Part shown: one piece after another, positions 1 through 64,000 of the stretch
How the letters are laid out: each line of letters starts with the position of its first letter
Numbering within the stretch: the stretch's first letter is position 1
Source of the DNA: a virus
Lineage: Duplodnaviria; Caudoviricetes
DNA: 64,000 bases
Reading direction: 5' to 3' (one strand)
Virus record (IMG/VR): IMGVR_UViG_3300037418_002332
Translations under genes and position numbers: made by a program
Notes under the pieces: model-generated
Seen by the model: the letters and a program-made list of their open reading frames with translations, nothing else
Database searches by the model: none
Told to the model about the DNA's origin: nothing

Positions 1-1525
1 GGTTATTTATAATGTCGTGCACAGATAAGATTGTACCTTTACGAATAGGTTCTGAACTGAAATCGGTACCAAATACAAACTTATTTGAAAGCAAATCGTT
101 ATATGACAAGTCTGCTATGTCCAAATAATTCAACTGGTCAATGTCAACATAATCATCCAGCTTCTGTATAGTAATAGAGTTCAATCCCGTGGATGTGTCT
201 CGATTGTACCTAAAGGTTGAAATATTGGAATTGAATACAGAAGATGTTCTCAATCTGACAATTAATCCTGAAACCTCTGAGTACACCCATCTATCTCGAA
301 GCTTATACACGCCTGGACTTATAACACTTTGAATGGTTACTTCCGTTGATCGCTTACTTACAGGTGCATAAATCTCAAGTACATCCCCGGCAACTGCCGC
401 AGCCATACCAGTGACTGTAATGTTCTGTCCACTAACAACTCCAGTGCCACTAGATGAAACTGTATCCGTAATAAATGAAGCATAGTTGACAGCATTGAAT
501 GTATATTCCAAAATGTATCGACCAGCAATTTGACCTCGGTGAACGTCTGATTCCAATGAGAAGTTAAAGAAGTCATTCAATGGAATATTATATGAGATTT
601 CCTTTGAGTACTGTGGAACGAATGAGTTGACATCCAAAGTATTGTCAAGTTCAATTCTCAAATTGTATTCACCGAAGAAAATAGATCCTGCTGGGTGGGC
701 GAGTTCCTTCAATACATCTGAGTAAGCAGATGGGTCCTTAGCTGATTTGATAACATAACTGAACTCTTGATAGTAATGGTTGTCTTGAAGGACACGATCA
801 CTACTAAGCCAACCATCCGTTGTCAAATATTTTCCAGGGTATGTGGTGAACCCGCCGAATGTCAGGGTGCCAATTTCTAAATTTTCTAGCTTTGAGAGAA
901 GCCTTTCGCCATCCACGTAGTTCCCAAATTTATTACTAATGAAAACTTCCGTTACTATGACAGAATCTTCAAGTCTCTGTTCAATCCTTTGTATTTTAGA
1001 TATCGCCCCCGAAGCCGCACCTACAAGAAAGTCATTAGACGAGATGTTCTCAATTGGAACACTCGGCAAAATCTTGAGGGATTCTTCAACAGACCATCTC
1101 CCGTCACTAGCGCGCAAGATATACTTACCTGGATAGTCGAATTCAACATCTTCATTGTATAGTATGCGGAACAACAAAGTAATTGCTGACTCTGTACCTT
1201 TTGCTTTATAGAAGTCTTTGATGTTCTTCAGAAGCAGTCTTTCATCCACCTGCAAGTTCGATGGAATGTCACGCATGAATTCATCAATCAAAAACTTCTC
1301 AAATTGCTGATAACCATTTCCCTTATAGTCCAAATCATTGAAGTCCATAATGCGTCTTGACCAGTAGTCAGGTCCACCAGTGTTATTAGTGCCTGTATTT
1401 GATTCCATCCATTCATAGTAATACTTGATGAATAGTGGAAATGTACTTTCCTCAAAGTCGAAGAACTGTGGAAGTTGATCAGCGACTTTAAGTGATTTGA
1501 ATCTACCAGTAAGTGGATTTGTCAT
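1..1525 (-). CDS. gp7: Baseplate wedge subunit, gp7-like (3' end runs off the window)
   Basis: My translation from ATG at 1525 (MTNPLTGRFKSLKVADQLPQFFDFEE...FIKYYYEWME...KNIKDFYKAKGTESAITLLFRILYNE...HPAG) appears open to the window edge. It is absent from the ORF track because no stop is reached. Lies downstream of gp6. Confidence 0.7.
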   Translation of the reverse strand, partial: MTNPLTGRFKSLKVADQLPQFFDFEESTFPLFIKYYYEWMESNTGTNNTGGPDYWSRRIMDFNDLDYKGNGYQQFEKFLIDEFMRDIPSNLQVDERLLLKNIKDFYKAKGTESAITLLFRILYNEDVEFDYPGKYILRASDGRWSVEESLKILPSVPIENISSNDFLVGAASGAISKIQRIEQRLEDSVIVTEVFISNKFGNYVDGERLLSKLENLEIGTLTFGGFTTYPGKYLTTDGWLSSDRVLQDNHYYQEFSYVIKSAKDPSAYSDVLKELAHPAGSIFFGEYNLRIELDNTLDVNSFVPQYSKEISYNIPLNDFFNFSLESDVHRGQIAGRYILEYTFNAVNYASFITDTVSSSGTGVVSGQNITVTGMAAAVAGDVLEIYAPVSKRSTEVTIQSVISPGVYKLRDRWVYSEVSGLIVRLRTSSVFNSNISTFRYNRDTSTGLNSITIQKLDDYVDIDQLNYLDIADLSYNDLLSNKFVFGTDFSSEPIRKGTILSVHDIINN

Positions 1526-1632
1526 TTATGTTAGTATTCCAATGGTAACTTCAGAAGTAATTCTTCCTGAATTGTGTTGTTTTTATTTTGTAGAACCTTG
1601 ATAGTCATCATAGATTCAGGCATATAATAGTT

Positions 1633-1740
1633 CCTCGCGTGCGCGAGAAGTTTTGAGTCAGTATGACGAAAAATCTTCCCAATAAGTGTGTAACAAGTAA
1701 TTGAAAGTGACAAGTTAACCCCAGTGAATGAATCGTTAAC
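1633..1740 (-). other. Conserved non-coding element, copy A (homologous to 41533-41641)
   Basis: Minus strand reads GGGTTAACTTGTCA...TTTTTCGTCATACTGACTCAAAACTTCTCGCGCACGCGAGG, which aligns with the plus-strand element upstream of uvsY. Confidence 0.7.
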
Positions 1741-1786
1741 CGGCCGATGACTGAAGAGCGAAAATACATCCAAACTGTTTTCCACC

Positions 1787-2030
1787 GTGGTCAGAGTCAA
1801 GATTTTATATACATGCTTCTGTACTTTGCCAAAAGCTGATCGTCGGGTTAGTCCACTGCTCAGAGAGTCGTTCCATGATATTCAAATCCTTTTCACCCAG
1901 TGGTCAGAGTCATCATCTATACTTGGGGAGATCCTATATTTTACTATGGCACTCCTTGTCAATACAATCGATTGCTCTCAGGCTTAGTCAACTGCTCAGA
2001 GTATGATTCACCGAATTTGAACTGCTCAGA
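1787..2030. repeat. Five degenerate 12-bp direct repeats (minus-strand consensus ACTCTGASCAST)
   Basis: Plus strand GTGGTCAGAGTCA at 1787-1799 and 1900-1912; TTAGTC(C/A)ACTGCTCAGAG at 1848-1865 and 1984-2001; ACTGCTCAGA at 2021-2030. Confidence 0.75.
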
Positions 2031-2083
2031 TAGTGATTCCAAGAGTTTATCAACCATATCCACTATTCAGTCCACTCATTCAC

Positions 2084-3973
2084 TTACAATGTAACCAATG
2101 TTCCTGTCACTGAGGATGACAACAGTGGGGATACATTGCCAGTTACATCCAATATGCCAGACTTTGTAATCTGGTTGTTTTTACTGTCAATAATGAACAA
2201 TCTTGGGTTGCTTATCAGTACAATCTGATTCAATGTCTGTGTATAGTCACGTGAATTAGGAGTTACATACAATCTCATTTCAGGTTCATCATCTTCTAGT
2301 GAGGTGAAATACATTGACTTTAGATTTACTTCACCAGTACCATAGTCAACTGTACCAACATTTGCGTTGAATATTCTTTTTACATTAGTATTGTCAATAT
2401 AGAACTGTCTAAGTTTACCAGCACCATCATCTTCCAGATACATGGTTTTATCAGACTGTACCACTTTGAAGCCTGAGCTAGTCAAACCACCAAGATAGCC
2501 ATCATATGGATGTTTTATTGCAGCACCAAATTGAAGTTTGTAGGAGATAGTAGAACCAAATATAGGAACGAATCTCTTTTCCAATTCAATATCAGTTTCA
2601 TTGCCTTGGATTGATCTATCAGCATTATCGATTAGTTTAATGAATGAAGAGTATCTGAAGCTTTTTCCAAAGTTTGAGAGATAGTTCATTTCATACTGTT
2701 GTACAGATAGCTGAATTGAATTATAGATTTCATCTGGAGTTTTTGTTGTTTTGGTGGAATCATATGTAGCACGGATCGTTGGTTTAATGAACGTGAATAT
2801 AGGATCAATGATTAGAGGTTCAGTTGTTACGAGATTCTTGGTGCGCATTGCCGCAACAATTTCATTCTTGGTTACGAGAGGCAGCGCATATCCATCGAAT
2901 GGTTTGATTGATAGAATTACTTTGCCATATAGTGGTGTCCAATGGTCTTCACCACCCCATACATTTACTGATTGTACATATGGGAAGTTGGTATATACGA
3001 AGTTTTCATAGTCCTTGGTTGTTACTAGGCGATTTTGTGCGAAATAACTGTTAGGAGCATTGAAACGAATGGATTCAATTGACTCACGTTCCTTACCATT
3101 CAGTGAACGTTCAACGACTGTTACTTTGGTAGGAGTGTATTTCTGTGTTGCGTCCAAGAGATTTTGAGCGATATAGCCAACTGCCTTGAATGATGCCAAT
3201 CCATTGCCTGCGGCGCCATCAGTTGTCAGATACTCAATATTAATCTGATTGCCATTTTGTAGTGCTTTGCCGAGGACATCATTGCCGAAATACAATTCAT
3301 ATTGTTCATCGGAGTTTTCCTGTATGAAGTACACGTCATCGTCAGGTGTAATGTCAACGATGCTGGACACTGGCTTTAGGAATGTCAGGTCAGATGATTG
3401 GGCATTTGGTTGTACTGAAACAATTAGAGTTGAGATGTCAACATTGCGTTCAAGTATAGGATAGAATGGAGTGGTGTCACTGTATGTATAAACTTGTTTC
3501 AGAACATTGCCTTGGTAGATCGGAATGGTCTTTTCATAGGTGTTGTTCACGTTTACAATTGAGTAATCCTGAATAGTGGCAAATTGGTAATTCACACCAT
3601 CCTTGGTTGATTGGAATATAGATCCCTTAGGGATTTTCAATTGTGGTGGATTACCAGCAGGTTGGAACTGGACTGATACACGAGCAACAGCAGCTGTAGC
3701 TGATTTTGGTGTGTAACCGAGTTTCTTTGCGTTCGTTACAACATTAGCACGAATTTGGGCTGTATCAAGATATGTTTCATTGATAGCCATGTTGGTATAG
3801 AATGAGTTCATGTAAGTGTTATAAGCAAGGATATCCAACATGTATGAAAGTGTAGATCCTTCGAAATCATAGTCAGTGAATTCGGTTTTATTTGCGATGA
3901 ATGTCTTCAAATTCTGCTTGATTTTAGAGAATTGAAGATCAGATACTTGTAACTCTGTATTTGCCGAAAACAT
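2084..3973 (-). CDS. gp6: Baseplate wedge subunit gp6
   Basis: 629 aa; N-terminal LQFSKIKQNLK...DYDFEGSTLSYMLDILAYNTY motif; RLVTTKDY; VWGGED; follows gp25. Confidence 0.93.
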   Translation of the reverse strand: MFSANTELQVSDLQFSKIKQNLKTFIANKTEFTDYDFEGSTLSYMLDILAYNTYMNSFYTNMAINETYLDTAQIRANVVTNAKKLGYTPKSATAAVARVSVQFQPAGNPPQLKIPKGSIFQSTKDGVNYQFATIQDYSIVNVNNTYEKTIPIYQGNVLKQVYTYSDTTPFYPILERNVDISTLIVSVQPNAQSSDLTFLKPVSSIVDITPDDDVYFIQENSDEQYELYFGNDVLGKALQNGNQINIEYLTTDGAAGNGLASFKAVGYIAQNLLDATQKYTPTKVTVVERSLNGKERESIESIRFNAPNSYFAQNRLVTTKDYENFVYTNFPYVQSVNVWGGEDHWTPLYGKVILSIKPFDGYALPLVTKNEIVAAMRTKNLVTTEPLIIDPIFTFIKPTIRATYDSTKTTKTPDEIYNSIQLSVQQYEMNYLSNFGKSFRYSSFIKLIDNADRSIQGNETDIELEKRFVPIFGSTISYKLQFGAAIKHPYDGYLGGLTSSGFKVVQSDKTMYLEDDGAGKLRQFYIDNTNVKRIFNANVGTVDYGTGEVNLKSMYFTSLEDDEPEMRLYVTPNSRDYTQTLNQIVLISNPRLFIIDSKNNQITKSGILDVTGNVSPLLSSSVTGTLVTL

Positions 3974-4374
3974 TAGCGAACTCTTTCTAGAAATACTTCA
4001 ACAGTTTCCTTACGAACTCTGTTAATAGGTGTGAATGTAATAGTGATATTGATGCCATTGCGATCCAGTGTTTCATTATTTGAAATTGCTACATCATTAA
4101 GGATAGCACGTGGTTCAAATTGTAGAACTTGTTCAATTTTGCTTTTCAATACAGACACAAGAATAGGATCGAAGTTTTCAAATAGAGAACCGAGAACACC
4201 ACTGTAGATATCACTGTTGTAGAACTTTTCATATGCGTTGGTCAGGACTAGATTTCTGACTGATCTTTTGATAGCATTCACATTGGTGAGAACTGGTATA
4301 TCCTTGGTAACAGGATGTGGACGGAAGTAGAAATCCACATCAGAATATGCTACTTCTTTAATTTCAGTTGACAT
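3973..4374 (-). CDS. gp25: Baseplate wedge subunit gp25
   Basis: 133 aa; YSDVDF.F..HPVTKD...AIKRSVRNLVLT...EPRA pattern; lies between PAAR and gp6. Confidence 0.9.
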   Translation of the reverse strand: MSTEIKEVAYSDVDFYFRPHPVTKDIPVLTNVNAIKRSVRNLVLTNAYEKFYNSDIYSGVLGSLFENFDPILVSVLKSKIEQVLQFEPRAILNDVAISNNETLDRNGINITITFTPINRVRKETVEVFLERVR

Positions 4375-4642
4375 AGAGTTTGGTCTGTCCTGTTGCTATA
4401 GTTGATGCACCACATGTGCGACTGTCATTATTTCGGTGGATCATGTTGCCATTCACCCAGAGTTTACCAGAGCCAGTTGCAGCTGCTGGATTTGGATGGA
4501 ATAGATTATCAGTGTCAGCAGATGAACCGACTACAACCACTTCAATACCACCAGCAAACATTTTGCCTCCTGTATTGTCAGCATGGAGAGCACCACCACC
4601 ATGGCTTTCTGGGTCACCTTTGACTGCTACAAGTTCCGACAT
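4364..4642 (-). CDS. PAAR-type spike tip protein (gp5.4-like)
   Basis: 92 aa, Gly-rich; GDPESHGG, HPNPAAATGS, VNG..IHR.ND..TCG pattern; downstream of gp5 with an AATAAATA box upstream. Confidence 0.8.
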   Translation of the reverse strand: MSELVAVKGDPESHGGGALHADNTGGKMFAGGIEVVVVGSSADTDNLFHPNPAAATGSGKLWVNGNMIHRNNDSRTCGASTIATGQTKLYVN

Positions 4643-4666
4643 ATCTGAAAATCCTTTAGTTCATGT

Positions 4667-4674
4667 TATTTATT
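4667..4674 (-). promoter_or_regulatory. T4-type late promoter variant (AATAAATA) for PAAR-gp25-gp6
   Basis: TATTTATT on the plus strand, about 25 nt upstream of the PAAR start. Confidence 0.55.
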
Positions 4675-4748
4675 TGAATCATGATTGATCGAGATTCATT
4701 TAATTTCAAGCATTTAAAATGAATCAATGAAATTTGAAGATTTTGGGA

Positions 4749-5294
4749 TTAGATACCCAGAATTGAGGTAAATCCTTGCTCAAATATTCCAGATAAATTA
4801 TCAATTGAAGAAAGTTTGGGAAAAGTATTGTTCAAAAGATTGGTCTTGATAGATTTCTCAGAGAAATTCATGCGCATGAATGATGAATTGCCATAAATTA
4901 ATGACAAACTGTCTGCTCTACCAGACAAATTCTGAATAGTTTTGGCAACATTGTACATATTATTCTCATATCCACGAATTTGGACATCAAAACTCTGACC
5001 GAGATTGGCAATTGATGACAAATTTGGGGAAAATGCTGACTTCAAAATCAAATCTCCACCAAATTCATTCAGTAATCCTTCAAGAAGTCCTTGGGCACCA
5101 AGTTGAAGATTCTTGGCAACTTGCCATGTAGGCAAAGTTGAACTGCCTGGTTTCAAAAATGCTGTGTATTGGGGAATAATTCTACCAAGAACATAGTGAT
5201 ATGCTCCAGATGTTGTATGACCCAGAATCAAATTCTGTGAAAGATTCAATCCTGTTCCAATAATTGTATTGGCATCTATGGTTGTTTTAATCAT
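4749..5294 (-). CDS. Peptidase M15-fold homologue, apparently catalytically inactive
   Basis: KNLQL.A..LLE.L..EFGGDLILKSAF...GQSFDV...VAK matches the M15A spacing, but the His ligands and the SGYR arginine are missing. Confidence 0.5.
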   Translation of the reverse strand: MIKTTIDANTIIGTGLNLSQNLILGHTTSGAYHYVLGRIIPQYTAFLKPGSSTLPTWQVAKNLQLGAQGLLEGLLNEFGGDLILKSAFSPNLSSIANLGQSFDVQIRGYENNMYNVAKTIQNLSGRADSLSLIYGNSSFMRMNFSEKSIKTNLLNNTFPKLSSIDNLSGIFEQGFTSILGI

Positions 5295-5960
5295 TTAGAG
5301 AGAATTCCTTCCAATATCAAATGGCAAGTGTGGGAACACGTTCTGCCCAACTTGCATTCTCTTAGTGAAATACTGAACAACTTCCTTATTCTTACGAATT
5401 ACTTGGTCATCAACTTTCAATTTGTAGAATATTTGTTGATCAAATTTAGATCCTACAGGACTTGCTTTTTCATATGGTTCATTTTGCGCTTTATCCAACA
5501 AAGTTTTTACTTGGCTGGCAGAATCTAACATGTATGCCATCATAACTTCAGAATTGAATGGTTGTCTGCCCAAAATTTGGTTCAATTCTGGAACATAACC
5601 TTTAATTTTGTCAATTAATGACTGGGCATCACCAGCATCTGAACGAGTATCAAGTTTCTTTTCATTGTCCAAAGCATAGATTAGAATTTCAATTGGAAAT
5701 TTTGACTTGTATGCTGCTTTAATTATGTCAGTCAGAACTTTTGGTTTGATATCTTCAGTCAAAAGTTCTTCCTTACTATTGGCATGTTGTCGATTTTGGT
5801 TCAAAGTATTCTTCAAACCAGATTCAGACAATAGAGGATGGTCATAATCTACAACATTTGATTTGACAGATTCATCGGCAGGTTCAGTATGACCTTCTGC
5901 TGTTTGTAATTCCTGGAAGAATCTAGTCATGAATGGGAATTGCAATGAAGTAAAATCCAT
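5295..5960 (-). CDS. Hypothetical baseplate-cluster protein, possibly a degenerate lysozyme-like/SLT fold
   Basis: 221 aa translationally coupled to gp5; L..ILGR.P..SE..MAY...LL...P...IFY...R...EV pattern resembles the C-terminal half of SLT-like domains. Confidence 0.35.
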   Translation of the reverse strand: MDFTSLQFPFMTRFFQELQTAEGHTEPADESVKSNVVDYDHPLLSESGLKNTLNQNRQHANSKEELLTEDIKPKVLTDIIKAAYKSKFPIEILIYALDNEKKLDTRSDAGDAQSLIDKIKGYVPELNQILGRQPFNSEVMMAYMLDSASQVKTLLDKAQNEPYEKASPVGSKFDQQIFYKLKVDDQVIRKNKEVVQYFTKRMQVGQNVFPHLPFDIGRNSL

Positions 5961-8410
5961 TAAACTGTACCTCCTGAATAATGCTCGAATGCTTCTTGGG
6001 TAGTTGTGCCACCAGTTTTGTTTGCTGAGTTTTTCAAATTGTCTTTGTTGACAACTTTGCGTTTTGGTGGAGCACCCAAATCAGATGATTCAGCACCTTC
6101 AACAGATTTGGACTTGCCTTCACCAACTCTCATGATGTCATCTGCTGTAACCAATGGTGATTTCAATCCAACTTGTGATCCAGCTTCAATATCAACATTT
6201 TTGGCACCCTTGATGGTGACACCTGATCTCCCTTCAATGTTTACATTTTTGTGTGCAAGTATGTCAATATCACCCATGGATTCAAATACAATTTTGTTGG
6301 CTCTGAATTTCAATTCATCACCAACTGATACCAGATAGTCACCGGAAATTAGCAATGAACCATCACCGCCCATGTTAACAACCATTGCACCATCTGATTG
6401 TAAATTCATATCAGATGTTGAACGGATATGCATATCATTTACTGAGGTCAAGAAGTATTTGCCCATGACACCTTGGTAACTGTCGCCATAATTGGATTGG
6501 TAATAGTTGCCATGAATTCTGAAAGCTGCTGAACCATCACCGAACATTTCCAAACCAGTTCCTGAACCAGCTTCAATGTTGACACGTTCAGCACCAGGAG
6601 TGTCATCAAGTTCAATTATGTGACCAGCACGTGTAGACTTGGTATGATTGTATGGATACTGTGGAGCAGCTTTTAGTTCAGGTTCACCAAATGTACCAAT
6701 ATCACCAGCTGCTGGCATACCAGTCATTCTACCACTATCTTTTGCCAAAAGTCTGGTTTGATTAGAATATGAATTGAAACCACGTGCATTCATATGTGTA
6801 CTTGGTTCACCACGATATTCAGGTGTAGGCAATGAATTTGTTGGGTCTTGATAACCACGAGGATTGCCATCTGGAACTGCGTTGCCTGTAGCAAATGCAT
6901 TAGCATTTGCAAGTCTAGATCTACTTGAAGCAGAATTTGGATCACCATGACCGGAATACACTTCATAGGCAGAACCAAATCCCAAAGTTGCTTCAGAAAC
7001 TGAACCAGCACTTGACAATGCGGAAACTGCTGATTTATGTGTTGTCTGAAGTTCATGATCCATGAAGTCAAGTTGTTGACTCAATGAAGGAGTTGCTGTA
7101 CCAGTGTAATTCTGAAGTGCAGTGTATCTATCACCATTCCATTGTGCAATACCATATGAAACTTTACCATTTGAATCGATGGTTCTAGCATTTGGATTGA
7201 AACCAGATTCAGTTTGCAAGTTGCCCATGATACCAGCAATTTGCGTATCGTTATATCCTTGAGCTTTTAGATGGTTATAAACAGCTTCTTGATTTGCTGT
7301 TCTAGTTTGAATTCCTTTGGAATCATTAGGATCAGCATTTTCATCTTTTGATCCTTGGGAAGTTGAAACACCTGACAATCCTGGTTTACCATGATACCAA
7401 CCAGCTTCTGTAATTGCTGATCTAAACCATGGTTCTGATGCACCAAGCCAAGTTCTACCTCTCAATGTGTCAATGTGAATGAAATTCTGTGACCAGTAAA
7501 TACCAAATCCAACAAAACCACGTTTGACTGCCATTTTACCAAATGCTGCTAAATTTGCTTTTGAACCACCACCAATTGAACTGAATGGAATATCAATAGC
7601 ACGACCAGTGGTGTGTGGACCATGAGGACCTGTATGCGCAACTTTCATGTTGTACGCAGGTGTACGATAAGCAGATGTTAATGCAAATTTGCCTTTACCA
7701 ACATCTTCAGTAAGTTTTTCAAGTGCTAGTGCTGTATTGTAATGCATACGCAAAGATGCTAATCCATCTTTACATGCGAAACCATCGGGAGCAGCACGCC
7801 AAGTGTAATATTTGAATCCAAGTTCTTTCCATCTTGGAGCATCTTTTGGTTGAAGATATTGATTGATATCGCCAACTGCTGTCATGGCTCCTTGGCCTTG
7901 TGCAGACTGATTGGTGTATGGTACAGTAGAATCAGGTGATGGATTACCACCAAGTGTAGATTGTCCGGAAGAATTGTTATATGGTGCAGCTGCCTGATTA
8001 TCTTCAGTCGTTTCACCACCATGATAGTCTCCTTTATTCAGGAAACCAGTGGATGTACCTGATGGTTGACCAGGTGCTTCTGGTCTATGAATACCAGGAA
8101 CAGAATGTGTTACAACTGGATATTGGGCATCACGACCATCCATGAAGAAACCATATACCCATGATCCACGTTCAAGACCATTTGGAGATTCACCAACACC
8201 AGAAATAGATGCAGAAGTCGTTGGTGTTAATACCAGTGCCCATGGTAATGCATCTGTTGGTATTTCATTTGTATCTTCAGTGTGGTAATGGAAACAACGA
8301 ACCTTGACTCTACCAAGATTCATTGGATCAACATTATCTTCAACAACACCCCAGAACTTTGTATTATGTTCTAGTGCGTTCTTTTTGATTTCTTCAAAGT
8401 AATTTTCCAT
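5960..8410 (-). CDS. gp5: Baseplate central spike gp5 (OB fold + M15 peptidase + phage tail lysozyme + beta-helix)
   Basis: N-terminal FWGVVEDNVDPMNLGRVKVRC...LPWA...GSWVYGFFMDG..AQYPVV (gp5 OB); SAYR...H..G.AID...FIHID; IAGIMGNLQTESGFNP; C-terminal YPYN...GHIIELDDTPGAERV and beta-strand repeats. Confidence 0.92.
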   Translation of the reverse strand: MENYFEEIKKNALEHNTKFWGVVEDNVDPMNLGRVKVRCFHYHTEDTNEIPTDALPWALVLTPTTSASISGVGESPNGLERGSWVYGFFMDGRDAQYPVVTHSVPGIHRPEAPGQPSGTSTGFLNKGDYHGGETTEDNQAAAPYNNSSGQSTLGGNPSPDSTVPYTNQSAQGQGAMTAVGDINQYLQPKDAPRWKELGFKYYTWRAAPDGFACKDGLASLRMHYNTALALEKLTEDVGKGKFALTSAYRTPAYNMKVAHTGPHGPHTTGRAIDIPFSSIGGGSKANLAAFGKMAVKRGFVGFGIYWSQNFIHIDTLRGRTWLGASEPWFRSAITEAGWYHGKPGLSGVSTSQGSKDENADPNDSKGIQTRTANQEAVYNHLKAQGYNDTQIAGIMGNLQTESGFNPNARTIDSNGKVSYGIAQWNGDRYTALQNYTGTATPSLSQQLDFMDHELQTTHKSAVSALSSAGSVSEATLGFGSAYEVYSGHGDPNSASSRSRLANANAFATGNAVPDGNPRGYQDPTNSLPTPEYRGEPSTHMNARGFNSYSNQTRLLAKDSGRMTGMPAAGDIGTFGEPELKAAPQYPYNHTKSTRAGHIIELDDTPGAERVNIEAGSGTGLEMFGDGSAAFRIHGNYYQSNYGDSYQGVMGKYFLTSVNDMHIRSTSDMNLQSDGAMVVNMGGDGSLLISGDYLVSVGDELKFRANKIVFESMGDIDILAHKNVNIEGRSGVTIKGAKNVDIEAGSQVGLKSPLVTADDIMRVGEGKSKSVEGAESSDLGAPPKRKVVNKDNLKNSANKTGGTTTQEAFEHYSGGTV

Positions 8411-9855
8411 TATTGTACACTTCTCGTTGGAATTCGTTTCAATGTATCTTTTGCTTCAACATCAGCGCCAGTGGCTGCTTTATTCTCTGATGCAATTGAA
8501 GTTGAGTTGCCCATGCCAGTTTGTTCAATTGGTTGTTCATATGCATTTTTGGATACATTCATGACAGTATCATAACCATTGGAATTGTAAATGTGTCTGA
8601 CTGACAATACTAGATATTCCCCAGAAATGAACTTGTTAATTTCTTGTTCAACCTTATCTGTACCACCATATTCAGGAAATTGTAAATCAACAACTTGTCC
8701 ACATCTCTTTTCAGAGTCACCAGGAATTGTAATAGTGGCATTAACATTTTCAAATATGAATTTTGAACCAATTTTGTTTTGAAGTATTTCAAATGATTGG
8801 TCAGGTTGATATGTATTTTGTTGTGTATGATTAGTTGGTTCAATCAAAGTAAAACTGTCACCAGATTTGATGTAATCATTGCTATCAGTCAAAAATGCTG
8901 CTGCACGATTTTCACTGGTTTTCTTAAACACATTGTCATTTTCATTGTATTTGTACACTTTTTCTTCATAGAATGAAGTAGCAGGATCTATGAAATTGAT
9001 TTTGTTTTCAACGTATCCCATACGCATGCCAGCATAATAATTGCCCATATTGTGGAATACAAATGATTTGAGTTTCAAGTATTCATATGGTTTTGATGAC
9101 AGTTGGGAAGCACCACCAGAACCACCTGTTGCAGATGATCTTGGTGTACCACCACGACTGAATTCAAAATCCATACCATAGTATTTGTCAATTGATCTAC
9201 CATTTTGCGATCCTTTTGTTCTAACTACAGGATCAATGATTTGATCAGATGTAACAAATCGAAAACCATCTAATGATTGGAAAAAGAAATATGCGTTGGA
9301 CATATAGTTTTGTGATTTAGCATTACGAGTCAACCACAAACATGCATCTGATGGTGAAATATTTGGCACAACATATGTACGAGTGCCTTCAGTTGGATCA
9401 TTTGCTTCACATTCAGCACCGAGATAATCTTTAACAATAGTTTGAACCATTTCTGAAATTGGTCTGTCAACATATGCCTTACGGATACGAGTATTCATAT
9501 CTTTGATCATTGGTGGACTGACACAATTCAACATGTAAGTTGTTTCACGAATGTTTTCGCGTTTGTACTCTTGAATACCAATAACACGAAATGCGTGTTC
9601 AATTGGTTTCAAAAATGCATTACCAGGAGTTTTGAATTTGATTTGAATTACTTCTTGACCAATGATTGGAAATTGTGTGACCAATGCAACAGCATCATGA
9701 ATGACAAAGGATGCTGTAACAAATGGTTTATTCATGGATTCATAGATATTGAATTCCATGACGATAGGAGTGATGTTCGTCTTTCTGCTGCCATTGTAAT
9801 TTGTCAGAATGATTTCATCAATCTGAATACTTCCTGGCTTGTTATACTGTTCCAT
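8410..9855 (-). CDS. Baseplate hub protein (gp27-like / late control D-like)
   Basis: 481 aa; FNIYESM..PF.T....I.DA...P..GQE, YFFFQSLDGFRF, ITIPGD...GQVV...SGEYLVLSVRH; lies between gp53 and gp5. Confidence 0.75.
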   Translation of the reverse strand: MEQYNKPGSIQIDEIILTNYNGSRKTNITPIVMEFNIYESMNKPFVTASFVIHDAVALVTQFPIIGQEVIQIKFKTPGNAFLKPIEHAFRVIGIQEYKRENIRETTYMLNCVSPPMIKDMNTRIRKAYVDRPISEMVQTIVKDYLGAECEANDPTEGTRTYVVPNISPSDACLWLTRNAKSQNYMSNAYFFFQSLDGFRFVTSDQIIDPVVRTKGSQNGRSIDKYYGMDFEFSRGGTPRSSATGGSGGASQLSSKPYEYLKLKSFVFHNMGNYYAGMRMGYVENKINFIDPATSFYEEKVYKYNENDNVFKKTSENRAAAFLTDSNDYIKSGDSFTLIEPTNHTQQNTYQPDQSFEILQNKIGSKFIFENVNATITIPGDSEKRCGQVVDLQFPEYGGTDKVEQEINKFISGEYLVLSVRHIYNSNGYDTVMNVSKNAYEQPIEQTGMGNSTSIASENKAATGADVEAKDTLKRIPTRSVQ

Positions 9856-10408
9856 AAATCTTTTCAGCTTCCTTCAGGATTTGCGGAATGAAAGACTTCT
9901 CAATTACTTTGATTTGCTTGCGTGCTTCGTTCTTTTGCAATTCATAATTGTAATTTGTTACACGTTCACGTTCAGAATCTACAAGCATTTGGTATGCTGC
10001 CTGATCAATTTCGAATTTCTTTTCAGGAACTTGGAAGCCATCATATGTTGTTGTTTGTTTTTGGAATATTTTGTAATATTTGGCATATGTCGTTTTGGCT
10101 GCTGGTATAGAGCCATATTTCTTTTTGATGTAATCATTGAATTCACGATTTGACATTGGCCATTCAAAATATGGATCAATGATTTTGTTGGTGATCAAAA
10201 TCAACCAATCAAGAGTTTCGTCTTTGTAATATCGTTGAGCAACAATGCCTGGTCTCTCATTTTCACGAATGACATATTTGAACAAAATGTATTTGTTTTG
10301 CAAAACTTTCTCAACAAACTTGAATCGTTTGGTGATATCAGTTGCATTGATTTGGTTATTGTCAAGTAAAACATAGTCTACTTTAGGATAATTGTCGAAT
10401 AACCACAT
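9842..10408 (-). CDS. gp53: Baseplate wedge subunit gp53 (LysM-like)
   Basis: F..YPKVDY...Y.IRENERP..VA..YY.D..LDWLIL.TN.IIDPYFEWP...NYELQKNEARKQIKVI. Confidence 0.88.
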   Translation of the reverse strand: MWLFDNYPKVDYVLLDNNQINATDITKRFKFVEKVLQNKYILFKYVIRENERPGIVAQRYYKDETLDWLILITNKIIDPYFEWPMSNREFNDYIKKKYGSIPAAKTTYAKYYKIFQKQTTTYDGFQVPEKKFEIDQAAYQMLVDSERERVTNYNYELQKNEARKQIKVIEKSFIPQILKEAEKIYGTV

Positions 10409-11328
10409 TAGAAGTTTGCTCCTTCTTTGGCGAAATCTTGACGAGTCAAAATTGCAACTTCCATTAATTCAAGATCAAGACTCATTGAAGCTGGAACTTT
10501 TTCACCATTTGGACCTGTGATGTAAACAGGATAGCCTTCATTGTGATATGATACTGCCAAATTGGTCATAACTGTTGGTTTGAACTGGAACAAATGGGAA
10601 TCATTTGTAATTTTCAATAAGAACAAATCTGGATATGTATAGATATTGTTTTTGAAAATAGCATCAAAATCAGGTGACATACCAACTTGCAATTGACTGA
10701 TAATGTCACGAATTGCCACTGCCTCTTGATAATTCTTAGGAAACATTTTCCAACCAAATCGAAATGTTCTAAATGATGGTGAACCAAACAAAGCAACTTT
10801 ATATGGATTTCTGGTCATACCAGTAAATGCACTTGTATCTTTGAATATGTCCAAATTGGTCAAAATGCTAGAACCATATGCCATTGCAGCATTCCAGCCA
10901 AAACTCTTCAAATCAGCAGCATCTAAACCAGTTACTGTATCTGCTAATGATTTAGCAATACCACCAGCAGAATAACCATTTGGATTATTTGCAGGCAAAG
11001 CATTTCTGAATTTGTTGATACCTTCAGTTGCTGCACCACGGATGAAATTAGTCCATGTTCCAACATTTTCTGTATCCCAACCAGCAGTGTAACTCTTGTT
11101 TAGATCACTTGGTATTGGTAATGCAATTACTCTTGCACCATCAGCATCGACAAGTTTTTCTTCACTGTCGATATCTTCTTTGGAGTATTTCTTACGTGTG
11201 ATTGTAATCCAATTACCAATTTCGTTATAATTGGATGTTGGAAATCTCAGCAACGATGTATCTGCTGTCGAAGCATTAATCGGTGAGTCTTCAGATGACG
11301 GAGAAACTGGTGTGTCGTCGAAAGGCAT
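10408..11328 (-). CDS. gp48: Baseplate tail-tube cap gp48
   Basis: 306 aa; IALPIP...SY...W, NPY...F..PSFRTFRFGWKMFPKN..EA..I..I...YPD, V.TNLAVSY; first gene of the leftward baseplate operon. Confidence 0.8.
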   Translation of the reverse strand: MPFDDTPVSPSSEDSPINASTADTSLLRFPTSNYNEIGNWITITRKKYSKEDIDSEEKLVDADGARVIALPIPSDLNKSYTAGWDTENVGTWTNFIRGAATEGINKFRNALPANNPNGYSAGGIAKSLADTVTGLDAADLKSFGWNAAMAYGSSILTNLDIFKDTSAFTGMTRNPYKVALFGSPSFRTFRFGWKMFPKNYQEAVAIRDIISQLQVGMSPDFDAIFKNNIYTYPDLFLLKITNDSHLFQFKPTVMTNLAVSYHNEGYPVYITGPNGEKVPASMSLDLELMEVAILTRQDFAKEGANF

Positions 11329-11336
11329 GTTGTTCC

Positions 11337-11344
11337 TATAAATA
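11337..11344 (+). promoter_or_regulatory. T4 late promoter TATAAATA (towards gp4)
   Basis: Exact consensus in the intergenic region. Confidence 0.85.
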
Positions 11345-11356
11345 TTTGATCAACAT

Positions 11357-11364
11357 TATTTATA
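11357..11364 (-). promoter_or_regulatory. T4 late promoter TATAAATA (towards gp48)
   Basis: TATTTATA on the plus strand; faces the promoter at 11337. Confidence 0.85.
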
Positions 11365-11370
11365 GGCATC

Positions 11371-11817
11371 ATGCGTAGATTTCCAAAACCAAAACCATTC
11401 AAGCCAAAGAACCCATCCAAGTATGTTGGTGATGTACATAAAATCATATGTAGATCAGGTATTGAACTGCGTTACATGAAATATTTCGATGAAACAACAG
11501 CAGTGACCAAATGGGCATCTGAAAAAATAGTCATACCATATGTCAATCCATTGGATGGTCAAGTACATCGATATTTCCCTGACTTCATGGTACAAATATT
11601 GACGAAAGGTCAGAAAAGAAACTATTTGATTGAAATCAAATCAAGTGGTGATACTGTTCAACCAGTCAAAGGTAAAAGAGCCAGTAAAACGTTTATCACT
11701 GAACAGGCAACATGGTCAGTCAATAATGCCAAATGGAAAGCAGCCAAAGCATTTTGTGCCAAACATAATATGACATTCATGGTGCTCACAGAGAAGGAAA
11801 TCAAATTCAAGTTCTAG
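11371..11817 (+). CDS. gp4: Head completion nuclease gp4
   Basis: FKPKNPSKYVGD...I.RS..E...M.YFD....V..WASE...IPY..P.DG.VHRYFPDF...IEIK...VN.AKW.AA..FC (TnsA-like nuclease). Confidence 0.92.
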   Translation: MRRFPKPKPFKPKNPSKYVGDVHKIICRSGIELRYMKYFDETTAVTKWASEKIVIPYVNPLDGQVHRYFPDFMVQILTKGQKRNYLIEIKSSGDTVQPVKGKRASKTFITEQATWSVNNAKWKAAKAFCAKHNMTFMVLTEKEIKFKF

Positions 11818-11820
11818 TGG

Positions 11821-11828
11821 TATAAATA
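11821..11828 (+). promoter_or_regulatory. T4 late promoter TATAAATA (gp2 operon)
   Basis: Exact consensus directly after the gp4 stop. Confidence 0.85.
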
Positions 11829-11851
11829 TTGGTTAGAACAAGGAATTGATA

Positions 11852-12460
11852 GTGGTCGCCAAAGCAAAACCCAAAAACTCTCGAACTTTTGATTACATCT
11901 TGTCTGAAGGTGTAAGAAAAGGACTTGCTCCAGCCAAAACACAGGAAGCCAGAAATTGGTTTCGACAAAAAGCAAAATCAACTCTTGCTACACCATCCAG
12001 TTTGATTCGTGAAGATAGAGAAAGACTTCAAACACAAATCAAAATTGGTGAAATGTATCATTTCTTCTATGATCCAAAACATAAGAAAGAATTGCCATAC
12101 TATGACAGTTTCCCATTGATTTTCAAAATTGAAGAATATTCAGATCGCTTTCTCGGTATCAACCTGCATTATTTGCCATTACCATTGCGTGCCAAATTGA
12201 TGGATGCGTTGTATTCATTGTCAACTAACACAAGATATGATGAAAAGACAAAACTCAAAATTTCATATCAAATTCTCAAGGCAGCATCCAAGTACAAATG
12301 GTTCAAACCGTGTATTAAGATGTACTTGAAATCGCATGTTAAAAGCAGATTCATGAAAGTATATGCAACTGAGTGGGACATTGCTCTGTTCTTACCAACA
12401 GAAAGCTTCAACAAAGCATCCAAACAAAAAGTTTGGAGAGATTCAAGGGAATCAGTATAA
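11852..12460 (+). CDS. gp2: DNA end protector protein gp2
   Basis: ARNWFR...GEMYHFFYDPKHK..LPYYD.FPL...F.GINLHYLP...R..L...PCIK.YL..HV.S. Start taken as GTG 11852 after AGGA; TTG 11846 is the alternative. Confidence 0.9.
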   Translation: MVAKAKPKNSRTFDYILSEGVRKGLAPAKTQEARNWFRQKAKSTLATPSSLIREDRERLQTQIKIGEMYHFFYDPKHKKELPYYDSFPLIFKIEEYSDRFLGINLHYLPLPLRAKLMDALYSLSTNTRYDEKTKLKISYQILKAASKYKWFKPCIKMYLKSHVKSRFMKVYATEWDIALFLPTESFNKASKQKVWRDSRESV

Positions 12461-13008
12461 TGCCATTCAACATTAACGAATTCGTGTCTGAATTGAATGC
12501 AAATGGAGTTGCGAAACTTTCCAATTTCGATGTCATCATCAACGGACCTGCTGGTATTCAAGATGTTGGTGTTGAACGTTCAATTCAAATGAGATGTTTT
12601 GTAGTTGATTTGCCAGGCAGACGTGTAGAAACTGGTGGTGCTATTGTGTATGGTCCTCCAAGAAAAATAGCAACCAATTCTATCTTTGATGAAATTACAT
12701 TACAAATAATTTTGTCTGAGGATATGGCAGAACGTGAATACTTTGAAACATGGTTTGACAAAATTGTTGGCAACTACAGAAATTTGCAATCTGATCCAAA
12801 TATGTACGATGTTGGATTCTATGATGATTATATTGGTACAGTTGAAATTACCAATTATTCTGAATCAGGAGACGTAATTCATCGAACAAAATTGATTGAA
12901 GCATACCCACTGAATATTGGCGCTGAGTCATTATCATGGGAACAAGGAAATCAATTGATGATACTTCCAGTGACCATGTATTATAAACATTACAAAAATG
13001 AAAACTAA
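12460..13008 (+). CDS. gp54: Baseplate tail-tube initiator gp54 (gp19-like fold)
   Basis: ATG overlaps the gp2 stop (TAATG); G.AK.S.F.V.I...C....LPGR...F.EITL...ERE.FE.W...LIEAYP.NIG. Confidence 0.75.
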   Translation: MPFNINEFVSELNANGVAKLSNFDVIINGPAGIQDVGVERSIQMRCFVVDLPGRRVETGGAIVYGPPRKIATNSIFDEITLQIILSEDMAEREYFETWFDKIVGNYRNLQSDPNMYDVGFYDDYIGTVEITNYSESGDVIHRTKLIEAYPLNIGAESLSWEQGNQLMILPVTMYYKHYKNEN

Positions 13009-13019
13009 GGAGTTATAAT

Positions 13020-13721
13020 TTGCTGCCTGTACTTAACATTGCGAAACAACAAATAACAGTCCCATTTGTTAACAAAACATATACCATTAGACCATACCTT
13101 GTTGGTGAAGAAAAAGGCCTGATGATGTCTCTTGAATCAAGAGACGACGTTCAAATTGCTAAAGCAATCAAAAATCTGATTGTATCATGTGTGGAAGAGA
13201 AAATCAATATCGATGATCTATCCACATTTGAAACTGAATACATTTTCCTTCAACTTAGAATTATGTCAGTCAGTAACATTTCAGAAGTTGGATTTGGTCA
13301 TCAACATTCCACAGAATGTCAACATATCCAAAAAGTCACTATCGATCTAAACCAAATACAAATTGATGGTAAGATTGATAACAAAGTTTTATTGGATGAA
13401 GAATCAGGCATCGGTGTTATGTTAACCATGCCATCCAATAAGACCTTGGCTAAGAAATACAATACTGAAACTGAAAAAGTATTTGGATTGATTCAGGATA
13501 GTATTCAAGCAATTTATGATAAACAATCAGTGTATTACACCAAGGATGTAGCTCCTGATGAGTTGACATCTTGGATCAACAACCTAAATAATTCGCAAAT
13601 GCGCAAAATTGCTGATTTCTTCAGTGATTTGCCAACCATGAATTACGATATCAAGTACAAATGTGAAAAATGTGGCGAAATTGAAGAGTTCAAAGTAACA
13701 GGATTGTCCAATTTTTTATAA
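13020..13721 (+). CDS. gp26: Baseplate hub assembly chaperone, gp26-like
   Basis: LP.LN...RPYLVGEEK.L...FE.EYIFLQLR..SV...YDIKYKCEKC...GLSNF; TTG start after AAGGAG. Confidence 0.82.
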   Translation: MLPVLNIAKQQITVPFVNKTYTIRPYLVGEEKGLMMSLESRDDVQIAKAIKNLIVSCVEEKINIDDLSTFETEYIFLQLRIMSVSNISEVGFGHQHSTECQHIQKVTIDLNQIQIDGKIDNKVLLDEESGIGVMLTMPSNKTLAKKYNTETEKVFGLIQDSIQAIYDKQSVYYTKDVAPDELTSWINNLNNSQMRKIADFFSDLPTMNYDIKYKCEKCGEIEEFKVTGLSNFL

Positions 13722-13942
13722 TATGTCTTAGTCATGAAAGCTTGAAAAATTATTACATGACCAATTTTACGCTGATGTATGATTTGAAAAAAGACATTAC
13801 ACAATGGGACAACTTCATGCCGTTCGAAAAGCAGATCTACTTGGAAATGATCATGCAAAGGCTTGAATCTGAAAGTAAAAATAACAATAAGAACAATAAC
13901 ATGTCCTCTATTCCAACGGAGGATGAATTCAGAGGCAGATAA
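13712..13942 (+). CDS. gp51-like hub assembly segment, probably expressed as a -1 frameshift extension of gp26
   Basis: The -1 frame from TTTTTTA reads FFIICLSHESLKNYYMTNFTLMY...MPFEKQIYLEM. The family-like LSHESL segment lies upstream of the only usable starts (TTG 13742, ATG 13757), and neither has an SD. Confidence 0.7.
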   Translation, partial: FFIICLSHESLKNYYMTNFTLMYDLKKDITQWDNFMPFEKQIYLEMIMQRLESESKNNNKNNNMSSIPTEDEFRGR

Positions 13943-14380
13943 ATGGTAGACAAAAGAACGGATACTCAAAAGAAGAACGACGACAGATTTGCAAATAGAC
14001 GCAAAATGGCATTTTGGTCATTGTATGCTGTCCTATTGGTTACACTGAGCGTTACAGTCAAAATTCTCATTGCTCCAGCACTTGATGTTGGTCAATATTC
14101 AATCATTCTGAACTGGTCACTATCAATTCTTGGTGGTGTTGTATTGGCATTTATTGGTGCTGCGTCAGTTGAACAAATCAAAACTCCTCTTATTGGTAAT
14201 GACTCAACTGTTGTACTTGGACAAGATGAAAGATTGGTCAAAGCAGCTGATGCTCCAGTAGATAATGGTTCACCCGATCCACAATCAAATTGGACACCAA
14301 CTGAAGATGATACTGACCCTGAAGTATCAGTAGCCAAAAGAAGAAACTATCAAGAACCTGAAGAACTTCAAGGCAACTAA
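13943..14380 (+). CDS. Two-TM membrane protein (holin-like)
   Basis: Basic NRRKMAFW followed by two hydrophobic helices (SLYAVLLVTLSVTVKILIA; IILNWSLSILGGVVLAFIGAA) and an acidic tail. Confidence 0.5.
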   Translation: MVDKRTDTQKKNDDRFANRRKMAFWSLYAVLLVTLSVTVKILIAPALDVGQYSIILNWSLSILGGVVLAFIGAASVEQIKTPLIGNDSTVVLGQDERLVKAADAPVDNGSPDPQSNWTPTEDDTDPEVSVAKRRNYQEPEELQGN

Positions 14381-16458
14381 TGGCAAATGATTTTGACTAC
14401 ACTAATCTGATCAAATCACTGTATTTGGCAGGTGTTAGTGAAGATGAAATTGCAAAACAGTTCAAGTTAACGAGAGCTGTTGTTAATCAATTCATTCAAA
14501 AAATCAAAGCAACGCAGCAGCCAACAACACCTGCGGCTCCTGCTATTCCTGCTCCTGCATCCACACCATTACCAAAAATCAATGCAAATATTCAAGTGAA
14601 TGGTGTTGTTCAAAAAGGACCATCAATTGCTGTTATTGACGATGAAAGTATAAAGAAAATCGTGAATGCGTCAACTCAAGCATTCAGCACTTCAAAATCA
14701 TATCAACATACAATTCAACCAACTGCTGGTAAAAAGATCGATGATCAGGACTTTAGCAGTTTTTTCAGTGGTTACAAAACTGATACTATGAACATCTTCA
14801 CTAAGATGGCTAAAACACTTGAGGATTTGTTGAAGTCATTTGAAAAAAGTGAAGCTCGTATTAATCAACAAGGCAAAAAGCAAGACGCTAAAGATCAACG
14901 CGATAGACTTGACAAAATTGAAGAAGATCGTGAAAAGCCAAATAGAAAAAATGATGAACAAGATGGTTGGTTTGAAAAAATCAAAAATTTGATAAGAACT
15001 GGAGCAGGTGGCGTTGGAGGCGCATTATCAAATCCATCATCTGTAGTTGATTTTGCCAAGAATCAATTTTTGGGTACAGCATTAGGTGCATTTGCTGGTA
15101 ATGTTGTCAGAAGTCCATTCAAAACTGTTGGTGGATTGCTCAAAAATCCATGGTTGTTAGCAGCGTTGGCAGCAGGCAATGAAGCATGGCGATCTGCTGG
15201 ACAAACAGATTATAAACCTGACCCAACTTCACACAATACTGATGACGAAAATTATTTGGGCAGATTTTTAGCTGGTAATGGAAGCAAAGATTGGACTGAC
15301 AGAATTCAACATTATGCAGGTCTTGCTGGTACAGGTTTCTTGGCTGGTGGTGCAGGCGGTTCAGTTATTGGTGGTGTTGGTGCAATTCCTGGTGCAATAT
15401 TGGGTGGACTTGGTGGACTTGGTGTGGCAGCTGGTGGTGAATTGATTGGTCAAGATGCAATGGCAAACATAGTTGGTGCAGTAAAAGCTGGTGCATCAAA
15501 TGTTACTCCTGGTATGTTCATGGGGGTCAGAAGTGGCGACATTGGTATAAGTGAGGATAGAGCAGACCGTCTCCGTAAAGAAATTGCAGAAACTGATGTA
15601 GATATCAAAGCCAAAAATAAAAAGATGGATGGCATTATGGATGCCATGGCTAAATTGAGACTACAAGTTGATGACGCAAACAAACGTGGTGATAAAGCTG
15701 GTGCAGCTGCACTTCAAGCTCAAATGGATGCATTGAGCAGTGAAGGTGGTCAAACACAAATTGCTATCGGTGCTGCCCAAAAGAAAAGAGATTGGTCTTC
15801 ACAAGATTTGGATAGAGGCATACGTGAAAATGCTGCACAAACAGGTGCAGATATTGGTGGTGACATTTTAACTAATGTATTGAAAAAGAAACATGAAAAG
15901 GCAATGGGTGAACTTGGTGCTCAAGTTGGTAAACTTGTTGGACCAAAGATTGATCCAAATATTCCACTTGATCCGGGGATCAATGCACAAAAGATGAAAG
16001 TTTTACAAGGTTCAATCTATGCACCTGTTGGACAATTTTTGGATGATGCCAAATCAAGTATCGAAAGCATTTTCAATTGGGACAATTTTTTGAAAACATG
16101 GTACAGTGGAAGTCCTGAAGCTTACAACAAGATAGCACCTGCAGGTGCACAATTACCTGTTGATCCTTCCAAACCACATATTACCATGGAATCATATTTG
16201 AAATCTAAGGAAGAAAATAAAGGTTGGTTGTCCAATTTGTTTACATCAACTGAAAAGCCAAAGACAAAATCAATTCAAGAAATGGCTCGTGATGCAAATC
16301 AAGGCAGTAACGCATTTGGACAAATGCTTGGTGCTATGTCAAATATTCAAAATCAAAATACAAGTGTTAATAACACTGTCAATAACAAAACTGTGGTCGC
16401 TAGACCACCACTCGCAACCGATCAAAACTTCGGTGGATATGGAAGGGGAGGGTTCTAA
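14380..16458 (+). CDS. Tape-measure / tail-length determinator-like protein (gp29-like)
   Basis: 692 aa after gp26/51; coiled-coil segments, a Gly/Ala-rich hydrophobic stretch and an Asn/Thr-rich C-terminus (NTSVNNTVNN). Confidence 0.6.
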   Translation: MANDFDYTNLIKSLYLAGVSEDEIAKQFKLTRAVVNQFIQKIKATQQPTTPAAPAIPAPASTPLPKINANIQVNGVVQKGPSIAVIDDESIKKIVNASTQAFSTSKSYQHTIQPTAGKKIDDQDFSSFFSGYKTDTMNIFTKMAKTLEDLLKSFEKSEARINQQGKKQDAKDQRDRLDKIEEDREKPNRKNDEQDGWFEKIKNLIRTGAGGVGGALSNPSSVVDFAKNQFLGTALGAFAGNVVRSPFKTVGGLLKNPWLLAALAAGNEAWRSAGQTDYKPDPTSHNTDDENYLGRFLAGNGSKDWTDRIQHYAGLAGTGFLAGGAGGSVIGGVGAIPGAILGGLGGLGVAAGGELIGQDAMANIVGAVKAGASNVTPGMFMGVRSGDIGISEDRADRLRKEIAETDVDIKAKNKKMDGIMDAMAKLRLQVDDANKRGDKAGAAALQAQMDALSSEGGQTQIAIGAAQKKRDWSSQDLDRGIRENAAQTGADIGGDILTNVLKKKHEKAMGELGAQVGKLVGPKIDPNIPLDPGINAQKMKVLQGSIYAPVGQFLDDAKSSIESIFNWDNFLKTWYSGSPEAYNKIAPAGAQLPVDPSKPHITMESYLKSKEENKGWLSNLFTSTEKPKTKSIQEMARDANQGSNAFGQMLGAMSNIQNQNTSVNNTVNNKTVVARPPLATDQNFGGYGRGGF

Positions 16459-16468
16459 GGCCCTCCCC
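16445..16468. terminator. Hairpin between the convergent tape-measure-like gene and gp32
   Basis: GGGGAGGG-ttctaagg-CCCTCCCC. Confidence 0.65.
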
Positions 16469-16476
16469 AACTCTCA

Positions 16477-17430
16477 TTATTCGTTAATCCACTCATCGAT
16501 CAAGGCTGAAGTGTCATCAGACGAATCTGATTCCGTTTCTTCGAGAAGTCTATTAACTTCATCGTCGTCTTGAGCGACTGGTGGGCGCGCTTCACTCTTC
16601 TTTGGTTCAACTTTCTTCTCTGAAGGAGTAGCAGAGCTATTGGTTGTACCATATAGAACTTCATCCAATTTTTTCTTCAACTCATCATAAGTCTTGAAAT
16701 GCTTTGAACGATCAAGAAGTTCAAGCAATGAATACTCTGCATCCCAAATTGCTTCAATTTGGTCATCAGAAAGTGGCTTGCCATTTTTGTCTGAGATAGG
16801 AGCAACACTATCCCATTCAGATGAATCGTAATTTGGGAATGACTTGTCATCAACTTTGACAGTTTTGATTTTCATTCTGAAGTTACGACCAGTCCAGAAG
16901 TTAAATGGATCGATTGGGTCTTCACCATAGGTTTCATCTGGATTCATCAAAGCAGTGATCTTATCATAGATTTTCTTGCCATATTTGTACAAGAAAACAC
17001 GACCTTCATTTTCTGGATTCAAAGGATCTTTGACCACCAAAATGTTACTGGTGTACTTCAAGTCTCTCTTTTGACGAGAAGCTTGTGCTTTACCAGCATC
17101 ATCTTGTTCCCAAAGCTTGCTGTTAAGTTCACCAACAGGATCCTTTTCATTGAATGTAGTCAATGAATTTTCTGCGTAATACTTACCAGTTGCCTTATTG
17201 TTGAAATTGTGTGAGTAAATCTTCACCCATGGAAGAGCTTCTGGGTGGGAATCATCAACTTTGGATACAGGGAGGAATCTAATGATGGCGAAACCATTAC
17301 CGTCGTCGCCACGTTTTGGAGACCAATAACGTTCGTCTGACTTCTTTTCGTAGACTGGTGCCTTGGCTTTTTCTTTGAATTTTTCGAGATTTGATTTTGA
17401 TCTTGCTTTGAGTTCTTGTAGTGATGTCAT
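16477..17430 (-). CDS. gp32: Single-stranded DNA-binding protein gp32
   Basis: DERYWSPK...GNGFAIIRFLP...PWVKIYSH.F...Y.ENSLTT...DPV.ELNSKLW...RQKR...Y.SNILVVKDP..PENEGRVFLYKYGKKI; acidic C-terminal tail. Confidence 0.95.
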   Translation of the reverse strand: MTSLQELKARSKSNLEKFKEKAKAPVYEKKSDERYWSPKRGDDGNGFAIIRFLPVSKVDDSHPEALPWVKIYSHNFNNKATGKYYAENSLTTFNEKDPVGELNSKLWEQDDAGKAQASRQKRDLKYTSNILVVKDPLNPENEGRVFLYKYGKKIYDKITALMNPDETYGEDPIDPFNFWTGRNFRMKIKTVKVDDKSFPNYDSSEWDSVAPISDKNGKPLSDDQIEAIWDAEYSLLELLDRSKHFKTYDELKKKLDEVLYGTTNSSATPSEKKVEPKKSEARPPVAQDDDEVNRLLEETESDSSDDTSALIDEWINE

Positions 17431-17503
17431 GTATATTTTTCCTTTTAATTTTGGATCTTTTTGGCTAATTTATGGCTTCACCAATAATCAAAGTATAGAA
17501 CCA

Positions 17504-17511
17504 TATTTATA
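17504..17511 (-). promoter_or_regulatory. T4 late promoter TATAAATA upstream of gp32
   Basis: TATTTATA on the plus strand immediately after the gp59 stop. Confidence 0.75.
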
Positions 17512-18093
17512 CTATGAATTACGAACTGAACGAATGATATTCGAAAAAATTTCTTCTCTAAATTTCAAAAACGGTTCAATTCTTTCAAGAAAGTTGATGA
17601 AGTCATTTGCAAGTGGATCATCAGTCGATTTCCACTTTTTCCTAAGTAGATGCGCAAACTTCAACAAGTGTAAAATGGTAAAGAGTGACAATTGTTTTTG
17701 ATAGAACATAGTCACAACATCATTTATGTCAGCTAATCTTTTGATTTCATCTTTCGCTTTGAGTGTTTCAAACTCAGAGTAAAGATTGACTTCGAGTGAT
17801 TTTAGACTGTTGAGAAATTTTTTGTAGTTCTCAAGTCCTGTATCATTGACGATATCTGGAAAGAAGCTGCAGAATCTACCATGTTCAAAGTAATAATGGA
17901 TTTGGTTAGCAATCAGATAATAAATCAAATGATCTTCATCTGCGATCTTGGTTACAATGTAGGATGCCGCATGTGTAATTTTCTTGGGCATCCTTTTGCC
18001 CAACTTGCCATTATATTTGAAGAAATCATAGTTAGAAGATAGATGCAGTCGTACAGCCTCAAAAAGTTCTTGAGCGCGTTCTTTTTCTATCAT
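17512..18093 (-). CDS. gp59: Helicase loader gp59
   Basis: A.ELF.AVRLHLSSNYDFFKYNGK N-terminus; gp33-gp59-gp32 synteny as in T4. Confidence 0.72.
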   Translation of the reverse strand: MIEKERAQELFEAVRLHLSSNYDFFKYNGKLGKRMPKKITHAASYIVTKIADEDHLIYYLIANQIHYYFEHGRFCSFFPDIVNDTGLENYKKFLNSLKSLEVNLYSEFETLKAKDEIKRLADINDVVTMFYQKQLSLFTILHLLKFAHLLRKKWKSTDDPLANDFINFLERIEPFLKFREEIFSNIIRSVRNS

Positions 18094-18317
18094 ATTGGAA
18101 GTGCATCAGCCTTTTTCAGTAGATGTAATTTAGCAGCTTCTGATTCAAGTTTTTCCTTGAGAGACTTGTCAATCAATCGAGCGACGGATTCAATTTCAAG
18201 TCCCTGCTGTTCAGCAAATAGAATAACTGCCTCCATGGCGGGGATATGTTTGTTTTCAATCAATTCAATTACATTTTTAGTGAATACTTCTTTTGTTATT
18301 ATTTTTAGAGATTCCAT
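18090..18317 (-). CDS. gp33: Late transcription coactivator gp33
   Basis: F...V.ELI....I..MEAV....EQ..LEIESVA.LI.K.LKEKL..EA.KL.LLK. Confidence 0.85.
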   Translation of the reverse strand: MESLKIITKEVFTKNVIELIENKHIPAMEAVILFAEQQGLEIESVARLIDKSLKEKLESEAAKLHLLKKADALPI

Positions 18318-19045
18318 ACTGTTCCTAATCTGTCATTAAGTTGTTCAATTGTTCCTCGCATTTTCAATGAAATCACATATTTTTTGTCTACAGTGTATTT
18401 TTGTAGACGTTTGATGGTAATCGCAACCAAACTCATGGTTTCCTGATCCATTACATCATCAGGACCACGTGGTGGATACTTGAGAATTTGTTCTTGATAC
18501 ATCTTACGACGTTTATCAGTGAAGTCAAGTTCACCATTTTGAAGCAATACCAAACAGGCATCGGTAACATGAATGACATCTTCATCAAATCCATAATACC
18601 AATTGGAGTTTTCGAAATCAAAATTGGAAACTAGTTTGACCGGATCAAGTCCTTTGACGAATGTCACATTGACTTGTACTTTGGACAACTTGCCAAGAAT
18701 GAATTTGAATGAACTATCCGAATCAGTGATAAACTTGTAATTGTCCTCAGCAAAAGTGATTTCCTCAAAACCAGTTGCATATTTTTCAGCCAGTTTTTTG
18801 AGTTCTGATTTGGTGGTGATTGAATAGTTCACGAAGATATCAAAATCAGCACCATTTGGTGAGATTTTTGGATGGAACAAATTGCCTAAACGAGAACCTG
18901 AGATAATTCCTTCTCTTAGTATCTTTTCCATTAGAGTGCCAAATTCAGAATTTGATCGAGTGGCCAATGCCAAAATTTCACGGCAATCTGCTCTCAAAGC
19001 CTTTTTGAATTTGCCCATCAAAGCTTCTAGTTCTTCATCAGTCAT
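18305..19045 (-). CDS. Pol-beta-superfamily nucleotidyltransferase-like protein (CCA/poly(A)-polymerase head-like)
   Basis: IISGS-x15-DFDIF, later LVSNFDF...YY and IKRLQKY motifs. Confidence 0.5.
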   Translation of the reverse strand: MTDEELEALMGKFKKALRADCREILALATRSNSEFGTLMEKILREGIISGSRLGNLFHPKISPNGADFDIFVNYSITTKSELKKLAEKYATGFEEITFAEDNYKFITDSDSSFKFILGKLSKVQVNVTFVKGLDPVKLVSNFDFENSNWYYGFDEDVIHVTDACLVLLQNGELDFTDKRRKMYQEQILKYPPRGPDDVMDQETMSLVAITIKRLQKYTVDKKYVISLKMRGTIEQLNDRLGTVWNL

Positions 19046-19066
19046 TCATTTTTTCCATCATTTTGT

Positions 19067-19074
19067 TATAAATA
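19067..19074 (+). promoter_or_regulatory. T4 late promoter TATAAATA for gp17
   Basis: Exact consensus 20 nt before the AAGGAG-preceded ATG at 19095. Confidence 0.85.
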
Positions 19075-19094
19075 TTTTGTTAAAAGGAGATCAC

Positions 19095-20708
19095 ATGGTA
19101 CAAAGAGATATGGCGTATAGAGGAAATAAAAACCTCAAACGCTCAAACATCATGATTAATTATACTGAGGATCAGGTCAAAGAGTACATCAAATGTGCAC
19201 TTGATCCAATCTATTTCATCGAAACATACGTCAAGGTTGTTCACGTTGACAAAGGTTTGACGCCAATGAAATTGTATTCATATCAAAAGAATACAATTTT
19301 GGCATCCAACAATAACCGTAAAGTCATTTGTAAGTTCCCAAGACAAAGTGGCAAAAGCACTTGTATCGCTGCTTTTGCTCTTCATCAAATCATTTTCAAA
19401 GAGAACTATAATATCCTCATCGCTGCAAACAAAGGCAAAACAGCGCAGGAAATTATGAAAAAAGTACAAACATCATATGAATATCTGCCAAAGTGGCTTC
19501 AACAGGGTATTGTTCCTGGTGGCTTCAACAAATCAACGATTGAACTTGAAAATGGTTCACGTTGCATGGCAACCTCAACTTCAGCTGACTCTGCTCGTGG
19601 TTTCTCATTCAACGTCGTTATCCTAGACGAATTTGCGTTCTTGCCTAAGACAGTCGCCGATGAGTTCTTCACCTCAATTTATCCTACCATTTCATCTGGT
19701 GAAACAACCAAGATGATTGTGATTTCAACTCCAAAAGGATTGAATCACTTTTACAAAATGTATACTGATGCGGTCAACAAAAAGACCGACTATTTCCCGC
19801 TCGAAATCAAGTGGGATGAAGTTCCTGGTCGTAATGAAGCATTCAGAGAAGAACAAATCAAAAACTTTGGTATCGAACGTTGGAAACAAGAATTTGAGTC
19901 TGAATTCCTCGGTTCATCCAATACTCTTATTTCATCATATACTCTTCAGAACCTGGTTTCAATAGATCCTATAAAGAAAGTCAACGGCATAAAATTCTGG
20001 GAAATGCCAGTCAAAGGACGCAAATATTTTATCTCCATGGACGGTTCTGAAGGTAAAAATCTTGACTATCATGCATTCACAGTTTTGGACATCACCGAAC
20101 GGCCATTCCGCATTGTAGCCACGTGGCGAGATAAGGAAATGGAGCCATTGCTCGTTCCTGACATTTTGTATTATGCTGGCAAAATGTACAACGATGCGTT
20201 TATTCTTATTGAAACCAAATCCACCGGTGGGCAAATTGCTGACGAACTGTATTACAATCGTGAATACTGGAATGTTCTTGGTGCTAAATCCAATGGTAGA
20301 TCAGGTCAAACATTAACAAACTATTCAAAAAATGCAAAAGGTCTTAACACTTCCAAGATAACCAAAACTGTTGGTTGCACCAACTTGAAGATGATTATTG
20401 AACATGAGCAAATCATCATCAATGACTTTGATATTGTTGAAGAACTTTCCAACTTTGCTTTGAATCAAAACACATACAAAGCTGATGAAGGTTTCAACGA
20501 CGATTTGGTCAGCTGCTTGGTATCATTTTCATGGGCAACCACTCAAACTTTCTTCCAAAACTTGAGTTCAATCAATGTTCAGGACATTTTGACTGAAAAA
20601 ACCAATGAAATGATGGAATCTTTCCTTCCAATGTTCATGTCAGACGGTATTCCTGGTTCAGATAGATCATTAGATGATGATGGTTGGGATCACTATTTCA
20701 ACAACTAA
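19095..20708 (+). CDS. gp17: Terminase large subunit gp17
   Basis: YRGNKNLKR...EYIKCALDPIYF; Walker A RQSGKS; LDEFAF; ISTPKGLNHFYKM; QEFE.EFLGS; DDLV. Start moved from the ORF-track 18882 to ATG 19095 (SD and promoter). Confidence 0.96.
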   Translation: MVQRDMAYRGNKNLKRSNIMINYTEDQVKEYIKCALDPIYFIETYVKVVHVDKGLTPMKLYSYQKNTILASNNNRKVICKFPRQSGKSTCIAAFALHQIIFKENYNILIAANKGKTAQEIMKKVQTSYEYLPKWLQQGIVPGGFNKSTIELENGSRCMATSTSADSARGFSFNVVILDEFAFLPKTVADEFFTSIYPTISSGETTKMIVISTPKGLNHFYKMYTDAVNKKTDYFPLEIKWDEVPGRNEAFREEQIKNFGIERWKQEFESEFLGSSNTLISSYTLQNLVSIDPIKKVNGIKFWEMPVKGRKYFISMDGSEGKNLDYHAFTVLDITERPFRIVATWRDKEMEPLLVPDILYYAGKMYNDAFILIETKSTGGQIADELYYNREYWNVLGAKSNGRSGQTLTNYSKNAKGLNTSKITKTVGCTNLKMIIEHEQIIINDFDIVEELSNFALNQNTYKADEGFNDDLVSCLVSFSWATTQTFFQNLSSINVQDILTEKTNEMMESFLPMFMSDGIPGSDRSLDDDGWDHYFNN

Positions 20709-20755
20709 ACATCAAAAAACCCTAAATATCTGAAAATAATAACAGGAGTAAATCA

Positions 20756-22675
20756 ATGGCATCATTATTGTCACCTCAAGTCTTTGTGAAGGAAACCGAT
20801 CTAACAACCATTGTACCTGCTGTCTCATCAACTGACGGTGCTATTGCTGGACAATTCAATTGGGGTCCTGTTAACTATCCAACATTGATCGACAGCGAAA
20901 ATTACTTGGTTGAAGTTTTCGGCAAGCCAGATAATAACAACTCAGACGACTGGTGGTCAGCTGCTAACTTCCTTGCATATGCTAACAAGCTTTACGTCAC
21001 TCGTGTAGTTGACGAAACCAACGTTGACACTAGCCAACGTGCGAAGAACGCTGTTTCAGGCAACACTGCATTCTTGGTCAGAAATGATAAAGAGTATGCT
21101 TCTAAGTACAACAATGGTTCTCTTCAATCAACCAACGGTACAGGTGCTTGGATTGCTAAGTTCCCTGGTGTTCTTGGTAACTCATTGAAGATTTCAGTTG
21201 CTCCTTCAGCTGCAGCATATCAATCAACTCTTACTGGTACTCTTTCTGTAACAGCTAACTCATTGACAGTTACTGGTTCCGGTGGTTCCGCATTCTCAAC
21301 TGAAGCAAACGTTGGTGACTTGCTTGTATTGAACAGTGAAGTTCATAAGATTGCTGCAATCGCTAACTCAAGTTCATTGACTCTTGCTGATAGACACATT
21401 GCTGGTGCTACTGCAGCAACTGGTGTTCGTCGTTGGGAATATTACGCAAACGTTGACACTGCTCCTGGTACATCCGCTTCCGTAGCAGCGAAGGGTGGTT
21501 CAAATGACGAAATGCACATCGCTATCGTTGATGAAGATGGTGCATGGACTGGTCAAACTGGTACAGTTCTTGAAGTTTACCAATTTGTTTCAAAGTCAAA
21601 AGATGGTAAGATCAACAATGGTGCTACCAACTATTACAAAGAAGTAATTAACACCAAGTCAAAGTATGTACGTTGGGCTGGTCACGAAAGTGCCATTCCA
21701 AACTTGGGTGCAGCAGATAATCAAACTTTCGGTGCGGCTGCAAAACCATTCAAGTACTCTTTGGCTGGTGGTCTTGACGGTGCAAACATTACTGAAGACG
21801 AAAAAGTTCGTGGTTACAACTATTACAGATCAGCTGAAGACATTGATATCTCATTCATTATCGGTGCCGCAGCTAACCAAACTATAGCAGTTCATATCAT
21901 TAACAATATCGTTGAAGTTAGAAAAGATTGCGTTGCATTCTTCTCACCACCAAGATCATATGTTGTTGATGCTGAAGGTTCAGAAGCTGACAATTGCGTC
22001 ACTTTCAGAAATACTTTGCCTTCAACTTCATTTGCTACTCTTGATGGTAACTGGAAGAACCAATACGACGTTTACAACGACGTTTACAGATATGTTCCAT
22101 GTAATGGTGACACTGCTGGTCTTTATGCTCAAACCGATAATGATCGTGATGCATGGTGGGCAGCTGCTGGTCTCAACAGAGGTCATATCAAGAACGTTAT
22201 CAACTTGGCTTGGAACCCAAGACTTGCTGAACGTGACATTCTTTACAAAAATGGTATCAACCCAGTTGTTTCCTTCCAAGGTGAAGGTCCAGTTCTTTGG
22301 GGTAACAAAACTCTTCAAGCAAAGCCAAGTGCTTTCGACAGAATGAACGTTCGTCGTTTGTTCATCGTTCTTGAAAAGGCAATCTCAAAGGCTGCACAAT
22401 ACACCTTGTTCGAATTCAACGACGTATTCACTCGTGCTCAATTCAGAAACATGGTAGAACCATATCTTCGTGACGTTCAAGGTCGTCGTGGTATTTACGA
22501 CTTCTTGGTTGTTTGTGATGAAACCAATAACACTCCAGAAGTTATTGACCGAAACGAATTCAAGGGTGATATCTACATCAAGCCTGCTCGTGTTGCTGAA
22601 TTCATTACTTTGAACTTCGTTGCAACAAGAACTGGTGTTGAATTCACCGAAATCGTTGGTAGAACTGGCGTCTAA
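20756..22675 (+). CDS. gp18: Tail sheath protein gp18
   Basis: LLSPQV.VKETDLT...G.F.WGPV...A.FL.Y...L.VTRV...LY..GINPV...G..LWG.KT...SAFDRMNVRRLF. Confidence 0.97.
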   Translation: MASLLSPQVFVKETDLTTIVPAVSSTDGAIAGQFNWGPVNYPTLIDSENYLVEVFGKPDNNNSDDWWSAANFLAYANKLYVTRVVDETNVDTSQRAKNAVSGNTAFLVRNDKEYASKYNNGSLQSTNGTGAWIAKFPGVLGNSLKISVAPSAAAYQSTLTGTLSVTANSLTVTGSGGSAFSTEANVGDLLVLNSEVHKIAAIANSSSLTLADRHIAGATAATGVRRWEYYANVDTAPGTSASVAAKGGSNDEMHIAIVDEDGAWTGQTGTVLEVYQFVSKSKDGKINNGATNYYKEVINTKSKYVRWAGHESAIPNLGAADNQTFGAAAKPFKYSLAGGLDGANITEDEKVRGYNYYRSAEDIDISFIIGAAANQTIAVHIINNIVEVRKDCVAFFSPPRSYVVDAEGSEADNCVTFRNTLPSTSFATLDGNWKNQYDVYNDVYRYVPCNGDTAGLYAQTDNDRDAWWAAAGLNRGHIKNVINLAWNPRLAERDILYKNGINPVVSFQGEGPVLWGNKTLQAKPSAFDRMNVRRLFIVLEKAISKAAQYTLFEFNDVFTRAQFRNMVEPYLRDVQGRRGIYDFLVVCDETNNTPEVIDRNEFKGDIYIKPARVAEFITLNFVATRTGVEFTEIVGRTGV

Positions 22676-22681
22676 TATTTT

Positions 22682-22701
22682 GGAGGGGATTCTTCCCCTC
22701 C
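22682..22701 (+). terminator. Hairpin after gp18
   Basis: GGAGGGGA-ttct-TCCCCTCC followed by TT. Confidence 0.6.
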
Positions 22702-22725
22702 TTCACATTTTAAGGAGAAAATGAT

Positions 22726-23799
22726 ATGTTCTACACTCGCGGTTATATGAATGACAAAGTCGTTCAAAACGTCAGAGATATTTTCAAAAAGCAATCCGAA
22801 ACCAAAACTGTAACTGAAAAGGCAGAAGAAGTCAAGGACGAAAAAGTTGAAAAGCTTGATGAAGAAGTTCTAACCGAAAAAGCTTCTGCTCAAACCACAA
22901 GTTTGAAAGACATCAAGAACAAAGCAGTTGAAAAAGGCAATCTAGATTCAGCTGATAAAGATAAAGTTCCTGCCGCACCTGTTGGTGATGATGACGATGA
23001 AGAAGTCGAAAAAGAAGATGAAGATCTTGAGGAAGGTTACAAAATTGGCGATATGGTCAATGTAACTAATCCTAAGGCAACTCCAAGACATCAAATTGTT
23101 GGTAAAACCAAAACACATTATGCCATTAAGAAAGACAAAGGTGATATTCAACATTTTCCAAAAGAACGTATCGCTAGAGTAAACAAGCAACGTTTCGATA
23201 GATTGAAAGCAAATGTTACTCCTAATCGTTTGAAAGGTTCAGATATTCCCGTTAGAGAAGACGTTGAATTTGATGATGTTGAACAACTTGATGAAGTAAT
23301 GAGAATTGCTTATAAGAAAGTTGGTCCAACACATTACAGAAGTGTTGAAAAAGGCACTTGGCGTCCAGTTCCTAAGAACGTTGAAATCAAGAAAGTTGGC
23401 AATACTGTACATGTTCGTAAAGACAAGGGTACATGGATTCCTAAAGGTCCGCATGTAACCATGGAATCAGTGTTGTCTGAAGAAGAGATTGAAAAGATTA
23501 ACGCAACTTTGGCTTCAATCAATGAATCAGAATCAAAAAGATTGTCAAAAGATTTGCCTGCTGGTTATCATACTGTTGCTATTCATGACGATGCTCATAA
23601 GTCTTTCCAAATGGGTGACCGTGTTCATGTTAAATCACATGGTGACGATGTAAAAGCTGGATTGGCACACGTTAAAAGTGTAAACAATGCTGGCAACAAC
23701 TATCAACATAAGCTTGTTTATCACGATGGCAAAGGTAATTTCCATTCAACTCATCATGAAAAGGGAACTCCAACTGGCCATTATGTACAAAGAGCATAA
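22726..23799 (+). CDS. Hypothetical modular protein (acidic linkers ending in (L/I)xE alternating with basic domains); putative internal head polyprotein
   Basis: AAGGAG SD 8 nt upstream; segments ...KLDE|...VLTE|...DLEE|GYKIGD...QLDE|VMR...SINE|SESKR; sits between gp18 and gp19. Confidence 0.6.
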   Translation: MFYTRGYMNDKVVQNVRDIFKKQSETKTVTEKAEEVKDEKVEKLDEEVLTEKASAQTTSLKDIKNKAVEKGNLDSADKDKVPAAPVGDDDDEEVEKEDEDLEEGYKIGDMVNVTNPKATPRHQIVGKTKTHYAIKKDKGDIQHFPKERIARVNKQRFDRLKANVTPNRLKGSDIPVREDVEFDDVEQLDEVMRIAYKKVGPTHYRSVEKGTWRPVPKNVEIKKVGNTVHVRKDKGTWIPKGPHVTMESVLSEEEIEKINATLASINESESKRLSKDLPAGYHTVAIHDDAHKSFQMGDRVHVKSHGDDVKAGLAHVKSVNNAGNNYQHKLVYHDGKGNFHSTHHEKGTPTGHYVQRA

Positions 23800-23805
23800 T
23801 AAATA
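23798..23805 (+). promoter_or_regulatory. Late promoter variant AATAAATA for gp19
   Basis: Directly after the upstream stop, about 30 nt before the gp19 ATG. Confidence 0.6.
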
Positions 23806-23836
23806 ACTGAACCAATAAGAACAATAAGGAATAAAC

Positions 23837-24388
23837 ATGGCTTTCAATATCAATAATTTCAGAAGTGAGTTGCAATATGGTGGTGCAAGAACTTCACTTT
23901 TTGAAGTCATTTTGACCAATCCAATTGATGGTTCAGCTGACACCAAGTTGCCATTCATGTGTAAAGCTGCTTCATTACCAGCTTCTTCAATTACACCACT
24001 CGAAGCATCATATTTCGGCCGTGCTATCAAGCTTCCTGGTAACAGAACATTCGATGAATGGGCAATTACTGTCATCAACGATGAAGACTTCAAAATCAGA
24101 AATGCAATGGAAACTTGGTCAAACGCGATTAACAGATATGAAGGAAACATCAGAGGACTTCCAAGTTCTTCTCCTTCATTGTATAAGACAACTGCTGAAG
24201 TTCGTCAATTCAGTCAAACAGGCAACCTGTTGAGAACATACAAGTTCGTTGGTCTTTGGCCAATCCAAATCACCCCAATTCAATTGAATTGGGAAAATGA
24301 AAGCATTCAAGAATTTGAAGTCTCATTGGCTTTGGATTACTTCTATGTTAATGATGGTGGTTTGACTGGCAACGCTGGCGGACGCTAA
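23837..24388 (+). CDS. gp19: Tail tube protein gp19
   Basis: MAFNINNFRSEL..GGAR.SLFEV...F.CKAASLPAS...YFGR.IKLPG.RTF..W.ITVINDEDF.IR..ME.W. Confidence 0.96.
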   Translation: MAFNINNFRSELQYGGARTSLFEVILTNPIDGSADTKLPFMCKAASLPASSITPLEASYFGRAIKLPGNRTFDEWAITVINDEDFKIRNAMETWSNAINRYEGNIRGLPSSSPSLYKTTAEVRQFSQTGNLLRTYKFVGLWPIQITPIQLNWENESIQEFEVSLALDYFYVNDGGLTGNAGGR

Positions 24389-24577
24389 ATGATTCGTGAT
24401 AGAATTTTGAATAGACTTGACGAAGTATCTTCAAAAACTTTGAAAGCTTACATTCGTAAAGCAAGTCATAATAATCCAGATCATGATGTACATCAGTACA
24501 ACAAACGACAAAAGAAAATTAGACTTGCTAAACAAAAGTTAAATGTGAACGGAAATTCTAAAATCGGTGCAAATTAA
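24389..24577 (+). CDS. Small basic protein with a single LDE-S.KTL..Y..KA module
   Basis: Coupled to gp19 (TAAATG); RLDEVSSKTLKAYIRKAS...NKRQKKIRLAKQKL resembles two modules in 36754..37572. Confidence 0.65.
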   Translation: MIRDRILNRLDEVSSKTLKAYIRKASHNNPDHDVHQYNKRQKKIRLAKQKLNVNGNSKIGAN

Positions 24578-24597
24578 GGGAGCTTCGGCTCCCTTTT
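24576..24597. terminator. Intrinsic terminator (UUCG loop), probably bidirectional
   Basis: AAGGGAGC-TTCG-GCTCCCTT-TT between convergent genes. Confidence 0.85.
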
Positions 24598-25183
24598 ATT
24601 TTAGGTCAGTGAGGAAAGTTCTGATATTGTTGACAACACCTTCATTCATCAAAATTTCATAATGATTAGTGCTGACATCAATGTATTTGACGTTTGGAAT
24701 TGCTTTTTGAGAAAGTACACTTACAACACCATCGTTTTGTTTACCAAGAAACAATGGATTTGAACCTTTTGTTGAAACGTAGAATTGATATGGTACAGTA
24801 ATAGGTTTGGTTAACAAATATGAATATTCTCTTTCGAGTTTGTGAAATTCACTGTAGATAGATTTTGGAAACCAAAAACGGAGTAAACTATGATTTGTAA
24901 TGCCACCAAATGGTGCAGACATAGTTGTGATGCTTCTGATATTCTTAAGGCCAAGATGGAATAGAATGACACACATGACACCACCCAGTGAATGACCAAT
25001 CAAGTCAATTTTGGTATTGTCCTCAACTCTTTTTTCAATTCTTGATTTGATTTTCTTAACAGTTTCTACCAAATCAGATTCAGTTTTGTATTCAATGTAA
25101 ATGTCATCATCTAGAGGCATCTGCGTCTTGATGTAATTGAATGAGTTCCGTGTTGAGTAGGCACCATGGATATAGATACGCAT
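24596..25183 (-). CDS. Alpha/beta hydrolase (lipase/esterase-like)
   Basis: YIHGA oxyanion motif, GHSLGG nucleophile elbow, SAPFGG, NDGVV, NHYE (putative Ser-Asp-His triad). Confidence 0.8.
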   Translation of the reverse strand: MRIYIHGAYSTRNSFNYIKTQMPLDDDIYIEYKTESDLVETVKKIKSRIEKRVEDNTKIDLIGHSLGGVMCVILFHLGLKNIRSITTMSAPFGGITNHSLLRFWFPKSIYSEFHKLEREYSYLLTKPITVPYQFYVSTKGSNPLFLGKQNDGVVSVLSQKAIPNVKYIDVSTNHYEILMNEGVVNNIRTFLTDLK

Positions 25184-25201
25184 TAATTACACCTTTGTTG
25201 T

Positions 25202-25209
25202 ACTAAATA
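25202..25209 (+). promoter_or_regulatory. Late promoter variant ACTAAATA for gp20
   Basis: Intergenic, about 30 nt before the portal ATG. Confidence 0.5.
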
Positions 25210-25239
25210 TATATTAGATTGGAAATAAAAGGATAATAC

Positions 25240-26958
25240 ATGGCGACATTCTTTGAAAAATTGCTTGGTGTGAATCTCACAAAAGATGAAGACGAAGCAA
25301 AAGCAAAAGGTGCTTTCCAACTCCCTGAACCACCGAAAAATGACGGTTCAATTGAAGTTGATAGCAGTAACTTTTTGCAATTCGGTACTTCATTTGATTA
25401 TGCAGTTCCTGAAGACGAAGTACAACTCATCACCAAGTATCGTGAAATGGCCGAGCAAATGGAATTTGATCGTGCTATCAACCACGTTGTTAATGAATTC
25501 TTTGCATATGATACTGACACCATGCCTGTATCCATCAACCTTGAAAACACAAAACTTTCAGATAACATCAAAAAGAAAATTACAACTGAATTTGACAACA
25601 TTTTGAAGATGTTGAACTTTGGTACTGATGCATATGAAATCTTCTCAAGATGGTATGTTGATGGCCGTTTGTATTACCAAAAAGTCATTGACGAACAAAA
25701 CAAGTCCAAGGGTATCCTTGCACTCAAGTATATTGATCCTCGTAAGATCCGTAAAGTCAGAAAAAAAATAGACGACAAATCTAACAAAACGACACAAAAC
25801 AATGTTAAAAACAACATCCGTCTCGATGTGCAATACAAAGAATTCTACGTTTACAACCCAACTGGCATTAACAACACCAATGTTCAGGGTCTACAAATCG
25901 AAAAGGATTCAATCACGTATGTTCACTCAGGAAAGTTTACCAGAGAAAACAAGACCGTCATCTCACACCTGCATAAAGCCATTCGTTGGTTCAATGTTTT
26001 AAGAAATATTGAAGACTCCGTCGTCATTTATCGTTTGTCACGTGCATCTGAAAAAAGAGTATTCAACATTGAACTAGGTGATTTGCCTCAGTCACAAGCT
26101 GAAGCTCACATGAAGAAAGTCATCGACAAATTCAGAAAGAGACTTTCATACAATCCACAAACTGGTGAAGTCATTGAACAAAAACGTTTCATGACTATGT
26201 TGGAAGACTTCTGGTTCGCAAAGCGCGATGGTAAAGGTACATCAGTTGAATTTCTTCAAGGTGGACAAAACCTTGGTGAAATGGAAGACGTTGATTACTT
26301 CAAGAAGAGATTCTATGAGTCATTAAACGTTCCAATTACTCGACTTGATCCAACCATTGGTTTCACTTTGGGTCGTGCATCGGAAATCACTCGTGAAGAA
26401 CTTGCATTCTACAAATTCATTTCACGTCTCCGTAAACGTTTCAGCTATTTGTTTGAAGACATTTTGAAGACTCAATTGATTTTGAAAAATATTTTGAAAG
26501 AACAAGAGTGGAATGATGTATACCAAGACATTCACTTCGATTACCTTGAAGATACTTACTTCAGTGAATTGAAAGAAACTGAAATTTGGCAAAACCGTTT
26601 CAACGCGGCTCGTGATACAGGTGTTGAAGGCAAATTGGTTTCGCGTCTATTTGTTCAAAAGAAATTGCTTCGACTTACTGATGAAGAAATTGCTGATGAA
26701 AATAAGCAACTTGAAAAAGAAAACAATGATGATCTTGAGATAAGCTTGCAACAACAAGCTGTTCAACAGGCTGGAGCACCTGAAGATGAAGATCGTGGTC
26801 CACAACCTGGACCTGAACCAAAGTTCCAACAAGGTTCTGAAGCTGATATCAGTGAACAACTTGAATACATTAAAGAAGAACTTGAAATAACCAAGCGTCG
26901 TCAACAACGTGAAGAAACTGAGTTCTATGAAATGTTGAAAGGTCTAATTGATGAATAA
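25240..26958 (+). CDS. gp20: Portal vertex protein gp20
   Basis: LI.KYREMA...E.D.AI..VVNE...WYVDGRLYY...[11 protein letters not shown]...[30 protein letters not shown]...[28 protein letters not shown]. Confidence 0.97.
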
Positions 26959-27760
26959 TAAATTTCAAGCAGTTGCTGGTCTCATTAAAAAACTTGTTGA
27001 AAAAGAAAATGCCAAAGTAACAAAGTATTTCAATGACATTTTGGTTGAAAAAATTGATCCAACCAGAGTTCATTTGATTGAAGGACCGCAGGGTCCTCCT
27101 GGTAAAATTGGTCCAGCAAGTAACATTCCTGGCCCTCCTGGCCCAGCTGGTCCTCCCGGTCCAATTGGTATTCCTGGACCAAAAGGTAAATCAATCAAGG
27201 GTGATCAAGGACCACAAGGAATTCCTGGACCAAAAGGTGAACCAGGTCCTCCTGGCCCAGCTGGTCCTCCTGGCCCAATTTCTGATGTTAAATCTGAAGT
27301 TACAAAAATTGAAAAAACATTGCTTGAAAAATTCCAAGCATTGAAATCTGACTTGGAAAGTAGAGTCAACTTCCTTGGAAGAAGAACTGCTTCTGGTGGT
27401 GGTTCTACTCGTATTCTGGACAATGATGATGTTGATTTCCATCAGCCTGAGGACGTTCTTGACAACTCTATTTTGCTTTATGACGCATCAATTCGTAAAT
27501 TTGTGCCTCTTAACTTGGTCACAGTTATAAATAACTTGAAAAGCGAGTTGGAATTCATGTACAATAAAGTAATTGATGACACTGGCAACATTGTCTATAT
27601 CGGTGAGACTGATCCATCTGGTCTAGATTATAATGCAGCAAATTGGAGAATCAAAAGGGTTGATCAAACTGATCCAACTGATACTCGTATTACTTGGGCC
27701 GACGGCACGACTGACTTCGACAAAGTTTGGGCAGACAGAACAACTTATACTTATTCATAA
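26951..27760 (+). CDS. Collagen-like virion protein
   Basis: About 20 Gly-X-Y triplets ([12 protein letters not shown]...GPAGPPGP), GGGS..I..DDV, C-terminal VYIGE.DP...WRIKR...W.DGT..F..VW.DR..Y.Y; overlaps the portal stop. Confidence 0.75.
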
Positions 27761-27779
27761 CAAGAGGATTTAAAAACTT

Positions 27780-28184
27780 ATGGCACTTCAATATTCAGTA
27801 GCTGTTAGAAATGCTAGACTTGATACAGTTGAATCAACAATCGGCACTTCACCAGTTCTTCAAATCAAGTCTGGTTCAGCACCAGCAACTTGCGCAACTG
27901 CTAACTCTGGTACAATTTTGGCTTCAGCAACTTTGCCTTCCGACTGGATGGCAGCTGCGTCAGGTGGTACAAAGTCATTGTCAGGTACTTGGCAAGATAC
28001 TTCAGCTGATAACACTGGTACAGCAGCTCACTTTAGAATTTTCTCTTCAACAGGTACTTGTCACATTCAAGGTACTGTAACTGCAACTGGTGGTGGTGGT
28101 GATATGACTGTGGATAACACTTCATTCGCTTCCGGTCAATCATTCTCAGTTACAACTTTCACTTTGACTGCTGGCAACGCTTAA
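27780..28184 (+). CDS. Conserved small phage structural protein (beta-rich)
   Basis: MALQYSVAVRNARLD....IG.SP.L.I.SG..PA...TGTA.HFRI...G.V...GGDM..DNT....GQ...T.FTLT.GN; GAGG SD. Confidence 0.55.
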   Translation: MALQYSVAVRNARLDTVESTIGTSPVLQIKSGSAPATCATANSGTILASATLPSDWMAAASGGTKSLSGTWQDTSADNTGTAAHFRIFSSTGTCHIQGTVTATGGGGDMTVDNTSFASGQSFSVTTFTLTAGNA

Positions 28185-28211
28185 TTCTTTCTGAAATATT
28201 CTGTTATTATT

Positions 28212-28237
28212 TGAAGGCGGCAATTATGCCGCCTTCA
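28212..28237 (+). terminator. Intrinsic terminator
   Basis: TGAAGGCGGCA-atta-TGCCGCCTTCA-TTTTT. Confidence 0.85.
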
Positions 28238-28284
28238 TTTTTATGATTAGAATAAATAAACTGATAACATATTCAGGAAGAAAA

Positions 28285-28860
28285 ATGCCATTAGTTGATA
28301 GCAATCTCGAGTCTACATGGTTACAATTATACAGCTGTGAAATCGACGGGAAAATCGTTGGATTTGATCGTTCCGCCAAACAACAGTATTTTGGTAATGA
28401 TCATATGATCCTTAAAGATGCTCTCCAACTTACTCCTGAAGATGGCATAGTATTAATTGGTGGAGCATTTGGTTGGGTAGCAGAAGATTGGATCGCTACT
28501 GGTCTTTCTGTAATTGTTACCGATACTTCTACATGGATTCAAGCTCACAAAGCTGAACAAGCTACAATTCCAATTCTTTTTGAATCATCTCTTACACCGG
28601 AATCTAGAGCAACTATTGCGGAAGCAATGGGTCGCCCAATTACAGTTGTCATTACTGAAGATGTACTTCCCAATTTGACTGATAATGAATGTGTTGAATT
28701 GTCAAATGCTATGCGTTTGATGTCACAAAATGTTGTTCATTGGGTATCATGTGCAACACCAAGTTCAGGCGGTGGATTGAATTGGAAGACTGCAGATGAG
28801 TGGAAGCAATTACTTGGTCCTGACCGCATCGTTCGTCGCGGCACAAGTGAGGTGATCTAA
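28285..28860 (+). CDS. Class I SAM-dependent methyltransferase-like protein
   Basis: IVLIGGAFGW (motif I-like), V..TDTS.W (motif II), VVITEDVLPNL.D.E, NWKT..EWK.LL; AATAAATA at 28251-28258 upstream; start set to ATG 28285 after AGGA. Confidence 0.45.
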   Translation: MPLVDSNLESTWLQLYSCEIDGKIVGFDRSAKQQYFGNDHMILKDALQLTPEDGIVLIGGAFGWVAEDWIATGLSVIVTDTSTWIQAHKAEQATIPILFESSLTPESRATIAEAMGRPITVVITEDVLPNLTDNECVELSNAMRLMSQNVVHWVSCATPSSGGGLNWKTADEWKQLLGPDRIVRRGTSEVI

Positions 28861-31800
28861 TGGCATTACCTGTAACAATTACTGGCATTGATACTGCCGT
28901 TAATCCAGTTGGCCCATTCAGGTCATCTGCTGGTAACTATTATTTCTTCGGTAAAGATAGCACCACCGCAACGACATTACAGGCTTTCAAATCTACGGCA
29001 CCAACCTCTTCTTGGTCAAGTGCTGCAACAAAAACTGGTTTTACTACTGGTGTTCAAGCTATTTCAGGTTTCCAGGTAGCTGATGTTATTCATCTAGCTG
29101 TAACAGATGGTGCAACTACATCTGTTAACTTCAAATATGTCACCTACAATATGTCGACTGATGCTTTCGGCACAACCGAAACAATCACATCAGCACTGAA
29201 TACCCAAACTAACGGACTTGTTAACGCTTACGGAAACTCTATCGCTGTTCGTTCTGATGGTACAGTTGTAGTTCTTCACCAAGGTGCTCGTGTTGTCAGC
29301 ATGAGCAACTCGTACTCACGTACTGTATATTCAAGACGTGCAACGAACGGAACATGGACAGCAAACATTGCTGTCGATGCTGGTGGTGCATTTGATGGCC
29401 TTGTATTTGACACTGCAGTAGGTACAAGTGACAACGTTCACTTCATGTTTATGGCAGGTTCTGGTACTTTCTCGCAGAGAACTTTGTCCAGTGCAAACGT
29501 TCTTCAGACACAATCAACTGCAATCAATGGTGTTTCATTTACAGGATCAATTCTTGGTACTTCGGTATCATATCTGAGCACTAATCAGAGAGTTGTCTTT
29601 GGTGTTACCACTCAAGTACAGCAAACCAACTTCATTCCGGCCGGTTTCTATTTCGATTCTGGGAACACACCTACACTGACTAGTACTGTAGGCGGTGGTA
29701 CCAACACATCAACTTCACGTCTATTTCAGTATAATGGAACTGTTTACCACCTTTGGAATGTCACTGGTAACAATGCTAATATCAATTTGCACACATCAGC
29801 AGATAATGGTGCTACGTATGTTTCATCTTCAGTAGTTTACACTGGCACTTCTACTTGTAGTTTGTTTTCGCATGACGGTGCAGTTTATCAAAGCGGAAGT
29901 AACATTGTTGTTCCATATCTTATATTGGATAACGGCACATTAAAATACAATGAATACACTGTACAATATGGTTTGGCTGCTTCCATAACAGAAGCAAATG
30001 ATACAGTTTCATCAACTGCAAATCCAAAAATCACTGCCAACAATCCGGGTGGTGTTGCATTCACACAACAAGCTGCACCAAGTGCTGGCACAAAAAGTTG
30101 GCAAGCAGTAGCATCATCAACTACTGGTTCAACTGTTTGGGCAGCAGTTTATGGTGGCGGCATCTATAAATCTACCGACTATGGTGCAACTTGGGCACAA
30201 AGAGTTGGTGCTGCAAATTTCCAAGATATTTGTTCTTCCGCTAATGGCCAAGTTGTAGCAGCTGTTGATAACAATGTCGGTAACATTTGGTCAACTACTG
30301 ATGGTGTAAACTTTACAGCAAGAACTGGTGCTGGGTCAAGAGCTTGGTGGGCTATCGCTTGTTCTTCCGATGGTAGCAGAATGGTTGCTGTCATCAATGG
30401 TACAGGCTATACATATACATCGTCTGACTCAGGTGTAACTTGGACTGAACAAACTGCTGCTGGTACCAAAAACATTAACGCACTTGCGATGTCGTCAGAT
30501 GGAAGTATCGTTTATGCTTGTTATGGTGCAAGTCCTTATCGTATCTATAAATCTACTGATTATGGTGTTAATTGGACATTACTATCCAACTCACCTACAT
30601 CGTGGTGCAATGCTATTACTTGTTCTGCTGACGGAACTCAAATTTACGCTACAGTCGGTGGTGGCAACATCTATGCTTCGACTGACTCAGGATCAACTTG
30701 GAATGCATTATCAGGTGCCGGAACTGCAAATTGGGGTATGATCTCATGCAGTTCTAGTGGCACTAAAGTAATCGCTGCATCATATTCTAACAGTGTATTA
30801 ACTTCGATTGATTCTGGTGCCACTTGGACTACAAATCCAGTTGGTTCAAGTACATGGCAAGATGTCGGTATATCCCCTGACGGAAGTACATGGTTCGCAT
30901 TAGCTTATGGCAGTTACTTCTACACTGGTGCATTGAGTGCACCAAAACAAATTGTAGCAATACAACCAACATCATTTGGTGCTGCAAACTTTGGTGATAT
31001 TACAGCGGATACTGGACTTGGCCAAACGTTTATTCCTCGTTATTTGGTTCCAGGTCTTATACAAACCTCAACCATCAATGGCGGTTTAGTTTTTGGTTTT
31101 AATTCAACCTTTAAAGGTTTAGCACAAGCTATCACGCCTGCTACCAATTCTACAGTTGATCGTATAACTTTCAATATGTACAAAACTGGTACTCCAACAG
31201 ATAATGTTTGGGTAGAACTTCGAGATAATACTGGAGCATCAATTATTGCCACATCAAATACTGTGGCAGGTTCTTCAATCAATTCTGGTTCATCTAGTAG
31301 TCAAGACATTCAATTTACTTTTGCGTCTCCACCAACGTTGAATGCAGGTACAACCTACATTTTGTTGGTTCAACGTAGTGGTGCAGTAGATTCTTCTAAT
31401 TACTATTCTATTAACGCTGATTACACAAATCCTTATGCTGGTGGTGATTCATACTCTTGGAATGGATCTGCATACACCTTAAATGGTGGTCAAGATCTTG
31501 CATTTGCTGTCTATAGCACATCAACTGCTACAGTTGTAATTTCTGATATTACTTTGAAACTTATAAAAAATGGTTCGCCTACTGATAATCTCACTATTGA
31601 ATTGAGAGATTCGACAGGTGCTACTTTACTTGGAACATCAGATGCAATTGCTGGCGCAAGTACTTCATCAAGTACAACAGCTACAACGTTTACATTTTCA
31701 ACACCCGTCAGTATTACAGCCGGAACAACATATATGTTTGTTCTGCGAAGATCAGGTGCAGTCGATGCTTCCAATTATTGGGGTGTAGTTAGAAATAACC

Positions 31801-34800
31801 AAAATCCTTATCTGGATGGTGCTGCATACACATACAATGGCAGTACATACACCGTTATCAGTACTCCAACTGACTTAGTCTTCACTGTTAATTCACCAAT
31901 ACAAAATATTGGTAATATCACCGAAGCTGATGATACAGTTTCTGCTGTTGGTACGCAGGTTGCGTTCGATAGAAATGCAGTTGTTGCGGCGACGGAAGCA
32001 AATGATACTGTATCATCAACTTCAACACTTGCTACTCATGCTGCTGCTTCAATAACAGAAGCAGATGACACTTCATCTTCTGCATCAACTATTACATTAA
32101 AAGCGAATGCGTCAATTACGGAAGCAAATGATACTGTTTCGTCAACTTCTGCAATTGCTATCAAAGCAGCTTCAACAGTAACTGAAGCAAATGATACTGT
32201 ATCTGCTATAGTACAGTTGACACCTATTGCTGGTGTTGCTTCAATAACAGAAGCTGATGACTCTGTTAGTTCAACTTCAACGAATTTGACTCATGGTAAT
32301 GCTTCTATAACGGAAGCAGGTGATACGTCAACTTCAGCATCAACTCTCTCTTTGAAATCTGTTGCTACAATAACAGAAGCAGATGATACTGTTTCGTCAA
32401 CTTCTGCAATTGCTATCAAAGCAGTTTCAACAGTAACTGAAGCAAATGACACTATCGTTTCCGCCTCTGCAATTGCTATCAAAGCCAATGCTTCCGTAAC
32501 AGAAGCTAACGATACTATTTCGTCTACCAGCACACTTGTAATCAAAGCAACATCAGCGTCAGTTATCTCTCAAACTGATGACTCTCAGAGTGTTGGTATA
32601 GGTCGAGATACTTCAACTCAATCTATAAATCAAACAATAATTCCGCCAGCGAACATCAATCTTAACTCGATTACGCTTGAAATTTCTAAAATTGTTGCAC
32701 CAACAGATGATTGGTTTGTTGAGGTTCGTAGTGGCGACGGTGCCACATTAATCGCAACATCAAATGCGTTTAATGCATCTAGTATAGTTTCAGGTTTCAA
32801 CACATTTACATTTGCTTCACCAGTAGCGCTGACCGGTGGAACCACTTATATGCTTAGATTGAGAAGAACTACACTTAACTTCTCAAATTACTTGATTGTG
32901 TGGTATTCATACCCGTCACTATATCCATATGGTGAAGCATACATCTATGATGGTTCAAATTATAATTTGCTAGATGGCGACTTGTATTTCAAGTTGAACA
33001 CAGTTGGTGTAATCATTGAATCGAATGATACTGTTTCGTCAACAACAACCATTGCGATCAAAGGTTCGGCCTCGAACACAGAAGCAGGAGACACGGTATC
33101 ATCAACCGCAAAACTGCTAATCTATGCCAATCTCAGCAAAGGTTACTATCAAACCAATTCTGGCGATTTAAATTTTAACTGGTCTGGTGGTTCGGCGGTA
33201 TCTGGTGACAAATCTATCATGCTTGCTGCGGCGTGGGAAGATACTGTTGGCTATCCATGGATTTCGACAGATCGTGGTAATTCGTGGACAGAATTGAATA
33301 GCAATGGTCTGCCTTCTGCTAATTATCAGCAGGGTAGTGTGGCGTCATCTTATGACGGCAACCTGCTTGTCGCAGTTGCCAATAACAGCGACGTTTATAT
33401 TTCCACTAATCGTGGCGTAACATGGACATTATCTGTTTCGTATACTTCTGTAACTGGTCTAGAGATATCCGCTGATGGCAGTACGATTTATGTCTCGCCT
33501 AATAGTGGTGTGTATGTCTCAACTAATAGTGGAGCAACATGGAACGCTGGAACAGGAATTTCCGGTGCCTTCCGTGGTGTTTCCTGCTCTAGCAATGGTG
33601 TAATCGCTTACGTTTATTCCGGCACTCAACTGTGGAAAACTATAGATTCGGGTGCGACATGGACACAAAATACTACGATTGACGCACTTGTTGATGCAAA
33701 CTCTCTTGTCTGCTCTGATGATGGCTTGTTTGTTGGGGTAATCGATGAACCTTCATGGCCAAATGCAAACTACAATCGTTCATTTGATGGTGGTGTAACG
33801 TGGACTACATCCTCTCCATTTTCTCATGGATTTAAGATTGGTGCGTCACAAGACGGCTCAATTCAGTATGCTCTTGGTGCTATTGGCGCTGATCCTGCTA
33901 CACTAATAACATCAATCGATTATGGTGTAACGTGGACTGGCGTTGGCACTCCTATTGGCAACATCACCAATTATCAAATGTCAGTTTCGGCCGATGGCCG
34001 TTTTATGTTCTTTTTGAATGATGATGATTGGACATTCTATGCTTATGATCTTGTCAGTCCAATTACAGAAGCCGACGATACCGTATCATCAACATCTGTA
34101 CTTGCAATCAAGGCAACAACAGATAGTGTAACTGGTGCTGTCAATGTATTGCTTGCTAATGATAACGGCTTTAGTTGGGTATATCCATTAGTTTCTGGTG
34201 ATGGATCAGTATTCATGGTGATGGCAAGTTCTGCACCATGGGCATCTTATGATCGAGGTGCAACTTGGGCTGCACTGACTGGCGCACCAAATCTACAATG
34301 GAATGTTGGTGGATCGTCATATGACGGTAATGTGATTATCGGTGGTGCATGGGCATCAACAACTCACCTGTACAAATCTACCGATAAAGGCGCTACGTGG
34401 ACAGGCATCCCAGCTACGCTGACCAATGCATCGCATGGTGGTACATGGTCTGCAATCGGAGTTTCAGGTGATGGCAATGTGATTGTTGCTGGTGAAGCTG
34501 GCACAACCAACATCATCTTGTCCAATAATGGCGGCACGTCTTGGACACAAAAGACTGGATTTGGCGGCGATTCTACTTGGAAGGGTAACGATTTTGCGCT
34601 GTCAAACGATGGTTCTATCATTTATGCAACTTTCCTAAAAGGTGATATCACCACTGGAAAGTTATATAAGTCTACAGACTCAGGAGCAACGTGGAGCGAA
34701 CTGACTTCTGCTGGAACACATGCGTGGGCGGAAGTTGCGTGTTCATCAAATGGATCTTACGTAACAGTTACAGCTTATGGTAGCCTAGCATACCGTTCAT

Positions 34801-36710
34801 CTGACGGCGGTTCTACTTGGACGCAAATTACTGATGCAGCAACAAATGTGTATGGTGTTGCTGTATCGTCAGATGGTTCAATTCAGTACATTTCTGCAAA
34901 TGACAGCGTAATTCGTTCTACAAATTTCGGTGCAACTTGGACACAGGAAACTGGTACTGATACACCATACAATGACTACATCGCTGCGACTGCAGATGGT
35001 AGTGCATCTTTGTGGATCAACTACGACACCTATTATCTTGAAGGTTTCCAACAAATATCCACTCATCTTGTCGAACAGGATGACACAATCAGCTCAACTG
35101 CTGTGTTGATCAATGGTGTTACAGCAAATGCTTCTATTACAGAAGCTAATGATACTATATCATCTGTTGCCCATAATCCAATTGTTGGTCTTGTTTCTAA
35201 TAGTGAAGCAAGTGACTCAGTTAGTTCAACTGCAACAATTCAAATCAAAGCTGTTGTAACTATCACAGAAGCAAATGACACTGCTGGTTCAGCATCTGTT
35301 CTACCAATCAAGGGCGCAGAATCAAACGCGGAAGCTGATGATACAATTTCATCAACTGCAATTCTGTTGCTTAAAGCTGCATCTACAGTAACTGAAGCGA
35401 ACGATACTTCTACATCAACCGCAGTCATCACCATAAAAGCAAATGCTTCAAATACAGAAGCAAATGATAGCATTTCTTCAACTTCTGTTCTTCCGAACAA
35501 GGCTGCGAGTGCTGTAACGGAAACTGATGATAGCATTTCTTCAACTTCTGTGTTGCCGATCAAAGCGGTTGCGATCGTTACAGAAGCTGATGATATAGAA
35601 TCATCAGTTGCTCATAATCCAATTGTTGGTACAGCTTCTGATACGGAAGCAGATGATGCTATATCATTTACTGGTGTTCTTCCGATTAAAGCTACTTCAG
35701 GAGTCACTGAGGCAAATGATACTGTAAGTTCAACAAGTACAATTTTGATTAAAGCAGCTGCTTCTATCACTGAAGCGAACGATAGTATTGCATCAACTGC
35801 AATCCTGCCAATTCTAGCTGTTTCAAACAATACTGAAGCAAACGATAGCATTTCTTCAACAAGTTCTGCTCCTGTATTAGCTGTATTGAATTCTGTTGAA
35901 GCGAACGATAGCGTCAACTTCGCTTCAGTGATTACTTTGAAGGCAAATGCTTCAATTACTGAAGAAGATGATAGTCTAAGTGCTTCCGCAGTTAAATTCA
36001 ATCCTGGTGAAGCAGTTGCAAATATAACTGAAGATGATGATACAGTCAATTCAACTTCATTTATTACTTTGAAAGGCGCATTGGCTGTCACTGAATTAAG
36101 TGATACGTCAAGTTCAACTGCAACTTTGAAGATTGTTGCTGCTTCCGCAAATTCAGAAGCAAGTGACACCATTTCATCCACTTCTGCTTTGTTGGTTAAA
36201 GCAAATGCATCAAATGCGGAAGCAAATGATTCAGTAGCATCTACCTCAATTGTTCAAATTAGAGCAGCGGCAAGTATTACTGAAGCAAGTGATATTGTTT
36301 CAAGTGATACTCAATCAAGTATATTTGCCACAGTCAACGTTATTGAAGATGACGATATTGCTTCAATTTCTTCAAGATTGTCAATCAATTCATCAGCTGA
36401 TCTATTTGAAGATGACGATATCGTAAGTTCTACTGCAAATGTTGATGTTGTAGCTGGTGAAACTACTGTTGAAGATGACGACATCATCTTGGCAATAGGT
36501 GAATTGGTCATTCAGGCTGTTTCCGAAAATGTTGATGATGACGATACAATCGCTTCAATTGGAAAACTTTTGATTCTAGCAACTTCTGATATCATTGAAG
36601 AAAATGATCATGTAGATGCGCAAAATCAAAGATTTGGAACTTGGATTACAGCAGAAACATCCAAAAATCCAAAGACTGTTAAAACACTATACTATGCTGA
36701 CATATTGTAA
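28860..36710 (+). CDS. Giant (2616 aa) fibre/adhesin-like virion protein with BNR/Asp-box propellers, beta-sandwich repeats and about 39 copies of a 21-aa repeat
   Basis: Numerous S.D.G.TW Asp boxes in three clusters; three copies of a (G.)PTD...VE.R...GA...TS...FTF..P.....GTTY domain; repeated TE(A)(N/D)DT(V/I)SS units. Confidence 0.75.
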   Translation: MALPVTITGIDTAVNPVGPFRSSAGNYYFFGKDSTTATTLQAFKSTAPTSSWSSAATKTGFTTGVQAISGFQVADVIHLAVTDGATTSVNFKYVTYNMSTDAFGTTETITSALNTQTNGLVNAYGNSIAVRSDGTVVVLHQGARVVSMSNSYSRTVYSRRATNGTWTANIAVDAGGAFDGLVFDTAVGTSDNVHFMFMAGSGTFSQRTLSSANVLQTQSTAINGVSFTGSILGTSVSYLSTNQRVVFGVTTQVQQTNFIPAGFYFDSGNTPTLTSTVGGGTNTSTSRLFQYNGTVYHLWNVTGNNANINLHTSADNGATYVSSSVVYTGTSTCSLFSHDGAVYQSGSNIVVPYLILDNGTLKYNEYTVQYGLAASITEANDTVSSTANPKITANNPGGVAFTQQAAPSAGTKSWQAVASSTTGSTVWAAVYGGGIYKSTDYGATWAQRVGAANFQDICSSANGQVVAAVDNNVGNIWSTTDGVNFTARTGAGSRAWWAIACSSDGSRMVAVINGTGYTYTSSDSGVTWTEQTAAGTKNINALAMSSDGSIVYACYGASPYRIYKSTDYGVNWTLLSNSPTSWCNAITCSADGTQIYATVGGGNIYASTDSGSTWNALSGAGTANWGMISCSSSGTKVIAASYSNSVLTSIDSGATWTTNPVGSSTWQDVGISPDGSTWFALAYGSYFYTGALSAPKQIVAIQPTSFGAANFGDITADTGLGQTFIPRYLVPGLIQTSTINGGLVFGFNSTFKGLAQAITPATNSTVDRITFNMYKTGTPTDNVWVELRDNTGASIIATSNTVAGSSINSGSSSSQDIQFTFASPPTLNAGTTYILLVQRSGAVDSSNYYSINADYTNPYAGGDSYSWNGSAYTLNGGQDLAFAVYSTSTATVVISDITLKLIKNGSPTDNLTIELRDSTGATLLGTSDAIAGASTSSSTTATTFTFSTPVSITAGTTYMFVLRRSGAVDASNYWGVVRNNQNPYLDGAAYTYNGSTYTVISTPTDLVFTVNSPIQNIGNITEADDTVSAVGTQVAFDRNAVVAATEANDTVSSTSTLATHAAASITEADDTSSSASTITLKANASITEANDTVSSTSAIAIKAASTVTEANDTVSAIVQLTPIAGVASITEADDSVSSTSTNLTHGNASITEAGDTSTSASTLSLKSVATITEADDTVSSTSAIAIKAVSTVTEANDTIVSASAIAIKANASVTEANDTISSTSTLVIKATSASVISQTDDSQSVGIGRDTSTQSINQTIIPPANINLNSITLEISKIVAPTDDWFVEVRSGDGATLIATSNAFNASSIVSGFNTFTFASPVALTGGTTYMLRLRRTTLNFSNYLIVWYSYPSLYPYGEAYIYDGSNYNLLDGDLYFKLNTVGVIIESNDTVSSTTTIAIKGSASNTEAGDTVSSTAKLLIYANLSKGYYQTNSGDLNFNWSGGSAVSGDKSIMLAAAWEDTVGYPWISTDRGNSWTELNSNGLPSANYQQGSVASSYDGNLLVAVANNSDVYISTNRGVTWTLSVSYTSVTGLEISADGSTIYVSPNSGVYVSTNSGATWNAGTGISGAFRGVSCSSNGVIAYVYSGTQLWKTIDSGATWTQNTTIDALVDANSLVCSDDGLFVGVIDEPSWPNANYNRSFDGGVTWTTSSPFSHGFKIGASQDGSIQYALGAIGADPATLITSIDYGVTWTGVGTPIGNITNYQMSVSADGRFMFFLNDDDWTFYAYDLVSPITEADDTVSSTSVLAIKATTDSVTGAVNVLLANDNGFSWVYPLVSGDGSVFMVMASSAPWASYDRGATWAALTGAPNLQWNVGGSSYDGNVIIGGAWASTTHLYKSTDKGATWTGIPATLTNASHGGTWSAIGVSGDGNVIVAGEAGTTNIILSNNGGTSWTQKTGFGGDSTWKGNDFALSNDGSIIYATFLKGDITTGKLYKSTDSGATWSELTSAGTHAWAEVACSSNGSYVTVTAYGSLAYRSSDGGSTWTQITDAATNVYGVAVSSDGSIQYISANDSVIRSTNFGATWTQETGTDTPYNDYIAATADGSASLWINYDTYYLEGFQQISTHLVEQDDTISSTAVLINGVTANASITEANDTISSVAHNPIVGLVSNSEASDSVSSTATIQIKAVVTITEANDTAGSASVLPIKGAESNAEADDTISSTAILLLKAASTVTEANDTSTSTAVITIKANASNTEANDSISSTSVLPNKAASAVTETDDSISSTSVLPIKAVAIVTEADDIESSVAHNPIVGTASDTEADDAISFTGVLPIKATSGVTEANDTVSSTSTILIKAAASITEANDSIASTAILPILAVSNNTEANDSISSTSSAPVLAVLNSVEANDSVNFASVITLKANASITEEDDSLSASAVKFNPGEAVANITEDDDTVNSTSFITLKGALAVTELSDTSSSTATLKIVAASANSEASDTISSTSALLVKANASNAEANDSVASTSIVQIRAAASITEASDIVSSDTQSSIFATVNVIEDDDIASISSRLSINSSADLFEDDDIVSSTANVDVVAGETTVEDDDIILAIGELVIQAVSENVDDDDTIASIGKLLILATSDIIEENDHVDAQNQRFGTWITAETSKNPKTVKTLYYADIL
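31910..36620 (+). repeat. 63-nt (21-aa) tandem repeat tracts, interrupted by globular domains
   Basis: e.g. SITEANDTVSSTSAIAIKAAS; tracts at about 31910-32550, 33010-33130, 34060-34110 and 35060-36620, plus one copy near 29980. Confidence 0.85.
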
Positions 36711-36712
36711 AA

Positions 36713-36720
36713 ACTAAATA
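36713..36720 (+). promoter_or_regulatory. Late promoter variant ACTAAATA
   Basis: Immediately after the giant gene stop, upstream of the prohead core gene. Confidence 0.5.
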
Positions 36721-36753
36721 ATTCAAGAATAAGATTTAGGAGTCCAAATCAAC

Positions 36754-37572
36754 ATGAAGAAACTAATCGATTACATTGATAACGAAAAGTTGTCAAAATT
36801 CACTGAAAATGCAAAGTCTATCTTAACTAAAAAGATGGAAGCAGCAGTTGACAACGAACGTTTCGAAGTTGCTGCAAACTTCTTCGGTCCAATTACCGAA
36901 TCAGATGATTATGAAGAAGCTGAACCAAATATGGATGTTGACATCGATCCAGAAGACTGGGATGAAGACGAAATTGCTGAACTTGAAGCAATTGTTTGGG
37001 ACGAAGATGACGACGGCGACATCGATGAAGATGACGTCAGTGATTTGACTTACGAACAAGTTGTATATGCTGTAGAACGTGCAGAACAACTTGATGAAAT
37101 ATCAAAGAAGCTTCTTGGTTCATATGTTGATGCTGCTGCCGATGATTTGAAATTCACTGCTAGACAAGGTGGAAGAGAACATGCAAGAGGTGAAAATACC
37201 AAAAAATCTTATGATGCAGCAAATAAGCGTCTTAAAGGAATTCGTATGGCAACTAAGAAGTTGACCAAAGAACAAGTTGAACATCTCGTTGAACTTTCAA
37301 GAAAAACTCTTGCATCATACACCAGAAAAGCTGCTGATGACATGGCTTCAAAGCATGGTGAAAACCTTTCAAATAGAAAGGATCACGAAGCAAGACAAAA
37401 TAAATTGAACAATGCTGAACATAATGCTGATTGGGAAACTAAGCAACATTTGAGAAAAGCTGCTCAAGCAGACAGAGATGTTGGACATGAAAAAGAAAAC
37501 AAATTGAGAAGAGGCATTTTCAAAAGATCTATTGGCATCAAGAGAGCAACTGATAGATTGGCAAAGGACTAA
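36754..37572 (+). CDS. Prohead core protein (gp67/gp68-like position) with two C-terminal basic modules
   Basis: Directly upstream of gp21; helical N-terminus (...ERFEVAANFF), very acidic middle, then QLDE|ISKKLLGSYV... and LVE|LSRKTLASYT... modules. Confidence 0.65.
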   Translation: MKKLIDYIDNEKLSKFTENAKSILTKKMEAAVDNERFEVAANFFGPITESDDYEEAEPNMDVDIDPEDWDEDEIAELEAIVWDEDDDGDIDEDDVSDLTYEQVVYAVERAEQLDEISKKLLGSYVDAAADDLKFTARQGGREHARGENTKKSYDAANKRLKGIRMATKKLTKEQVEHLVELSRKTLASYTRKAADDMASKHGENLSNRKDHEARQNKLNNAEHNADWETKQHLRKAAQADRDVGHEKENKLRRGIFKRSIGIKRATDRLAKD

Positions 37573-37578
37573 TCATCA

Positions 37579-38232
37579 ATGAAACTACTTAGAGAAATCA
37601 ACGAACAAGTTGAATACCTTACAGAAGCTGATGCTAAAACTGGCAATAAGAAGTATATTCTGGAAGGAATTTTCCTTCAAGGTAATCTAAAAAACAAAAA
37701 TGGTAGAATTTATCCTGTTGACGTTCTTGAAAACGAAGTAAATCGATACAATGAACAATATGTCAACAAGAATAGAGCATATGGTGAATTGGATCACCCA
37801 TCTACACCATCTATCAATTTGTCAAATGCAAGTCACGTCATTACTGAACTTACAAAAGTTGGTGACAACTTCATTGGTAAAGCACGTGTTCTTACTGAAA
37901 CTACAAAAGGCAAAACTGTAAAAGCCATCATGGATGAAGGTTTGTCTCTTGGTGTTTCATCAAGAGGTATGGGTGCCTTGAAAGAAGACAAGTCAGGTTC
38001 AAAAGTTGTTGAACAATACTTCTTGACAACTGCTGCTGACATTGTTGCTGATCCTTCTGCTCCTGATGCATTTCCAGAAAATGTATTTGAAAATGTTGAA
38101 TGGATTTTGACTAATGAAGGTTGGATTAAGCAAGAAGCTGGATTCAAACTTGTTCAAGAAATGAAACAAAAGTCTAAAGTTGAACGTGAAGAACAGTTCT
38201 TCAGAGCGTTTAAAGCACTTTTGAACAGCTAA
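37579..38232 (+). CDS. gp21: Prohead protease gp21
   Basis: LEGIFLQG..KN.NGRIYP..VLE.EV.RY...RA.GELDHP...SH.I...GKA.V...T.GK...GVSSRG.G...DIVADPSAPDAF. Confidence 0.96.
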   Translation: MKLLREINEQVEYLTEADAKTGNKKYILEGIFLQGNLKNKNGRIYPVDVLENEVNRYNEQYVNKNRAYGELDHPSTPSINLSNASHVITELTKVGDNFIGKARVLTETTKGKTVKAIMDEGLSLGVSSRGMGALKEDKSGSKVVEQYFLTTAADIVADPSAPDAFPENVFENVEWILTNEGWIKQEAGFKLVQEMKQKSKVEREEQFFRAFKALLNS

Positions 38233-38244
38233 GAACTACACTCT

Positions 38245-38252
38245 TATAAATA
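38245..38252 (+). promoter_or_regulatory. T4 late promoter TATAAATA for gp22
   Basis: Exact consensus in the intergenic region. Confidence 0.85.
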
Positions 38253-38283
38253 AACCATAAGAAATACTTCTAAGGAGATTAAA

Positions 38284-39492
38284 ATGGCTAAAAAGCTTGA
38301 AGAACTTTTGAAAGAACAAGAAGATGAACTTCTTCAAGGTTCAGATGAAGCAACAGACGAATTGAACGAAGAAGCTGTTGATGACGAAGCATCTGATGAA
38401 GTTGATGCTCCAGAAGCTGAACTTGAAGACGAAGAAGACGCTGAAGAAGTCGAAGAAGCTGCATATCCTTCAATCGATTTCCAAAAGGAAAAAGTTAAGG
38501 GCGGAAAAGGCGGCAAGGCTGTTTATCCAACCGTTGACTTCAAGAAATCTGTAGCAAAAGGTGGTGCTCAACAACCTGGTAAAATGGCGAAAGTCGATTT
38601 CAAGGGTGATAGAGACGGCAACACCAATAAAAAGACTCCAGTTGATCCAGAATCATATCCAAAAGTTAGACCAAACTTCGAACCTGAAGTTGTTGCTAAC
38701 ATGACCAGAGAAGATATCTCTGACGAAACAAGAGCGCATCTTGCTAGCTTGTTCGCAGGTGAAGAACTTTCTGAAGAATTCATTGCGAAAGTACAAGAAA
38801 TTTTTGAAGCAGCTGTTATCGTAACTGCTCAAGAAGCTCTTAACGCAAAAGTAAAAGAAATTGTTGAAAAGTATGAAGCTTCATTCGAAACAGTTCTTGA
38901 AACTGCAGAAGCTGAAGTTGAAACTTACAAGCAAGAATTGAATGAAAAGTCAGACGCATACTTTGATTACGTTGTTGAACAATGGGTTGAAGAAAACAAA
39001 CCAGCTGTTCATGCAAATATCAAGTCTGATTTGACTGAATCATTCATCAAAGGTCTACAAAATCTATTCGTCGAACATTACATTGATATCCCTGACGACA
39101 AAGTAGAAGTTGTGGAAGAAATGGTTGAAGAACTTGAAGCACTTCGTGATCGTAACGAAGAAATTCTTCATGAAAATCTTCAATTGAAGACTGAAGCCAA
39201 GAACGTCGTTAAGTCATTCTTGATCAGAGAGCATACAAAGGACCTTTCAGAAAACGAAAGAGAAAAGTTCCAAGCTTTGGCTGAACATATTTCTTTCGAT
39301 GATGAAAAATCTTTCCAAGGCAAATTGAGTGAAATCAGTGACACATATTTCAATGAATCAGTTGTTGTTGAGTCATCCCTTGAAGATGATACACCATTGG
39401 AAACTATCGAAGAAGAAGTGAAACCAGTTGGTAAAGAACTAACTGAAGTTGAAAGTATGGCTGCAATGATGACTAAGTTCCTCAAAAAATAA
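38284..39492 (+). CDS. gp22: Prohead core scaffold protein gp22
   Basis: Acidic coiled coil; LF.GEELSEEF..K...IFEAAV, Y.DYVVEQW.EEN..A....IK..L.ESFI.GL..LF.EHYID.P; lies between gp21 and gp23. Confidence 0.92.
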   Translation: MAKKLEELLKEQEDELLQGSDEATDELNEEAVDDEASDEVDAPEAELEDEEDAEEVEEAAYPSIDFQKEKVKGGKGGKAVYPTVDFKKSVAKGGAQQPGKMAKVDFKGDRDGNTNKKTPVDPESYPKVRPNFEPEVVANMTREDISDETRAHLASLFAGEELSEEFIAKVQEIFEAAVIVTAQEALNAKVKEIVEKYEASFETVLETAEAEVETYKQELNEKSDAYFDYVVEQWVEENKPAVHANIKSDLTESFIKGLQNLFVEHYIDIPDDKVEVVEEMVEELEALRDRNEEILHENLQLKTEAKNVVKSFLIREHTKDLSENEREKFQALAEHISFDDEKSFQGKLSEISDTYFNESVVVESSLEDDTPLETIEEEVKPVGKELTEVESMAAMMTKFLKK

Positions 39493-39497
39493 AAAAA

Positions 39498-39505
39498 TAT
39501 AAATA
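39498..39505 (+). promoter_or_regulatory. T4 late promoter TATAAATA for gp23
   Basis: Exact consensus upstream of AAGGAG and the gp23 ATG. Confidence 0.88.
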
Positions 39506-39535
39506 ATCGGAATAAATTTAAAGGAGTTAAATTCT

Positions 39536-40891
39536 ATGAATAATGAACTTGAAAAGCTTTTGGAAAAGTGGAACCCAGTTCTCGACCTTGATGGTCTTCC
39601 AAAAATTGCTGATTACCATAAAAGAGCAACTACAGCAGTTCTGCTTGAAAACCAAGCAGTTGCTAACAAAGAAACAGTTCGTAGAGAACCATCCCTTTCT
39701 TTGACTTACTTGATGGAAGCTGCTCCAACAAACAGCATGGGTACTTCAGAAGCAGGTACTGGTAACATCGATTACCAAGACCCAATCTTGATCTCCCTTG
39801 TTCGTCGTTCAATGCCTAACTTGATGGCATATGACGTTTGCGGCGTTCAACCAATGACTGGCCCAACCGGCTTGATCTTTGCTCTTAGATCACGTTACTC
39901 AGCTCAAGATGGTATCGAAGCTTTGTTCAACGAAGCTAACACCACTTTCGCTGCATCTGCTGCAGGTAACACTGCTTCAGTAACTGCTGCTGGTTTGCAC
40001 ACCGGTGCTGATCCTTCCCTTCTTATCTCATCAGGTAATACTGCTTACTTGACTGGTAGAGGTATGTCAACTGCTGCTCTTGAAGCACTTGGCGATAAGT
40101 CAACCAACGCTTTCCAAGAAATGTCAATGAGTCTTGAAAAGATCGCCGTTACTGCGGAAGCAAGAGGCGTCAAGGCTGAATATACCCATGAACTTTCACA
40201 AGACTTGAAGGCAACTCACGGTCTTGATGCTGAAAGCGAATTGGCTAACATCCTTTCAAAGGAAATCTTGGCTGAAATCAACCGTCAAGTTATTCGTTCT
40301 ATCTATACAACTGCTACCATTGGTGCACAACAAGGCGGTCTTGCGCAAGCTGGTTACTTCGACCTTGATGTTGACTCAAACGGTCGTTGGATGGAAGAAA
40401 AGTTCAAAGGCTTGATGTATCAAATCGAAAGAGAATGTAACGCTATTGCGCAAGCAACTCGTCAAGGTCGTGGTAACTTCATTATCACTTCTTCAGACGT
40501 TGCATCCGCTCTTTCAATGATCGGTATCTTGAAGTCAACTGATGGTCCTGACCTTCAAGTTGATGACACTGGTAACGTTTTTGCAGGTACCATCCTTGGT
40601 AAGATTAAGGTCTTCATCGACCCTTACTTCACCTCAAACGCTGGTAACAACTTCATCGCCGTCGGTTACAAGGGTTCATCACCTTTCGACGCTGGTATGT
40701 TCTACTGCCCATACGTTCCTTTGACCATGTACAGAACTCAAGGTCAAGATAACTTCCAACCAAAGATTGGTTTCAAAACCAGATACGCTCTCGCAGCGCA
40801 TCCTTTTGCTACCACCGCTGCGGATGGTAAAGTTCATGTTAACAAGAAGAACAAGTACTACAGATTGTTCGCTGTTAAGAACCTTACATAA
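39536..40891 (+). CDS. gp23: Major capsid protein gp23
   Basis: EKWNPVLD...LLENQ...DPILISLVRR.MPNL.AYD.CGVQPMTGPTGLIFALR...QDLKA.HGLDAE.ELANILS.EILAEINR...YCPYVPL...FQPKIGFKTRY. Confidence 0.98.
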   Translation: MNNELEKLLEKWNPVLDLDGLPKIADYHKRATTAVLLENQAVANKETVRREPSLSLTYLMEAAPTNSMGTSEAGTGNIDYQDPILISLVRRSMPNLMAYDVCGVQPMTGPTGLIFALRSRYSAQDGIEALFNEANTTFAASAAGNTASVTAAGLHTGADPSLLISSGNTAYLTGRGMSTAALEALGDKSTNAFQEMSMSLEKIAVTAEARGVKAEYTHELSQDLKATHGLDAESELANILSKEILAEINRQVIRSIYTTATIGAQQGGLAQAGYFDLDVDSNGRWMEEKFKGLMYQIERECNAIAQATRQGRGNFIITSSDVASALSMIGILKSTDGPDLQVDDTGNVFAGTILGKIKVFIDPYFTSNAGNNFIAVGYKGSSPFDAGMFYCPYVPLTMYRTQGQDNFQPKIGFKTRYALAAHPFATTAADGKVHVNKKNKYYRLFAVKNLT

Positions 40892-40915
40892 TAAAAAACT
40901 TGAATACCTCACTAG

Positions 40916-40942
40916 AGGGGAGCTTCGGCTCCCCTTTTTTTT
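40916..40942 (+). terminator. Intrinsic terminator after gp23
   Basis: AGGGGAGC-TTCG-GCTCCCCT followed by a T run. Confidence 0.92.
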
Positions 40943-40946
40943 GTGC

Positions 40947-40954
40947 AATAAATA
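40947..40954 (+). promoter_or_regulatory. Late promoter variant AATAAATA for gp3
   Basis: Directly downstream of the terminator. Confidence 0.6.
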
Positions 40955-40978
40955 TGCCTGAAACCAAGAGGAAAGTAA

Positions 40979-41515
40979 ATGCCTGAAACTCAACAAGTTA
41001 GCTTAAACAATGAACTTCACGCGGATAAATTCAAACTCACATTCCGTGAAATTCTCAATACTGAAATTCTATGTCAAGGTGTTTCAATTCCTGGTGTCAC
41101 TGGTGTTGGCCTTGAAATACCAAATTCAATTAATAAGCTTTTCGTGCAGGGTACAAAGTTGGACTATGAATTGTTTACTATACAATTCAAGGTTGATGAA
41201 AATTTGACTACTTGGAAGGAAATTTATCATTGGCTTTTGGCAATCTATGCTCCACAATCAAGAGAGCAATTTGTAAAGTTCCAAAAAGATTTGAAAATGC
41301 CAGTGGTGGGTAATGGTAACAAATTCGGATATGACTGCACTCTTCATAGTTTGAAGAACTCATTCAACCCAAATATGGAAATTCATTTTGTCAATTGCTT
41401 TCCTGTTTCTTTAAGTGCAATTGACTTCACACTTGAGTCTTCTGAAATTATCAAAGCCCAAGCAAGTTTCAGATATGATTACTTCTATTTCTCTGACATG
41501 CGAGTTCCCACTTAA
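40979..41515 (+). CDS. gp3: Tail tube terminator / sheath stabilizer gp3
   Basis: F.L......CQ.V.IPG...G.KLDY....I.F.VDE....W.EI..W...F..CFPVSLS.IDF...A...FRYDYF. Confidence 0.85.
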   Translation: MPETQQVSLNNELHADKFKLTFREILNTEILCQGVSIPGVTGVGLEIPNSINKLFVQGTKLDYELFTIQFKVDENLTTWKEIYHWLLAIYAPQSREQFVKFQKDLKMPVVGNGNKFGYDCTLHSLKNSFNPNMEIHFVNCFPVSLSAIDFTLESSEIIKAQASFRYDYFYFSDMRVPT

Positions 41516-41532
41516 GAGCTCATACGAACGGA

Positions 41533-41641
41533 GGGTTAACAAGTCAGTTAACTCAATCACCGATATCAACAGGCTTTTAACATACTTCTTGCTTAACATT
41601 TTTCGGCATTTCATGCCTCAAAAGTTAACGCGAGCGCGAGG
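41533..41641 (+). other. Conserved non-coding element, copy B (homologous to 1633-1721)
   Basis: GGGTTAACAAGTCA...TTTTTCGGCATTTCATGCCTCAAAAGTTAACGCGAGCGCGAGG. Confidence 0.7.
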
Positions 41642-41670
41642 CTTGTAGATGTAGCGGATTTTTGACCCTG

Positions 41671-41678
41671 AATAAATA
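41671..41678 (+). promoter_or_regulatory. Late promoter variant AATAAATA upstream of uvsY
   Basis: Intergenic, followed by a T-rich tract. Confidence 0.5.
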
Positions 41679-41771
41679 GGTCACGTAATTCTTTTTTCTA
41701 TGTATTTAATTTTACTATGTATTTTCTTCGACAACTGTTTAATCTATACTATGCCAAAATTGGAGATAACT

Positions 41772-42200
41772 ATGCATCTATCTGACTATCAAAATGAATG
41801 GAAAAACGATGCCAAAATCGTAAGTGATGCGCTTGATTCAGAATCATTGAACATCCCTGTACTTCATTCTAAATATTTGACATATCTGTCAAACGAACGC
41901 CGACTGTATAAAAAATTAGCGATAACCAAGGAATCAAAAATTGTCACCCTGACTGATTATTATTCAGGAGTGATTGATGGGAGAGACATTGGTCGTCAAC
42001 CATGGGCAATTCGTGAAGGAAGCAAAGCTTCGGTTCAAAAACGAGTTGAGGGTGACGCAGAAATTTTGAAAATTCAGAATGTGCTAGATGAAAAAGAAGA
42101 GATTGTTTTGTTCTTGAAAGAAGTGATTATCTCAATCAACCAAAGAAATTTCATAATCAAAAATGCAATTGACTACATGAGGTGGTCACAGGGAAATTAA
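41772..42200 (+). CDS. uvsY: Recombination mediator UvsY
   Basis: W..D..I...LD.ES..IP.LHSKY...YYSG...K......D..I......L..I..R...IKNAID..RW..G; start set at ATG 41772 after GGAG. Confidence 0.9.
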   Translation: MHLSDYQNEWKNDAKIVSDALDSESLNIPVLHSKYLTYLSNERRLYKKLAITKESKIVTLTDYYSGVIDGRDIGRQPWAIREGSKASVQKRVEGDAEILKIQNVLDEKEEIVLFLKEVIISINQRNFIIKNAIDYMRWSQGN

Positions 42201-42202
42201 TA

Positions 42203-43675
42203 TTGACTGAAATAATAAAAGTAACAAAAGTCAGTGAAGTATATCTAAAAATTGAATGTAGCCAAGGTTGTAAACAGGAATTGCAAGAATATTTCTCATT
42301 CTTTGCACCCAATTACAGATTTCATCCAAAGTACAAAAATAGAATGTGGGACGGCAAAATCAAACTGTTCAACATGAAGACATGTAAGTTGTATGTTGGA
42401 TTGATGCAAAAAGTTGCCATATTCTGTAAAGAACGTGGTTATGGTTTGGAATGTGATTTTCAACCAACTGACAAAAGCTTTTCAGTCAATGAATTTGAAG
42501 AGTTCATCAATGATTTGAGTCTTGGTAAGAAACCACGTGATTACCAACAAGAAGCAGTCATTAGAGCTATTAGAAAGAAACGAGTTACATTTCTCAGTCC
42601 TACCGCTTCTGGTAAATCATTCATCATCTATCTTATTTTGAGAATCCTTGGAGTCAAGTCACTCCTTATTGTTCCAACAACCGCACTGTGTCTTCAGATG
42701 AAATCCGACTTTGCGGAATATTCAGAAAACGATGATAATTGGTATGTTGAAGACAAAGTTTCAATTATCATGGGTGGTTATTCAAAAGATAACCTGAAAG
42801 ACATCACCGTATCAACCTGGCAATCACTCGATGAAATGCCAAAGGCTTGGTTTGACGAAAACGACTTCCAATGCGTTATACTTGATGAAGCTCATGGTGG
42901 TAAAGCGGCTTCTATCGGAAAAATTATGGAAGCAATCGAATGGGCTCCATATCGTATTGGTTTGACTGGTACACTGGATGATACCCAAATGTCTGAACTG
43001 ACTATCACTGGTCTATTCGGACCAATCTACGAAGTCACCGAAACTAAAACTCTGATTGAGAACAAAACTCTCAGTGATTTGAAAGTGAAGTGTATCCTGT
43101 TCAACTACAGTGACCAAACTAAAAAGACTATGCAACGAGATTATCAATCTGAAATCGACTTGTTGGTTGGACATAAGAAGCGCAATGACTTCCTAGTCAA
43201 TTTGGCATTATCATTGAAAGGCAATACTCTTTTACTTTTTGGAAGAGTTGACGCCCATGGTAAACCATTATATGAACAATTGAAAAATAACACCAAGGGC
43301 AAAAAGGTGTTCTTCGTGGCTGGTGAAATCAGTCCGAAGATTCGTGAAGAAATTCGTAAAACAGTTGAGGAAGAAAAGAAAGACTGTATCATTGTAGCTT
43401 CTACTGGTACATTCTCAACTGGTACAAACATTATCAATCTTCACAATATCATCCAAGCCCACCCAACTAAATCCAAAATCAAAATTCTCCAAAGCATTGG
43501 TAGAGGTTTGAGAAAAGGAGATGACAAAACTGAATGTACATATTTCGACATATCAGATGACTTGACATGGAAAAGCAAAAAGAATTACACTTACAACCAC
43601 TTCCTTGAACGTTTGAAAATCTACGTCAAAAGTGGGTTCAACTACAAACTGTACAAAGTCGATCTGGAGCAATAA
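42203..43675 (+). CDS. uvsW: DNA helicase UvsW
   Basis: F.F..PNY.F.PKY....WDGKI.LF; PRDYQ; SPTASGKS; LIVPTT.L..QM; DEAH; GLTGTL; FSTG.NI.NLHN; LQSIGR.LRK. Start is TTG 42203 or GTG 42182. Confidence 0.95.
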   Translation: MTEIIKVTKVSEVYLKIECSQGCKQELQEYFSFFAPNYRFHPKYKNRMWDGKIKLFNMKTCKLYVGLMQKVAIFCKERGYGLECDFQPTDKSFSVNEFEEFINDLSLGKKPRDYQQEAVIRAIRKKRVTFLSPTASGKSFIIYLILRILGVKSLLIVPTTALCLQMKSDFAEYSENDDNWYVEDKVSIIMGGYSKDNLKDITVSTWQSLDEMPKAWFDENDFQCVILDEAHGGKAASIGKIMEAIEWAPYRIGLTGTLDDTQMSELTITGLFGPIYEVTETKTLIENKTLSDLKVKCILFNYSDQTKKTMQRDYQSEIDLLVGHKKRNDFLVNLALSLKGNTLLLFGRVDAHGKPLYEQLKNNTKGKKVFFVAGEISPKIREEIRKTVEEEKKDCIIVASTGTFSTGTNIINLHNIIQAHPTKSKIKILQSIGRGLRKGDDKTECTYFDISDDLTWKSKKNYTYNHFLERLKIYVKSGFNYKLYKVDLEQ

Positions 43676-44172
43676 TGAGCAAATATATTGACAATAAGAA
43701 ATTTTTTGTCGAAATTACCAAATACGTTGAAGTCTATAATTTGAGAGAAAAGGAAGGCAAAGAATTGCCACGTCTAACAGAATATCTTGGGGATTGTTTT
43801 CTCAAGATAGCAACTAATTTAGCATTGAAATACAACTTCGCATCATATAAATTTAAAGACGAAATGATTTCGGATGGTTATTTCGATTGCATCCGCTATG
43901 CACATAAGTTTGACGAAACTAAAACAAAAAACCCATTCGCTTACTTTACGCAAATTTGTTGGTATGCATTCATCCGTAAAATCCAAAAGGAAAAGAAAGT
44001 TTTGTACACCAAATACAAAGCAATCAATAATTCCGAATTGTTCGGTCTTCTTCACACCCATGCTGATGCAGATGATCTAAGCATTATCAATGACATCGGA
44101 TATAGTGAAGGCGCACGTGAGAACATGGATAACTTCATTCGCGAATATGAGGCGAAACATCCAAAAGGATAA
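43675..44172 (+). CDS. gp55: Late sigma factor gp55
   Basis: YIDNK.F......Y...YLG.CFLKIA..L....NF..Y.FK.EMISDG...CIRY...FD..K..NPFAYFTQI.WYAF.R.I.KEKK. Confidence 0.95.
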   Translation: MSKYIDNKKFFVEITKYVEVYNLREKEGKELPRLTEYLGDCFLKIATNLALKYNFASYKFKDEMISDGYFDCIRYAHKFDETKTKNPFAYFTQICWYAFIRKIQKEKKVLYTKYKAINNSELFGLLHTHADADDLSIINDIGYSEGARENMDNFIREYEAKHPKG

Positions 44173-44174
44173 TA

Positions 44175-45221
44175 ATGAACAAAAAAGTAGCTCTCATCAC
44201 TGATACACATATCGGTCTGAGAAACTCATCCCCATATTTTCTCAATAAGCAAAAGCAATTCTTCGAGGAAATATTTTTTCCAACAATTGATCAAGAAGAA
44301 ATCGACACCGTCATCCATTTGGGTGACGTTTTCGATAAACAGACGAACATCAAATTCACAGTGTTTGATGAAGCAACAAAGTTCTTCTTTGATGAAATTG
44401 CCAAACGCAAACTTGATTTTCATATCATCGTTGGAAATCATGATTGCCCATACCGCAACACCAACACTCCCAATGCACCTGAACTTCTATTGAAGCGTGG
44501 ATATGATTTCCACGTCTACGATGGACCAACTGAGGTGAATATCAAGGGAAACAATTTCTGTTTTATTCCATGGGTCAATGTTGAAAATACTGTTGCAACT
44601 AATCAACTGATTGAAAAAACAAATGCCAATTATCTATTTGGTCATTTGGAAATCATCGGTTTTACGATGGTCAAAGGTTCAGTGAGCGAAAAAGGTTTTG
44701 ATCGCAAATCACTTTCGAAATTCGAAAAAGTGTTCAGTGGTCATTTCCATCATCGTTCACAGGAAAACAACATTTGGTATTTGGGCAATCCATATGAAAC
44801 AACATGGGCTGATTTTGAAAATCAAAAAGGTTTTCATATCTTTGATTTGGACGATTATTCACTTCGTCGCATTGATAATCCATATCATAGTCATGTTTAC
44901 ATCACAAAGTTCGAACAAGTTATTGAAGATGATTTAGCAAATCAAATTGTCAAAATTGACTTGACTGATATGACCGATGAGGAAGTTGACAAAACATATA
45001 AGGCACTGGACAATTTCCAGAAAAAGCCTGAATCAGTGTTGTTCATCAACAAAGCTAATTTTACTGAGTTTGCAGATGCTGATACTGATGATTTGGCAAT
45101 TACAACGACTAAAGACATCATGGTTGATTATATCAAGTCTATGGAAGATGAAAATAGAAAAATGGATGAACTTGTTGAATATATGAAGGAATTGTATGAA
45201 AGGGCATTGGAAGTCGAATGA
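44175..45221 (+). CDS. gp47: Recombination endonuclease subunit gp47 (Mre11/SbcD-like)
   Basis: ITDTH.G, HLGDVFD, GNHD, GHLE..GF, FSGHFH, YLG.PYE.TW.D. Confidence 0.95.
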   Translation: MNKKVALITDTHIGLRNSSPYFLNKQKQFFEEIFFPTIDQEEIDTVIHLGDVFDKQTNIKFTVFDEATKFFFDEIAKRKLDFHIIVGNHDCPYRNTNTPNAPELLLKRGYDFHVYDGPTEVNIKGNNFCFIPWVNVENTVATNQLIEKTNANYLFGHLEIIGFTMVKGSVSEKGFDRKSLSKFEKVFSGHFHHRSQENNIWYLGNPYETTWADFENQKGFHIFDLDDYSLRRIDNPYHSHVYITKFEQVIEDDLANQIVKIDLTDMTDEEVDKTYKALDNFQKKPESVLFINKANFTEFADADTDDLAITTTKDIMVDYIKSMEDENRKMDELVEYMKELYERALEVE

Positions 45222-46918
45222 TCAGATTTTTAAGAATTTCATACAAAAATTTCTTTTCAATTGGTAATTTTCCAATTGAAATTGATCTGACTGCAAACCA
45301 TTCCACCTTGATTATCGGTACGAATGGCGTGGGCAAATCCACGTTCGTTTCAGCTATCTGTTTCGCTCTTTATGGTAAGCCATACAAGGAAGTTTTGAAA
45401 GGATCAATCATCAACTCAATCAACAAAAAGGATTTGTTAGTTGAGATTGAGTTTGATATTGGTTCAGAACATTATAAAATCATCCGAGGTATGAAACCAA
45501 ACATCTTCGAAATATATTTGAACGATGTACTTTTGAATGTCGATAACAAAGCCATTGATTACCAGGAACATCTTGAGAAAAACATTATCAAGATGAGCTT
45601 CCATACATTCAAGCAAATTGTAGTCATCGGTAATAGCGGTTTCACTCCTTTCCTTCAGCTTCCGACCGGCCAACGTCGAGATATGATCGAAAACATCCTG
45701 GATATGACAATTTTCAGTATCATGAATGTTTTATGTAAAGATGATGTAAATCATCTGAATATCAAACGACAAGAATTGGAACGGGAAATATTCGAACTCG
45801 GAATCAAGATTGGTGCCGAAAATGATAAAATAAAGTTCATCGAAGAACAAAATAAAAGTACAAATGTAACTACAAAGAAAAATCTTCTACTTGAACAAAT
45901 CACTCCGAAGGAAAATTTGATTCTAAAAATTCCGACCGAGTTTCCAGATTTACAACCTGAGATCATCAAACTCAACGATACGCTTCGTGCCTTTGATAAG
46001 AAGGAAACGACTACGAACACTGAAATGACTTTTCTTCAAAAGGAAATTCATTTATTGAGTTGTGGTACGTGCCCGACCTGTAAGCAAGAGATCGCTGAAT
46101 CCTTCAAAGCGCAACGCATGGCTGCCATTGAGGTTGAAACTGCTTCTAAGCAAGAATTGCTAAAAAAGGTGGAAAAGGCAAAAAACTCGGTAAGTACCAC
46201 GCTGAGTGAAAAACAGGCTAAAAAAGATAAGCAAGATCAACTAGTTAGAATGCGAGAAAAGCTGGAAATCGAACTTTCAGCACTAAAAGCGGAAATCGAC
46301 CGTTTGGAAGAAAAATCAGAATTGACGAGCATACAAGCCAATTTAGATGAAATTAAGGAACTTAATGATTCCTTGAACGTTAAAAAAGATGGCCAATCTC
46401 AGGCCGTCAAAGATATTGAACTGCGTAAGATGGCTCTTCAGGTTCTGAAGGACAATGGAGTCAAATCAAAAATCATTCGGACATATATCCCTTTGATCAA
46501 CCAGTTCATTAATGAATATCTCGAACAGATGAATTTTTATGTCTCATTCGAGATCGATGAAAACTTTGACGAAACGATCAAATCCAGACATCGCGACGTT
46601 TTCACATACAACAATTTTTCCGATGGCGAAAAGGCTCGTATCGATCTGGCCTTCCTGTTCGCTTGGAGAAAAATTTCAAAACTGCGCAATGGCATCTCAA
46701 CAAACCTGTTGATTTTGGATGAGGTATTTTCAGGCAGTTTGGATTATTCCGGCATTGAGGATTTGAATCTGATCCTCAAAAATCTTGAAGATAGCAACGT
46801 CTTCGTCATCACTCACCGGCTTGAGGGTGCCATTGAGAAATTTGAATCCGTAATCGAATTCGAAAAAGAAAAAAATTTCACGCAAATTTCTAGGAACAGC
46901 AATGCAGTACAATCTTGA
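45218..46918 (+). CDS. gp46: Recombination ATPase subunit gp46 (Rad50/SbcC-like)
   Basis: KNFFS.GN, G.NG.GKST, CPTC zinc hook, FS.GEK.RIDLA, LILDEVF.GSLD. Confidence 0.95.
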   Translation: MIRFLRISYKNFFSIGNFPIEIDLTANHSTLIIGTNGVGKSTFVSAICFALYGKPYKEVLKGSIINSINKKDLLVEIEFDIGSEHYKIIRGMKPNIFEIYLNDVLLNVDNKAIDYQEHLEKNIIKMSFHTFKQIVVIGNSGFTPFLQLPTGQRRDMIENILDMTIFSIMNVLCKDDVNHLNIKRQELEREIFELGIKIGAENDKIKFIEEQNKSTNVTTKKNLLLEQITPKENLILKIPTEFPDLQPEIIKLNDTLRAFDKKETTTNTEMTFLQKEIHLLSCGTCPTCKQEIAESFKAQRMAAIEVETASKQELLKKVEKAKNSVSTTLSEKQAKKDKQDQLVRMREKLEIELSALKAEIDRLEEKSELTSIQANLDEIKELNDSLNVKKDGQSQAVKDIELRKMALQVLKDNGVKSKIIRTYIPLINQFINEYLEQMNFYVSFEIDENFDETIKSRHRDVFTYNNFSDGEKARIDLAFLFAWRKISKLRNGISTNLLILDEVFSGSLDYSGIEDLNLILKNLEDSNVFVITHRLEGAIEKFESVIEFEKEKNFTQISRNSNAVQS

Positions 46919-47432
46919 TCCAAAATTTTTACATAAGAAAACCGAAACTTTTGACTTTACTAATCCCAAAATTCCCGCTAAAGAGTTATTCGATAATATG
47001 AAGGAAACAATGCTGGCCGTTGGCGGCGTTGGATTGGCGGCAAATCAAGTCGGCATCGATGCGTCAATGTTTGTGATGGGTGATCCAAAAAACCCATCCT
47101 CGATCATTGGTTGTTTCAATCCTAAAATCGTATTTATGTCTGGCAATAAAAAGATGGACAACGAAAGCTGTCTATCATTGCCAGGTATCTTGATGAAGAA
47201 GGAGCGTGACGTTGAAATCCGTGTTCGCTACCAAGATTATTTGGGAGCAGTAAACACCAAGGTTTTCACAAACTTCACAGCTCGAGTCTTCCAACACGAG
47301 TTCGATCATTTACAAGGCATCACTCTTTTGAGTGGTTTGTCAAAACTCAAACTCGATATGGCTATGAAGAAGGCCAAGAAACTTGGCGTCAAATATAGGA
47401 TGGAAGCATTACAAAATGAAAGATCTGAATAA
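46902..47432 (+). CDS. def: Peptide deformylase
   Basis: GVGLAANQ, ESCLS, QHEFDHLQG motifs. Confidence 0.92.
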   Translation: MQYNLDPKFLHKKTETFDFTNPKIPAKELFDNMKETMLAVGGVGLAANQVGIDASMFVMGDPKNPSSIIGCFNPKIVFMSGNKKMDNESCLSLPGILMKKERDVEIRVRYQDYLGAVNTKVFTNFTARVFQHEFDHLQGITLLSGLSKLKLDMAMKKAKKLGVKYRMEALQNERSE

Positions 47433-49296
47433 GAATTCTATCGTTGTCAAAATTCTGGCTAATGAAAACATTTCACTAGTCGTTCAAGAAGGCTTGCCTA
47501 CTGCTTCCTTCGATCTCAAAAATCGTATCGTTCGTGTTCCAAATTATATGTTTGATGACGACGATTTCACAACCATGGTGCTAGCTCACGAAGTTGGTCA
47601 CTGTCTCTACACTCCATATAACGGTTGGTTCGACTTTTTGAAGCAAGTCGAAAAAGATACCAGCCTCACCGATCAACAAAAAAATGCAGCCAAATCTGCC
47701 TTGAACATTCTTGAAGACGTTCGTATTGACAAGTTCATGCAAAAACGTTATTCAGGCTTGGTGAAATATTACAAGCGTTCATGCCGTTGGATCGTTGATA
47801 ATGACTTCTTCAAGATCAAAGCGAAAAACAAGAATTTGACAGGTATGTCATTTTTGAATCGTCTTTGCGTTTGGGCAAAGTGCGATAGTCGTTCGTCACT
47901 TCATGCATATGGTGTGAAGTTCAGCGCTGAAGAGCAAAGTTATGTCGATGAAATTTTCGCAGCTGAAACTTTTGAAGAAGTTCAACGTTTGGCCTTGGAA
48001 GTTATCAAGCGGTTTCCGTTGAATGATGATGTCGATGGCCTTGACGAAGAAATGGAAGAAGAGGAAGGCGATAACCAAAAGGGCGAAGGCCAAGAAGGAG
48101 AAGGCTTGGCTCCTGGTCGTTACAATGTTCATGACGAAAATATGGACAAAGACGGTAAGGGTGACGGCAAAGATTATGATAATGTCACAGCCGGTGGCTT
48201 GAATGCTGTTAACCAAAGCTTGTATGATCTTTGGGAACAATCAGTTTCACCTAAAGCAAACGTCGCGGTATCAAATTCATATCAAAATAAGTCAGGAACC
48301 AAAATTCTGAATGAAATGAAAGAATTCGTCACGGCTGATTTTGCAACCGGTCGTCGCACTCCAGTTACACTTGATAAAGTCTCTGAACTTTCAAAAGAAT
48401 ACAACCAGTATGTGAACTTGTTTGCGACTAAGTTCAATCAACGTAAACGAGCTCGTCAGTTGGTTAACAATTTCGAACGTGATACAGGTCGCGTTGATCC
48501 TCTGAAACTTTTCAAGTACAAATATGATGATAACATCTTCACTAAGAATGTGATTGAGAATTATCAAAAGAACCATGGTTTTATGTTTCTGATCGATTGC
48601 TCATCTTCAATGTCTGATGTGTTTAAGTCATTGACGTTGCAGTTGTTTGCATTTTACAAAATTTGCGATCGCATTGATGTACCATTCGTTGCTTATGGTT
48701 ACACTGATGAATATTATTTCACACGTGATAGCATGAAGAAGCCGCAAGAAACCAATTTTGGATCACATTTGAAATATTACAAATTTTTCGAAAAGGGTGA
48801 TTCGAAAAAGGAAATCTTCATGAATATCGCGAAGATGATTGCTGGCGATGTTTCAATGGGTGGCACACCAACTTCCGATGCGTTGCTTGGTTTGGTTCCT
48901 GAAATAAAAAGATTTAAGAATACCTATCTTCCTGACATCACAAACGTTATCGTTGTGACTGATGGTTCAGATGGAACTTCTATGCAAAGTTCTTCGTTGT
49001 CATTCAATGGAGCACTATATATGAACAAGTTCTCTCCGAGAGGTGTCGTTGATAACAACGCAGCTATCTATGCTCTTCTCAGGGATTTCTATGATGTAAG
49101 AATCTTCCATATGGATATCACGGATCACGTTCCTGATTCGATGCTATCTATGGATGAAACCAAAGCCTTCCAACGCAATAACTTTTTGTCGAAGAAGGAT
49201 TTCGGCGGTGCGGATAATGTTCTCTGGTTGAGAGAATCGTTGATCCAATCCAAATCAACTAAGGTAATCGACAGTCTCGTTAACATTTTGGCATAA
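47416..49296 (+). CDS. VWA-domain partner of a MoxR ATPase (CobT-like) with an N-terminal HExxH domain
   Basis: LA.ENI.L...TASFD...R....P; HEVGH.LYTP; N..ED.RI; MIDAS DCSSSM...GGTPT...VVTDG. Confidence 0.8.
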   Translation: MKDLNKNSIVVKILANENISLVVQEGLPTASFDLKNRIVRVPNYMFDDDDFTTMVLAHEVGHCLYTPYNGWFDFLKQVEKDTSLTDQQKNAAKSALNILEDVRIDKFMQKRYSGLVKYYKRSCRWIVDNDFFKIKAKNKNLTGMSFLNRLCVWAKCDSRSSLHAYGVKFSAEEQSYVDEIFAAETFEEVQRLALEVIKRFPLNDDVDGLDEEMEEEEGDNQKGEGQEGEGLAPGRYNVHDENMDKDGKGDGKDYDNVTAGGLNAVNQSLYDLWEQSVSPKANVAVSNSYQNKSGTKILNEMKEFVTADFATGRRTPVTLDKVSELSKEYNQYVNLFATKFNQRKRARQLVNNFERDTGRVDPLKLFKYKYDDNIFTKNVIENYQKNHGFMFLIDCSSSMSDVFKSLTLQLFAFYKICDRIDVPFVAYGYTDEYYFTRDSMKKPQETNFGSHLKYYKFFEKGDSKKEIFMNIAKMIAGDVSMGGTPTSDALLGLVPEIKRFKNTYLPDITNVIVVTDGSDGTSMQSSSLSFNGALYMNKFSPRGVVDNNAAIYALLRDFYDVRIFHMDITDHVPDSMLSMDETKAFQRNNFLSKKDFGGADNVLWLRESLIQSKSTKVIDSLVNILA

Positions 49297-49310
49297 GGAA
49301 AAGATATATT

Positions 49311-50192
49311 ATGAACTTCATCAAAACTGACTCATACGAATTTATCAAGCGTTTCTTCAAGGACGATTTGTTTTTCAACGTCTTCGTATCCGGCCCAAAG
49401 GGTTGTGGTAAGACCAAGACAATTGAAAGCATTCACAAGGAATTGGGCAAGCAGCTTGTTCGTGTGAATATCAGCATTGAAACTGACGAAGATTCTTTGA
49501 TTGGTGGTTTCCGTCTGCGTGATGGCGCTACTGTCTTTGAACGTGGTCCAGTTCTCAAAGCAATGCAAGAAGGCGCAACCCTTCTTCTTGACGAACTTGA
49601 TCAGGGTCATCCTCAGCGTCTGATGTGCCTTCAATCAATTCTTGAAGGTTCACCATACCATATTAAGCGCACCAATGAGCTCGTAGAACCAAAGAAAGGT
49701 TTCAAAATCATCGCTACAGCCAACACCAAAGGCTCTGGCGACGAAACTGGGCAATATATAGGTGCACAACTTCTGAACTCAGCTATGAAAGACCGCTTTG
49801 CGGTTTTCTATGAATTCAATTACCCAGACCCAGAAATCGAAAAGAACATCCTCGGCGAAATCGTGGATGAACTTCACAGCACCACTTCCTTGGCTAATGA
49901 TGTTGCAAAGCCAACCAAGGGTCAACTGAATAAACTGGTCGTTTGGGCGAATGAAATTCGTAACAACGATAGCGAGTTTGAAATTGATGAATCAATTTCT
50001 TCCCGTAAATTGATTGATATCGTGAAGGGTTATTACTTCATGGGCGACATTGAAACTTCAATTCGCCATTGTATCGCTGGCTATCCATCAGAATATGTGG
50101 ACAGCTTTATGAAAATTTACGATCTTATTGATGATGAAGGTAACGTGGCGAAGGAAGAACCTGTAGCACAAAAACAATACAAAAAATTCTAA
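49311..50192 (+). CDS. MoxR-family AAA+ ATPase (CobS-like)
   Basis: GPKGCGKT, ETDEDSLIGGF, GPV..AM..G..LLLDELD, ATANTKG.G...G.Y.G...LN.A..DRF. Confidence 0.88.
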   Translation: MNFIKTDSYEFIKRFFKDDLFFNVFVSGPKGCGKTKTIESIHKELGKQLVRVNISIETDEDSLIGGFRLRDGATVFERGPVLKAMQEGATLLLDELDQGHPQRLMCLQSILEGSPYHIKRTNELVEPKKGFKIIATANTKGSGDETGQYIGAQLLNSAMKDRFAVFYEFNYPDPEIEKNILGEIVDELHSTTSLANDVAKPTKGQLNKLVVWANEIRNNDSEFEIDESISSRKLIDIVKGYYFMGDIETSIRHCIAGYPSEYVDSFMKIYDLIDDEGNVAKEEPVAQKQYKKF

Positions 50193-50201
50193 GGAGAAAC
50201 T

Positions 50202-51038
50202 TTGGACATAGAAATCTCTCTCGATCCTCTAAGAGAAAATTGTAGAGTATTTCTAGGCATACCAATGTACGGCGGAGGCGGTGCCGGCTTTTTCATGAAG
50301 TCATGTATGTCACTCATGACTTTTATGACAAAAGTCGGCATCAAATTCCAACCGTATTTCATTTTCAATGAGTCATTGGTTACTAGAGCAAGAAACTATA
50401 TTGCTGATGAATTTATGCGAAGTGATTGCACCCATCTACTATTCATTGATGCGGACATAGAATATGCACCTGAAGACGTAATTACGCTTCTTCATTTTGC
50501 AGAAACAAAAAATCTTGATGTTACTTGCGGACCATATGCTAAGAAAAACATCTCATGGGAAAAAATCGTTGCCGCTGTAAATGCAGGCAAAGCTGATGAA
50601 AACCCTAACATTCTTTCACAATATGCTGGTGACTATGTATTCAGTCCACTTCAAACTGAATTCACAATGGATCAACCACTTGAAGTAAGAGAATCAGGCA
50701 CAGGCTTTATGTTGATCAAACGTAAGGTCATGGAAGACTTTGCCTTAGCATACCCTGAACTTCACTATTATCCAGATCATAAACGTTCAAAGGATTTCGG
50801 TGGTGACCGAAAGATTGTTGGATTCTTTATGGATCCAATTGACGAAGAACGACATTTGTCTGAAGACTATTTCTTCTGCAAATGGGCCAGAAAAATTGGC
50901 AAGAGAATTTGGATTTTGCCATGGCTTAAACTTAATCATTTTGGCAACTATAATTTTGAAGGTAATCTTGAGGCAATCCTATCTTTGGGCCTGGCCCCAC
51001 AAATCAAGGAAGAAGATGTCAAAAAAGTCCAGCAGTAA
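50202..51038 (+). CDS. GT-A fold glycosyltransferase-like protein
   Basis: GIPMYGG, NESLVTRARN...F..S.CTHLLFIDAD (DxD), GTGFMLIKR, LSEDY.FC..A..IG..IW. Confidence 0.7.
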   Translation: MDIEISLDPLRENCRVFLGIPMYGGGGAGFFMKSCMSLMTFMTKVGIKFQPYFIFNESLVTRARNYIADEFMRSDCTHLLFIDADIEYAPEDVITLLHFAETKNLDVTCGPYAKKNISWEKIVAAVNAGKADENPNILSQYAGDYVFSPLQTEFTMDQPLEVRESGTGFMLIKRKVMEDFALAYPELHYYPDHKRSKDFGGDRKIVGFFMDPIDEERHLSEDYFFCKWARKIGKRIWILPWLKLNHFGNYNFEGNLEAILSLGLAPQIKEEDVKKVQQ

Positions 51039-51384
51039 GCTATTCCAAGATATTTTGGACGTGAAGAAATCATCAGGTCCTAATCTAAAATATAATGAGG
51101 AAGCTTTGATTAATGAGCTCCTTGAATACACCAAGTCTACATATGGACAACATTATGTTGGTGAAGATAATATTCAATATATGGACATGGTTATGTCCGA
51201 TATTGATAATGGTTTGGGATTTTTGAAGCATTCAGCCGGGAAGTACATCAATCGTCTCGGTAAGAAGGAAGGCTTCAATAGAAAAGATATTATGAAGAGT
51301 TTACACTTTTTGATTTTGCTTTTATACAAAGCTGATAAAGATATATTTAAGGAGACTGATAGTAATAATGAAACTGACCGATAA
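51016..51384 (+). CDS. DUF3310-like (putative nucleotide kinase-like) protein
   Basis: KYNEE.LI.EL.EY..STYGQHY...G.GF....A.KYI.R.GKK.G.NRKD..K.LH; start set to ATG 51016. Confidence 0.6.
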   Translation: MSKKSSSKLFQDILDVKKSSGPNLKYNEEALINELLEYTKSTYGQHYVGEDNIQYMDMVMSDIDNGLGFLKHSAGKYINRLGKKEGFNRKDIMKSLHFLILLLYKADKDIFKETDSNNETDR

Positions 51385-52024
51385 GACAAAAACCATTTTG
51401 GAAAATTTCTCCAAGATTAGCAATTCCGTATACTTCTTCGCTGGTAAGACTCAAAAGGTAATGACTCCAGCAAAAACCATCGTAGCTGAAGCCGAATTCG
51501 ACGAAGAATTCCCAGCTGAGTTTGGTATCTATGACTTCGCTAAGTTCCTTTCAGTTCTATCATTGTTTGAAGAACCTGAACTTGAATTCACTGACAAATA
51601 TGTCACCATCAAGGATTCAACTACAACTGCAACATATTGGTTCACTTCAAAGGAACTGATCAGCAACGTTGTTGTTCCACAAAATAAGTCAATCAGCCTT
51701 TCAAATGTTGATTTGAGCTTTGAACTTTCCAAGGATGATTACAAATATTTGAAGTCATCATCTTCAGTCATGAACTTGACCAACTTCATCATCGAGGGTG
51801 ATGGCACTGCAATTAACCTTTTGGTTAAGGACGCAGACAATGATACTTCCAACAAGATGAGCAAAAAGGTTGGTGACACCACTGACACTTTCCAATATGT
51901 TGGTGACGTCTCAAATCTGAGAATGTTGGATGATGACTATGATGTTAAGGTTGCTAAGGCAGGCATCATTGAGTTTGCATCAAAGAACAACAAATTGAAG
52001 TACTGGGTAGCAATCAGAAAGTAA
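51368..52024 (+). CDS. gp45: Sliding clamp gp45
   Basis: MKLT..TK.IL.NFS.I.NS..F..G...T....A.A....EFP.EFGIYD...FL..LSLF..P.L.F...YWVA. Confidence 0.92.
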   Translation: MKLTDKTKTILENFSKISNSVYFFAGKTQKVMTPAKTIVAEAEFDEEFPAEFGIYDFAKFLSVLSLFEEPELEFTDKYVTIKDSTTTATYWFTSKELISNVVVPQNKSISLSNVDLSFELSKDDYKYLKSSSSVMNLTNFIIEGDGTAINLLVKDADNDTSNKMSKKVGDTTDTFQYVGDVSNLRMLDDDYDVKVAKAGIIEFASKNNKLKYWVAIRK

Positions 52025-52203
52025 TGATGAATCCTGAAACGACAGTTCAATATCTCAAAGTCAGAGATTACTTTGCTGCTCATTGTCCATCCCAAATAAT
52101 TGAAGGATGGACAAACTTTGGAGATTATGAAGGTGCGGCGAAAGTAGCATACAAATATGCGGATGCTATGATGAAGGCAAGAGAAATAAAAGATGACAAT
52201 TGA
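52024..52203 (+). CDS. Small conserved phage protein (RDYFAA...AY..ADAM..AR family), 59 aa
   Basis: My translation: MMNPETTVQYLKVRDYFAAHCPSQIIEGWTNFGDYEGAAKVAYKYADAMMKAREIKDDN. It fills the gap after gp45 and is below the ORF-track cutoff. Confidence 0.7.
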   Translation: MMNPETTVQYLKVRDYFAAHCPSQIIEGWTNFGDYEGAAKVAYKYADAMMKAREIKDDN

Positions 52204-52492
52204 TGAAGCAACACAACAAGCCTTTGCTCGATATGACAAAATGATCGGTGATAAAGGTATTGAACCGTTGAATTCATCAGATGGCGATTTTTCAAAAATG
52301 GGCAAGTCTCAACAGCTTGCCCATTGCCGTTGGATGGCTCAACACCAAATGAAACCTGAACAAGCACATCATTCGCTCGATAAAAAATCTCGATGGCTTG
52401 GATTTATTCAAGGTGTTTTGATAGTCAATGGATTGACTAATGTAGACACAGAACGTAATATTACAAGACCTTGGTTTACAGGAAAGGCGTAA
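52193..52492 (+). CDS. Hypothetical phage protein
   Basis: H..WM...DK.SRWLGFIQGVL...G....ER..TRP pattern; tightly packed in the operon. Confidence 0.6.
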   Translation: MTIDEATQQAFARYDKMIGDKGIEPLNSSDGDFSKMGKSQQLAHCRWMAQHQMKPEQAHHSLDKKSRWLGFIQGVLIVNGLTNVDTERNITRPWFTGKA

Positions 52493-52501
52493 ATATAAAT
52501 C

Positions 52502-53437
52502 ATGAGTAAAGATGATCTTGTCTGGGTGGAAAAATTCCGTCCCCAGAAAATTGATGATTGCATATTACCAATTGATATCAAAAAGAAACTGAAATCATTT
52601 GCTAGAAAATCAAAAGCAATGCCACATATTTTGATGGCAGGCACGGCTGGTGTTGGTAAGACTTCAGCTGCAAAAGCTTTGATGAATGAAATCGATGCAG
52701 ATTACATTATCATCAACGCATCAAAAGAACGTAACATCGACACACTTCGTGTCAAAATTCAAGAATACGCATCAACGGTTTCATTCGGTGAAGGGCGCAA
52801 GTTCGTCATTCTCGATGAGGCTGATGGTTTGACAAAACTGACTCAGGATGCGTTGAGAAATTTCATGGAAGAATTTGCTGCTAATTGCGGTTTCATTTTA
52901 ACATGTAATCATGAAAACAAAATTACCGAAGCTTTGAAATCCAGATGTACAGTTATTCACTTCACAGTGAAAAAGTCTGATACAAAGGAACTTGTACTTC
53001 AAGCATTGAAGCGTTTCGAAGAAATTCTGACCATTGAACAAGTGACTTTCGATAAGAAAGTTCTGCTTCATCATATCATGAACTTCTATCCTGATTTACG
53101 TAAAGCATTGAATGAGCTTCAAGCTTACAGTAATATCAATGAAACTATTGATACTGGCATCCTATCGATTTCTACAGGTAAGGAAATTGATGATCTTCTT
53201 GGCTTCTTGAAAACTAAGGATTTCTCTTCAATGAGAAAGTGGGTTGCTGAAAACGACGTCAATATGGAAAATCTGGTCGAATCATTGTTCCGAAAGGGTT
53301 CAAAGGAATTCGACAAGGAGAAAATTCCATATCTGGTTCTCATACTTTCTAAGTATGATTATCAAAATGCGTTTGTGAGCAACAAGGAAATCAATATTGT
53401 TGCGATGTTAACAGAGATCATGGGAGACGTGGCATGA
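52502..53437 (+). CDS. gp44: Clamp loader large subunit gp44
   Basis: WVEKFRP..IDDCILP, G.AG.GKT, ILDEAD, LR.F.EEF..NC.FI.TCN...I...L.SRC, PD.R..LNELQ.Y. Confidence 0.96.
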   Translation: MSKDDLVWVEKFRPQKIDDCILPIDIKKKLKSFARKSKAMPHILMAGTAGVGKTSAAKALMNEIDADYIIINASKERNIDTLRVKIQEYASTVSFGEGRKFVILDEADGLTKLTQDALRNFMEEFAANCGFILTCNHENKITEALKSRCTVIHFTVKKSDTKELVLQALKRFEEILTIEQVTFDKKVLLHHIMNFYPDLRKALNELQAYSNINETIDTGILSISTGKEIDDLLGFLKTKDFSSMRKWVAENDVNMENLVESLFRKGSKEFDKEKIPYLVLILSKYDYQNAFVSNKEINIVAMLTEIMGDVA

Positions 53438-53670
53438 AGGTTAGAGATCTAATCAAGGAATTTGAATTGTTAGATCCTGATCTTGATGTTTATATCGCGG
53501 CTGATTCTGAAGGCAACATGTTTAACAAATTCTCTGATATTGGTGAAGGCTACATCGAAGTTCTTGAACATAACAAATATATGTCAAGAGTAGATTGCCT
53601 TTACAATGAAGAAGATTTGAAAGAATATGATATTGAAGATTTTCGAAAGGTTATCGTTTTATGGCCATGA
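53434..53670 (+). CDS. Small acidic hypothetical protein
   Basis: MKVRDLI..F..LDPD..V...D.EGN; coupled by ATGA overlaps to gp44 and gp62. Confidence 0.6.
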   Translation: MKVRDLIKEFELLDPDLDVYIAADSEGNMFNKFSDIGEGYIEVLEHNKYMSRVDCLYNEEDLKEYDIEDFRKVIVLWP

Positions 53671-54032
53671 GCCCATTCGACTATATCAAATCTATCAATG
53701 AAAAGTCATATGTATATGATGAACAGAATGAGAAAGAATACACTTCTCATGTCATAAACATTGGACTTTCTTTCTTTTCTGATACCATCTTTTTGGTGAA
53801 CGAAGCGAATAAATACAATTTGAATGGCAAGATGCATTACGACTTCCTCTACTATTCGGTTGAACCCCGAAAACGTTGGAGCAAGTGGTTTAAGAAAGAA
53901 GCCAATCAAGAGGAATTGGATAATATCATTGAATATTTTGATGTTTCCATGACTAAGGCGAAGGAACTCCGCAAAGTTCTTACGACCGATCAACTTAGTG
54001 AAATAAAGAGTAAATTGAGTAAAGGCGGATAA
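53667..54032 (+). CDS. gp62: Clamp loader small subunit gp62
   Basis: PFDY.KSIN...Y...IN..LS.F.DTI..VNE.N......YDF....V..RKR.SKW.K...I..YF.VS..KA. Confidence 0.9.
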   Translation: MSPFDYIKSINEKSYVYDEQNEKEYTSHVINIGLSFFSDTIFLVNEANKYNLNGKMHYDFLYYSVEPRKRWSKWFKKEANQEELDNIIEYFDVSMTKAKELRKVLTTDQLSEIKSKLSKGG

Positions 54033-54036
54033 TTAC

Positions 54037-54441
54037 ATGACTGATATTATTGATACACTTGTAGAAGTGAAATTGAAAAATGACAATTTCCTTGTTGTAA
54101 AGGAAACCCTTTCAAGAATCGGTGTCGCCAACAAAGACAAGAAGCTGTTTCAATCTTGCTACATTCTACAGAAACGCGGCAAGTTCTACATTGTTCATTT
54201 CAAAGAACTTTTCATCCTAGACGGAAAAACATCAACCTATTCTGAAGAAGACAAAGGTCGTAGAAATACGATCGTGAAGCTTCTACAAGATTGGGATTTG
54301 ATTGATGTGGTCAACCCTGATCTGATCAAGGAACCACTGACTCCAATCCAAAAGATTAAGGTTATCAAGTCTTCTGAAAAGGATCAATGGGAATTGATCG
54401 AAAAGTACCAAATTGGTAAGACCAAAAAGAAGGAAGAATAA
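54037..54441 (+). CDS. regA: Translational repressor RegA
   Basis: EV.L..D.FL.VKETL.RIGVA....KL.QSC.ILQKRG..YIVHFKELF.LDGK......D..RRN.I..LL.DW.L. Confidence 0.95.
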   Translation: MTDIIDTLVEVKLKNDNFLVVKETLSRIGVANKDKKLFQSCYILQKRGKFYIVHFKELFILDGKTSTYSEEDKGRRNTIVKLLQDWDLIDVVNPDLIKEPLTPIQKIKVIKSSEKDQWELIEKYQIGKTKKKEE

Positions 54442-54927
54442 ATGGAGTCAACTATTTTCGATGATGAGCCAGTCAGTTTGATTATTGATCGGCCAACGGT
54501 GGGACTTCAATTTGTTGGAAAACATATTTCTTCTTACATTCCACAATATGAAACACTAGGTTCGTCCGGTGTTGATTTACGTGCTGATATTCCTGAACCA
54601 ATCACTGTTGAACCAGGTGAAATCTATATGTTTGGTACAGGTATTCAGTTGAATATCCCAGTCGGGATGGAAGCGCAAGTGCGTTCACGTTCCGGGTTGG
54701 CAGTAAAGTATGGTGCATCAGTTCTACATGGAGTTGGCACTATTGATTCAGATTATACAGGTGAAATTGCGATGATCATGTCAACGATCAAACCTTTCAC
54801 TGTAAAACCTGGTGATCGTATTGCTCAGATGGTATTTGCTAAAGTTTCGCAAGTGTTGTTTGAAATGGAGGTCATAAATGACAAATCAAGCAGAGGTTCT
54901 GGAGGTTTCGGCAGCACAGGTGTCTGA
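54442..54927 (+). CDS. dut: Trimeric dUTPase
   Basis: SGVDL, RSRSGL, GTIDSDY.GEI, GDRIAQ, RG.GGFGSTG. Confidence 0.93.
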   Translation: MESTIFDDEPVSLIIDRPTVGLQFVGKHISSYIPQYETLGSSGVDLRADIPEPITVEPGEIYMFGTGIQLNIPVGMEAQVRSRSGLAVKYGASVLHGVGTIDSDYTGEIAMIMSTIKPFTVKPGDRIAQMVFAKVSQVLFEMEVINDKSSRGSGGFGSTGV

Positions 54928-55102
54928 TGCCTTAACAAATATTACAGATCAAATCAATTATCTGTATGAAGAGTGTGCTAGAATCGACAGAAAATACAAA
55001 GGTCGCCGAATCAAACCGGGTGCTTTACAATACATTCAAGAATGTAAACATAAGGCTAAGTTATTGATCGCAAAGCGAAAAATGCTTAGAAATATTTACT
55101 GA
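54920..55102 (+). CDS. Small basic hypothetical protein (about 60 aa)
   Basis: GTG start overlapping the dut end; fills the gap before the hairpin. Confidence 0.45.
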   Translation: MSDALTNITDQINYLYEECARIDRKYKGRRIKPGALQYIQECKHKAKLLIAKRKMLRNIY

Positions 55103-55136
55103 AAAAGTATATTTCAAATTTTGACAAGTATAAATT

Positions 55137-55158
55137 AGAGGGGAAGCAATTCCCCTCT
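55137..55158 (+). terminator. GNRA-capped hairpin just upstream of the gp43 RBS (terminator or translational operator)
   Basis: AGAGGGGAA-GCAA-TTCCCCTCT then TT; AGGAG follows about 9 nt later. Confidence 0.65.
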
Positions 55159-55178
55159 TTCTCATTTAGGAGCAATCA

Positions 55179-57710
55179 TTGTTCTATACAAATATTGAAC
55201 GTGCAGGTAATAACATCCTGACTCGTGGTTATGATGATCAAGGCAAACTGTTCTTTCACAAAGATGAAGACTTTAAGCCTAGAGTCTATATTCCCGCCAA
55301 TTCCGTTAATGCCAAATACAAAAGTCTGAAGGGGCAAGCTCTTGAGGCAGTTCAAGCTGGTTCACTTTCCGAAACAAAAGAATTCATTGATCGATACAAA
55401 AATGTAGATAATTTTGAAGTTTTTGGTCAAGAAAACTGGATTTCCAACTACATAGTTGACAAGTATCCAGGGAAAATTGATTACAACTATGATTTGATCA
55501 ATCTTGCATTTTTCGACATTGAAACCACGTGTGAAGAAGGCTTCCCAAATGTTGAGACAGCCAATGAAGAAATTTTGATCATTTCATTCTGGAACCGTGG
55601 TACATATTACATTTTCTCAACTGAACGTTATGGTAAATTCGTAACGGATAAACCAAATATTGTATCAGAAACTTTTCCAACTGAAGAACTCATGCTTCAT
55701 GCTGTTGTTGACTTTTGGTCAAAGATGGCATTCGACATCGTATCCGGTTGGTATTCTGACTTCTTTGATATTCCATATGTTGTAAACCGTATCAACCGAA
55801 TTCTTGGTAAAGACAAGACCAAGAAGCTTTCGCCATGGGGCATGATTCGTGATTTGACTATCCCAACTTTGAAAGGTGACCAAAAGTCATACACAATTGT
55901 TGGTGTTAATCATATCGACTACATGGCAGCTTACAAAAAGTTCTCTGGTGTTCAACTTGAAAATATGAAACTGGATACAGTTGGTAACCATGAACTTGGT
56001 TTGAAAAAGCTTGACTATTCAGAATTTGAATCAATGCGTGAGTTGTATCAAAAGGACTTTCAAAAGTTCTGCGAATACAACTTGAGAGACAACGAAATCC
56101 TAGTTGGTGTTGAAAAGAAACGTAACATCATCAAGATGATTGTCAGCCTTGCTTTGAACGCAAAGGTGAACATGGTTGACACTTTCAAGCAAACTGTGAT
56201 GTGGGATAATATCTTCTACAATCACTTGCTTGAGAAGAATATCATCGTCCCAAGAAAAGAAAAGCATGCAAACAGCGCTCCTATTCCTGGTGGTTTCGTT
56301 CGTGAAGTAAATCCAGGAATGTTCAAGTGGATCGTTTCACTTGACCTTGACTCACTGTATCCTCACTTGATCATGGGTACAAATATCAGTCCTGAAACTT
56401 ACAAAGGCATTTTCCAAGTTGATATTGAAGATTTGGCAAAAGGCAAAGATATCGACTTGCTTCGCTATTGTAAAAAAGAGAACTATGCGTTGGCCGGAAA
56501 CGGTGCAATGTTCGATAGATCAATTCGTGGGTTCATTCCTGAACTCATGGACGTCATGTATAAAGAACGTAAACAGTTCAAGTCTGAAATGTTGAAGACA
56601 CGTGATTATCTTGAAACTAATCGTGCAAATTTGTCAAAGGAAGAAATCAAGAAACTGGAAGATGAAATCTCCAGACTTGACATGTTCCAAAACGTTCGTA
56701 AGATTCAGCTGAACTCAGCCTATGGTTCATTGGCTCAGATCGGATTTAGGTTCTTTCAATATGAGTTGGCTTGTGCAATTACTTTGACAGGTCAAACAAC
56801 GTTGAAATGGGCAGTTCGTAAGTTGAATGAATTCATGAACAAAATCCTTTCAACTAAGGATGTTGATTATGTGTTGGCGGCTGATACCGACTCAATCCAC
56901 TTGAACTTTGAGCCTATTGTGAAACAGTATCAGTCTAAAAAGCCTGATGCTACACGTGAAGATATTACCAACTTCATCGACAAAATTGTTCAAAATAAGT
57001 TTCAACCATTCCTTGATGCAATTTATGAGGAACTGGCTGAATATTTGAATTCATATGAACAAAAGATGAAAATGAAACGCGAAAACATCGTTGATGTGGG
57101 AGTGTATTTGGCCAAAAAGAAATATATTTACAACGTGCTCGACTCAGAAGGCACTCGATATGCTGACCCAAAGTTGAAGGTCATGGGCCTTGAACTGGTT
57201 AAGTCAAACACTCCAGCTTTCTGTAGAAAGAAAATGAAGGAAGCTTGTAAAATCGTACTTGAAAAAAGTGAATCAGATTTAATCAAGTTCATTGAGGAAA
57301 CCAAAAAGGAATTCATGAAGTTGCCATTTGAGGATATCGCTTATCCTCAAGGTGTAAATCACATTTCCAAATACACTGATGCTTCTGGTGATTATGTCAA
57401 AGGAACTCAGATTTATGCGCGCGGCTCTATCATTTACAACAATTTGTTGAAAAAGAAGGGACTGACTAAGAAATATGAAACCATTGGTGATGGTGATAAA
57501 ATCAAGTATTGTTACTTGAAAATGCCAAATCCAATTTTTGAGAATATCATCAGCGTTCCATTTGCACTTCCGAAGGAACTTGGTCTTCATGAATATGTTG
57601 ACTATGAAACTCAATTTGAAAAAACTTTCATGAGTGCAATCGGACGTATTTGTGCAGCCGTGAACTGGCAATTGACAAAAGTTGATTCATTGGAGGATTT
57701 TTTCAATTGA
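55179..57710 (+). CDS. gp43: Family B DNA polymerase gp43
   Basis: FFDIET (Exo I), W.SDFFDIPY, DLDSLYPH.I...NISPET, K..LNS.YG, DTDS, KK.Y, K..GLE..KS.TP; uninterrupted 843 aa. Confidence 0.97.
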   Translation: MFYTNIERAGNNILTRGYDDQGKLFFHKDEDFKPRVYIPANSVNAKYKSLKGQALEAVQAGSLSETKEFIDRYKNVDNFEVFGQENWISNYIVDKYPGKIDYNYDLINLAFFDIETTCEEGFPNVETANEEILIISFWNRGTYYIFSTERYGKFVTDKPNIVSETFPTEELMLHAVVDFWSKMAFDIVSGWYSDFFDIPYVVNRINRILGKDKTKKLSPWGMIRDLTIPTLKGDQKSYTIVGVNHIDYMAAYKKFSGVQLENMKLDTVGNHELGLKKLDYSEFESMRELYQKDFQKFCEYNLRDNEILVGVEKKRNIIKMIVSLALNAKVNMVDTFKQTVMWDNIFYNHLLEKNIIVPRKEKHANSAPIPGGFVREVNPGMFKWIVSLDLDSLYPHLIMGTNISPETYKGIFQVDIEDLAKGKDIDLLRYCKKENYALAGNGAMFDRSIRGFIPELMDVMYKERKQFKSEMLKTRDYLETNRANLSKEEIKKLEDEISRLDMFQNVRKIQLNSAYGSLAQIGFRFFQYELACAITLTGQTTLKWAVRKLNEFMNKILSTKDVDYVLAADTDSIHLNFEPIVKQYQSKKPDATREDITNFIDKIVQNKFQPFLDAIYEELAEYLNSYEQKMKMKRENIVDVGVYLAKKKYIYNVLDSEGTRYADPKLKVMGLELVKSNTPAFCRKKMKEACKIVLEKSESDLIKFIEETKKEFMKLPFEDIAYPQGVNHISKYTDASGDYVKGTQIYARGSIIYNNLLKKKGLTKKYETIGDGDKIKYCYLKMPNPIFENIISVPFALPKELGLHEYVDYETQFEKTFMSAIGRICAAVNWQLTKVDSLEDFFN

Positions 57711-58102
57711 CACCTTTCTCGATAGCCGATGAACATGATTTGTTTGAACAAATACAGGATGGAGTGATGGCATTTTGTCATTCAAATGTAGTTCCACCAC
57801 TCCATCCACATGAACAACGAGTTATACAGTTGGCCCATGAAATGTATCATAGATTATTGACTTTCATTGACTTGGGTATGTTGGTCAAATATGATTCAAA
57901 CATCGGACTTGCCGGATATAATTCAAATGTTACTCCACTTTGTTCATATGATAGTGAACGGGTGATGGATTTCATTCATACCGATGTATGGAGAATGCAA
58001 TACAAATGTGTAATATTTGTAGAAGACTTCGAATTTTTGATTGAACCGTCGAGAGACAAAATACAGATGAGATTGAACTATGGCTATGAGCTTATCGACT
58101 AA
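57707..58102 (+). CDS. Hypothetical protein
   Basis: 131 aa; TTG overlapping the gp43 stop; no recognisable motif. Confidence 0.5.
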   Translation: MTPFSIADEHDLFEQIQDGVMAFCHSNVVPPLHPHEQRVIQLAHEMYHRLLTFIDLGMLVKYDSNIGLAGYNSNVTPLCSYDSERVMDFIHTDVWRMQYKCVIFVEDFEFLIEPSRDKIQMRLNYGYELID

Positions 58103-58616
58103 CAACGGAACTACATGGTTAGACAATTGGGTGAATGGAATGCAATATGATGACGATGAAAAACGACGGGGAGATTTAGCAAATGACTATCCGTTGCTCA
58201 CTGAAGAACAAATCACCCCATATATGTCAAAATGTATGGAACCTTTGATGGAACTAAACAAAGGTTTGTTCGCAAACGTGCAAGACGTTATGATTGATGA
58301 ATTTAAATACATTCGAAGAATGGTTAATTTCATGGCAGATATGGGAAATGTCCATATAATTGCTGATCAAAAACGACAACATACTCCATCATCAGTTACT
58401 TGGTTTAAACAAAATGGTGATAAGATTTTTGTTAACTTCATTATTCAAAAAACTGAAGTTTTAGCAGATATTTACAATGCGGTGTATGACTCAATCCTTA
58501 ATCATGAATCTATAATTATAGCAAATATCAAGCCACACGTATCAGAATACAACGCCATTACTGCTAGGGCAACAAAGGTAGAGTATCTATTTGCGATGGC
58601 ATCGATACCAAAATAA
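58080..58616 (+). CDS. Hypothetical protein
   Basis: 178 aa co-directional ORF filling the gap to uvsX; no recognisable motif. Confidence 0.55.
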   Translation: MAMSLSTNNGTTWLDNWVNGMQYDDDEKRRGDLANDYPLLTEEQITPYMSKCMEPLMELNKGLFANVQDVMIDEFKYIRRMVNFMADMGNVHIIADQKRQHTPSSVTWFKQNGDKIFVNFIIQKTEVLADIYNAVYDSILNHESIIIANIKPHVSEYNAITARATKVEYLFAMASIPK

Positions 58617-58630
58617 CAAAAAGGATAAAA

Positions 58631-59680
58631 ATGACAGACGACTTTTTCTTAGATCTACTAAACGACAATGACATCGAAGTTGTAGAAGACATTCCTGAAA
58701 CTGGATTTGTTGATACAGGTTCATATGCGTTGAACGGATTGATCTCTGCATCAATTTATGGCGGCATTCCAAATAATCGTGCAATCATGTGGGCTGGTGC
58801 GCCATCAGCAGGTAAAACATACTTCACACTTTCATGTATCAAAACATATTTGGACAAAGATCCAATGAACAATGTGATTTTCTTTGATACTGAATTCGCA
58901 CTTGAAAAAGAAATGATTGCGAAACGAGGCATCGATCCTAAGCGTTTCAAAATCGTTGACGCTGAATCTCTTCAAGACTTCAGAACAAAATCAGTCAAAT
59001 TCTTGGATGCTTTTGAAGCTGCAAAGAAAAAACCAAATGTCATGTTGGCATTGGATTCACTGAGCAACTTGGCAACCAATAAAGAAATCGCCGACGCTGC
59101 GGCTGGTAATGACGTTCGCGATATGACCAAAGCACAGGTCATTCGTGGTATTTTCAGAATCATCACCCGTAAACTCGGCAAAAATCAAATTCCACTTTTG
59201 ATGACAAACCATATCTACAGTTCAATGGATATGTATTCACCAGTTGTCATTTCAGGTGGTCAAGGCGCATTGTACGCAGCGTCAACGGTCGTAACTTTGA
59301 ACAAGTCTAAACTCAAAGAAGGTGCTGATGTCATCGGTAATATCATCAGGGCAACCACTTACAAGTCTAGATATTCAAAAGAAAACCAAAAGGTTGAATT
59401 GAAGTTGGACTATGACACCGGTCTAGATCGTTACTATGGTCTGTTACCACTTGCTGAAAAATACAATGTCATCAAGAAAGTTTCAACACGTTATGAACTT
59501 CCTGATGGCGCTAAAGTATGGGGCAAGGAAATCAATGAAAATCCTGAACAAGTTTTTACAAAGGATATTCTTGATAAGCTGGATAAGGTAGCAAAGTTGG
59601 AATTTGGACTTGGTGGTTCAACGGATGGTGAAGAATTCATCATCAATGAGGAAGTTGCCAAACAACAAGAGGCAGAATAA
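58631..59680 (+). CDS. uvsX: RecA-like recombinase UvsX
   Basis: DTGSY.LN.LIS.S..GG.P.N....AG..S.GKT.F, FFDTE.A, LDSL.NL, GRDMTKAQ-like RDMT.AQ, SGG.G..YAAS. Confidence 0.95.
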   Translation: MTDDFFLDLLNDNDIEVVEDIPETGFVDTGSYALNGLISASIYGGIPNNRAIMWAGAPSAGKTYFTLSCIKTYLDKDPMNNVIFFDTEFALEKEMIAKRGIDPKRFKIVDAESLQDFRTKSVKFLDAFEAAKKKPNVMLALDSLSNLATNKEIADAAAGNDVRDMTKAQVIRGIFRIITRKLGKNQIPLLMTNHIYSSMDMYSPVVISGGQGALYAASTVVTLNKSKLKEGADVIGNIIRATTYKSRYSKENQKVELKLDYDTGLDRYYGLLPLAEKYNVIKKVSTRYELPDGAKVWGKEINENPEQVFTKDILDKLDKVAKLEFGLGGSTDGEEFIINEEVAKQQEAE

Positions 59681-59683
59681 TAG

Positions 59684-61072
59684 TTGAAGACTACTTCACA
59701 AACTATCATATACAATCTAATCAATAATGAGGATTTCCATAAGAAAGTAATTCCGTTTTTAATGTCTGACTATTTCGAAAATGCTGGCGAACAAGTCATG
59801 TTCGATCACATTTACGCTTACAGTCAGAAATATGCCAAAGTTCCAACTTTGGAAGCTTTGTTCATTGAAATTGGTAACAATAAGAAAGTTACAGAAGGCC
59901 AGGCAGCGGAAGTTGATGGTCTTCTTAAAATCTTGAAGGAACCAAGTGAACCAGTGGACTTAACTTGGCTTGTTGAAAAGACGGAAGAATTTTGTAGAGA
60001 TAGAGCAATCAACAACGCGGTGATGGAGGCAATCTCCATCATCGACGGTGAAAACAAAAAGCTTGGAAAAGGTGCAATTCCTGATCTATTGAAACAAGCA
60101 CTTGCGGTTGGTTTCGATACAAGCCTTGGTCATGATATCTTTGAAAATGCTCCAGATCGTTGGGAATATTATCATCGAGTTCAAGAAAGAATTCCATTCA
60201 ATCTTGACTATTTCAACAAGATTACCAAGAACGGATTTGCTAAGAAAACGTTGAATCTTTTCCTGGCCGGAACGCACGTTGGTAAAACTGCAATAATGAT
60301 TCATCAGGCAGCTTCAAATCTGGCTGATGGCAAAACTATCGTCTATTTTACATTGGAAATGGCTGAAGAAGAAATTTCCAAAAGAATAGACGCAAACTTG
60401 ATGGGCTTGGATATCACAGATATCGAAACCATTTCCAAAGACCAATATTTGAAAAAGATTGGTCAATTGAAAGCCAAACATACTGGTCGTTTGATCGTTA
60501 AGGAATATCCAGTCGGTCAAGCGAATATCAATCACTTCAGACATTTTCTGAATGAGCTCAAACTCAAGAAGAATATCGTTCCTGATGTGGTGTATGTTGA
60601 CTATTTGAATTTGTGTAACTCATTCAGATTGGTAGGCAACAATTCAGCCAATTCATATACCATGATGAAGGCGGTGTCGGAAGAACTCCGTGGTTTAGCT
60701 ATGGAAATGAATCTTTGTATCGTATCCGCTTCTCAGTTCAATCGTGCAGGTGCGAATAACACTGACCCAGAAATGGGTGATATCTCTGAATCATTCGGTG
60801 TCGCGTTCACTGCCGATTTTATTGCGGCTTTGATCGTCACAGACGAATTTAAGGAGCAGGACAAGATGATGGTCAAACAGTTGAAAAATCGATACGATGA
60901 TATGAACAAAATCCCATCATTTTTCATAGGATACAAACGATCTAAGCAAAAATTCTACGATGCGGACTTGACTCAATCGGATGAATCACCTATAGTGACA
61001 AAGGAGACGCCAGTGTTTGATGCTGGCAAATTCAACACCAAAAAACCGAATTTAGGAGATTGGAAGCTGTAA
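59684..61072 (+). CDS. gp41: Replicative helicase gp41
   Basis: II.NLI.NE.F..KV.PF....YF, FC.D.A..NA, LA.T.VGKT, TLEMAEE.I..RIDAN, KEYP, DYLN, EELRGLA, SES.G...TADF, QLKNRY. Confidence 0.96.
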   Translation: MKTTSQTIIYNLINNEDFHKKVIPFLMSDYFENAGEQVMFDHIYAYSQKYAKVPTLEALFIEIGNNKKVTEGQAAEVDGLLKILKEPSEPVDLTWLVEKTEEFCRDRAINNAVMEAISIIDGENKKLGKGAIPDLLKQALAVGFDTSLGHDIFENAPDRWEYYHRVQERIPFNLDYFNKITKNGFAKKTLNLFLAGTHVGKTAIMIHQAASNLADGKTIVYFTLEMAEEEISKRIDANLMGLDITDIETISKDQYLKKIGQLKAKHTGRLIVKEYPVGQANINHFRHFLNELKLKKNIVPDVVYVDYLNLCNSFRLVGNNSANSYTMMKAVSEELRGLAMEMNLCIVSASQFNRAGANNTDPEMGDISESFGVAFTADFIAALIVTDEFKEQDKMMVKQLKNRYDDMNKIPSFFIGYKRSKQKFYDADLTQSDESPIVTKETPVFDAGKFNTKKPNLGDWKL

Positions 61073-61260
61073 TGTACAAGATCATCAAAAATTCTGCTGG
61101 AAAATTCGATTTGATTGAGCTCGCTACTGAGCAAGTGGTCGGAGTGTTTGATGACCATGGTGCTGCAAAAAAGCAGTACAATCGGTTCAAGGGTGGAGTG
61201 GCGTTCAATGGATGGACGCCATCTTTCTTTTTGATTAATGTAATGGAGTATACAAAATGA
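61072..61260 (+). CDS. Small conserved hypothetical protein
   Basis: 62 aa from ATG 61072 overlapping the gp41 stop; F.GG..F.GWTP.F motif. Confidence 0.65.
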   Translation: MYKIIKNSAGKFDLIELATEQVVGVFDDHGAAKKQYNRFKGGVAFNGWTPSFFLINVMEYTK

Positions 61261-61802
61261 AAACATATGCTGGTATTGGGTCAAGGGAAACACCAGAGGA
61301 TGTTTGTTTGATCATGAAGAATTTGGCCACCAAGCTTGAAGCTTTTGGTTACACGCTTCGCAGTGGTGGTGCGGAAAAAGCTGATCAGGCATTCGCATCT
61401 GGCGTGACAAAGAAATCAAATATGCAAATCTTCCTCCCTTGGCGCGGCCATAATGCGATTGATTCGATTTACACCGAACCATCCGAGGAAGCTATGGAAT
61501 TGGCGGAAGCTTATCATCCTGCTTGGAACAAGATGGGTGAACGAGGCAAATTGCTTCAAGGTCGAAACAGCCATATCATCCTGGGTGAAAATCTCGATGA
61601 TCCTGTTGATTTCGTGATCTGCTGGACCCAAAATGGTGGAGTCATGGGCGGCACAGGCCAAGGGATGCGAATTGCCAATTCAAAGAAAATTCCAATTTAT
61701 AATCTGCGTAATGAAGCAGACATTCAAAAACTGAGCGCATTCCTAGCAACTCTTACTGAACAAGCAGTCAAGGAAAAGGACGCCAAGAAAATTTGGGAAT
61801 AA
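61257..61802 (+). CDS. SLOG (DprA/YspA-like) domain protein
   Basis: YAGIGSRETP...GY.LRSGGA..AD.AF..G...LPW..H...A...HPAW...RN.H.ILG..L..PVDFVICWT..G...GGTGQ.MRIA....IP.YN. Confidence 0.75.
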   Translation: MKTYAGIGSRETPEDVCLIMKNLATKLEAFGYTLRSGGAEKADQAFASGVTKKSNMQIFLPWRGHNAIDSIYTEPSEEAMELAEAYHPAWNKMGERGKLLQGRNSHIILGENLDDPVDFVICWTQNGGVMGGTGQGMRIANSKKIPIYNLRNEADIQKLSAFLATLTEQAVKEKDAKKIWE

Positions 61803-61807
61803 AGTAC

Positions 61808-62494
61808 ATGCCAGTTTTGGGATACATTTCAGACCTTCATCTTGAATTTAGGAAGGATATGGTCAAGGACGGAGTTTCATTTGATGATGTTGTAATTGAT
61901 TATTTCAACAGCTTCACTGGAAAAATCGACTTTTTGATCATTGCAGGTGATATTCATTCGGATCAGAAAAAGCGTGAGAAATTTCTTTCACGTCTGACTG
62001 TACCTGTGAAATATGTCATGGGCAATCACGACTTTTTCAAACTGGAAGTGTATGACGATTTCTTTGATGAGGACGGAATCACCGGAGCAGGTCTCTGGAC
62101 CAACTTCAATAACAATCCGTTGAATGAAATCATTGCACGTGAACAGATTTGGGATTATCGTTGGATACCAAAATGGACCACTGAAAAATGCAAGGCACTG
62201 CATTTTGAGCAAATGCGAAAGATTATGGCCAGTCCATCTGAAATCGTAGTGACTCACTTTCCACCTTCATTCGGTTCAATCACTGATCGTTTTAAAGGTG
62301 ATCCATTGAGCACCGCATATTTCTGTAACAATCTTGATTCTCAGATTTTAGGATCAAACAAAAAGTTGTGGATTCACGGTCACGTTCATTCGGATCACGA
62401 TTATATGATCGGTGATTGTCGAGTGGTTTGTAATGCGATGGGATATCCTAATGAGTTGCACAAAAGACAAGAGATAAAAATCATAGATATTTAA
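61808..62494 (+). CDS. Calcineurin-like metallophosphoesterase
   Basis: SDLHLE, AGDI, GNHDF, VVTHFPP, WIHGH.H, N..GY. Confidence 0.85.
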   Translation: MPVLGYISDLHLEFRKDMVKDGVSFDDVVIDYFNSFTGKIDFLIIAGDIHSDQKKREKFLSRLTVPVKYVMGNHDFFKLEVYDDFFDEDGITGAGLWTNFNNNPLNEIIAREQIWDYRWIPKWTTEKCKALHFEQMRKIMASPSEIVVTHFPPSFGSITDRFKGDPLSTAYFCNNLDSQILGSNKKLWIHGHVHSDHDYMIGDCRVVCNAMGYPNELHKRQEIKIIDI

Positions 62495-62576
62495 AGATTT
62501 TACTTTTCTTTTTGAATCAATTCAGCTACAAGTGAATTGTAAGGTGAATTTTAACTCGAAAGCGGAGTTTTTGAAT

Positions 62577-62771
62577 ATGTCGGTTGTTAATGCTGCTAAG
62601 CGCGAAAATGCTGAAGTCCAGGACCTGGTTCGTGACTTCGTTATGAACGGTGGAAAGATTTCTGTCGGCAAGTCGAAGCGTAAGCTTCCCAAGTATCTCC
62701 GCTACAATGGTGCTACCGCCAACGGTAAGAATCATGCTCCGACTTTCAATCCTCTGAAGCACGCTGTCTGA
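62577..62771 (+). CDS. Small basic hypothetical protein (64 aa)
   Basis: ATG after GGAG; V.DFV..GGKI.V motif; followed by a terminator. Confidence 0.6.
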   Translation: MSVVNAAKRENAEVQDLVRDFVMNGGKISVGKSKRKLPKYLRYNGATANGKNHAPTFNPLKHAV

Positions 62772-62791
62772 GAATTGCGAACACTATATAA

Positions 62792-62817
62792 AGGGTGTCA
62801 GCTTCGGTTGACACCCT
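62792..62817 (+). terminator. Intrinsic terminator-like hairpin (UUCG loop)
   Basis: AGGGTGTCAGC-TTCG-GTTGACACCCT. Confidence 0.75.
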
Positions 62818-62839
62818 AAATCTTTAGGGGAATCGCGTT

Positions 62840-63247
62840 GTGAGTAGACATCGTCGTCATATTGACGAACTTTTCATGATAGCTCAAGATGTTGCGCCGA
62901 TCTCTGGATCGAGAATCGCAGCAAAGATAACAATTAACAACAAAGAAGTTGGTTTCGGCGTCAACAGTTATAAGACCGATCCACTTCAGAAGAAATATGG
63001 CAAGAATGACGATGCAATTTGCATCCACGCTGAAATTCTTGCCATTAAGAACTCATTCCGTAGAATTGAAAGGGATGAATTCAAAAACGCAACTCTCTAT
63101 ATTGCGAGAGCCAAGCGTGATAGTGACAACAAGAATTATGTTTTTGGTATGGCTCGTCCCTGTAAGGGTTGTATGCGGGCAATAGCTGCCTTTGAGTTTT
63201 CAAGGGTTGTTTATACATGTGAAAATGGAGAGATCGATATATTTTGA
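62840..63247 (+). CDS. Cytidine/dCMP-deaminase-fold zinc protein
   Basis: HAE...PC..C zinc motif (IHAEILAI; ARPCKGC). Confidence 0.8.
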   Translation: MSRHRRHIDELFMIAQDVAPISGSRIAAKITINNKEVGFGVNSYKTDPLQKKYGKNDDAICIHAEILAIKNSFRRIERDEFKNATLYIARAKRDSDNKNYVFGMARPCKGCMRAIAAFEFSRVVYTCENGEIDIF

Positions 63248-63296
63248 GTGCAGTGAAAAGTTTCTCTAAAACATAAAAACAAAGGGAGAAAACTTT

Positions 63297-64000
63297 TTGT
63301 CAACCGTAGAAGAATTACATGAAGCATTTGAAGCATACATTAGATATGGGTCCTACACAAAAGCTGCGAAAAAGCTTGGTATTGATTCAAGAACCGTAAA
63401 GCGTCGCGCTGTCAAATACGAAAACAGTCCTGAATATTCCACTTTCCGTCAAAACTGTCTCGACACTGGAACTGATCCAAACAAGGTTGCATATTATTGG
63501 TTAAAGACCGATGATGTGTCCTTGTTAATCAAGAACAACTCAATTCCAACATATGACGAAATCCGTGACGAAATGATTGCGGAATTCAAGAACCATGCTC
63601 CAGTTTACACACCAATCGTTCGCTCAAATGATGATGGTGAGCATTTGTTAGTTGTTGATCCTGCTGATATCCACATTGGTAAATATTCAAAGATTCATGA
63701 AACTGGTGCAGATTATAATATTGAAACAGCTGTGGAAAGAGTCCGCAAAGGCGTGACTTCATTGTTGACCAAGGCTGTTGGTTTTGGTGTAAAGAAAATT
63801 GTATTCGTCATTGGTAATGACGTTCTGCACATTGATTCACCTCATCGCAAAACGACAGCAGGAACTCCCCAAGACACTGATGGTCAATGGTGGGAAATGT
63901 TTCTCGAAGCCAAGAAATGCTACATTGCGGCCATTGAAGAAATGACCCAGGTTGCTGATGTCCATGTTGTGTTCTGCCCATCAAACCACGATTACACATC
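63297..64000 (+). CDS. N-terminal HTH plus metallophosphoesterase-like protein (partial, runs off the window)
   Basis: My translation from TTG 63297: STVEELHEAFEAYIRYGSYTKAAKKLGIDSRTV... then DPADIHIGK, IGNDVLH.D, PSNHD; GGGAG SD upstream. Confidence 0.7.
   Translation, partial: MSTVEELHEAFEAYIRYGSYTKAAKKLGIDSRTVKRRAVKYENSPEYSTFRQNCLDTGTDPNKVAYYWLKTDDVSLLIKNNSIPTYDEIRDEMIAEFKNHAPVYTPIVRSNDDGEHLLVVDPADIHIGKYSKIHETGADYNIETAVERVRKGVTSLLTKAVGFGVKKIVFVIGNDVLHIDSPHRKTTAGTPQDTDGQWWEMFLEAKKCYIAAIEEMTQVADVHVVFCPSNHDYT

Follow-up and report, generated by a model that had tools for sequence, protein, structure and literature searches.

In the window, by which we mean the whole stretch of 64,000 nucleotides of phage DNA analysed here, a gp26-like gene very probably makes both a short and a long protein through a slip on a conserved UUUUUUA run, as judged from comparison of sequences. 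We propose that this gene, at 13020-13721, encodes a tail/baseplate-hub assembly chaperone with two products. Most ribosomes would stop at the TAA at 13719 and release a short form of 233 residues. A minority would slip back by one base on U UUU UUA at 13712-13718 and read 13718-13939 in the -1 frame, giving a long form of 307 residues with the junction ...GLSNFL-IICLSHES.... The 74-residue C-terminal extension of the long form would then be the 'gp51' module, and the short and long pair would correspond to gp26 and gp51 of T4 and, by analogy, to gpG and gpGT of lambda. If the roles follow the lambda model, the part common to both forms may hold the tape-measure protein and the extension may recruit tube or hub proteins.

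It is very likely, in our judgement, that the fusion is made by some form of recoding at the T run, and likely that this recoding is a ribosomal -1 frameshift that makes the long form of the chaperone. A preliminary description of this DNA had put forward gp26 and a gp26-51 fusion as a G/GT-type pair produced by -1 frameshifting, and that reading is supported by the conservation of the heptamer, coding selection in the -1 frame, the lack of an SD at the downstream starts, the architecture of T4 gp51, the loss of the heptamer beside separate gp51 genes and a probable chaperone-like fold. The comparisons mark the feature as real, well supported and a further instance of an arrangement already published.

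The gp26-like gene, its neighbours and the heptamer

The source record is the 247-kb, 97%-complete genome of an uncultured T4-like phage from soil/rhizosphere metagenomes, and all the features described here lie on the + strand. The putative short form of the chaperone is encoded in the 0 frame at 13020..13721, from a TTG start with the SD TAAGGAG. Its 233-residue product matches PF12322 (T4_baseplate) over residues 12-233 (2.5e-46, 158.6 bits against a cut-off of 24.5) and phrog_150 (6.9e-48). This gene is the only copy of PF12322 in the genome which, given its completeness, argues that there is no separate long form. A blastn search of the region against the phage collection returned no match, and no relatives of the protein were found among viral contigs with the protein itself as query; no phage in the collection searched is more than 35% identical to the source phage.

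The last codons of the open reading frame are GGA TTG TCC AAT TTT TTA TAA. Direct reading places the heptamer T TTT TTA (U UUU UUA) at 13712..13718 in the X XXY YYZ phase, with the 0-frame stop TAA directly 3' of it at 13719..13721, a possible 'shifty stop' context. A TGA at 13682-13684 closes the -1 frame, which is then open from 13685 until it meets the TAA at 13940-13942. Between 13685 and the TTG at 13742 this frame contains neither ATG nor GTG nor TTG, leaving it without a start codon for 19 codons, and the next start is the ATG at 13757. From the slip site the -1 frame reads FFIICLSHESLKNYYMTNF... and continues for 74 codons plus TAA (13718..13942), the predicted C-terminus of a long form of 233+74 = 307 residues. 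In the same frame a gene caller would place an ORF of 66 residues with a TTG start (13742..13942), which represents the rival, independently initiated 'gp51'. Re-reading of the window found every coordinate in the preliminary description to be correct, and confirmed the in-phase TTTTTTA at 13712-13718 with its adjoining TAA, the closure of the -1 frame, the absence of a start codon before the heptamer, the F-F-I-I-C-L-S-H-E-S reading and the predicted sizes of 233 and 307 residues.

The -1 frame matches phrog_634 ('baseplate hub assembly catalyst'), and the strength of the match depends on where the reading begins. Started at ATG13757 the score is 37.5 bits, at TTG13742 it is 44.8, at 13718 it is 54.8 and at 13685 it reaches 61.8; from 13685 or 13718 the match covers phrog_634 positions 49-119 (1.4e-16). 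Because the score climbs with upstream extension, the homology reaches the slip site and is truncated by either start codon. The suggestion that the gp51-like signature begins right at the slip site is thus borne out by the rise from 37.5 to 61.8 bits. The junction DNA is identical, with zero indels, in contigs from three sequencing runs, two of which are not listed among the possible sources of the window DNA. Neither the T6 run nor the relation between the frames is therefore an assembly error.

We also modelled the 233-residue protein with AlphaFold2 from 28 sequences (pLDDT 89.3, pTM 0.83). The top two fold matches for model residues 1-86 were 3KLU, which is B. subtilis YqbN (Z 7.8, rmsd 3.4, 84 aligned), and 2OB9_A, the tail assembly chaperone (TAC) of HK97 (Z 7.8, rmsd 3.9, 83 aligned), both with a Z below 8 and so in the warning range of the tool; the next unrelated row stood at Z 4.1. 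For the same N-terminal domain Foldseek returned a probability of 0.98 but an E-value of 0.15. The model would be supportive of a TAC-like fold for residues 1-86, at a level of similarity that falls in the grey zone.

Directly upstream of the chaperone gene is a tail-tube-family gene (12373..13008; phrog_45, 1.2e-32), for whose orthologues in relatives PF23849 (Phage_TTP_2) is recorded. On the other side an ORF of 145 residues (13943..14380), which matches no Pfam or PHROG family, stands between the chaperone and a large gene; a small gene at this place is also found in DLP_6, Cr30 and phiM19. The large gene (14380..16458) encodes a Gly-rich protein of 692 residues and is a probable tape-measure gene from its position, size and composition. 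The syntenic gene in Cr30 is annotated as tape measure, and an Atlas feature search offered, as a lead only, a T4_Tape_measure cluster at 0.87. The 692-residue product gave no match to Pfam, PHROG or TMP-family HMMs and no BLASTP similarity to T4 gp29, and PF25671 matches nowhere in the genome. The earlier claim of a tape-measure-like gene one ORF downstream consequently stands as regards position, size and composition and does not extend to a TMP HMM match; with the Atlas lead and the position of the gene, we consider a tape-measure function plausible.

Conservation of the junction among relatives

Four contigs with 54-61% amino acid identity are the close relatives of the window, which together with them forms a clade of five members. 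The gene order common to the four is gp53, gp48-like, TnsA-like, gp2, tube, gp26, extension, small ORF, large ORF and gp32, and in two of them the 'gp51' ORF had been missed by the gene callers. The sequence AAT TTT TTA TAA is unchanged in all four. From the slip site to the first start the -1 frame has eight codons, which spell IICLSHES, IIGLSHES or IIGLSHGS; most of the nucleotide differences in these 24 nt leave the -1 residue unchanged (ATA/ATT, CTT/CTA, AGC/AGT and, for serine, a switch from AGT to TCT). No frame other than -1 is coding here in the close relatives. With the 0 frame already ended, this mostly synonymous variation indicates coding selection in the -1 frame on a stretch where no ribosome could start.

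The distant relatives comprised 80 IMG/VR loci, obtained with the P-HM2 protein as query and showing 91-40% identity to that protein and about 25-30% to the one in the window; DLP_6, P-HM2 and Aeh1 were added, giving 82 distinct junctions. All 82 carry T TTT TT(C/A) in phase, with an entropy of zero at the six T positions and only C or A at heptamer position 7 across these cyanophage-type junctions. The codon before the T run is GAT, AGT, AAT, GCT or TCT, so that four amino acids are encoded and the final T is constant, and the flanking codons are free. The -1 peptide of these phages, 60-69 residues long, is conserved from its first residues (FF-R/S-I-A/G-L-S/F-H-E/D...), and immediately past the 0-frame stop the variation in the -1 frame has a period of three, with entropies of 0.50/0.51/1.37 at the three codon positions. 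An alignment of gp26/gp51 junctions across T4-like phages had been proposed as a check on the frameshift, and it found the in-phase heptamer and the -1 relation kept at 82/82 distant and 4/4 close junctions. Throughout the five-member clade of the window the 0-frame stop adjoins the heptamer, and in other clades it comes one or two codons later. We observed the same arrangement in Cr30, phiM19, LPCS28 and ACP17, where the heptamer is T TTT TTT or T TTT TTC. In Vibrio phage D532 and Klebsiella phage May the -1 ORF is present and the T6 heptamer is absent, so that the mechanism does not extend to the whole family.

T4 itself provides an informative comparison. The 0-frame protein of the window belongs to the same PF12322 family as T4 gp26, and identity to the T4 proteins is about 20%. 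T4 has two separate genes and no heptamer, whereas the window has one gene and a predicted recoding event; T4 genes 26 and 51 are divergently transcribed, making a fusion impossible there. T4 gp51 (249 residues) is made up of a PF12322 domain (residues 1-201, 3.9e-52) and a phrog_634 module (residues 147-246, 1.2e-23). As far as domain matches go, this architecture is exactly what the predicted frameshift would create in the window, with the same order of PF12322 domain and phrog_634 extension and a colinear alignment. When eleven predicted fusions were aligned with five stand-alone gp51 proteins (T4, RB69, Ac42, avDM1 and GAP161), the junction was free of gaps.

The same five phages, all Straboviridae with a separate gp51, served as controls; they were taken from annotated records because a T4 gp26 query in the viral contigs returned seven near-identical loci. 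The heptamer is absent from gp26 in all five. The E-F-F residues are kept in T4 (GAG TTC TTT) and RB69 (GAA TTC TTT) and have diverged in the other three. This loss suggests that the heptamer persists in phages whose long form depends on it and is lost by decay in those with a separate gene for that form. From these sequences it appears that recoding was swapped for gene duplication in the course of evolution, with the slippery site decaying once it was unneeded, and the decay of the heptamer beside a separate gp51 amounts to a clean natural control.

Signals around the heptamer and alternative explanations

Two candidate stimulators had been pointed out near the slip site. The SD-like AGGA at 13700..13703, 8 nt upstream of the heptamer, is present as described, and its proposed stimulatory role is unsupported, with a moderate anti-SD duplex of -4.1 kcal/mol and a Gly codon, the one forming the AGGA, that varies among relatives (GGA/GGT/GGG/GGC); the E/Q-G codons keep the stretch purine-rich in these phages. 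The weak stem GTCATG...CATGAC at 13731..13761 (arms 13731-13736 and 13756-13761) is likewise present and likewise unsupported as a signal. The 60 nt after the heptamer have a minimum free energy of -5.0 kcal/mol, against a mean of -6.4 (s.d. 2.3) for shuffles, and so no extra stability, and no covariation of the stem was found among relatives, where it is invariant apart from being broken in one close contig (L087). A search of Rfam over 13500-14100 returned nothing at E <= 1. Only in a single sub-group of cyanophages, with 32 sequences, was a convincing hairpin seen (GCCCUC/GAGGGC, 5 nt after the heptamer). We infer the ribosomal nature of the shift and also its efficiency, which may be low given the lack of downstream RNA structure and of a conserved SD-like AGGA. 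The efficiency of the lambda G/GT frameshift is itself low. It is possible that the adjoining stop codon, which is specific to the window's clade, helps slippage, by analogy with the classical 'shifty stop' observations.

The same 307-residue fusion would also be made if RNA polymerase added one U at the T6 run in some of the mRNAs. All of the support for a fusion product fits this transcriptional slippage equally well, the conserved element being a homopolymer run that extends to T7 in Cr30 and phiM19, and no RNA structure of the kind that usually accompanies efficient ribosomal -1 shifting was detected downstream. Six Ts are, however, short for the process, as in bacteria a run of some 8-9 or more is usually required for efficient transcriptional slippage. 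Position 7, where a T would make the run longer, is also never T in the 82 junctions, although the -1 residue constrains this position as well. In addition, ribosomal shifting is the route reported for those tail assembly chaperones that have been studied in other phages (Xu, Hendrix and Duda 2004, as cited in PMC10885494). We therefore regard transcriptional slippage as quite unlikely, though it is the main alternative to a ribosomal shift. It is unlikely more broadly that the long form comes either from RNA polymerase stuttering on the T6/T7 run or, in the window's clade, from a termination-coupled P-site slip with UAA in the A site; in each case the mechanism of the T4-like pair would depart from the lambda G/GT paradigm.

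A further explanation dispenses with recoding, and takes 'gp51' to be an independent protein of 61-66 residues that starts at TTG 13742 or ATG 13757, perhaps by reinitiation after the TAA at 13719. In the clade of the window each of the five members does have a TTG or ATG as -1 codon 10, making some free 66-residue peptide possible, and database records carry separate small gp51 genes; Vibrio phage D532, which is without the heptamer, has a TAATG overlap of stop and start. Against this, neither start in the window has an SD. The anti-SD duplex is +0.4 kcal/mol at TTG13742 and -0.1 at ATG13757, set against a median of -5.4 for the 48 long ORFs of the window, -1.0 at random positions, -8.6 at the gp26 start and -5.8 at the start of the next gene, bearing out what had been said of these two codons. 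The residues from the slip site to codon 10 are conserved at the level of protein, with synonymous changes. The start is not conserved either, as the first -1 start codon of the distant relatives may be found anywhere from codon 5 to codon 34 and the annotated -1 ORF ranges from 60 residues in DLP_6 and 30 in P-HM2 to none in Aeh1, LPCS28 and ACP17. Independent initiation would also leave unexplained the invariant heptamer, its loss beside a separate full-length gp51 and the fused architecture of T4 gp51, and we think it very unlikely. The non-canonical starts ATT 13703 and ATA 13718 were also weighed and rejected: F-F is followed by CGN, AGN or ATA according to clade, and no start-like codon is conserved.

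The bare pattern, an XXXYYYZ in phase at the end of an ORF with a long -1 ORF after it, is found in 3/90 long ORFs of the window; the two cases besides gp26 are genes that overlap in the ordinary way and have good SDs. Within the window alone the heptamer is thus not above chance, and it is the comparative data that lift it far above chance. That the T run merely encodes an x-F-F/L C-terminal motif in T-biased genes, with an unrelated -1 ORF behind it, fits this count and the codon usage of these genes (TTT accounts for 71% of the codons for Phe, and GAT for 77% of those for Asp) but is extremely improbable, since T4 and RB69 keep F-F with TTC TTT, the window gene elsewhere uses TTT:TTC 4:4 and AAT:AAC 7:7, the five different preceding codons all end in T, and the -1 peptide is homologous to, and contiguous with, the C-terminus of T4 gp51.

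Relation to known tail assembly chaperones

The preliminary description held the frameshift to be undescribed in the T4 superfamily. This is not borne out, as it was published by Vladimirov, Gautam and Davidson in 2022 (Virology 566:9-15). According to papers that cite their work (PMC10885494, PMC12846349), gp26 and gp51 are the TACs of T4-like phages, poly-T slippery sequences lie at the end of the 'TAC-N' genes in T4-like phages, and T4 and some of its relatives carry two genes instead. The window shares with that system, as relayed there, the gp26/gp51 family and the idea of a short and a long chaperone, and differs in its U UUU UUA variant, in the adjoining stop and in its source, an uncultured 247-kb soil/rhizosphere phage. 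With the principle in print since 2022, the gain from the present window is modest.

The arrangement is also that of the lambda gpG/gpGT type, with overlapping 0 and -1 ORFs, an in-phase heptamer near the end of the first ORF and, apparently, the same place between a tube gene and a putative tape-measure gene. The lambda frameshift was reportedly described by Levin, Hendrix and Casjens in 1993, and Xu, Hendrix and Duda are said to have found the -1 frameshift of tail assembly chaperone genes to be conserved in 2004. P2 E/E+E' is a further case of -1 frameshifting among tail chaperones. The modelled N-terminal domain of the window protein appears similar in fold to the HK97 TAC. In contrast, there is no sequence similarity to lambda-type TACs, and the window protein is larger (233 residues against about 140), with an extra C-terminal domain that carries Cys pairs. 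Unlike in lambda, the TMP-like gene is separated from the chaperone by one small ORF, the slippery sequence reads U UUU UUA in place of G GGA AAG, and tails of the T4 type assemble on a complex baseplate hub.

The preliminary description had likened U UUU UUA to the slippery site of HIV-1 gag-pol, and we agree, the two heptamers being identical. In E. coli dnaX (A AAA AAG) an SD-like element lies upstream of the slippery site, and the AGGA 8 nt upstream in the window is a conceivable counterpart. The window differs from HIV-1 and dnaX in that no downstream stem-loop or pseudoknot is detectable and the SD-like element is not conserved; its context is bacterial and the 0-frame stop adjoins the site.

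The predicted long form ties the long-puzzling gp26/gp51 pair of T4 to the universal logic of short and long tail chaperones. It would also correct the annotation of these genomes, in which a free 'baseplate hub assembly catalyst' of 30-66 residues, or nothing, is recorded where a long chaperone form of about 300 residues is most likely made. A joined CDS was annotated in 0/12 of the GenBank records with the arrangement that we sampled, and one GenBank record names gp51 'tape measure protein assembly chaperone'.

Expression and annotation of the extension in relatives

The −1 extension, the gp51-like reading frame that would be fused to the gp26-like chaperone by slippage, is missing or shortened in several published phage records (coordinates for relatives are those within each locus compared). 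The conserved extension was left unannotated in Aeh1 (L003, 2232-2414), LPCS28 (L092, 1366-1545) and ACP17 (L094, 1408-1580), and in the P-HM2 record (L002, 2181-2375) it was called at 30 aa only. None of the published phage records sampled contained a joined or slipped CDS for gp26/gp51.

Downstream of the heptamer, we observed a GCCCUC(N6)GAGGGC hairpin in 32 cyanophage-type junctions, all from one sub-group (L006-L038 and similar loci). The hairpin begins 5 nt past the heptamer, in the stretch 5-23 nt beyond it, with an alifold energy of -11.6 kcal/mol, and is missing both from the other cyanophage-type sub-group and from the clade formed by the window and its four close relatives. A stimulator specific to this lineage is one possible reading; the other is that the hairpin simply follows from the A-L and E-G codons at this position.

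In two junctions the T6 heptamer is absent, yet the −1 frame downstream of gp26 holds a gp51-like ORF. In Vibrio phage D532 (L093, 1400-1650) the stop and start codons overlap as TAATG, which raises the question of whether this is ordinary coupling. In Klebsiella phage May (Ackermannviridae; L095, 1470-1700) the junction reads ...GAG ATT TTC ATT TAA, and the first start codons in the −1 frame are a GTG ATG pair ~14-15 codons beyond the gp26 stop. The gp26/gp51 family may have more than one route to expressing the extension. The Cronobacter phage GAP161 (L106, 1301-2594) encodes gp51 as a long form of 247 aa and gp26 as a short form of 185 aa, adjoining in tandem on the same strand, whereas the two genes are divergent in T4. 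The GAP161 arrangement appears to be an intermediate form in the organisation of the duplicated pair.

Other in-phase heptamers in the window

A second in-phase heptamer, T TTT TTC, lies within 57689-57710, near the 3' end of an 843-aa ORF (55179-57710). The next gene starts at a TTG (57707) that overlaps the stop and is preceded by a well-spaced GGAGG; the site looks like normal coupling of two genes and not like recoding. At the end of ORF 41700-42200, within 42189-42200, there is an in-phase G GGA AAT, and the −1 frame contains an ORF of 497 aa. This is an ordinary overlap, given the GAGGTGG Shine-Dalgarno sequence and the start codons close by.

Genes near the chaperone

Directly upstream of the gp2 DNA-end-protector gene is a 148-aa gene (11371-11817), whose orthologues in four relatives carry PF08722, the N-terminal domain of Tn7 TnsA-like endonucleases, an unusual neighbour for a T4-like tail module. 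Between the chaperone and the tape-measure-like gene sits a 145-aa ORF (13943-14380) that had no family match and carries a long hydrophobic segment. The same slot holds a small gene in DLP_6 (148 aa), phiM19 (139 aa) and Cr30 (82 aa), and one of 102-129 aa in the close relatives of the window.

Follow-up and report, generated by a model that had tools for sequence, protein, structure and literature searches.

P0001, a gene located between the tail sheath and tail tube genes of a T4-like soil phage, probably encodes a multi-cargo precursor of head-internal proteins that is processed by the S77 prohead protease, a variant of the T4 IP/CTS/gp21 system. The gene was analysed within a 64,000-nt stretch of DNA (the window). 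The phage is known solely from soil and rhizosphere metagenomes, and identical pieces of P0001 are present in several sequencing runs from these two sources. No RNA runs are listed among the runs with P0001 pieces, and no module gain or loss was seen in contigs from four soil runs, which contained identical pieces only.

Assignment of the neighbouring genes by Pfam and PHROG confirmed that the open reading frame lies between the sheath and tube genes. The earlier note on this DNA had called it inserted there, a fair description given that sheath and tube are adjacent, with an empty P0001 slot, in roughly 135 of the 157 related loci. P0001 is on the same strand as the late structural genes, tightly spaced among them and without a promoter of its own; a late promoter and a terminator-like hairpin, the latter forming the end of the operon, bracket it on the late strand (Table 1). 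A stem-loop directly past the sheath stop codon may serve transcript attenuation or stabilisation upstream of the cargo gene; the terminator scan made no call at this position because the stem-loop has no T-run. The 62-aa ORF past the tube gene is of the same architectural family as P0001.

Table 1. Features of P0001, its operon and the head genes of the same phage (positions in the window).
Feature	Position	Strand	Description
Late promoter	19067		TATAAATA
Tail sheath gene	20756-22675		Pfam Phage_sheath_1, Phage_sheath_1C, Gp18_domIII_N; phrog_23
8-bp stem, 4-nt loop	22682..22701	+	GGAGGGGA TTCT TCCCCTCC; sequence reading
Shine-Dalgarno AAGGAG	22712..22717	+	8 nt upstream of P0001 ATG
Modular precursor gene P0001	22726..23799	+	ORF and translation, 357 aa; no Pfam or PHROG family
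Leader, aa 1-51	22726..22878	+	MFYTRGYMND start, then predicted long helix with VTE31, LDE46, LTE51
Acidic spacer, aa 52-103	22879..23034	+	net -10, pI 4.2; ends DLEE103
Module 1, aa 104-178	23035..23259	+	8.6 kDa, net +11, pI 10.5; predicted small SH3/Tudor/KOW-like beta-barrel, then helix
Acidic linker, aa 179-190	23260..23295	+	net -7; ends QLDE190
Module 2, aa 191-252	23296..23481	+	7.1 kDa, net +8, pI 10.2; tandem beta-hairpin repeat (KKVG..., KGTW.P twice)
Linker, aa 253-268	23482..23529	+	net -3, predicted helix; ends SINE268
Module 3, aa 269-357	23530..23796	+	9.9 kDa, pI 9.3, 12 His
Tail tube gene	23837-24388		Pfam Phage_T4_gp19; phrog_45
62-aa ORF past tube gene	24389..24577	+	short leader to RLDE, then basic helical module (VSSKTLKAYIRKA...)
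Terminator-like hairpin	24576-24595		end of operon
272-aa gene at gp67/gp68 (prohead core) position	36754..37572	+	acidic middle, two basic helical modules after QLDE, HLVE
T4-type prohead serine protease (gp21 homologue), presumed processing enzyme	37579..38232	+	Peptidase_S77 1.5e-33; phrog_207 4e-68
Major capsid protein (gp23 homologue)	39536..40891	+	Pfam Gp23 9e-128

P0001 opens with a conserved 10-residue leader and contains three basic modules, unrelated to one another, that start at G104, V191 and S269; each module is preceded by an acidic spacer with an (L/I/V)-x-E end. The first two starts are those given in the earlier note (23035 and 23296), while the third, SESKRL, begins one codon past the quoted 23527. 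The alternation of acidic and basic segments described there is evident in the charge profile: net charges are -1 for the precursor, +11, +8 and +3 for the modules, and -15, -7 and -3 for the spacers; module 3 is His-rich, as had been stated. All five quoted sites (KLDE 43-46, VLTE 48-51, DLEE 100-103, QLDE 187-190 and SINE 265-268) are present, together with VTE 29-31, VRE 176-178 and LSE 250-252, and an L/I-x-E motif stands right before each predicted mature part (LEE103/G, LDE190/V and INE268/S, the slash marking the predicted cut). The predicted products, of 7-10 kDa and pI 9.3-10.5, are small and basic like a T4-type internal protein. P0001 has no PHROG family and a single, chance-level Pfam match at E <= 0.1; most of its long homologues are likewise without a Pfam or PHROG family.

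The AF2 model of the whole protein (pTM 0.34) agrees with the earlier proposal of a modular protein rather than one globule. Module 1 is a confident isolated barrel (pLDDT about 97) with low-confidence linkers on either side, the leader region forms a helix at residues 10-68, and the acidic spacer is non-helical and of low confidence from about residue 69 on. The best VIA-align matches of module 1 are SH3, Tudor and KOW barrels (Z 4.5-5.1, rmsd 2.3-4.2, 44-60 aligned residues), a level common among small domains; the Foldseek E-values are >= 0.17 and Pfam gave no KOW, Tudor or SH3 match. The SH3/KOW-like guess made from the sequence has tentative support for this module, at the fold level only. 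Modules 2 (pLDDT 70-79) and 3 (low confidence) are poorly predicted, and a low-confidence model of the two together gave an uninformative best Z of 4.5. A Foldseek search of the PDB with the whole model returned nothing at E <= 0.001, and the ESM Atlas search returned generic small barrels only.

The modules recur outside P0001. For module 1, 33 copies were identified; they lie at differing positions in metagenomic phage proteins 117-1208 aa long. Homologues of module 2 are present in P0002, P0036 and P0037, each after [LIV]xE, and module 3 is the sole cargo of the 135-aa P0034, which occupies the orthologous slot and carries it behind a P0001-type leader and TVNE. Sequence comparison shows each of the three modules to be an evolutionary unit of its own, present separately and in shuffled combinations in other proteins of T4-like phages. 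Modules 2 and 3 were aligned separately, the composite MAFFT alignment having put their fragments onto module 1. One module-1 carrier, P0004, sits between the portal and core/protease genes of another phage, and others adjoin Alt-type ADP-ribosyltransferase genes and a lysozyme or muramidase gene. No match to P0001 was obtained by tblastn in GenBank phages, no relatives were found in an IMG/VR scan with the whole protein, and no copy of module 1 was found in the bacterial and archaeal genomes scanned. A word-index search for P0034 homologues returned P0034 itself only, and the search for closer slot relatives through the tube protein in IMG/VR and JGI metagenomes yielded sequences of <=53% identity only. 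The cultured Caulobacter phage Cr30 (host C. crescentus CB15) encodes a protein of the same design (gp064, 682 aa, start MRSKILAE/ISKKTL), which makes the idea directly testable. A further candidate, judged by its N-terminus (MKSFSQFLEE) and one shared module, is a 447-aa protein of Synechococcus phage S-SRM01.

Module junctions with the protease motif, which the earlier note had pointed out in P0001, were also found in these relatives, and in a fixed register. The [LIV]xE count in P0001 alone is not above chance (8 versus a shuffle mean of 5.9, p = 0.22), and the absence of the motif from its three module cores is not significant (0 versus 1.1 expected); depletion from the cores across the family is weak (5 versus 10.5 expected, p about 0.03). 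Family-wide, [LI]DE occurs 70 times versus 10.6 expected. [LIV]xE is located at exactly P3-P1 before the first Gly in 28/33 module-1 copies and in none at three neighbouring registers. The above-chance junction signal comes from the relatives and not from P0001 alone; as comparative evidence it is strong.

One alternative is that P0001 is modular and uncut, or has its leader removed and nothing more. It would then bind DNA or assist the scaffold as several flexibly joined domains, and the hydrophobic-x-Glu motif at the joints would be structural, capping a helix or marking a domain boundary, or would have arisen as a side effect of recombination within the conserved acidic linkers. Such a protein would account for the chance-level motif count in P0001, and conserved linkers of the EEVE(L/I)DE type would also favour module exchange through recombination. 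Two of the three module junctions, LDE190 and INE268, fall in predicted helices of modest confidence and are therefore possibly inaccessible, a point that counts against the cargo-precursor reading as well. T4 gp21 leaves some L/I-x-E sites of folded proteins uncut. Few determinants of gp21 cleavage are known, and in T4 processing is blocked by Asp at P1 (PMC9026906). An uncut protein is nevertheless unlikely in view of several features of the family. The junction [LIV]xE holds its register upstream of four unrelated module types, being present also before module 2 (4/4), module 3 (2/2) and the helical LSxKTL modules (16/17); in the last group, where P1' is hydrophobic, the motif would suit the beginning of an amphipathic helix and could be part of it instead of a cut site. 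Glu at P1 is the most conserved junction position (31/33 module-1 copies), whereas P2 and P4 are free to vary, which is the pattern of a gp21 site. In P0032 and P0033, module 1 has an N-terminal extension and the motif lies 12 residues farther upstream; the motif is therefore not part of the module 1 fold. Single-cargo versions also exist (P0018-P0020 and P0022), which contain a leader, the motif and module 1 and nothing more.

The phage encodes the machinery expected for processing by a prohead protease. A T4-type portal (Portal_T4 2e-150) and scaffold (T4_CASP 1.5e-61) are encoded in the same window as the gp21 and gp23 homologues. The sites YLME/A in gp23 and YLTE/A in gp21, reported in the earlier note, are both present: the former (YLME/AAPT) occupies residues 58-61, the expected maturation position, and the latter residues 13-16. 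The combination of the protease with a matching capsid-protein site in the same phage counts for the cargo reading, and the position of P0001 among tail genes rather than head genes counts against it. The modules of the 272-aa gene at the gp67/gp68 position recur in polyproteins together with modules 1 and 2, and in locus L005, where a DUF7487 gene is found in the sheath-tube slot, its orthologue has the portal and protease genes as its immediate neighbours on either side.

Conservation of the first 10 residues of P0001, MFYTRGYMND, extends to proteins in the equivalent slot of two related phages. M1, F2, Y7 and D10 are invariant among the four aligned proteins, and the two closest relatives keep MFY(T/S)xGY and carry different cargo. 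This leader does not qualify as a T4-type CTS: Glu is absent from residues 1-24, and the earliest [LIV]xE is complete at residue 31, versus an L/I-x-E within residues 10-19 in T4. A regex search of the 247-kb genome found the leader in P0001 only, so its conservation could merely reflect a gene start common to three related phages. T4 IP N-termini, as read here, are MKTYQEFIAE/A and MKTFKEF...ITE/A. Starts resembling this T4 CTS are present in the module-1 carriers P0003, P0014, L177 and others (MKSLKRFLAE, MKSFKAFQAE, MKTLKDFFE and M(S/T)KDFKKFLTE). A gene starting MKSFKEYILE/A fills the sheath-tube gap in six fetched loci (MKSFKEYTLE/A in L119), which are partly redundant and maybe represent only a few distinct phages.

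These N-termini are relevant to a second alternative, in which P0001 never enters the virion and is an intracellular regulator or nucleic-acid-binding factor in a permissive slot. The slot is empty in most of the 157 related loci and is filled by homing-endonuclease-like genes in about a dozen of them, as expected for such a site. We consider this quite improbable, since P0001 is co-oriented and tightly spaced among late structural genes without its own promoter, its modules are found in proteins with a T4-type CTS and within prohead core clusters, and CTS-bearing genes occupy the same slot in other phages. A tail-associated role, as an assembly factor or tube-lumen protein, is favoured by the sheath-tube position only and is very hard to credit, because most T4-like relatives have no gene there and P0001 therefore does not belong to the conserved tail pathway, its modules are associated with head-related and IP-like loci, and it has no similarity to any Pfam or PHROG tail family.

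If P0001 is a multi-cargo precursor, it would be expressed late from the terminase-sheath-tube operon as a full-length protein kept charge-neutral by acidic spacers that mask the three strongly basic modules. It would enter the prohead scaffolding core, presumably via the conserved N-terminal leader, and the S77 protease would cut after the Glu of (L/I/V)-x-E, both within the spacers and right before each module. The acidic spacer peptides would exit the head like T4 core fragments, and the three basic products would remain with the packaged DNA and probably be delivered alongside it. Packaging, cleavage, retention, DNA binding and injection of the products are all what we infer, and an anti-defence role of the modules is speculation.

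T4 internal proteins are the classic case of capsid-borne proteins delivered into the cell together with the DNA; among them is an inhibitor of a restriction enzyme. A broader proposal, possible if short of probable, is that T4-like phages of soil, freshwater and sea encode undescribed charge-masked cargo polyproteins. In such a protein, a single address peptide at the N-terminus would bring a string of interchangeable tiny basic modules, which may act in DNA condensing or anti-defence, into the prohead, where the head-maturation protease would free them at hydrophobic-x-Glu joints; the conserved acidic joints would also serve as sites of recombination through which modules are exchanged among genes and phages, and MFYTRGYMND would be a second kind of capsid-targeting peptide, unlike the T4 CTS. 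Many uncultured T4-like phages would thus multiply the T4 internal-protein principle to several cargo proteins per gene, with basic cargo kept harmless by acidic spacers until the protease releases it inside the head and with joints that permit fast reshuffling. If true, this would provide a large reservoir of small injected proteins of phages, as yet uncharacterised, that could be searched for DNA-condensing or anti-defence activity, a sequence rule for finding such cargo (address peptide, acidic spacer, hydrophobic-x-Glu, basic module) and a natural design for multi-protein loading of T4-type capsids. We found no published description of internal-protein polyproteins in T4-like phages in a literature search with incomplete full-text coverage.

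The closest known counterparts are the T4 proteins IPI, IPII, IPIII and Alt. In T4, gp21 cuts after L/I-x-E, a 10-19-residue N-terminal CTS loads the IPs, and the IPs are about 8, 10 and 20 kDa (PMC9026906); the pI of their precursors, computed here, is 8.9-9.5. The predicted P0001 products are small, basic and of comparable size, an L/I-x-E precedes the mature part in both, and the P0001 phage encodes members of the T4 protease, scaffold and capsid families. In both systems, too, cargo varies at a locus whose N-terminal leader is conserved, and the N-termini of other module-1 carriers closely resemble MKTYQEFIAE. Different from T4, with one cargo per gene, P0001 has three cargo modules and acidic spacers in one precursor, a leader unrelated to the T4 CTS whose first motif ends at residue 31, a gene position between tail genes, and mature parts without sequence similarity to any T4 IP.

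The T4 core proteins gp22, gp67 and gp68 are acidic or of mixed charge and are cut by gp21 at multiple sites, with most fragments exiting the head (PMC9026906). The gene at the gp67/gp68 position of the P0001 phage (36754-37572) has the spacer-plus-basic-module design. P0001 itself lies between sheath and tube rather than in the portal-protease interval, has no module directly in common with that gene and, unlike gp22, gp67 and gp68, would have its basic modules kept as folded products instead of degraded.

In jumbo phages (phiKZ gp175; substrates of 201phi2-1 and SPN3US gp245), a gp21-related protease processes many of the head proteins, cutting on the C-terminal side of Glu, and the substrates have long propeptides with several redundant sites and products that are ejected into the host (PMC9026906, PMC10052503). 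Their inner-body and ejection proteins share the Glu-directed processing proposed for P0001, but they belong to another phage group, have their own motif before Glu rather than L/I-x-E, are not homologous to P0001, and are described as having a propeptide and a single mature part instead of a series of small exchangeable modules. Polyvalent proteins likewise combine several unrelated domains in one polypeptide and are predicted to be packaged, co-delivered with DNA and sometimes proteolytically released (Iyer et al. 2017; PMC5512222). Their hallmark is a combination of enzymatic and anti-restriction domains (ART, MuF, MPTase, methylase-helicase and others), and they often include a peptidase of their own, whereas P0001 has none of those families and consists of tiny basic non-enzymatic modules whose cutting would fall to the head-maturation protease.

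P0001, the 357-aa product of the gene between the sheath and tube genes, is probably a multi-cargo internal-protein precursor, the likeliest of the readings considered here. All motifs and module starts quoted in the earlier note are present, with a single slip of one codon (S269 is at 23530), and the sites YLME↓AAPT in gp23 and YLTE↓A in gp21 exist in the phage's own proteins (arrows mark the presumed cut after Glu). The alternating charge that had been described along the chain was confirmed by computing segment charges.

Segments of P0001 (residues), genes of the surrounding late block (window nucleotides) and gap genes of related loci
Feature	Position	Strand	Remarks
P0001 leader	residues 1-51		first 10 residues conserved, then predicted helix
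P0001 spacer	residues 52-103		net -10
P0001 module 1	residues 104-178		net +11, pI 10.5
P0001 linker	residues 179-190		net -7
P0001 module 2	residues 191-252		net +8, pI 10.2
P0001 linker	residues 253-268		net -3
P0001 module 3	residues 269-357		net +3, pI 9.3, 12 His
P0001 whole protein	residues 1-357		net -1, pI 7.0
Terminase large subunit gene	18882-20708
Sheath gene	20756-22675
P0001 gene	22726-23799	+
Tube gene	23837-24388
62-aa ORF	24389-24577	+	directly 3' of tube gene
PGAP1-like alpha/beta-hydrolase gene	24596-25183	-	lipase/esterase type, GHSLGG; between tube and portal genes
Portal gene	25240-26958
270-aa protein gene	26948-27760	+	collagen-like G-x-y repeats; directly 3' of portal gene
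2616-aa repeat-rich protein gene	28860-36710	+	between portal region and core genes
272-aa gene	36754-37572	+	gp67/68 position
S77 prohead protease gene	37579-38232
Scaffold gene	38284-39492
Major capsid protein gene	39536-40891
MKSFKEYILE↓A-type gap genes	L052 3217-3825; L055 2855-3388

The AF2 model of P0001, built with the module-1 alignment (pTM 0.34), contains a long helix (residues 10–68), a non-helical, low-confidence acidic stretch (69–103), a module 1 of strands and a C-terminal helix (pLDDT about 97), β-hairpins in module 2 (pLDDT 70–79), a helix at 252–275 and a poorly defined module 3. A further run, covering residues 176–357, gave the same picture. Nothing in the models suggests a single globular unit, with confidence limited outside module 1. 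The earlier suggestion of an SH3/KOW-like module 1 holds at the level of fold (SH3, Tudor and KOW-type small barrels, Z 4.5–5.1), which says nothing firm about function.

P0001 has no match in Pfam, PHROGs or GenBank phages. An exhaustive phmmer search of 1.8 billion representatives returned 37 relatives, none of which is a full-length homologue. Each has one module in common with P0001, indicating that its three parts are independent evolutionary units. The 33 copies of module 1 are found in proteins of 117–1208 aa, where their position ranges from residue 45 to 870; the module is the sole cargo after a short leader in four of these proteins (P0018-P0020 and P0022), and many copies sit within long strings of other small modules. 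Module 2 is carried by P0002, P0036 and P0037, and module 3 by P0034.

By itself, P0001 provides no statistical proof of processing: its 8 hydrophobic-x-Glu motifs ([LIV]xE) are no excess over the 5.9 expected from composition (p = 0.22), and the module cores contain none (1.1 expected). It might be a modular protein that stays uncut, the junction motif being structural or recombinational, which we consider unlikely. The putative junctions are the key result of the comparison across relatives. In 28 of the 33 module-1 copies, [LIV]xE ends exactly one residue before the first Gly; it occurs in none of the 33 in three neighbouring registers. P1 is Glu in 31 and P3 is I, L or V in 28; P2 and P4 are variable. 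In two relatives, P0032 and P0033, module 1 is extended N-terminally by 12 residues and LDE precedes the extension, so the motif does not belong to the barrel. The same junction stands ahead of all four module-2 copies, both module-3 copies and, as [LIVM]xE, 16 of the 17 copies of a helical module (LSxKTLxxY) in the polyprotein family. Across the family, [LI]DE occurs 70 times (10.6 expected). The established specificity of T4 gp21 is L/I-x-E with a cut after Glu (PMC9026906).

Sheath and tube genes are adjacent (10–114 nt apart) in about 135 of 157 related loci, and about a dozen have homing-endonuclease-like genes in the gap. P0001 could likewise be an accessory protein outside the virion, its gene occupying a permissive slot, but this appears quite improbable. 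Six loci (L052, L055, L117-L119 and L141), some of which may be duplicates, the same phage having been taken from two collections, carry a gap gene of 177–202 aa that starts MKSFKEYILE↓A (MKSFKEYTLE↓A in L119), a T4-like targeting peptide very like the MKTYQEFIAE↓A of T4 IPIII and IPII (read, like the MKTFKEFTSTTTPVSTITE↓A of IPI, from NC_000866); this gap gene is followed by a conserved gene of 164 aa. The two closest relatives, found via shared modules, keep the P0001 leader and change the cargo. The L005 slot encodes the leader and module 3 only (135 aa), whereas L002 has one gene with the leader and an unrelated 350-aa body and another with a diverged leader and other modules, including module 2. 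M1, F2, Y7 and D10 of the leader are invariant, and similarity fades beyond about 10 residues. This pattern would match the conserved address and variable cargo of T4-even IP loci (PMC3012670), although a shared gene start would give the same. That P0001 is a tail factor, as its neighbours might suggest, is very improbable. The sheath-tube junction is itself a recurrent homing-endonuclease-like insertion site (L012, L040, L053, L063, L066, L070, L107, L115, L139, L140; L005 2067-3614), as called from motifs only except in L005, which has a Pfam DUF7487 match.

The source record (247 kb, about 97% complete) includes the window as a part, and several metagenome runs from soil and rhizosphere contain pieces identical to the window. 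DNA at 22987-23035, encoding the Asp/Glu-rich spacer, cross-matches short soil-metagenome contigs of other organisms, with loose ends on both sides, so read depth there is not phage-specific. The gene belongs to a late structural block of T4 type. Nine copies of the T4 late-promoter word TATAAATA were counted (2.3 expected), the closest upstream one being at 19067, and a strong terminator-like hairpin (24576-24595), overlapping the stop codon of the 62-aa ORF, ends the unit. The P0001 ORF, which has a good ribosome-binding site, thus appears to share a transcript with the terminase, sheath and tube genes. The alpha/beta-hydrolase gene, unusual within such a block, keeps its place in L002 and L005, and a gene similar to the collagen-like one also follows the portal gene in L002. 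In L005, the core gene and the protease come straight after the portal gene; the 2616-aa gene and 26948-28860 are therefore an insertion relative to L005.

Other products of the same genome share the design. The 62-aa ORF encodes a short leader ending RLDE and a basic module (VSSKTLKAYIRKA...) of the helical type described above. The 272-aa protein, at a prohead-core position, is extremely acidic in its middle, carries two basic helical modules, one after QLDE and one after HLVE, and shares modules with P0002, P0015, P0025 and P0038; its L005 orthologue (7122-7910) is built alike. A second locus outside the window (G000:C1 241149-242117 and 242604-243314; L006 8150-9118 and 9605-10315), syntenic with polyprotein loci of L003, L007 and L008, encodes two proteins, one of 322 aa (MTNKTEIDE↓G...) that contains a phrog_23027-like module and one of 236 aa in which the IxE↓IS.K.L.NYMKK module is present twice; a DUF7207-like gene lies downstream of both.

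Several module-1 carriers begin like T4 IPs: P0003 (MKSLKRFLAE), P0014 (MKSFKAFQAE), one in L177 (MKTLKDFFE), P0016 and P0024 (M(S/T)KDFKKFLTE) and P0006 (MKPTKTFLE). The genomic places of the carriers fit head cargo. The P0004 gene lies between the portal gene and small core genes with the protease; those of P0003 and P0014 adjoin Alt-type ADP-ribosyltransferase genes and a lysozyme/muramidase gene, and P0007 belongs to the same variable region, whose counterpart in the present genome is the second locus described above. Caulobacter phage Cr30, which is T4-like and in culture, has a 682-aa 'hypothetical protein' built in the same way (gp064; L173 3789-5837; NC_025422 29635-31683), which starts MRSKILAE↓ISKKTL... 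and continues with repeated LEE↓IS, LDE↓IS, LDE↓VS, INE↓A and LNE↓(R/K) junctions, making the hypothesis testable. In Synechococcus phage S-SRM01 (MW015081), a 447-aa hypothetical protein (L011 3223-4566) starts MKSFSQFLEE↓S; an adjoining 532-aa protein ends with a Lys/Gly-rich module common to P0013, P0014 and P0023, and a lysin gene is nearby.

As a multi-cargo precursor, P0001 would be made late as a charge-neutral chain, enter the prohead core and be cut by the S77 protease at hydrophobic-x-Glu sites. The acidic spacers, which the computed segment charges suggest may mask the basic modules until inside the head, would be lost like T4 core fragments, and three basic proteins of 7–10 kDa would stay with the DNA. 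The observation in the earlier note stands; its interpretation, several nucleic-acid-binding effectors released in the prohead and injected, stands in part. We show the anatomy, module shuffling, motif register, targeting peptides of relatives and gene contexts, and infer packaging, cutting, DNA binding and injection.

A full-text literature search found no description of polyproteins of this design in T4-like phages. The P0001 system would work like the T4 IP/CTS/gp21 system, but, on comparison with the N-termini of T4 IPs, its leader lacks the defining T4-type capsid-targeting sequence (CTS), and P0001 is therefore not filed as a plain T4 IP member. It further differs in having several cargo modules per precursor, acidic, putatively masking spacers and a gene between tail genes. 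Close to P0001 in concept, but not related to it, are the predicted polyvalent proteins (PMC5512222) and those head proteins of jumbo phages that have multi-site propeptides (PMC9026906, PMC10052503).

Follow-up and report, generated by a model that had tools for sequence, protein, structure and literature searches.

The DNA analysed here is a window of 64,000 nucleotides (the whole stretch, with positions counted from its first letter) from the 247-kb genome of an uncultured virus in IMG/VR. The genome has a GC content of 39.8% and is estimated to be 97% complete. Its source is a distant T4-like phage. The portal protein is less than 50% identical to that of any cultured phage, and the nearest ones belong to an Ochrobactrum jumbo phage and cyanomyoviruses. 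The first part of the region contains, in order, a 357-aa ORF, gp19, a 62-aa ORF, a convergent alpha/beta-hydrolase gene and the gp20 portal gene (25240-26958). After the portal gene come a collagen-like ORF, two small ORFs, a 2,616-aa ORF, a 272-aa ORF and then gp21, gp22 and gp23. The features considered below are as follows.

23837..24388, + strand: gp19 tail tube gene (Pfam Phage_T4_gp19 6.7e-9; phrog_45 1e-51)
24389..24577, + strand: 62-aa ORF (P0002), a leader plus one module; pI 10.6
24389..24424, + strand: 12-aa leader MIRDRILNRLDE, a predicted propeptide whose C-terminal end is an LxE motif (LDE)
24425..24574, + strand: module copy 1, 50 aa, net charge +10, zero internal [LI]xE
24576..24605, + strand: intrinsic-terminator-like hairpin (GGGAGC-TTCG-GCTCCC and a T run) right after the 62-aa ORF
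36738..36742, + strand: ribosome-binding site AGGAG, 11 nt 5′ of the ATG of the 272-aa ORF
36754..37572, + strand: 272-aa ORF (P0001), a gp67-like prohead core protein fused to two modules
36754..36891, + strand: long N-terminal helix (aa 1-46), putatively homologous to T4 gp67 (prohead core protein, pip)
36892..37098, + strand: acidic, disordered region (aa 47-115) that includes [LI]xE three times (ITE, IAE, IDE) and has LDE at its end
37099..37293, + strand: module copy 2, 65 aa, net charge +6, pI 9.9, a predicted helical hairpin after LDE
37294..37569, + strand: module copy 3, 92 aa, net charge +9, pI 10.2, three predicted helices and a longer core, after LVE
37579..38232, + strand: gp21-type prohead protease, Peptidase_S77 (Pfam PF03420 1.5e-33; phrog_207 4.2e-68)
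38284..39492, + strand: gp22-type scaffolding protein (Pfam T4_CASP 1.5e-61)
39536-40891, + strand: major capsid protein gene (gp23)
39710..39718, + strand: LME in the major capsid protein, aligned with LTE of T4 gp23 (LME/A versus LTE/A)

Some of the neighbouring genes had features of their own. The 357-aa ORF (22726-23799, +), immediately 5′ of gp19, comprises acidic spacers and six [LI]xE sites, one of which is E-Q-L-D-E followed by a non-module domain. It also has two similar short G-D-x-V-x-V segments and was without a family match; judged by these features, it may be another protease-processed mosaic protein. The convergent alpha/beta-hydrolase gene (24596-25183, -), between the tail tube and portal genes, is lipase/esterase-like according to weak PGAP1 and Abhydrolase_1 matches. 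The collagen-like ORF (26948-27760, +) starts within the end of the portal gene and contains G-P-P repeats (Pfam Collagen 1.3e-6). The 2,616-aa ORF (28860-36710, +), located 3′ of the portal gene and 5′ of the gp67-like one, encodes S-T-D-x-G-x-T-W repeats that resemble BNR/Asp-boxes (with weak matches to Pfam BNR_6 and PSII_BNR) and dozens of repeats of the type I-T-E-A-N-D-T-V-S-S-T. Its product probably belongs to the virion surface or to a fibre, the gene having been inserted in the head gene cluster. The T4 late-promoter motif TATAAATA occurred nine times in the window versus 2.3 expected, with copies just 5′ of the gp22 and gp23 genes (38245-38252 and 39498-39505, +).

A repeated module with conserved ends

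The preliminary description had placed three modules at 24425, 37099 and 37294, each right after an LxE site and with lengths of about 50, 65 and 92 aa, and we found them there, in frame and with exactly these lengths. Its count of three copies in two genes was too low. A third carrier gene of 236 aa (genome 242604-243314), about 36 kb downstream and outside the window, has two further modules, preceded by LIE and IDE, and thus the genome has a total of five modules in three genes. The start of the third gene overlaps the stop (ATGA) of an Acb1/57B-like 2H phosphoesterase gene on its 5′ side, the pair spanning genome positions 242020-243314 (L003:824-2010). The phosphoesterase-like gene matched Pfam Acb1 at 2.3e-6, just over the cut-off, and T4 57B at 2e-6 in BLASTP.

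The likeness among the copies was more than chance. BLASTP between the 62-aa and 272-aa proteins gave E values of 2e-4 and 8e-4. In addition, HMMs of the two flanks were built from foreign metagenomic modules only, with the phage's own copies left out, and run on six frames of the 247-kb genome. Both ranked the same three ORFs on top. The N-flank HMM scored them at 1.7e-19, 1.7e-5 and 4.1e-5 (next match 0.8), and the C-flank HMM at 3e-12, 0.34 and 0.57 (next 4.7). When the DNA of the five N-flanks was aligned, conservation was seen at the codon level only, with synonymous differences. Therefore, the copies are old ones under protein-level constraint, and recent DNA duplication was rejected as their origin.

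The 62-aa ORF requires separate consideration. It is short; a word search for homologues returned only the protein itself, with no close homologue of similar length, and no small module ORF after gp19 was found in 80 related loci (two of the 80 had modules, both beyond the portal gene). Its C-flank score is also weak (E 0.57), and its match to the module profile A1 (E 2.2e-8) came from a profile that includes copy 1 itself. One might thus suppose that the ORF is not a gene and that it resembles the other copies by chance or as a decayed remnant. We consider this highly improbable, since the HMM from foreign sequences found its N-flank at E 1.7e-5 and the ORF was in the top three genome-wide for both flanks. 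The frame is open from an ATG abutting the gp19 TAA stop (TAAATG) to a stop with the terminator hairpin directly 3′. Its module has zero internal [LI]xE and a net charge of +10, in keeping with the other copies, and a 64-aa single-module ORF with an analogous layout (MLTFSEYLTE/LSKRTL..., the slash marking the module boundary) is present in contig L120. The 62-aa ORF is therefore very likely a real gene. The hairpin at 24576..24605 extends into the 3′ end of the hydrolase gene, which runs convergently, and is common to both genes.

An HMM search for a wider family had been proposed in the preliminary description, and the family that emerged was very large. The A1 profile, an alignment of 33 modules, was searched against 1.84 billion metagenomic cluster representatives (50% identity) and matched 5,876 protein clusters at E<=1e-3, 2,633 at <=1e-10 and 337 at <=1e-30; the number of modules in one protein reached 11. 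A word-based search gave 28 multi-module proteins. The 146 best (representative, non-redundant) proteins have 660 modules, 3-10 per protein, with lengths of 50-115 aa (median 68). The N-flank follows the consensus [LIV]xE-[LIV]-S-K-x-T-L-x-x-Y-x-x-K-A and is separated by the variable core from the C-flank, K-R-x-x-G-I-x-x-A-x-x-K-L; all five own copies conform to this pattern. Residues E6, Y15, R50 and A57 are invariant in the 33 modules.

No entry in Pfam, NCBIfam or PDB matched the module in sequence searches; weak DUF7443 matches spanning module junctions (E 0.008) were below the cut-off. The only library match was PHROG 5709, with the module region of P0001 (E 2.7e-5). This PHROG (the Cr30 gp064 type) is one 676-position model of a multi-domain protein rather than of the module, and has no functional annotation. 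Among 50,697 GenBank phage records, at tblastn sensitivity, the module was present in three phages only: Caulobacter phage Cr30, Prochlorococcus phage P-TIM68 and Synechococcus siphovirus S-SKS1. The gp064 protein of Cr30 has four modules and starts with MRSKILAE/ISKKTL. A profile search revealed zero modules in the T4 genome. In the literature we found no published description of the module and no virion proteomics for the module proteins of Cr30, P-TIM68 or S-SKS1. The family is widespread, large and not previously named.

AlphaFold2 predicted from the module alignment an antiparallel two-helix hairpin with helices at 9-35 and 41-63 (mean pLDDT 84.7). The model of the full 272-aa protein (pLDDT 67) begins with a long helix at the N-terminus (2-43); then come an acidic region predicted as disordered, the first hairpin, a low-confidence linker (173-178) and a second module of three helices. 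According to these models, the variable core is mainly the distal, variable-length part of the two helices and not a displayed loop. Thus, of the helical hairpin with variable loops envisaged earlier, the hairpin was upheld by the prediction; in place of loops, the models mostly have distal helix segments, and the 92-aa copy gains one more helix. Residues around the LDE are non-helical in the predicted hairpin, and the cut site before the module would be accessible in such a structure. Foldseek against PDB returned generic helical hairpins only (E>=0.42). The best of these non-significant matches were the tRNA-binding arms of seryl-tRNA synthetases, and neither the P22 scaffold nor any other scaffolding protein was among the top 50 PDB matches listed.

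Protease motifs around and inside the modules

That each module follows an LxE-type site had been noticed in the three copies of the window, and the rule applied to the whole family. At the N-boundary of the anchored modules, [L/I/V]xE was present in 546 out of 546 cases (146 proteins), with L in 330, I in 187 and V in 29, and the interiors were nearly free of the motif. The own module boundaries are LDE, LDE, LVE, LIE and IDE, and all five copies have zero internal [LI]xE. Within module interiors (27,294 residues), [LI]xE was observed once, against 85.6±8.6 in shuffles, although these sequences are related to one another and the shuffle counts are therefore not strict probabilities. The same single case compared with 42.2±5.7 in shuffles when only the variable cores were counted. 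Similarly, [VMF]xE was observed 11 times in cores versus 48 expected. Comparatively, the control [LI]xD was not depleted in cores (95 observed, 97.5 expected), and the controls E-x-[LI] (48 versus 43) and A-x-E (65 versus 77) were also counted there. Outside the modules of the same 146 proteins, [LI]xE was found 1,414 times versus 686±22 expected, which is about twofold. The contrast, both within the same proteins and against the Asp control, is very large.

In T4, gp21 cuts after the Glu of L/I-X-E (PMC9026906); it degrades gp22, gp67 and gp68 and trims internal proteins (PMC9026906, PMC9958956). The gp22 scaffold of the present phage has 15 [LI]xE sites, or 3.7 per 100 aa, compared with a genome average of 1.16. 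Its major capsid protein has LME where T4 gp23 has LTE at its maturation cleavage site, and this alignment suggests that the LxE specificity of the protease is conserved in the present phage. Peptidase_S77 is encoded by its genome and by all three cultured carriers (Cr30, P-TIM68 and S-SKS1). The P1′ residue at module boundaries is L, I or V; the readable T4 sites have Ala there. Taken from these sequence patterns, the boundaries and the internal composition of the modules look as if they were shaped by the head protease.

In the 272-aa protein, every site either belongs to the acidic part or coincides exactly with the start of a module. Residues 50-115 have a net charge of -31, and the acidic stretch of aa 47-115 is predicted to be cut into small acidic pieces. 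The predicted products are four N-terminal pieces, three of them strongly acidic, and peptides of 65 aa (+6) and 92 aa (+9). The 62-aa protein would give the 12-aa leader and a 50-aa peptide (+10), and the third carrier small N-terminal pieces followed by peptides of 73 aa (+8) and 83 aa (+10).

Gene context and relation to T4 core and internal proteins

The 272-aa gene ends 6 nt before the Peptidase_S77 gene. For aa 1-110 of its product, phrog_1064 (T4 gp67) was the only match (E 0.012, colinear over 1-72). An hhalign comparison of ten family N-termini (the 272-aa protein and nine relatives) with T4 gp67 gave a probability of 83% and an E value of 8.8e-6, with aa 2-46 aligned to 2-46. Pairwise BLASTP of the 272-aa protein with T4 gp67 and gp68 gave nothing significant, and thus the N-terminus is tied to gp67 by profile comparison only, which argues modestly for homology of the helix. 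The two proteins have in common the N-terminal helix, an acidic tail and a position just 5′ of gene 21. However, T4 gp67 is 80 aa long and ends with its acidic tail, whereas the 272-aa protein adds two basic modules of 65 and 92 aa. The gene neighbourhood also differs from that of T4 gp67 by about 10 kb of extra genes, including the 2,616-aa ORF, between the portal and 272-aa genes.

Modules in relatives were surveyed in 80 IMG/VR loci, which were found via the canonical motif with a seven-sequence alignment. Within 10 kb of the modules, S77 was present in 32 of the 80 loci and a portal gene in 37. Where both genes were present, the modules lay between them in 27 out of 29 loci; P0030, P0006 and P0114 likewise lie between Portal_T4 and Peptidase_S77 on T4-like contigs. 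Further modules occur in an ORF between S77 and the capsid gene, which is the gp22 slot. As a separate observation, the gp22-type scaffolding gene itself has one to three modules near the N-terminus of its product in several T4-like contigs (L008:8961-10124; L109, L112, L113, L120, L134).

About half of the 80 sampled loci lie outside the head cluster. A cytidyltransferase-like gene was found 2-7 kb upstream of the modules in 29 of the 80 (L111-L186), and the same arrangement of cytidyltransferase and then module is present in Cr30 and P-TIM68. At these 29 loci, only the leader-like N-termini would associate the modules with the head. The start MK[ST][FY]...[LIV]xE was present in 19 of 171 family proteins versus none of 664 control ORFs, and it resembles the leaders of T4 IPI, IPII and IPIII (read from NC_000866). 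In P0083, the cytidyltransferase-like domain and modules appear to be fused in one protein. In another protein, L006:1664-4285, a cytidyltransferase is fused to a Zeta_toxin/AAA domain; this protein also contains a module, and its first residues, MKFRDFLLKE, form a T4-like leader. The cytidyltransferase context would be compatible with packaged enzymes, without proving them; the own genome has no cytidyltransferase-like gene.

The present carriers are similar to T4 IPI, IPII and IPIII in several respects. Both are small and basic, and both are proposed components of the prohead core. The T4 proteins begin with a short leader that terminates in [L/I]xE and is removed by gp21, and a short segment with the same terminal motif is predicted to be removed here. 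The T4 IP genes and the module genes are both scattered and highly variable between phages. T4 has the order 57B and then ipI, and the present phage has the Acb1/57B-like gene and then the two-module gene, although this adjacency was found in none of the 80 module loci and is not a general context. The T4 leaders are of the type MKTYQEFIAE, about 10 aa long; the 12-aa leader of the 62-aa ORF resembles this targeting sequence at the terminal LxE (LDE) and is otherwise unlike it. A difference is that the module is a repeated cassette with conserved ends, often in 3-11 copies per protein, which would be released from polyprotein-like carriers or core proteins, whereas each T4 IP is made from a single precursor. 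Homology to T4 IPII (hhalign with A1, probability 0.1%) and to T4 gp68 (0.3%) was rejected.

T4 gp22 and gp68 are core components processed at L/I-X-E, and in relatives the module is embedded in a gp22-type gene. Nevertheless, cut sites are frequent in gp22 (the own protein has 15), and the modules have essentially none. Giant phages of the phiKZ-like and SPN3US-like types have a diverged gp21-type protease, which cleaves many proteins inside the head C-terminally to a Glu (PMC9026906). No module shared between those phages and the present family is known. Their cleavage motif is of the type small residue-x-E, and that type (A-x-E) was not depleted in module cores. From these comparisons, the module system would work like the T4 internal and core proteins and would be homologous to them only in the gp67-like N-terminus of one carrier.

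Possible fate of the modules

The analysis shows directly the module family and where its members begin and end, how the motifs are distributed, which fold is predicted and which genes lie nearby. As the module always follows a protease motif and is without the motif inside, it is probably carried into the capsid and excised there as an internal head peptide. We consider it reasonably likely, although by no means certain, that the prohead core brings in basic peptides of 50-92 aa, which gp21 then sets free and which remain in the head. Several of the results above count against this: the many loci away from the head cluster, the leader of the 62-aa ORF with its small likeness to the T4 targeting sequence, the P1′ residues at the boundaries, the relatedness of the sequences in the motif counts, and the lack of a module in T4 and of homology to T4 gp68 or IPII. 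The computationally testable parts of the earlier interpretation came out in favour, which gives it partial support.

The mechanism might be as follows. The module would be a small basic helical hairpin, whose helix 1 starts at S-K-K-T-L-x-x-Y-x-x-K-A and whose helix 2 ends with K-R-x-x-G-I-x-x-A-x-x-K-L. The conserved ends would pack together and the middle would be free to vary in sequence and length. Modules would be made as part of three proteins that are built into the prohead core. One is the gp67-like core protein with two modules, encoded just 5′ of the protease gene. Another is the 62-aa mini-protein with its 12-aa leader and one module, which may be translationally coupled to the tail-tube gene. 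The last is the two-module protein, apparently coupled to the Acb1/57B-like gene, at what would be the ipI position in T4. As the head matures, the serine protease of the gp21 type would cut after the Glu of the [L/I]xE before every module, as well as at the numerous [L/I]xE sites of the acidic stretches and spacers. As the modules are without [L/I]xE inside, they should be left as separate peptides (50, 65, 92, 73 and 83 aa) with net charges of +6 to +10. Their masses of 5.7-10.6 kDa probably make them too big to escape from the shell. As internal head peptides, they may remain beside the packaged DNA and might reach the host cell along with it. Core incorporation, cleavage, head retention, DNA binding and injection are steps that we infer from the results above.

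The modules might instead serve assembly only, as basic scaffold or core binding elements that hold on to the inner capsid face or to gp22 and gp67 at their acidic parts, are cut off to dismantle the core and have no role after maturation. Their fusion to gp67-like and gp22-like core proteins would suit such a role, as would their basic charge beside strongly acidic core segments. The P22 scaffolding protein binds coat protein through a C-terminal helix-turn-helix, and the predicted hairpin may be analogous to this domain, but the P22 scaffold was absent among the top 50 Foldseek PDB matches listed. Moreover, scaffold parts of the T4 type are degraded via many internal L/I-X-E sites, and the modules are nearly free of these, which suggests selection to survive the protease. 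Many carriers have 3-11 modules with very different cores, which are hard to fit to one conserved binding partner, and single-module mini-proteins also exist. An assembly-only role thus seems unlikely to us. It is also conceivable that the modules are unrelated to the head and are cytoplasmic nucleic-acid-binding or regulatory repeats, in which [L/I]xE has a structural role, for example as a linker or helix cap, and is not cut. In favour of this, many carriers are encoded away from the head genes, and the best, non-significant fold matches of these basic hairpins are the tRNA-binding arms of seryl-tRNA synthetase. However, such repeats would leave unexplained the depletion inside modules of [LI]xE (about 40-fold) and [VMF]xE (about 4-fold) while [LI]xD is not depleted, as well as the twofold enrichment of [LI]xE elsewhere in the same proteins. 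They would also leave unexplained the gp67-like and gp22-like fusions, the T4-like targeting leaders and the portal-protease slot, where S77 was within 10 kb in 32/80 loci versus about 10% by chance as estimated from window and genome size. We therefore regard a role apart from the head as distinctly improbable.

If the modules are indeed internal head peptides, a further step can be imagined, which we put forward as a speculation with a rather small chance of being right. The cassettes might be the main internal head proteins of a large share of uncultured aquatic T4-like phages, a protamine-like set of peptides released by the protease, coating or accompanying the DNA and injected with it, and their varying cores might be host-specific counter-defence effectors that are swapped between carriers by recombination in the conserved flanks and spacers. 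T4 internal head proteins include injected anti-restriction and host-takeover factors, and T4 IPI acts against GmrSD. No diversification mechanism was found for the module cores.

To our knowledge, no part of T4-type virions is understood as poorly as the internal head proteins, which are essentially unannotated outside the T-even phages. The present analysis defines a cassette that can be recognised from sequence in thousands of metagenomic protein clusters and that has no entry in Pfam, NCBIfam or PDB. If the peptides behave as proposed, the cassette would give a simple rule to predict which peptides uncultured phages package and inject, offer a natural design by which capsids could be loaded with peptides, and add a new pool of candidate DNA-associated or counter-defence effectors. 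A cultured and tractable test system exists in gp064 of Caulobacter phage Cr30.
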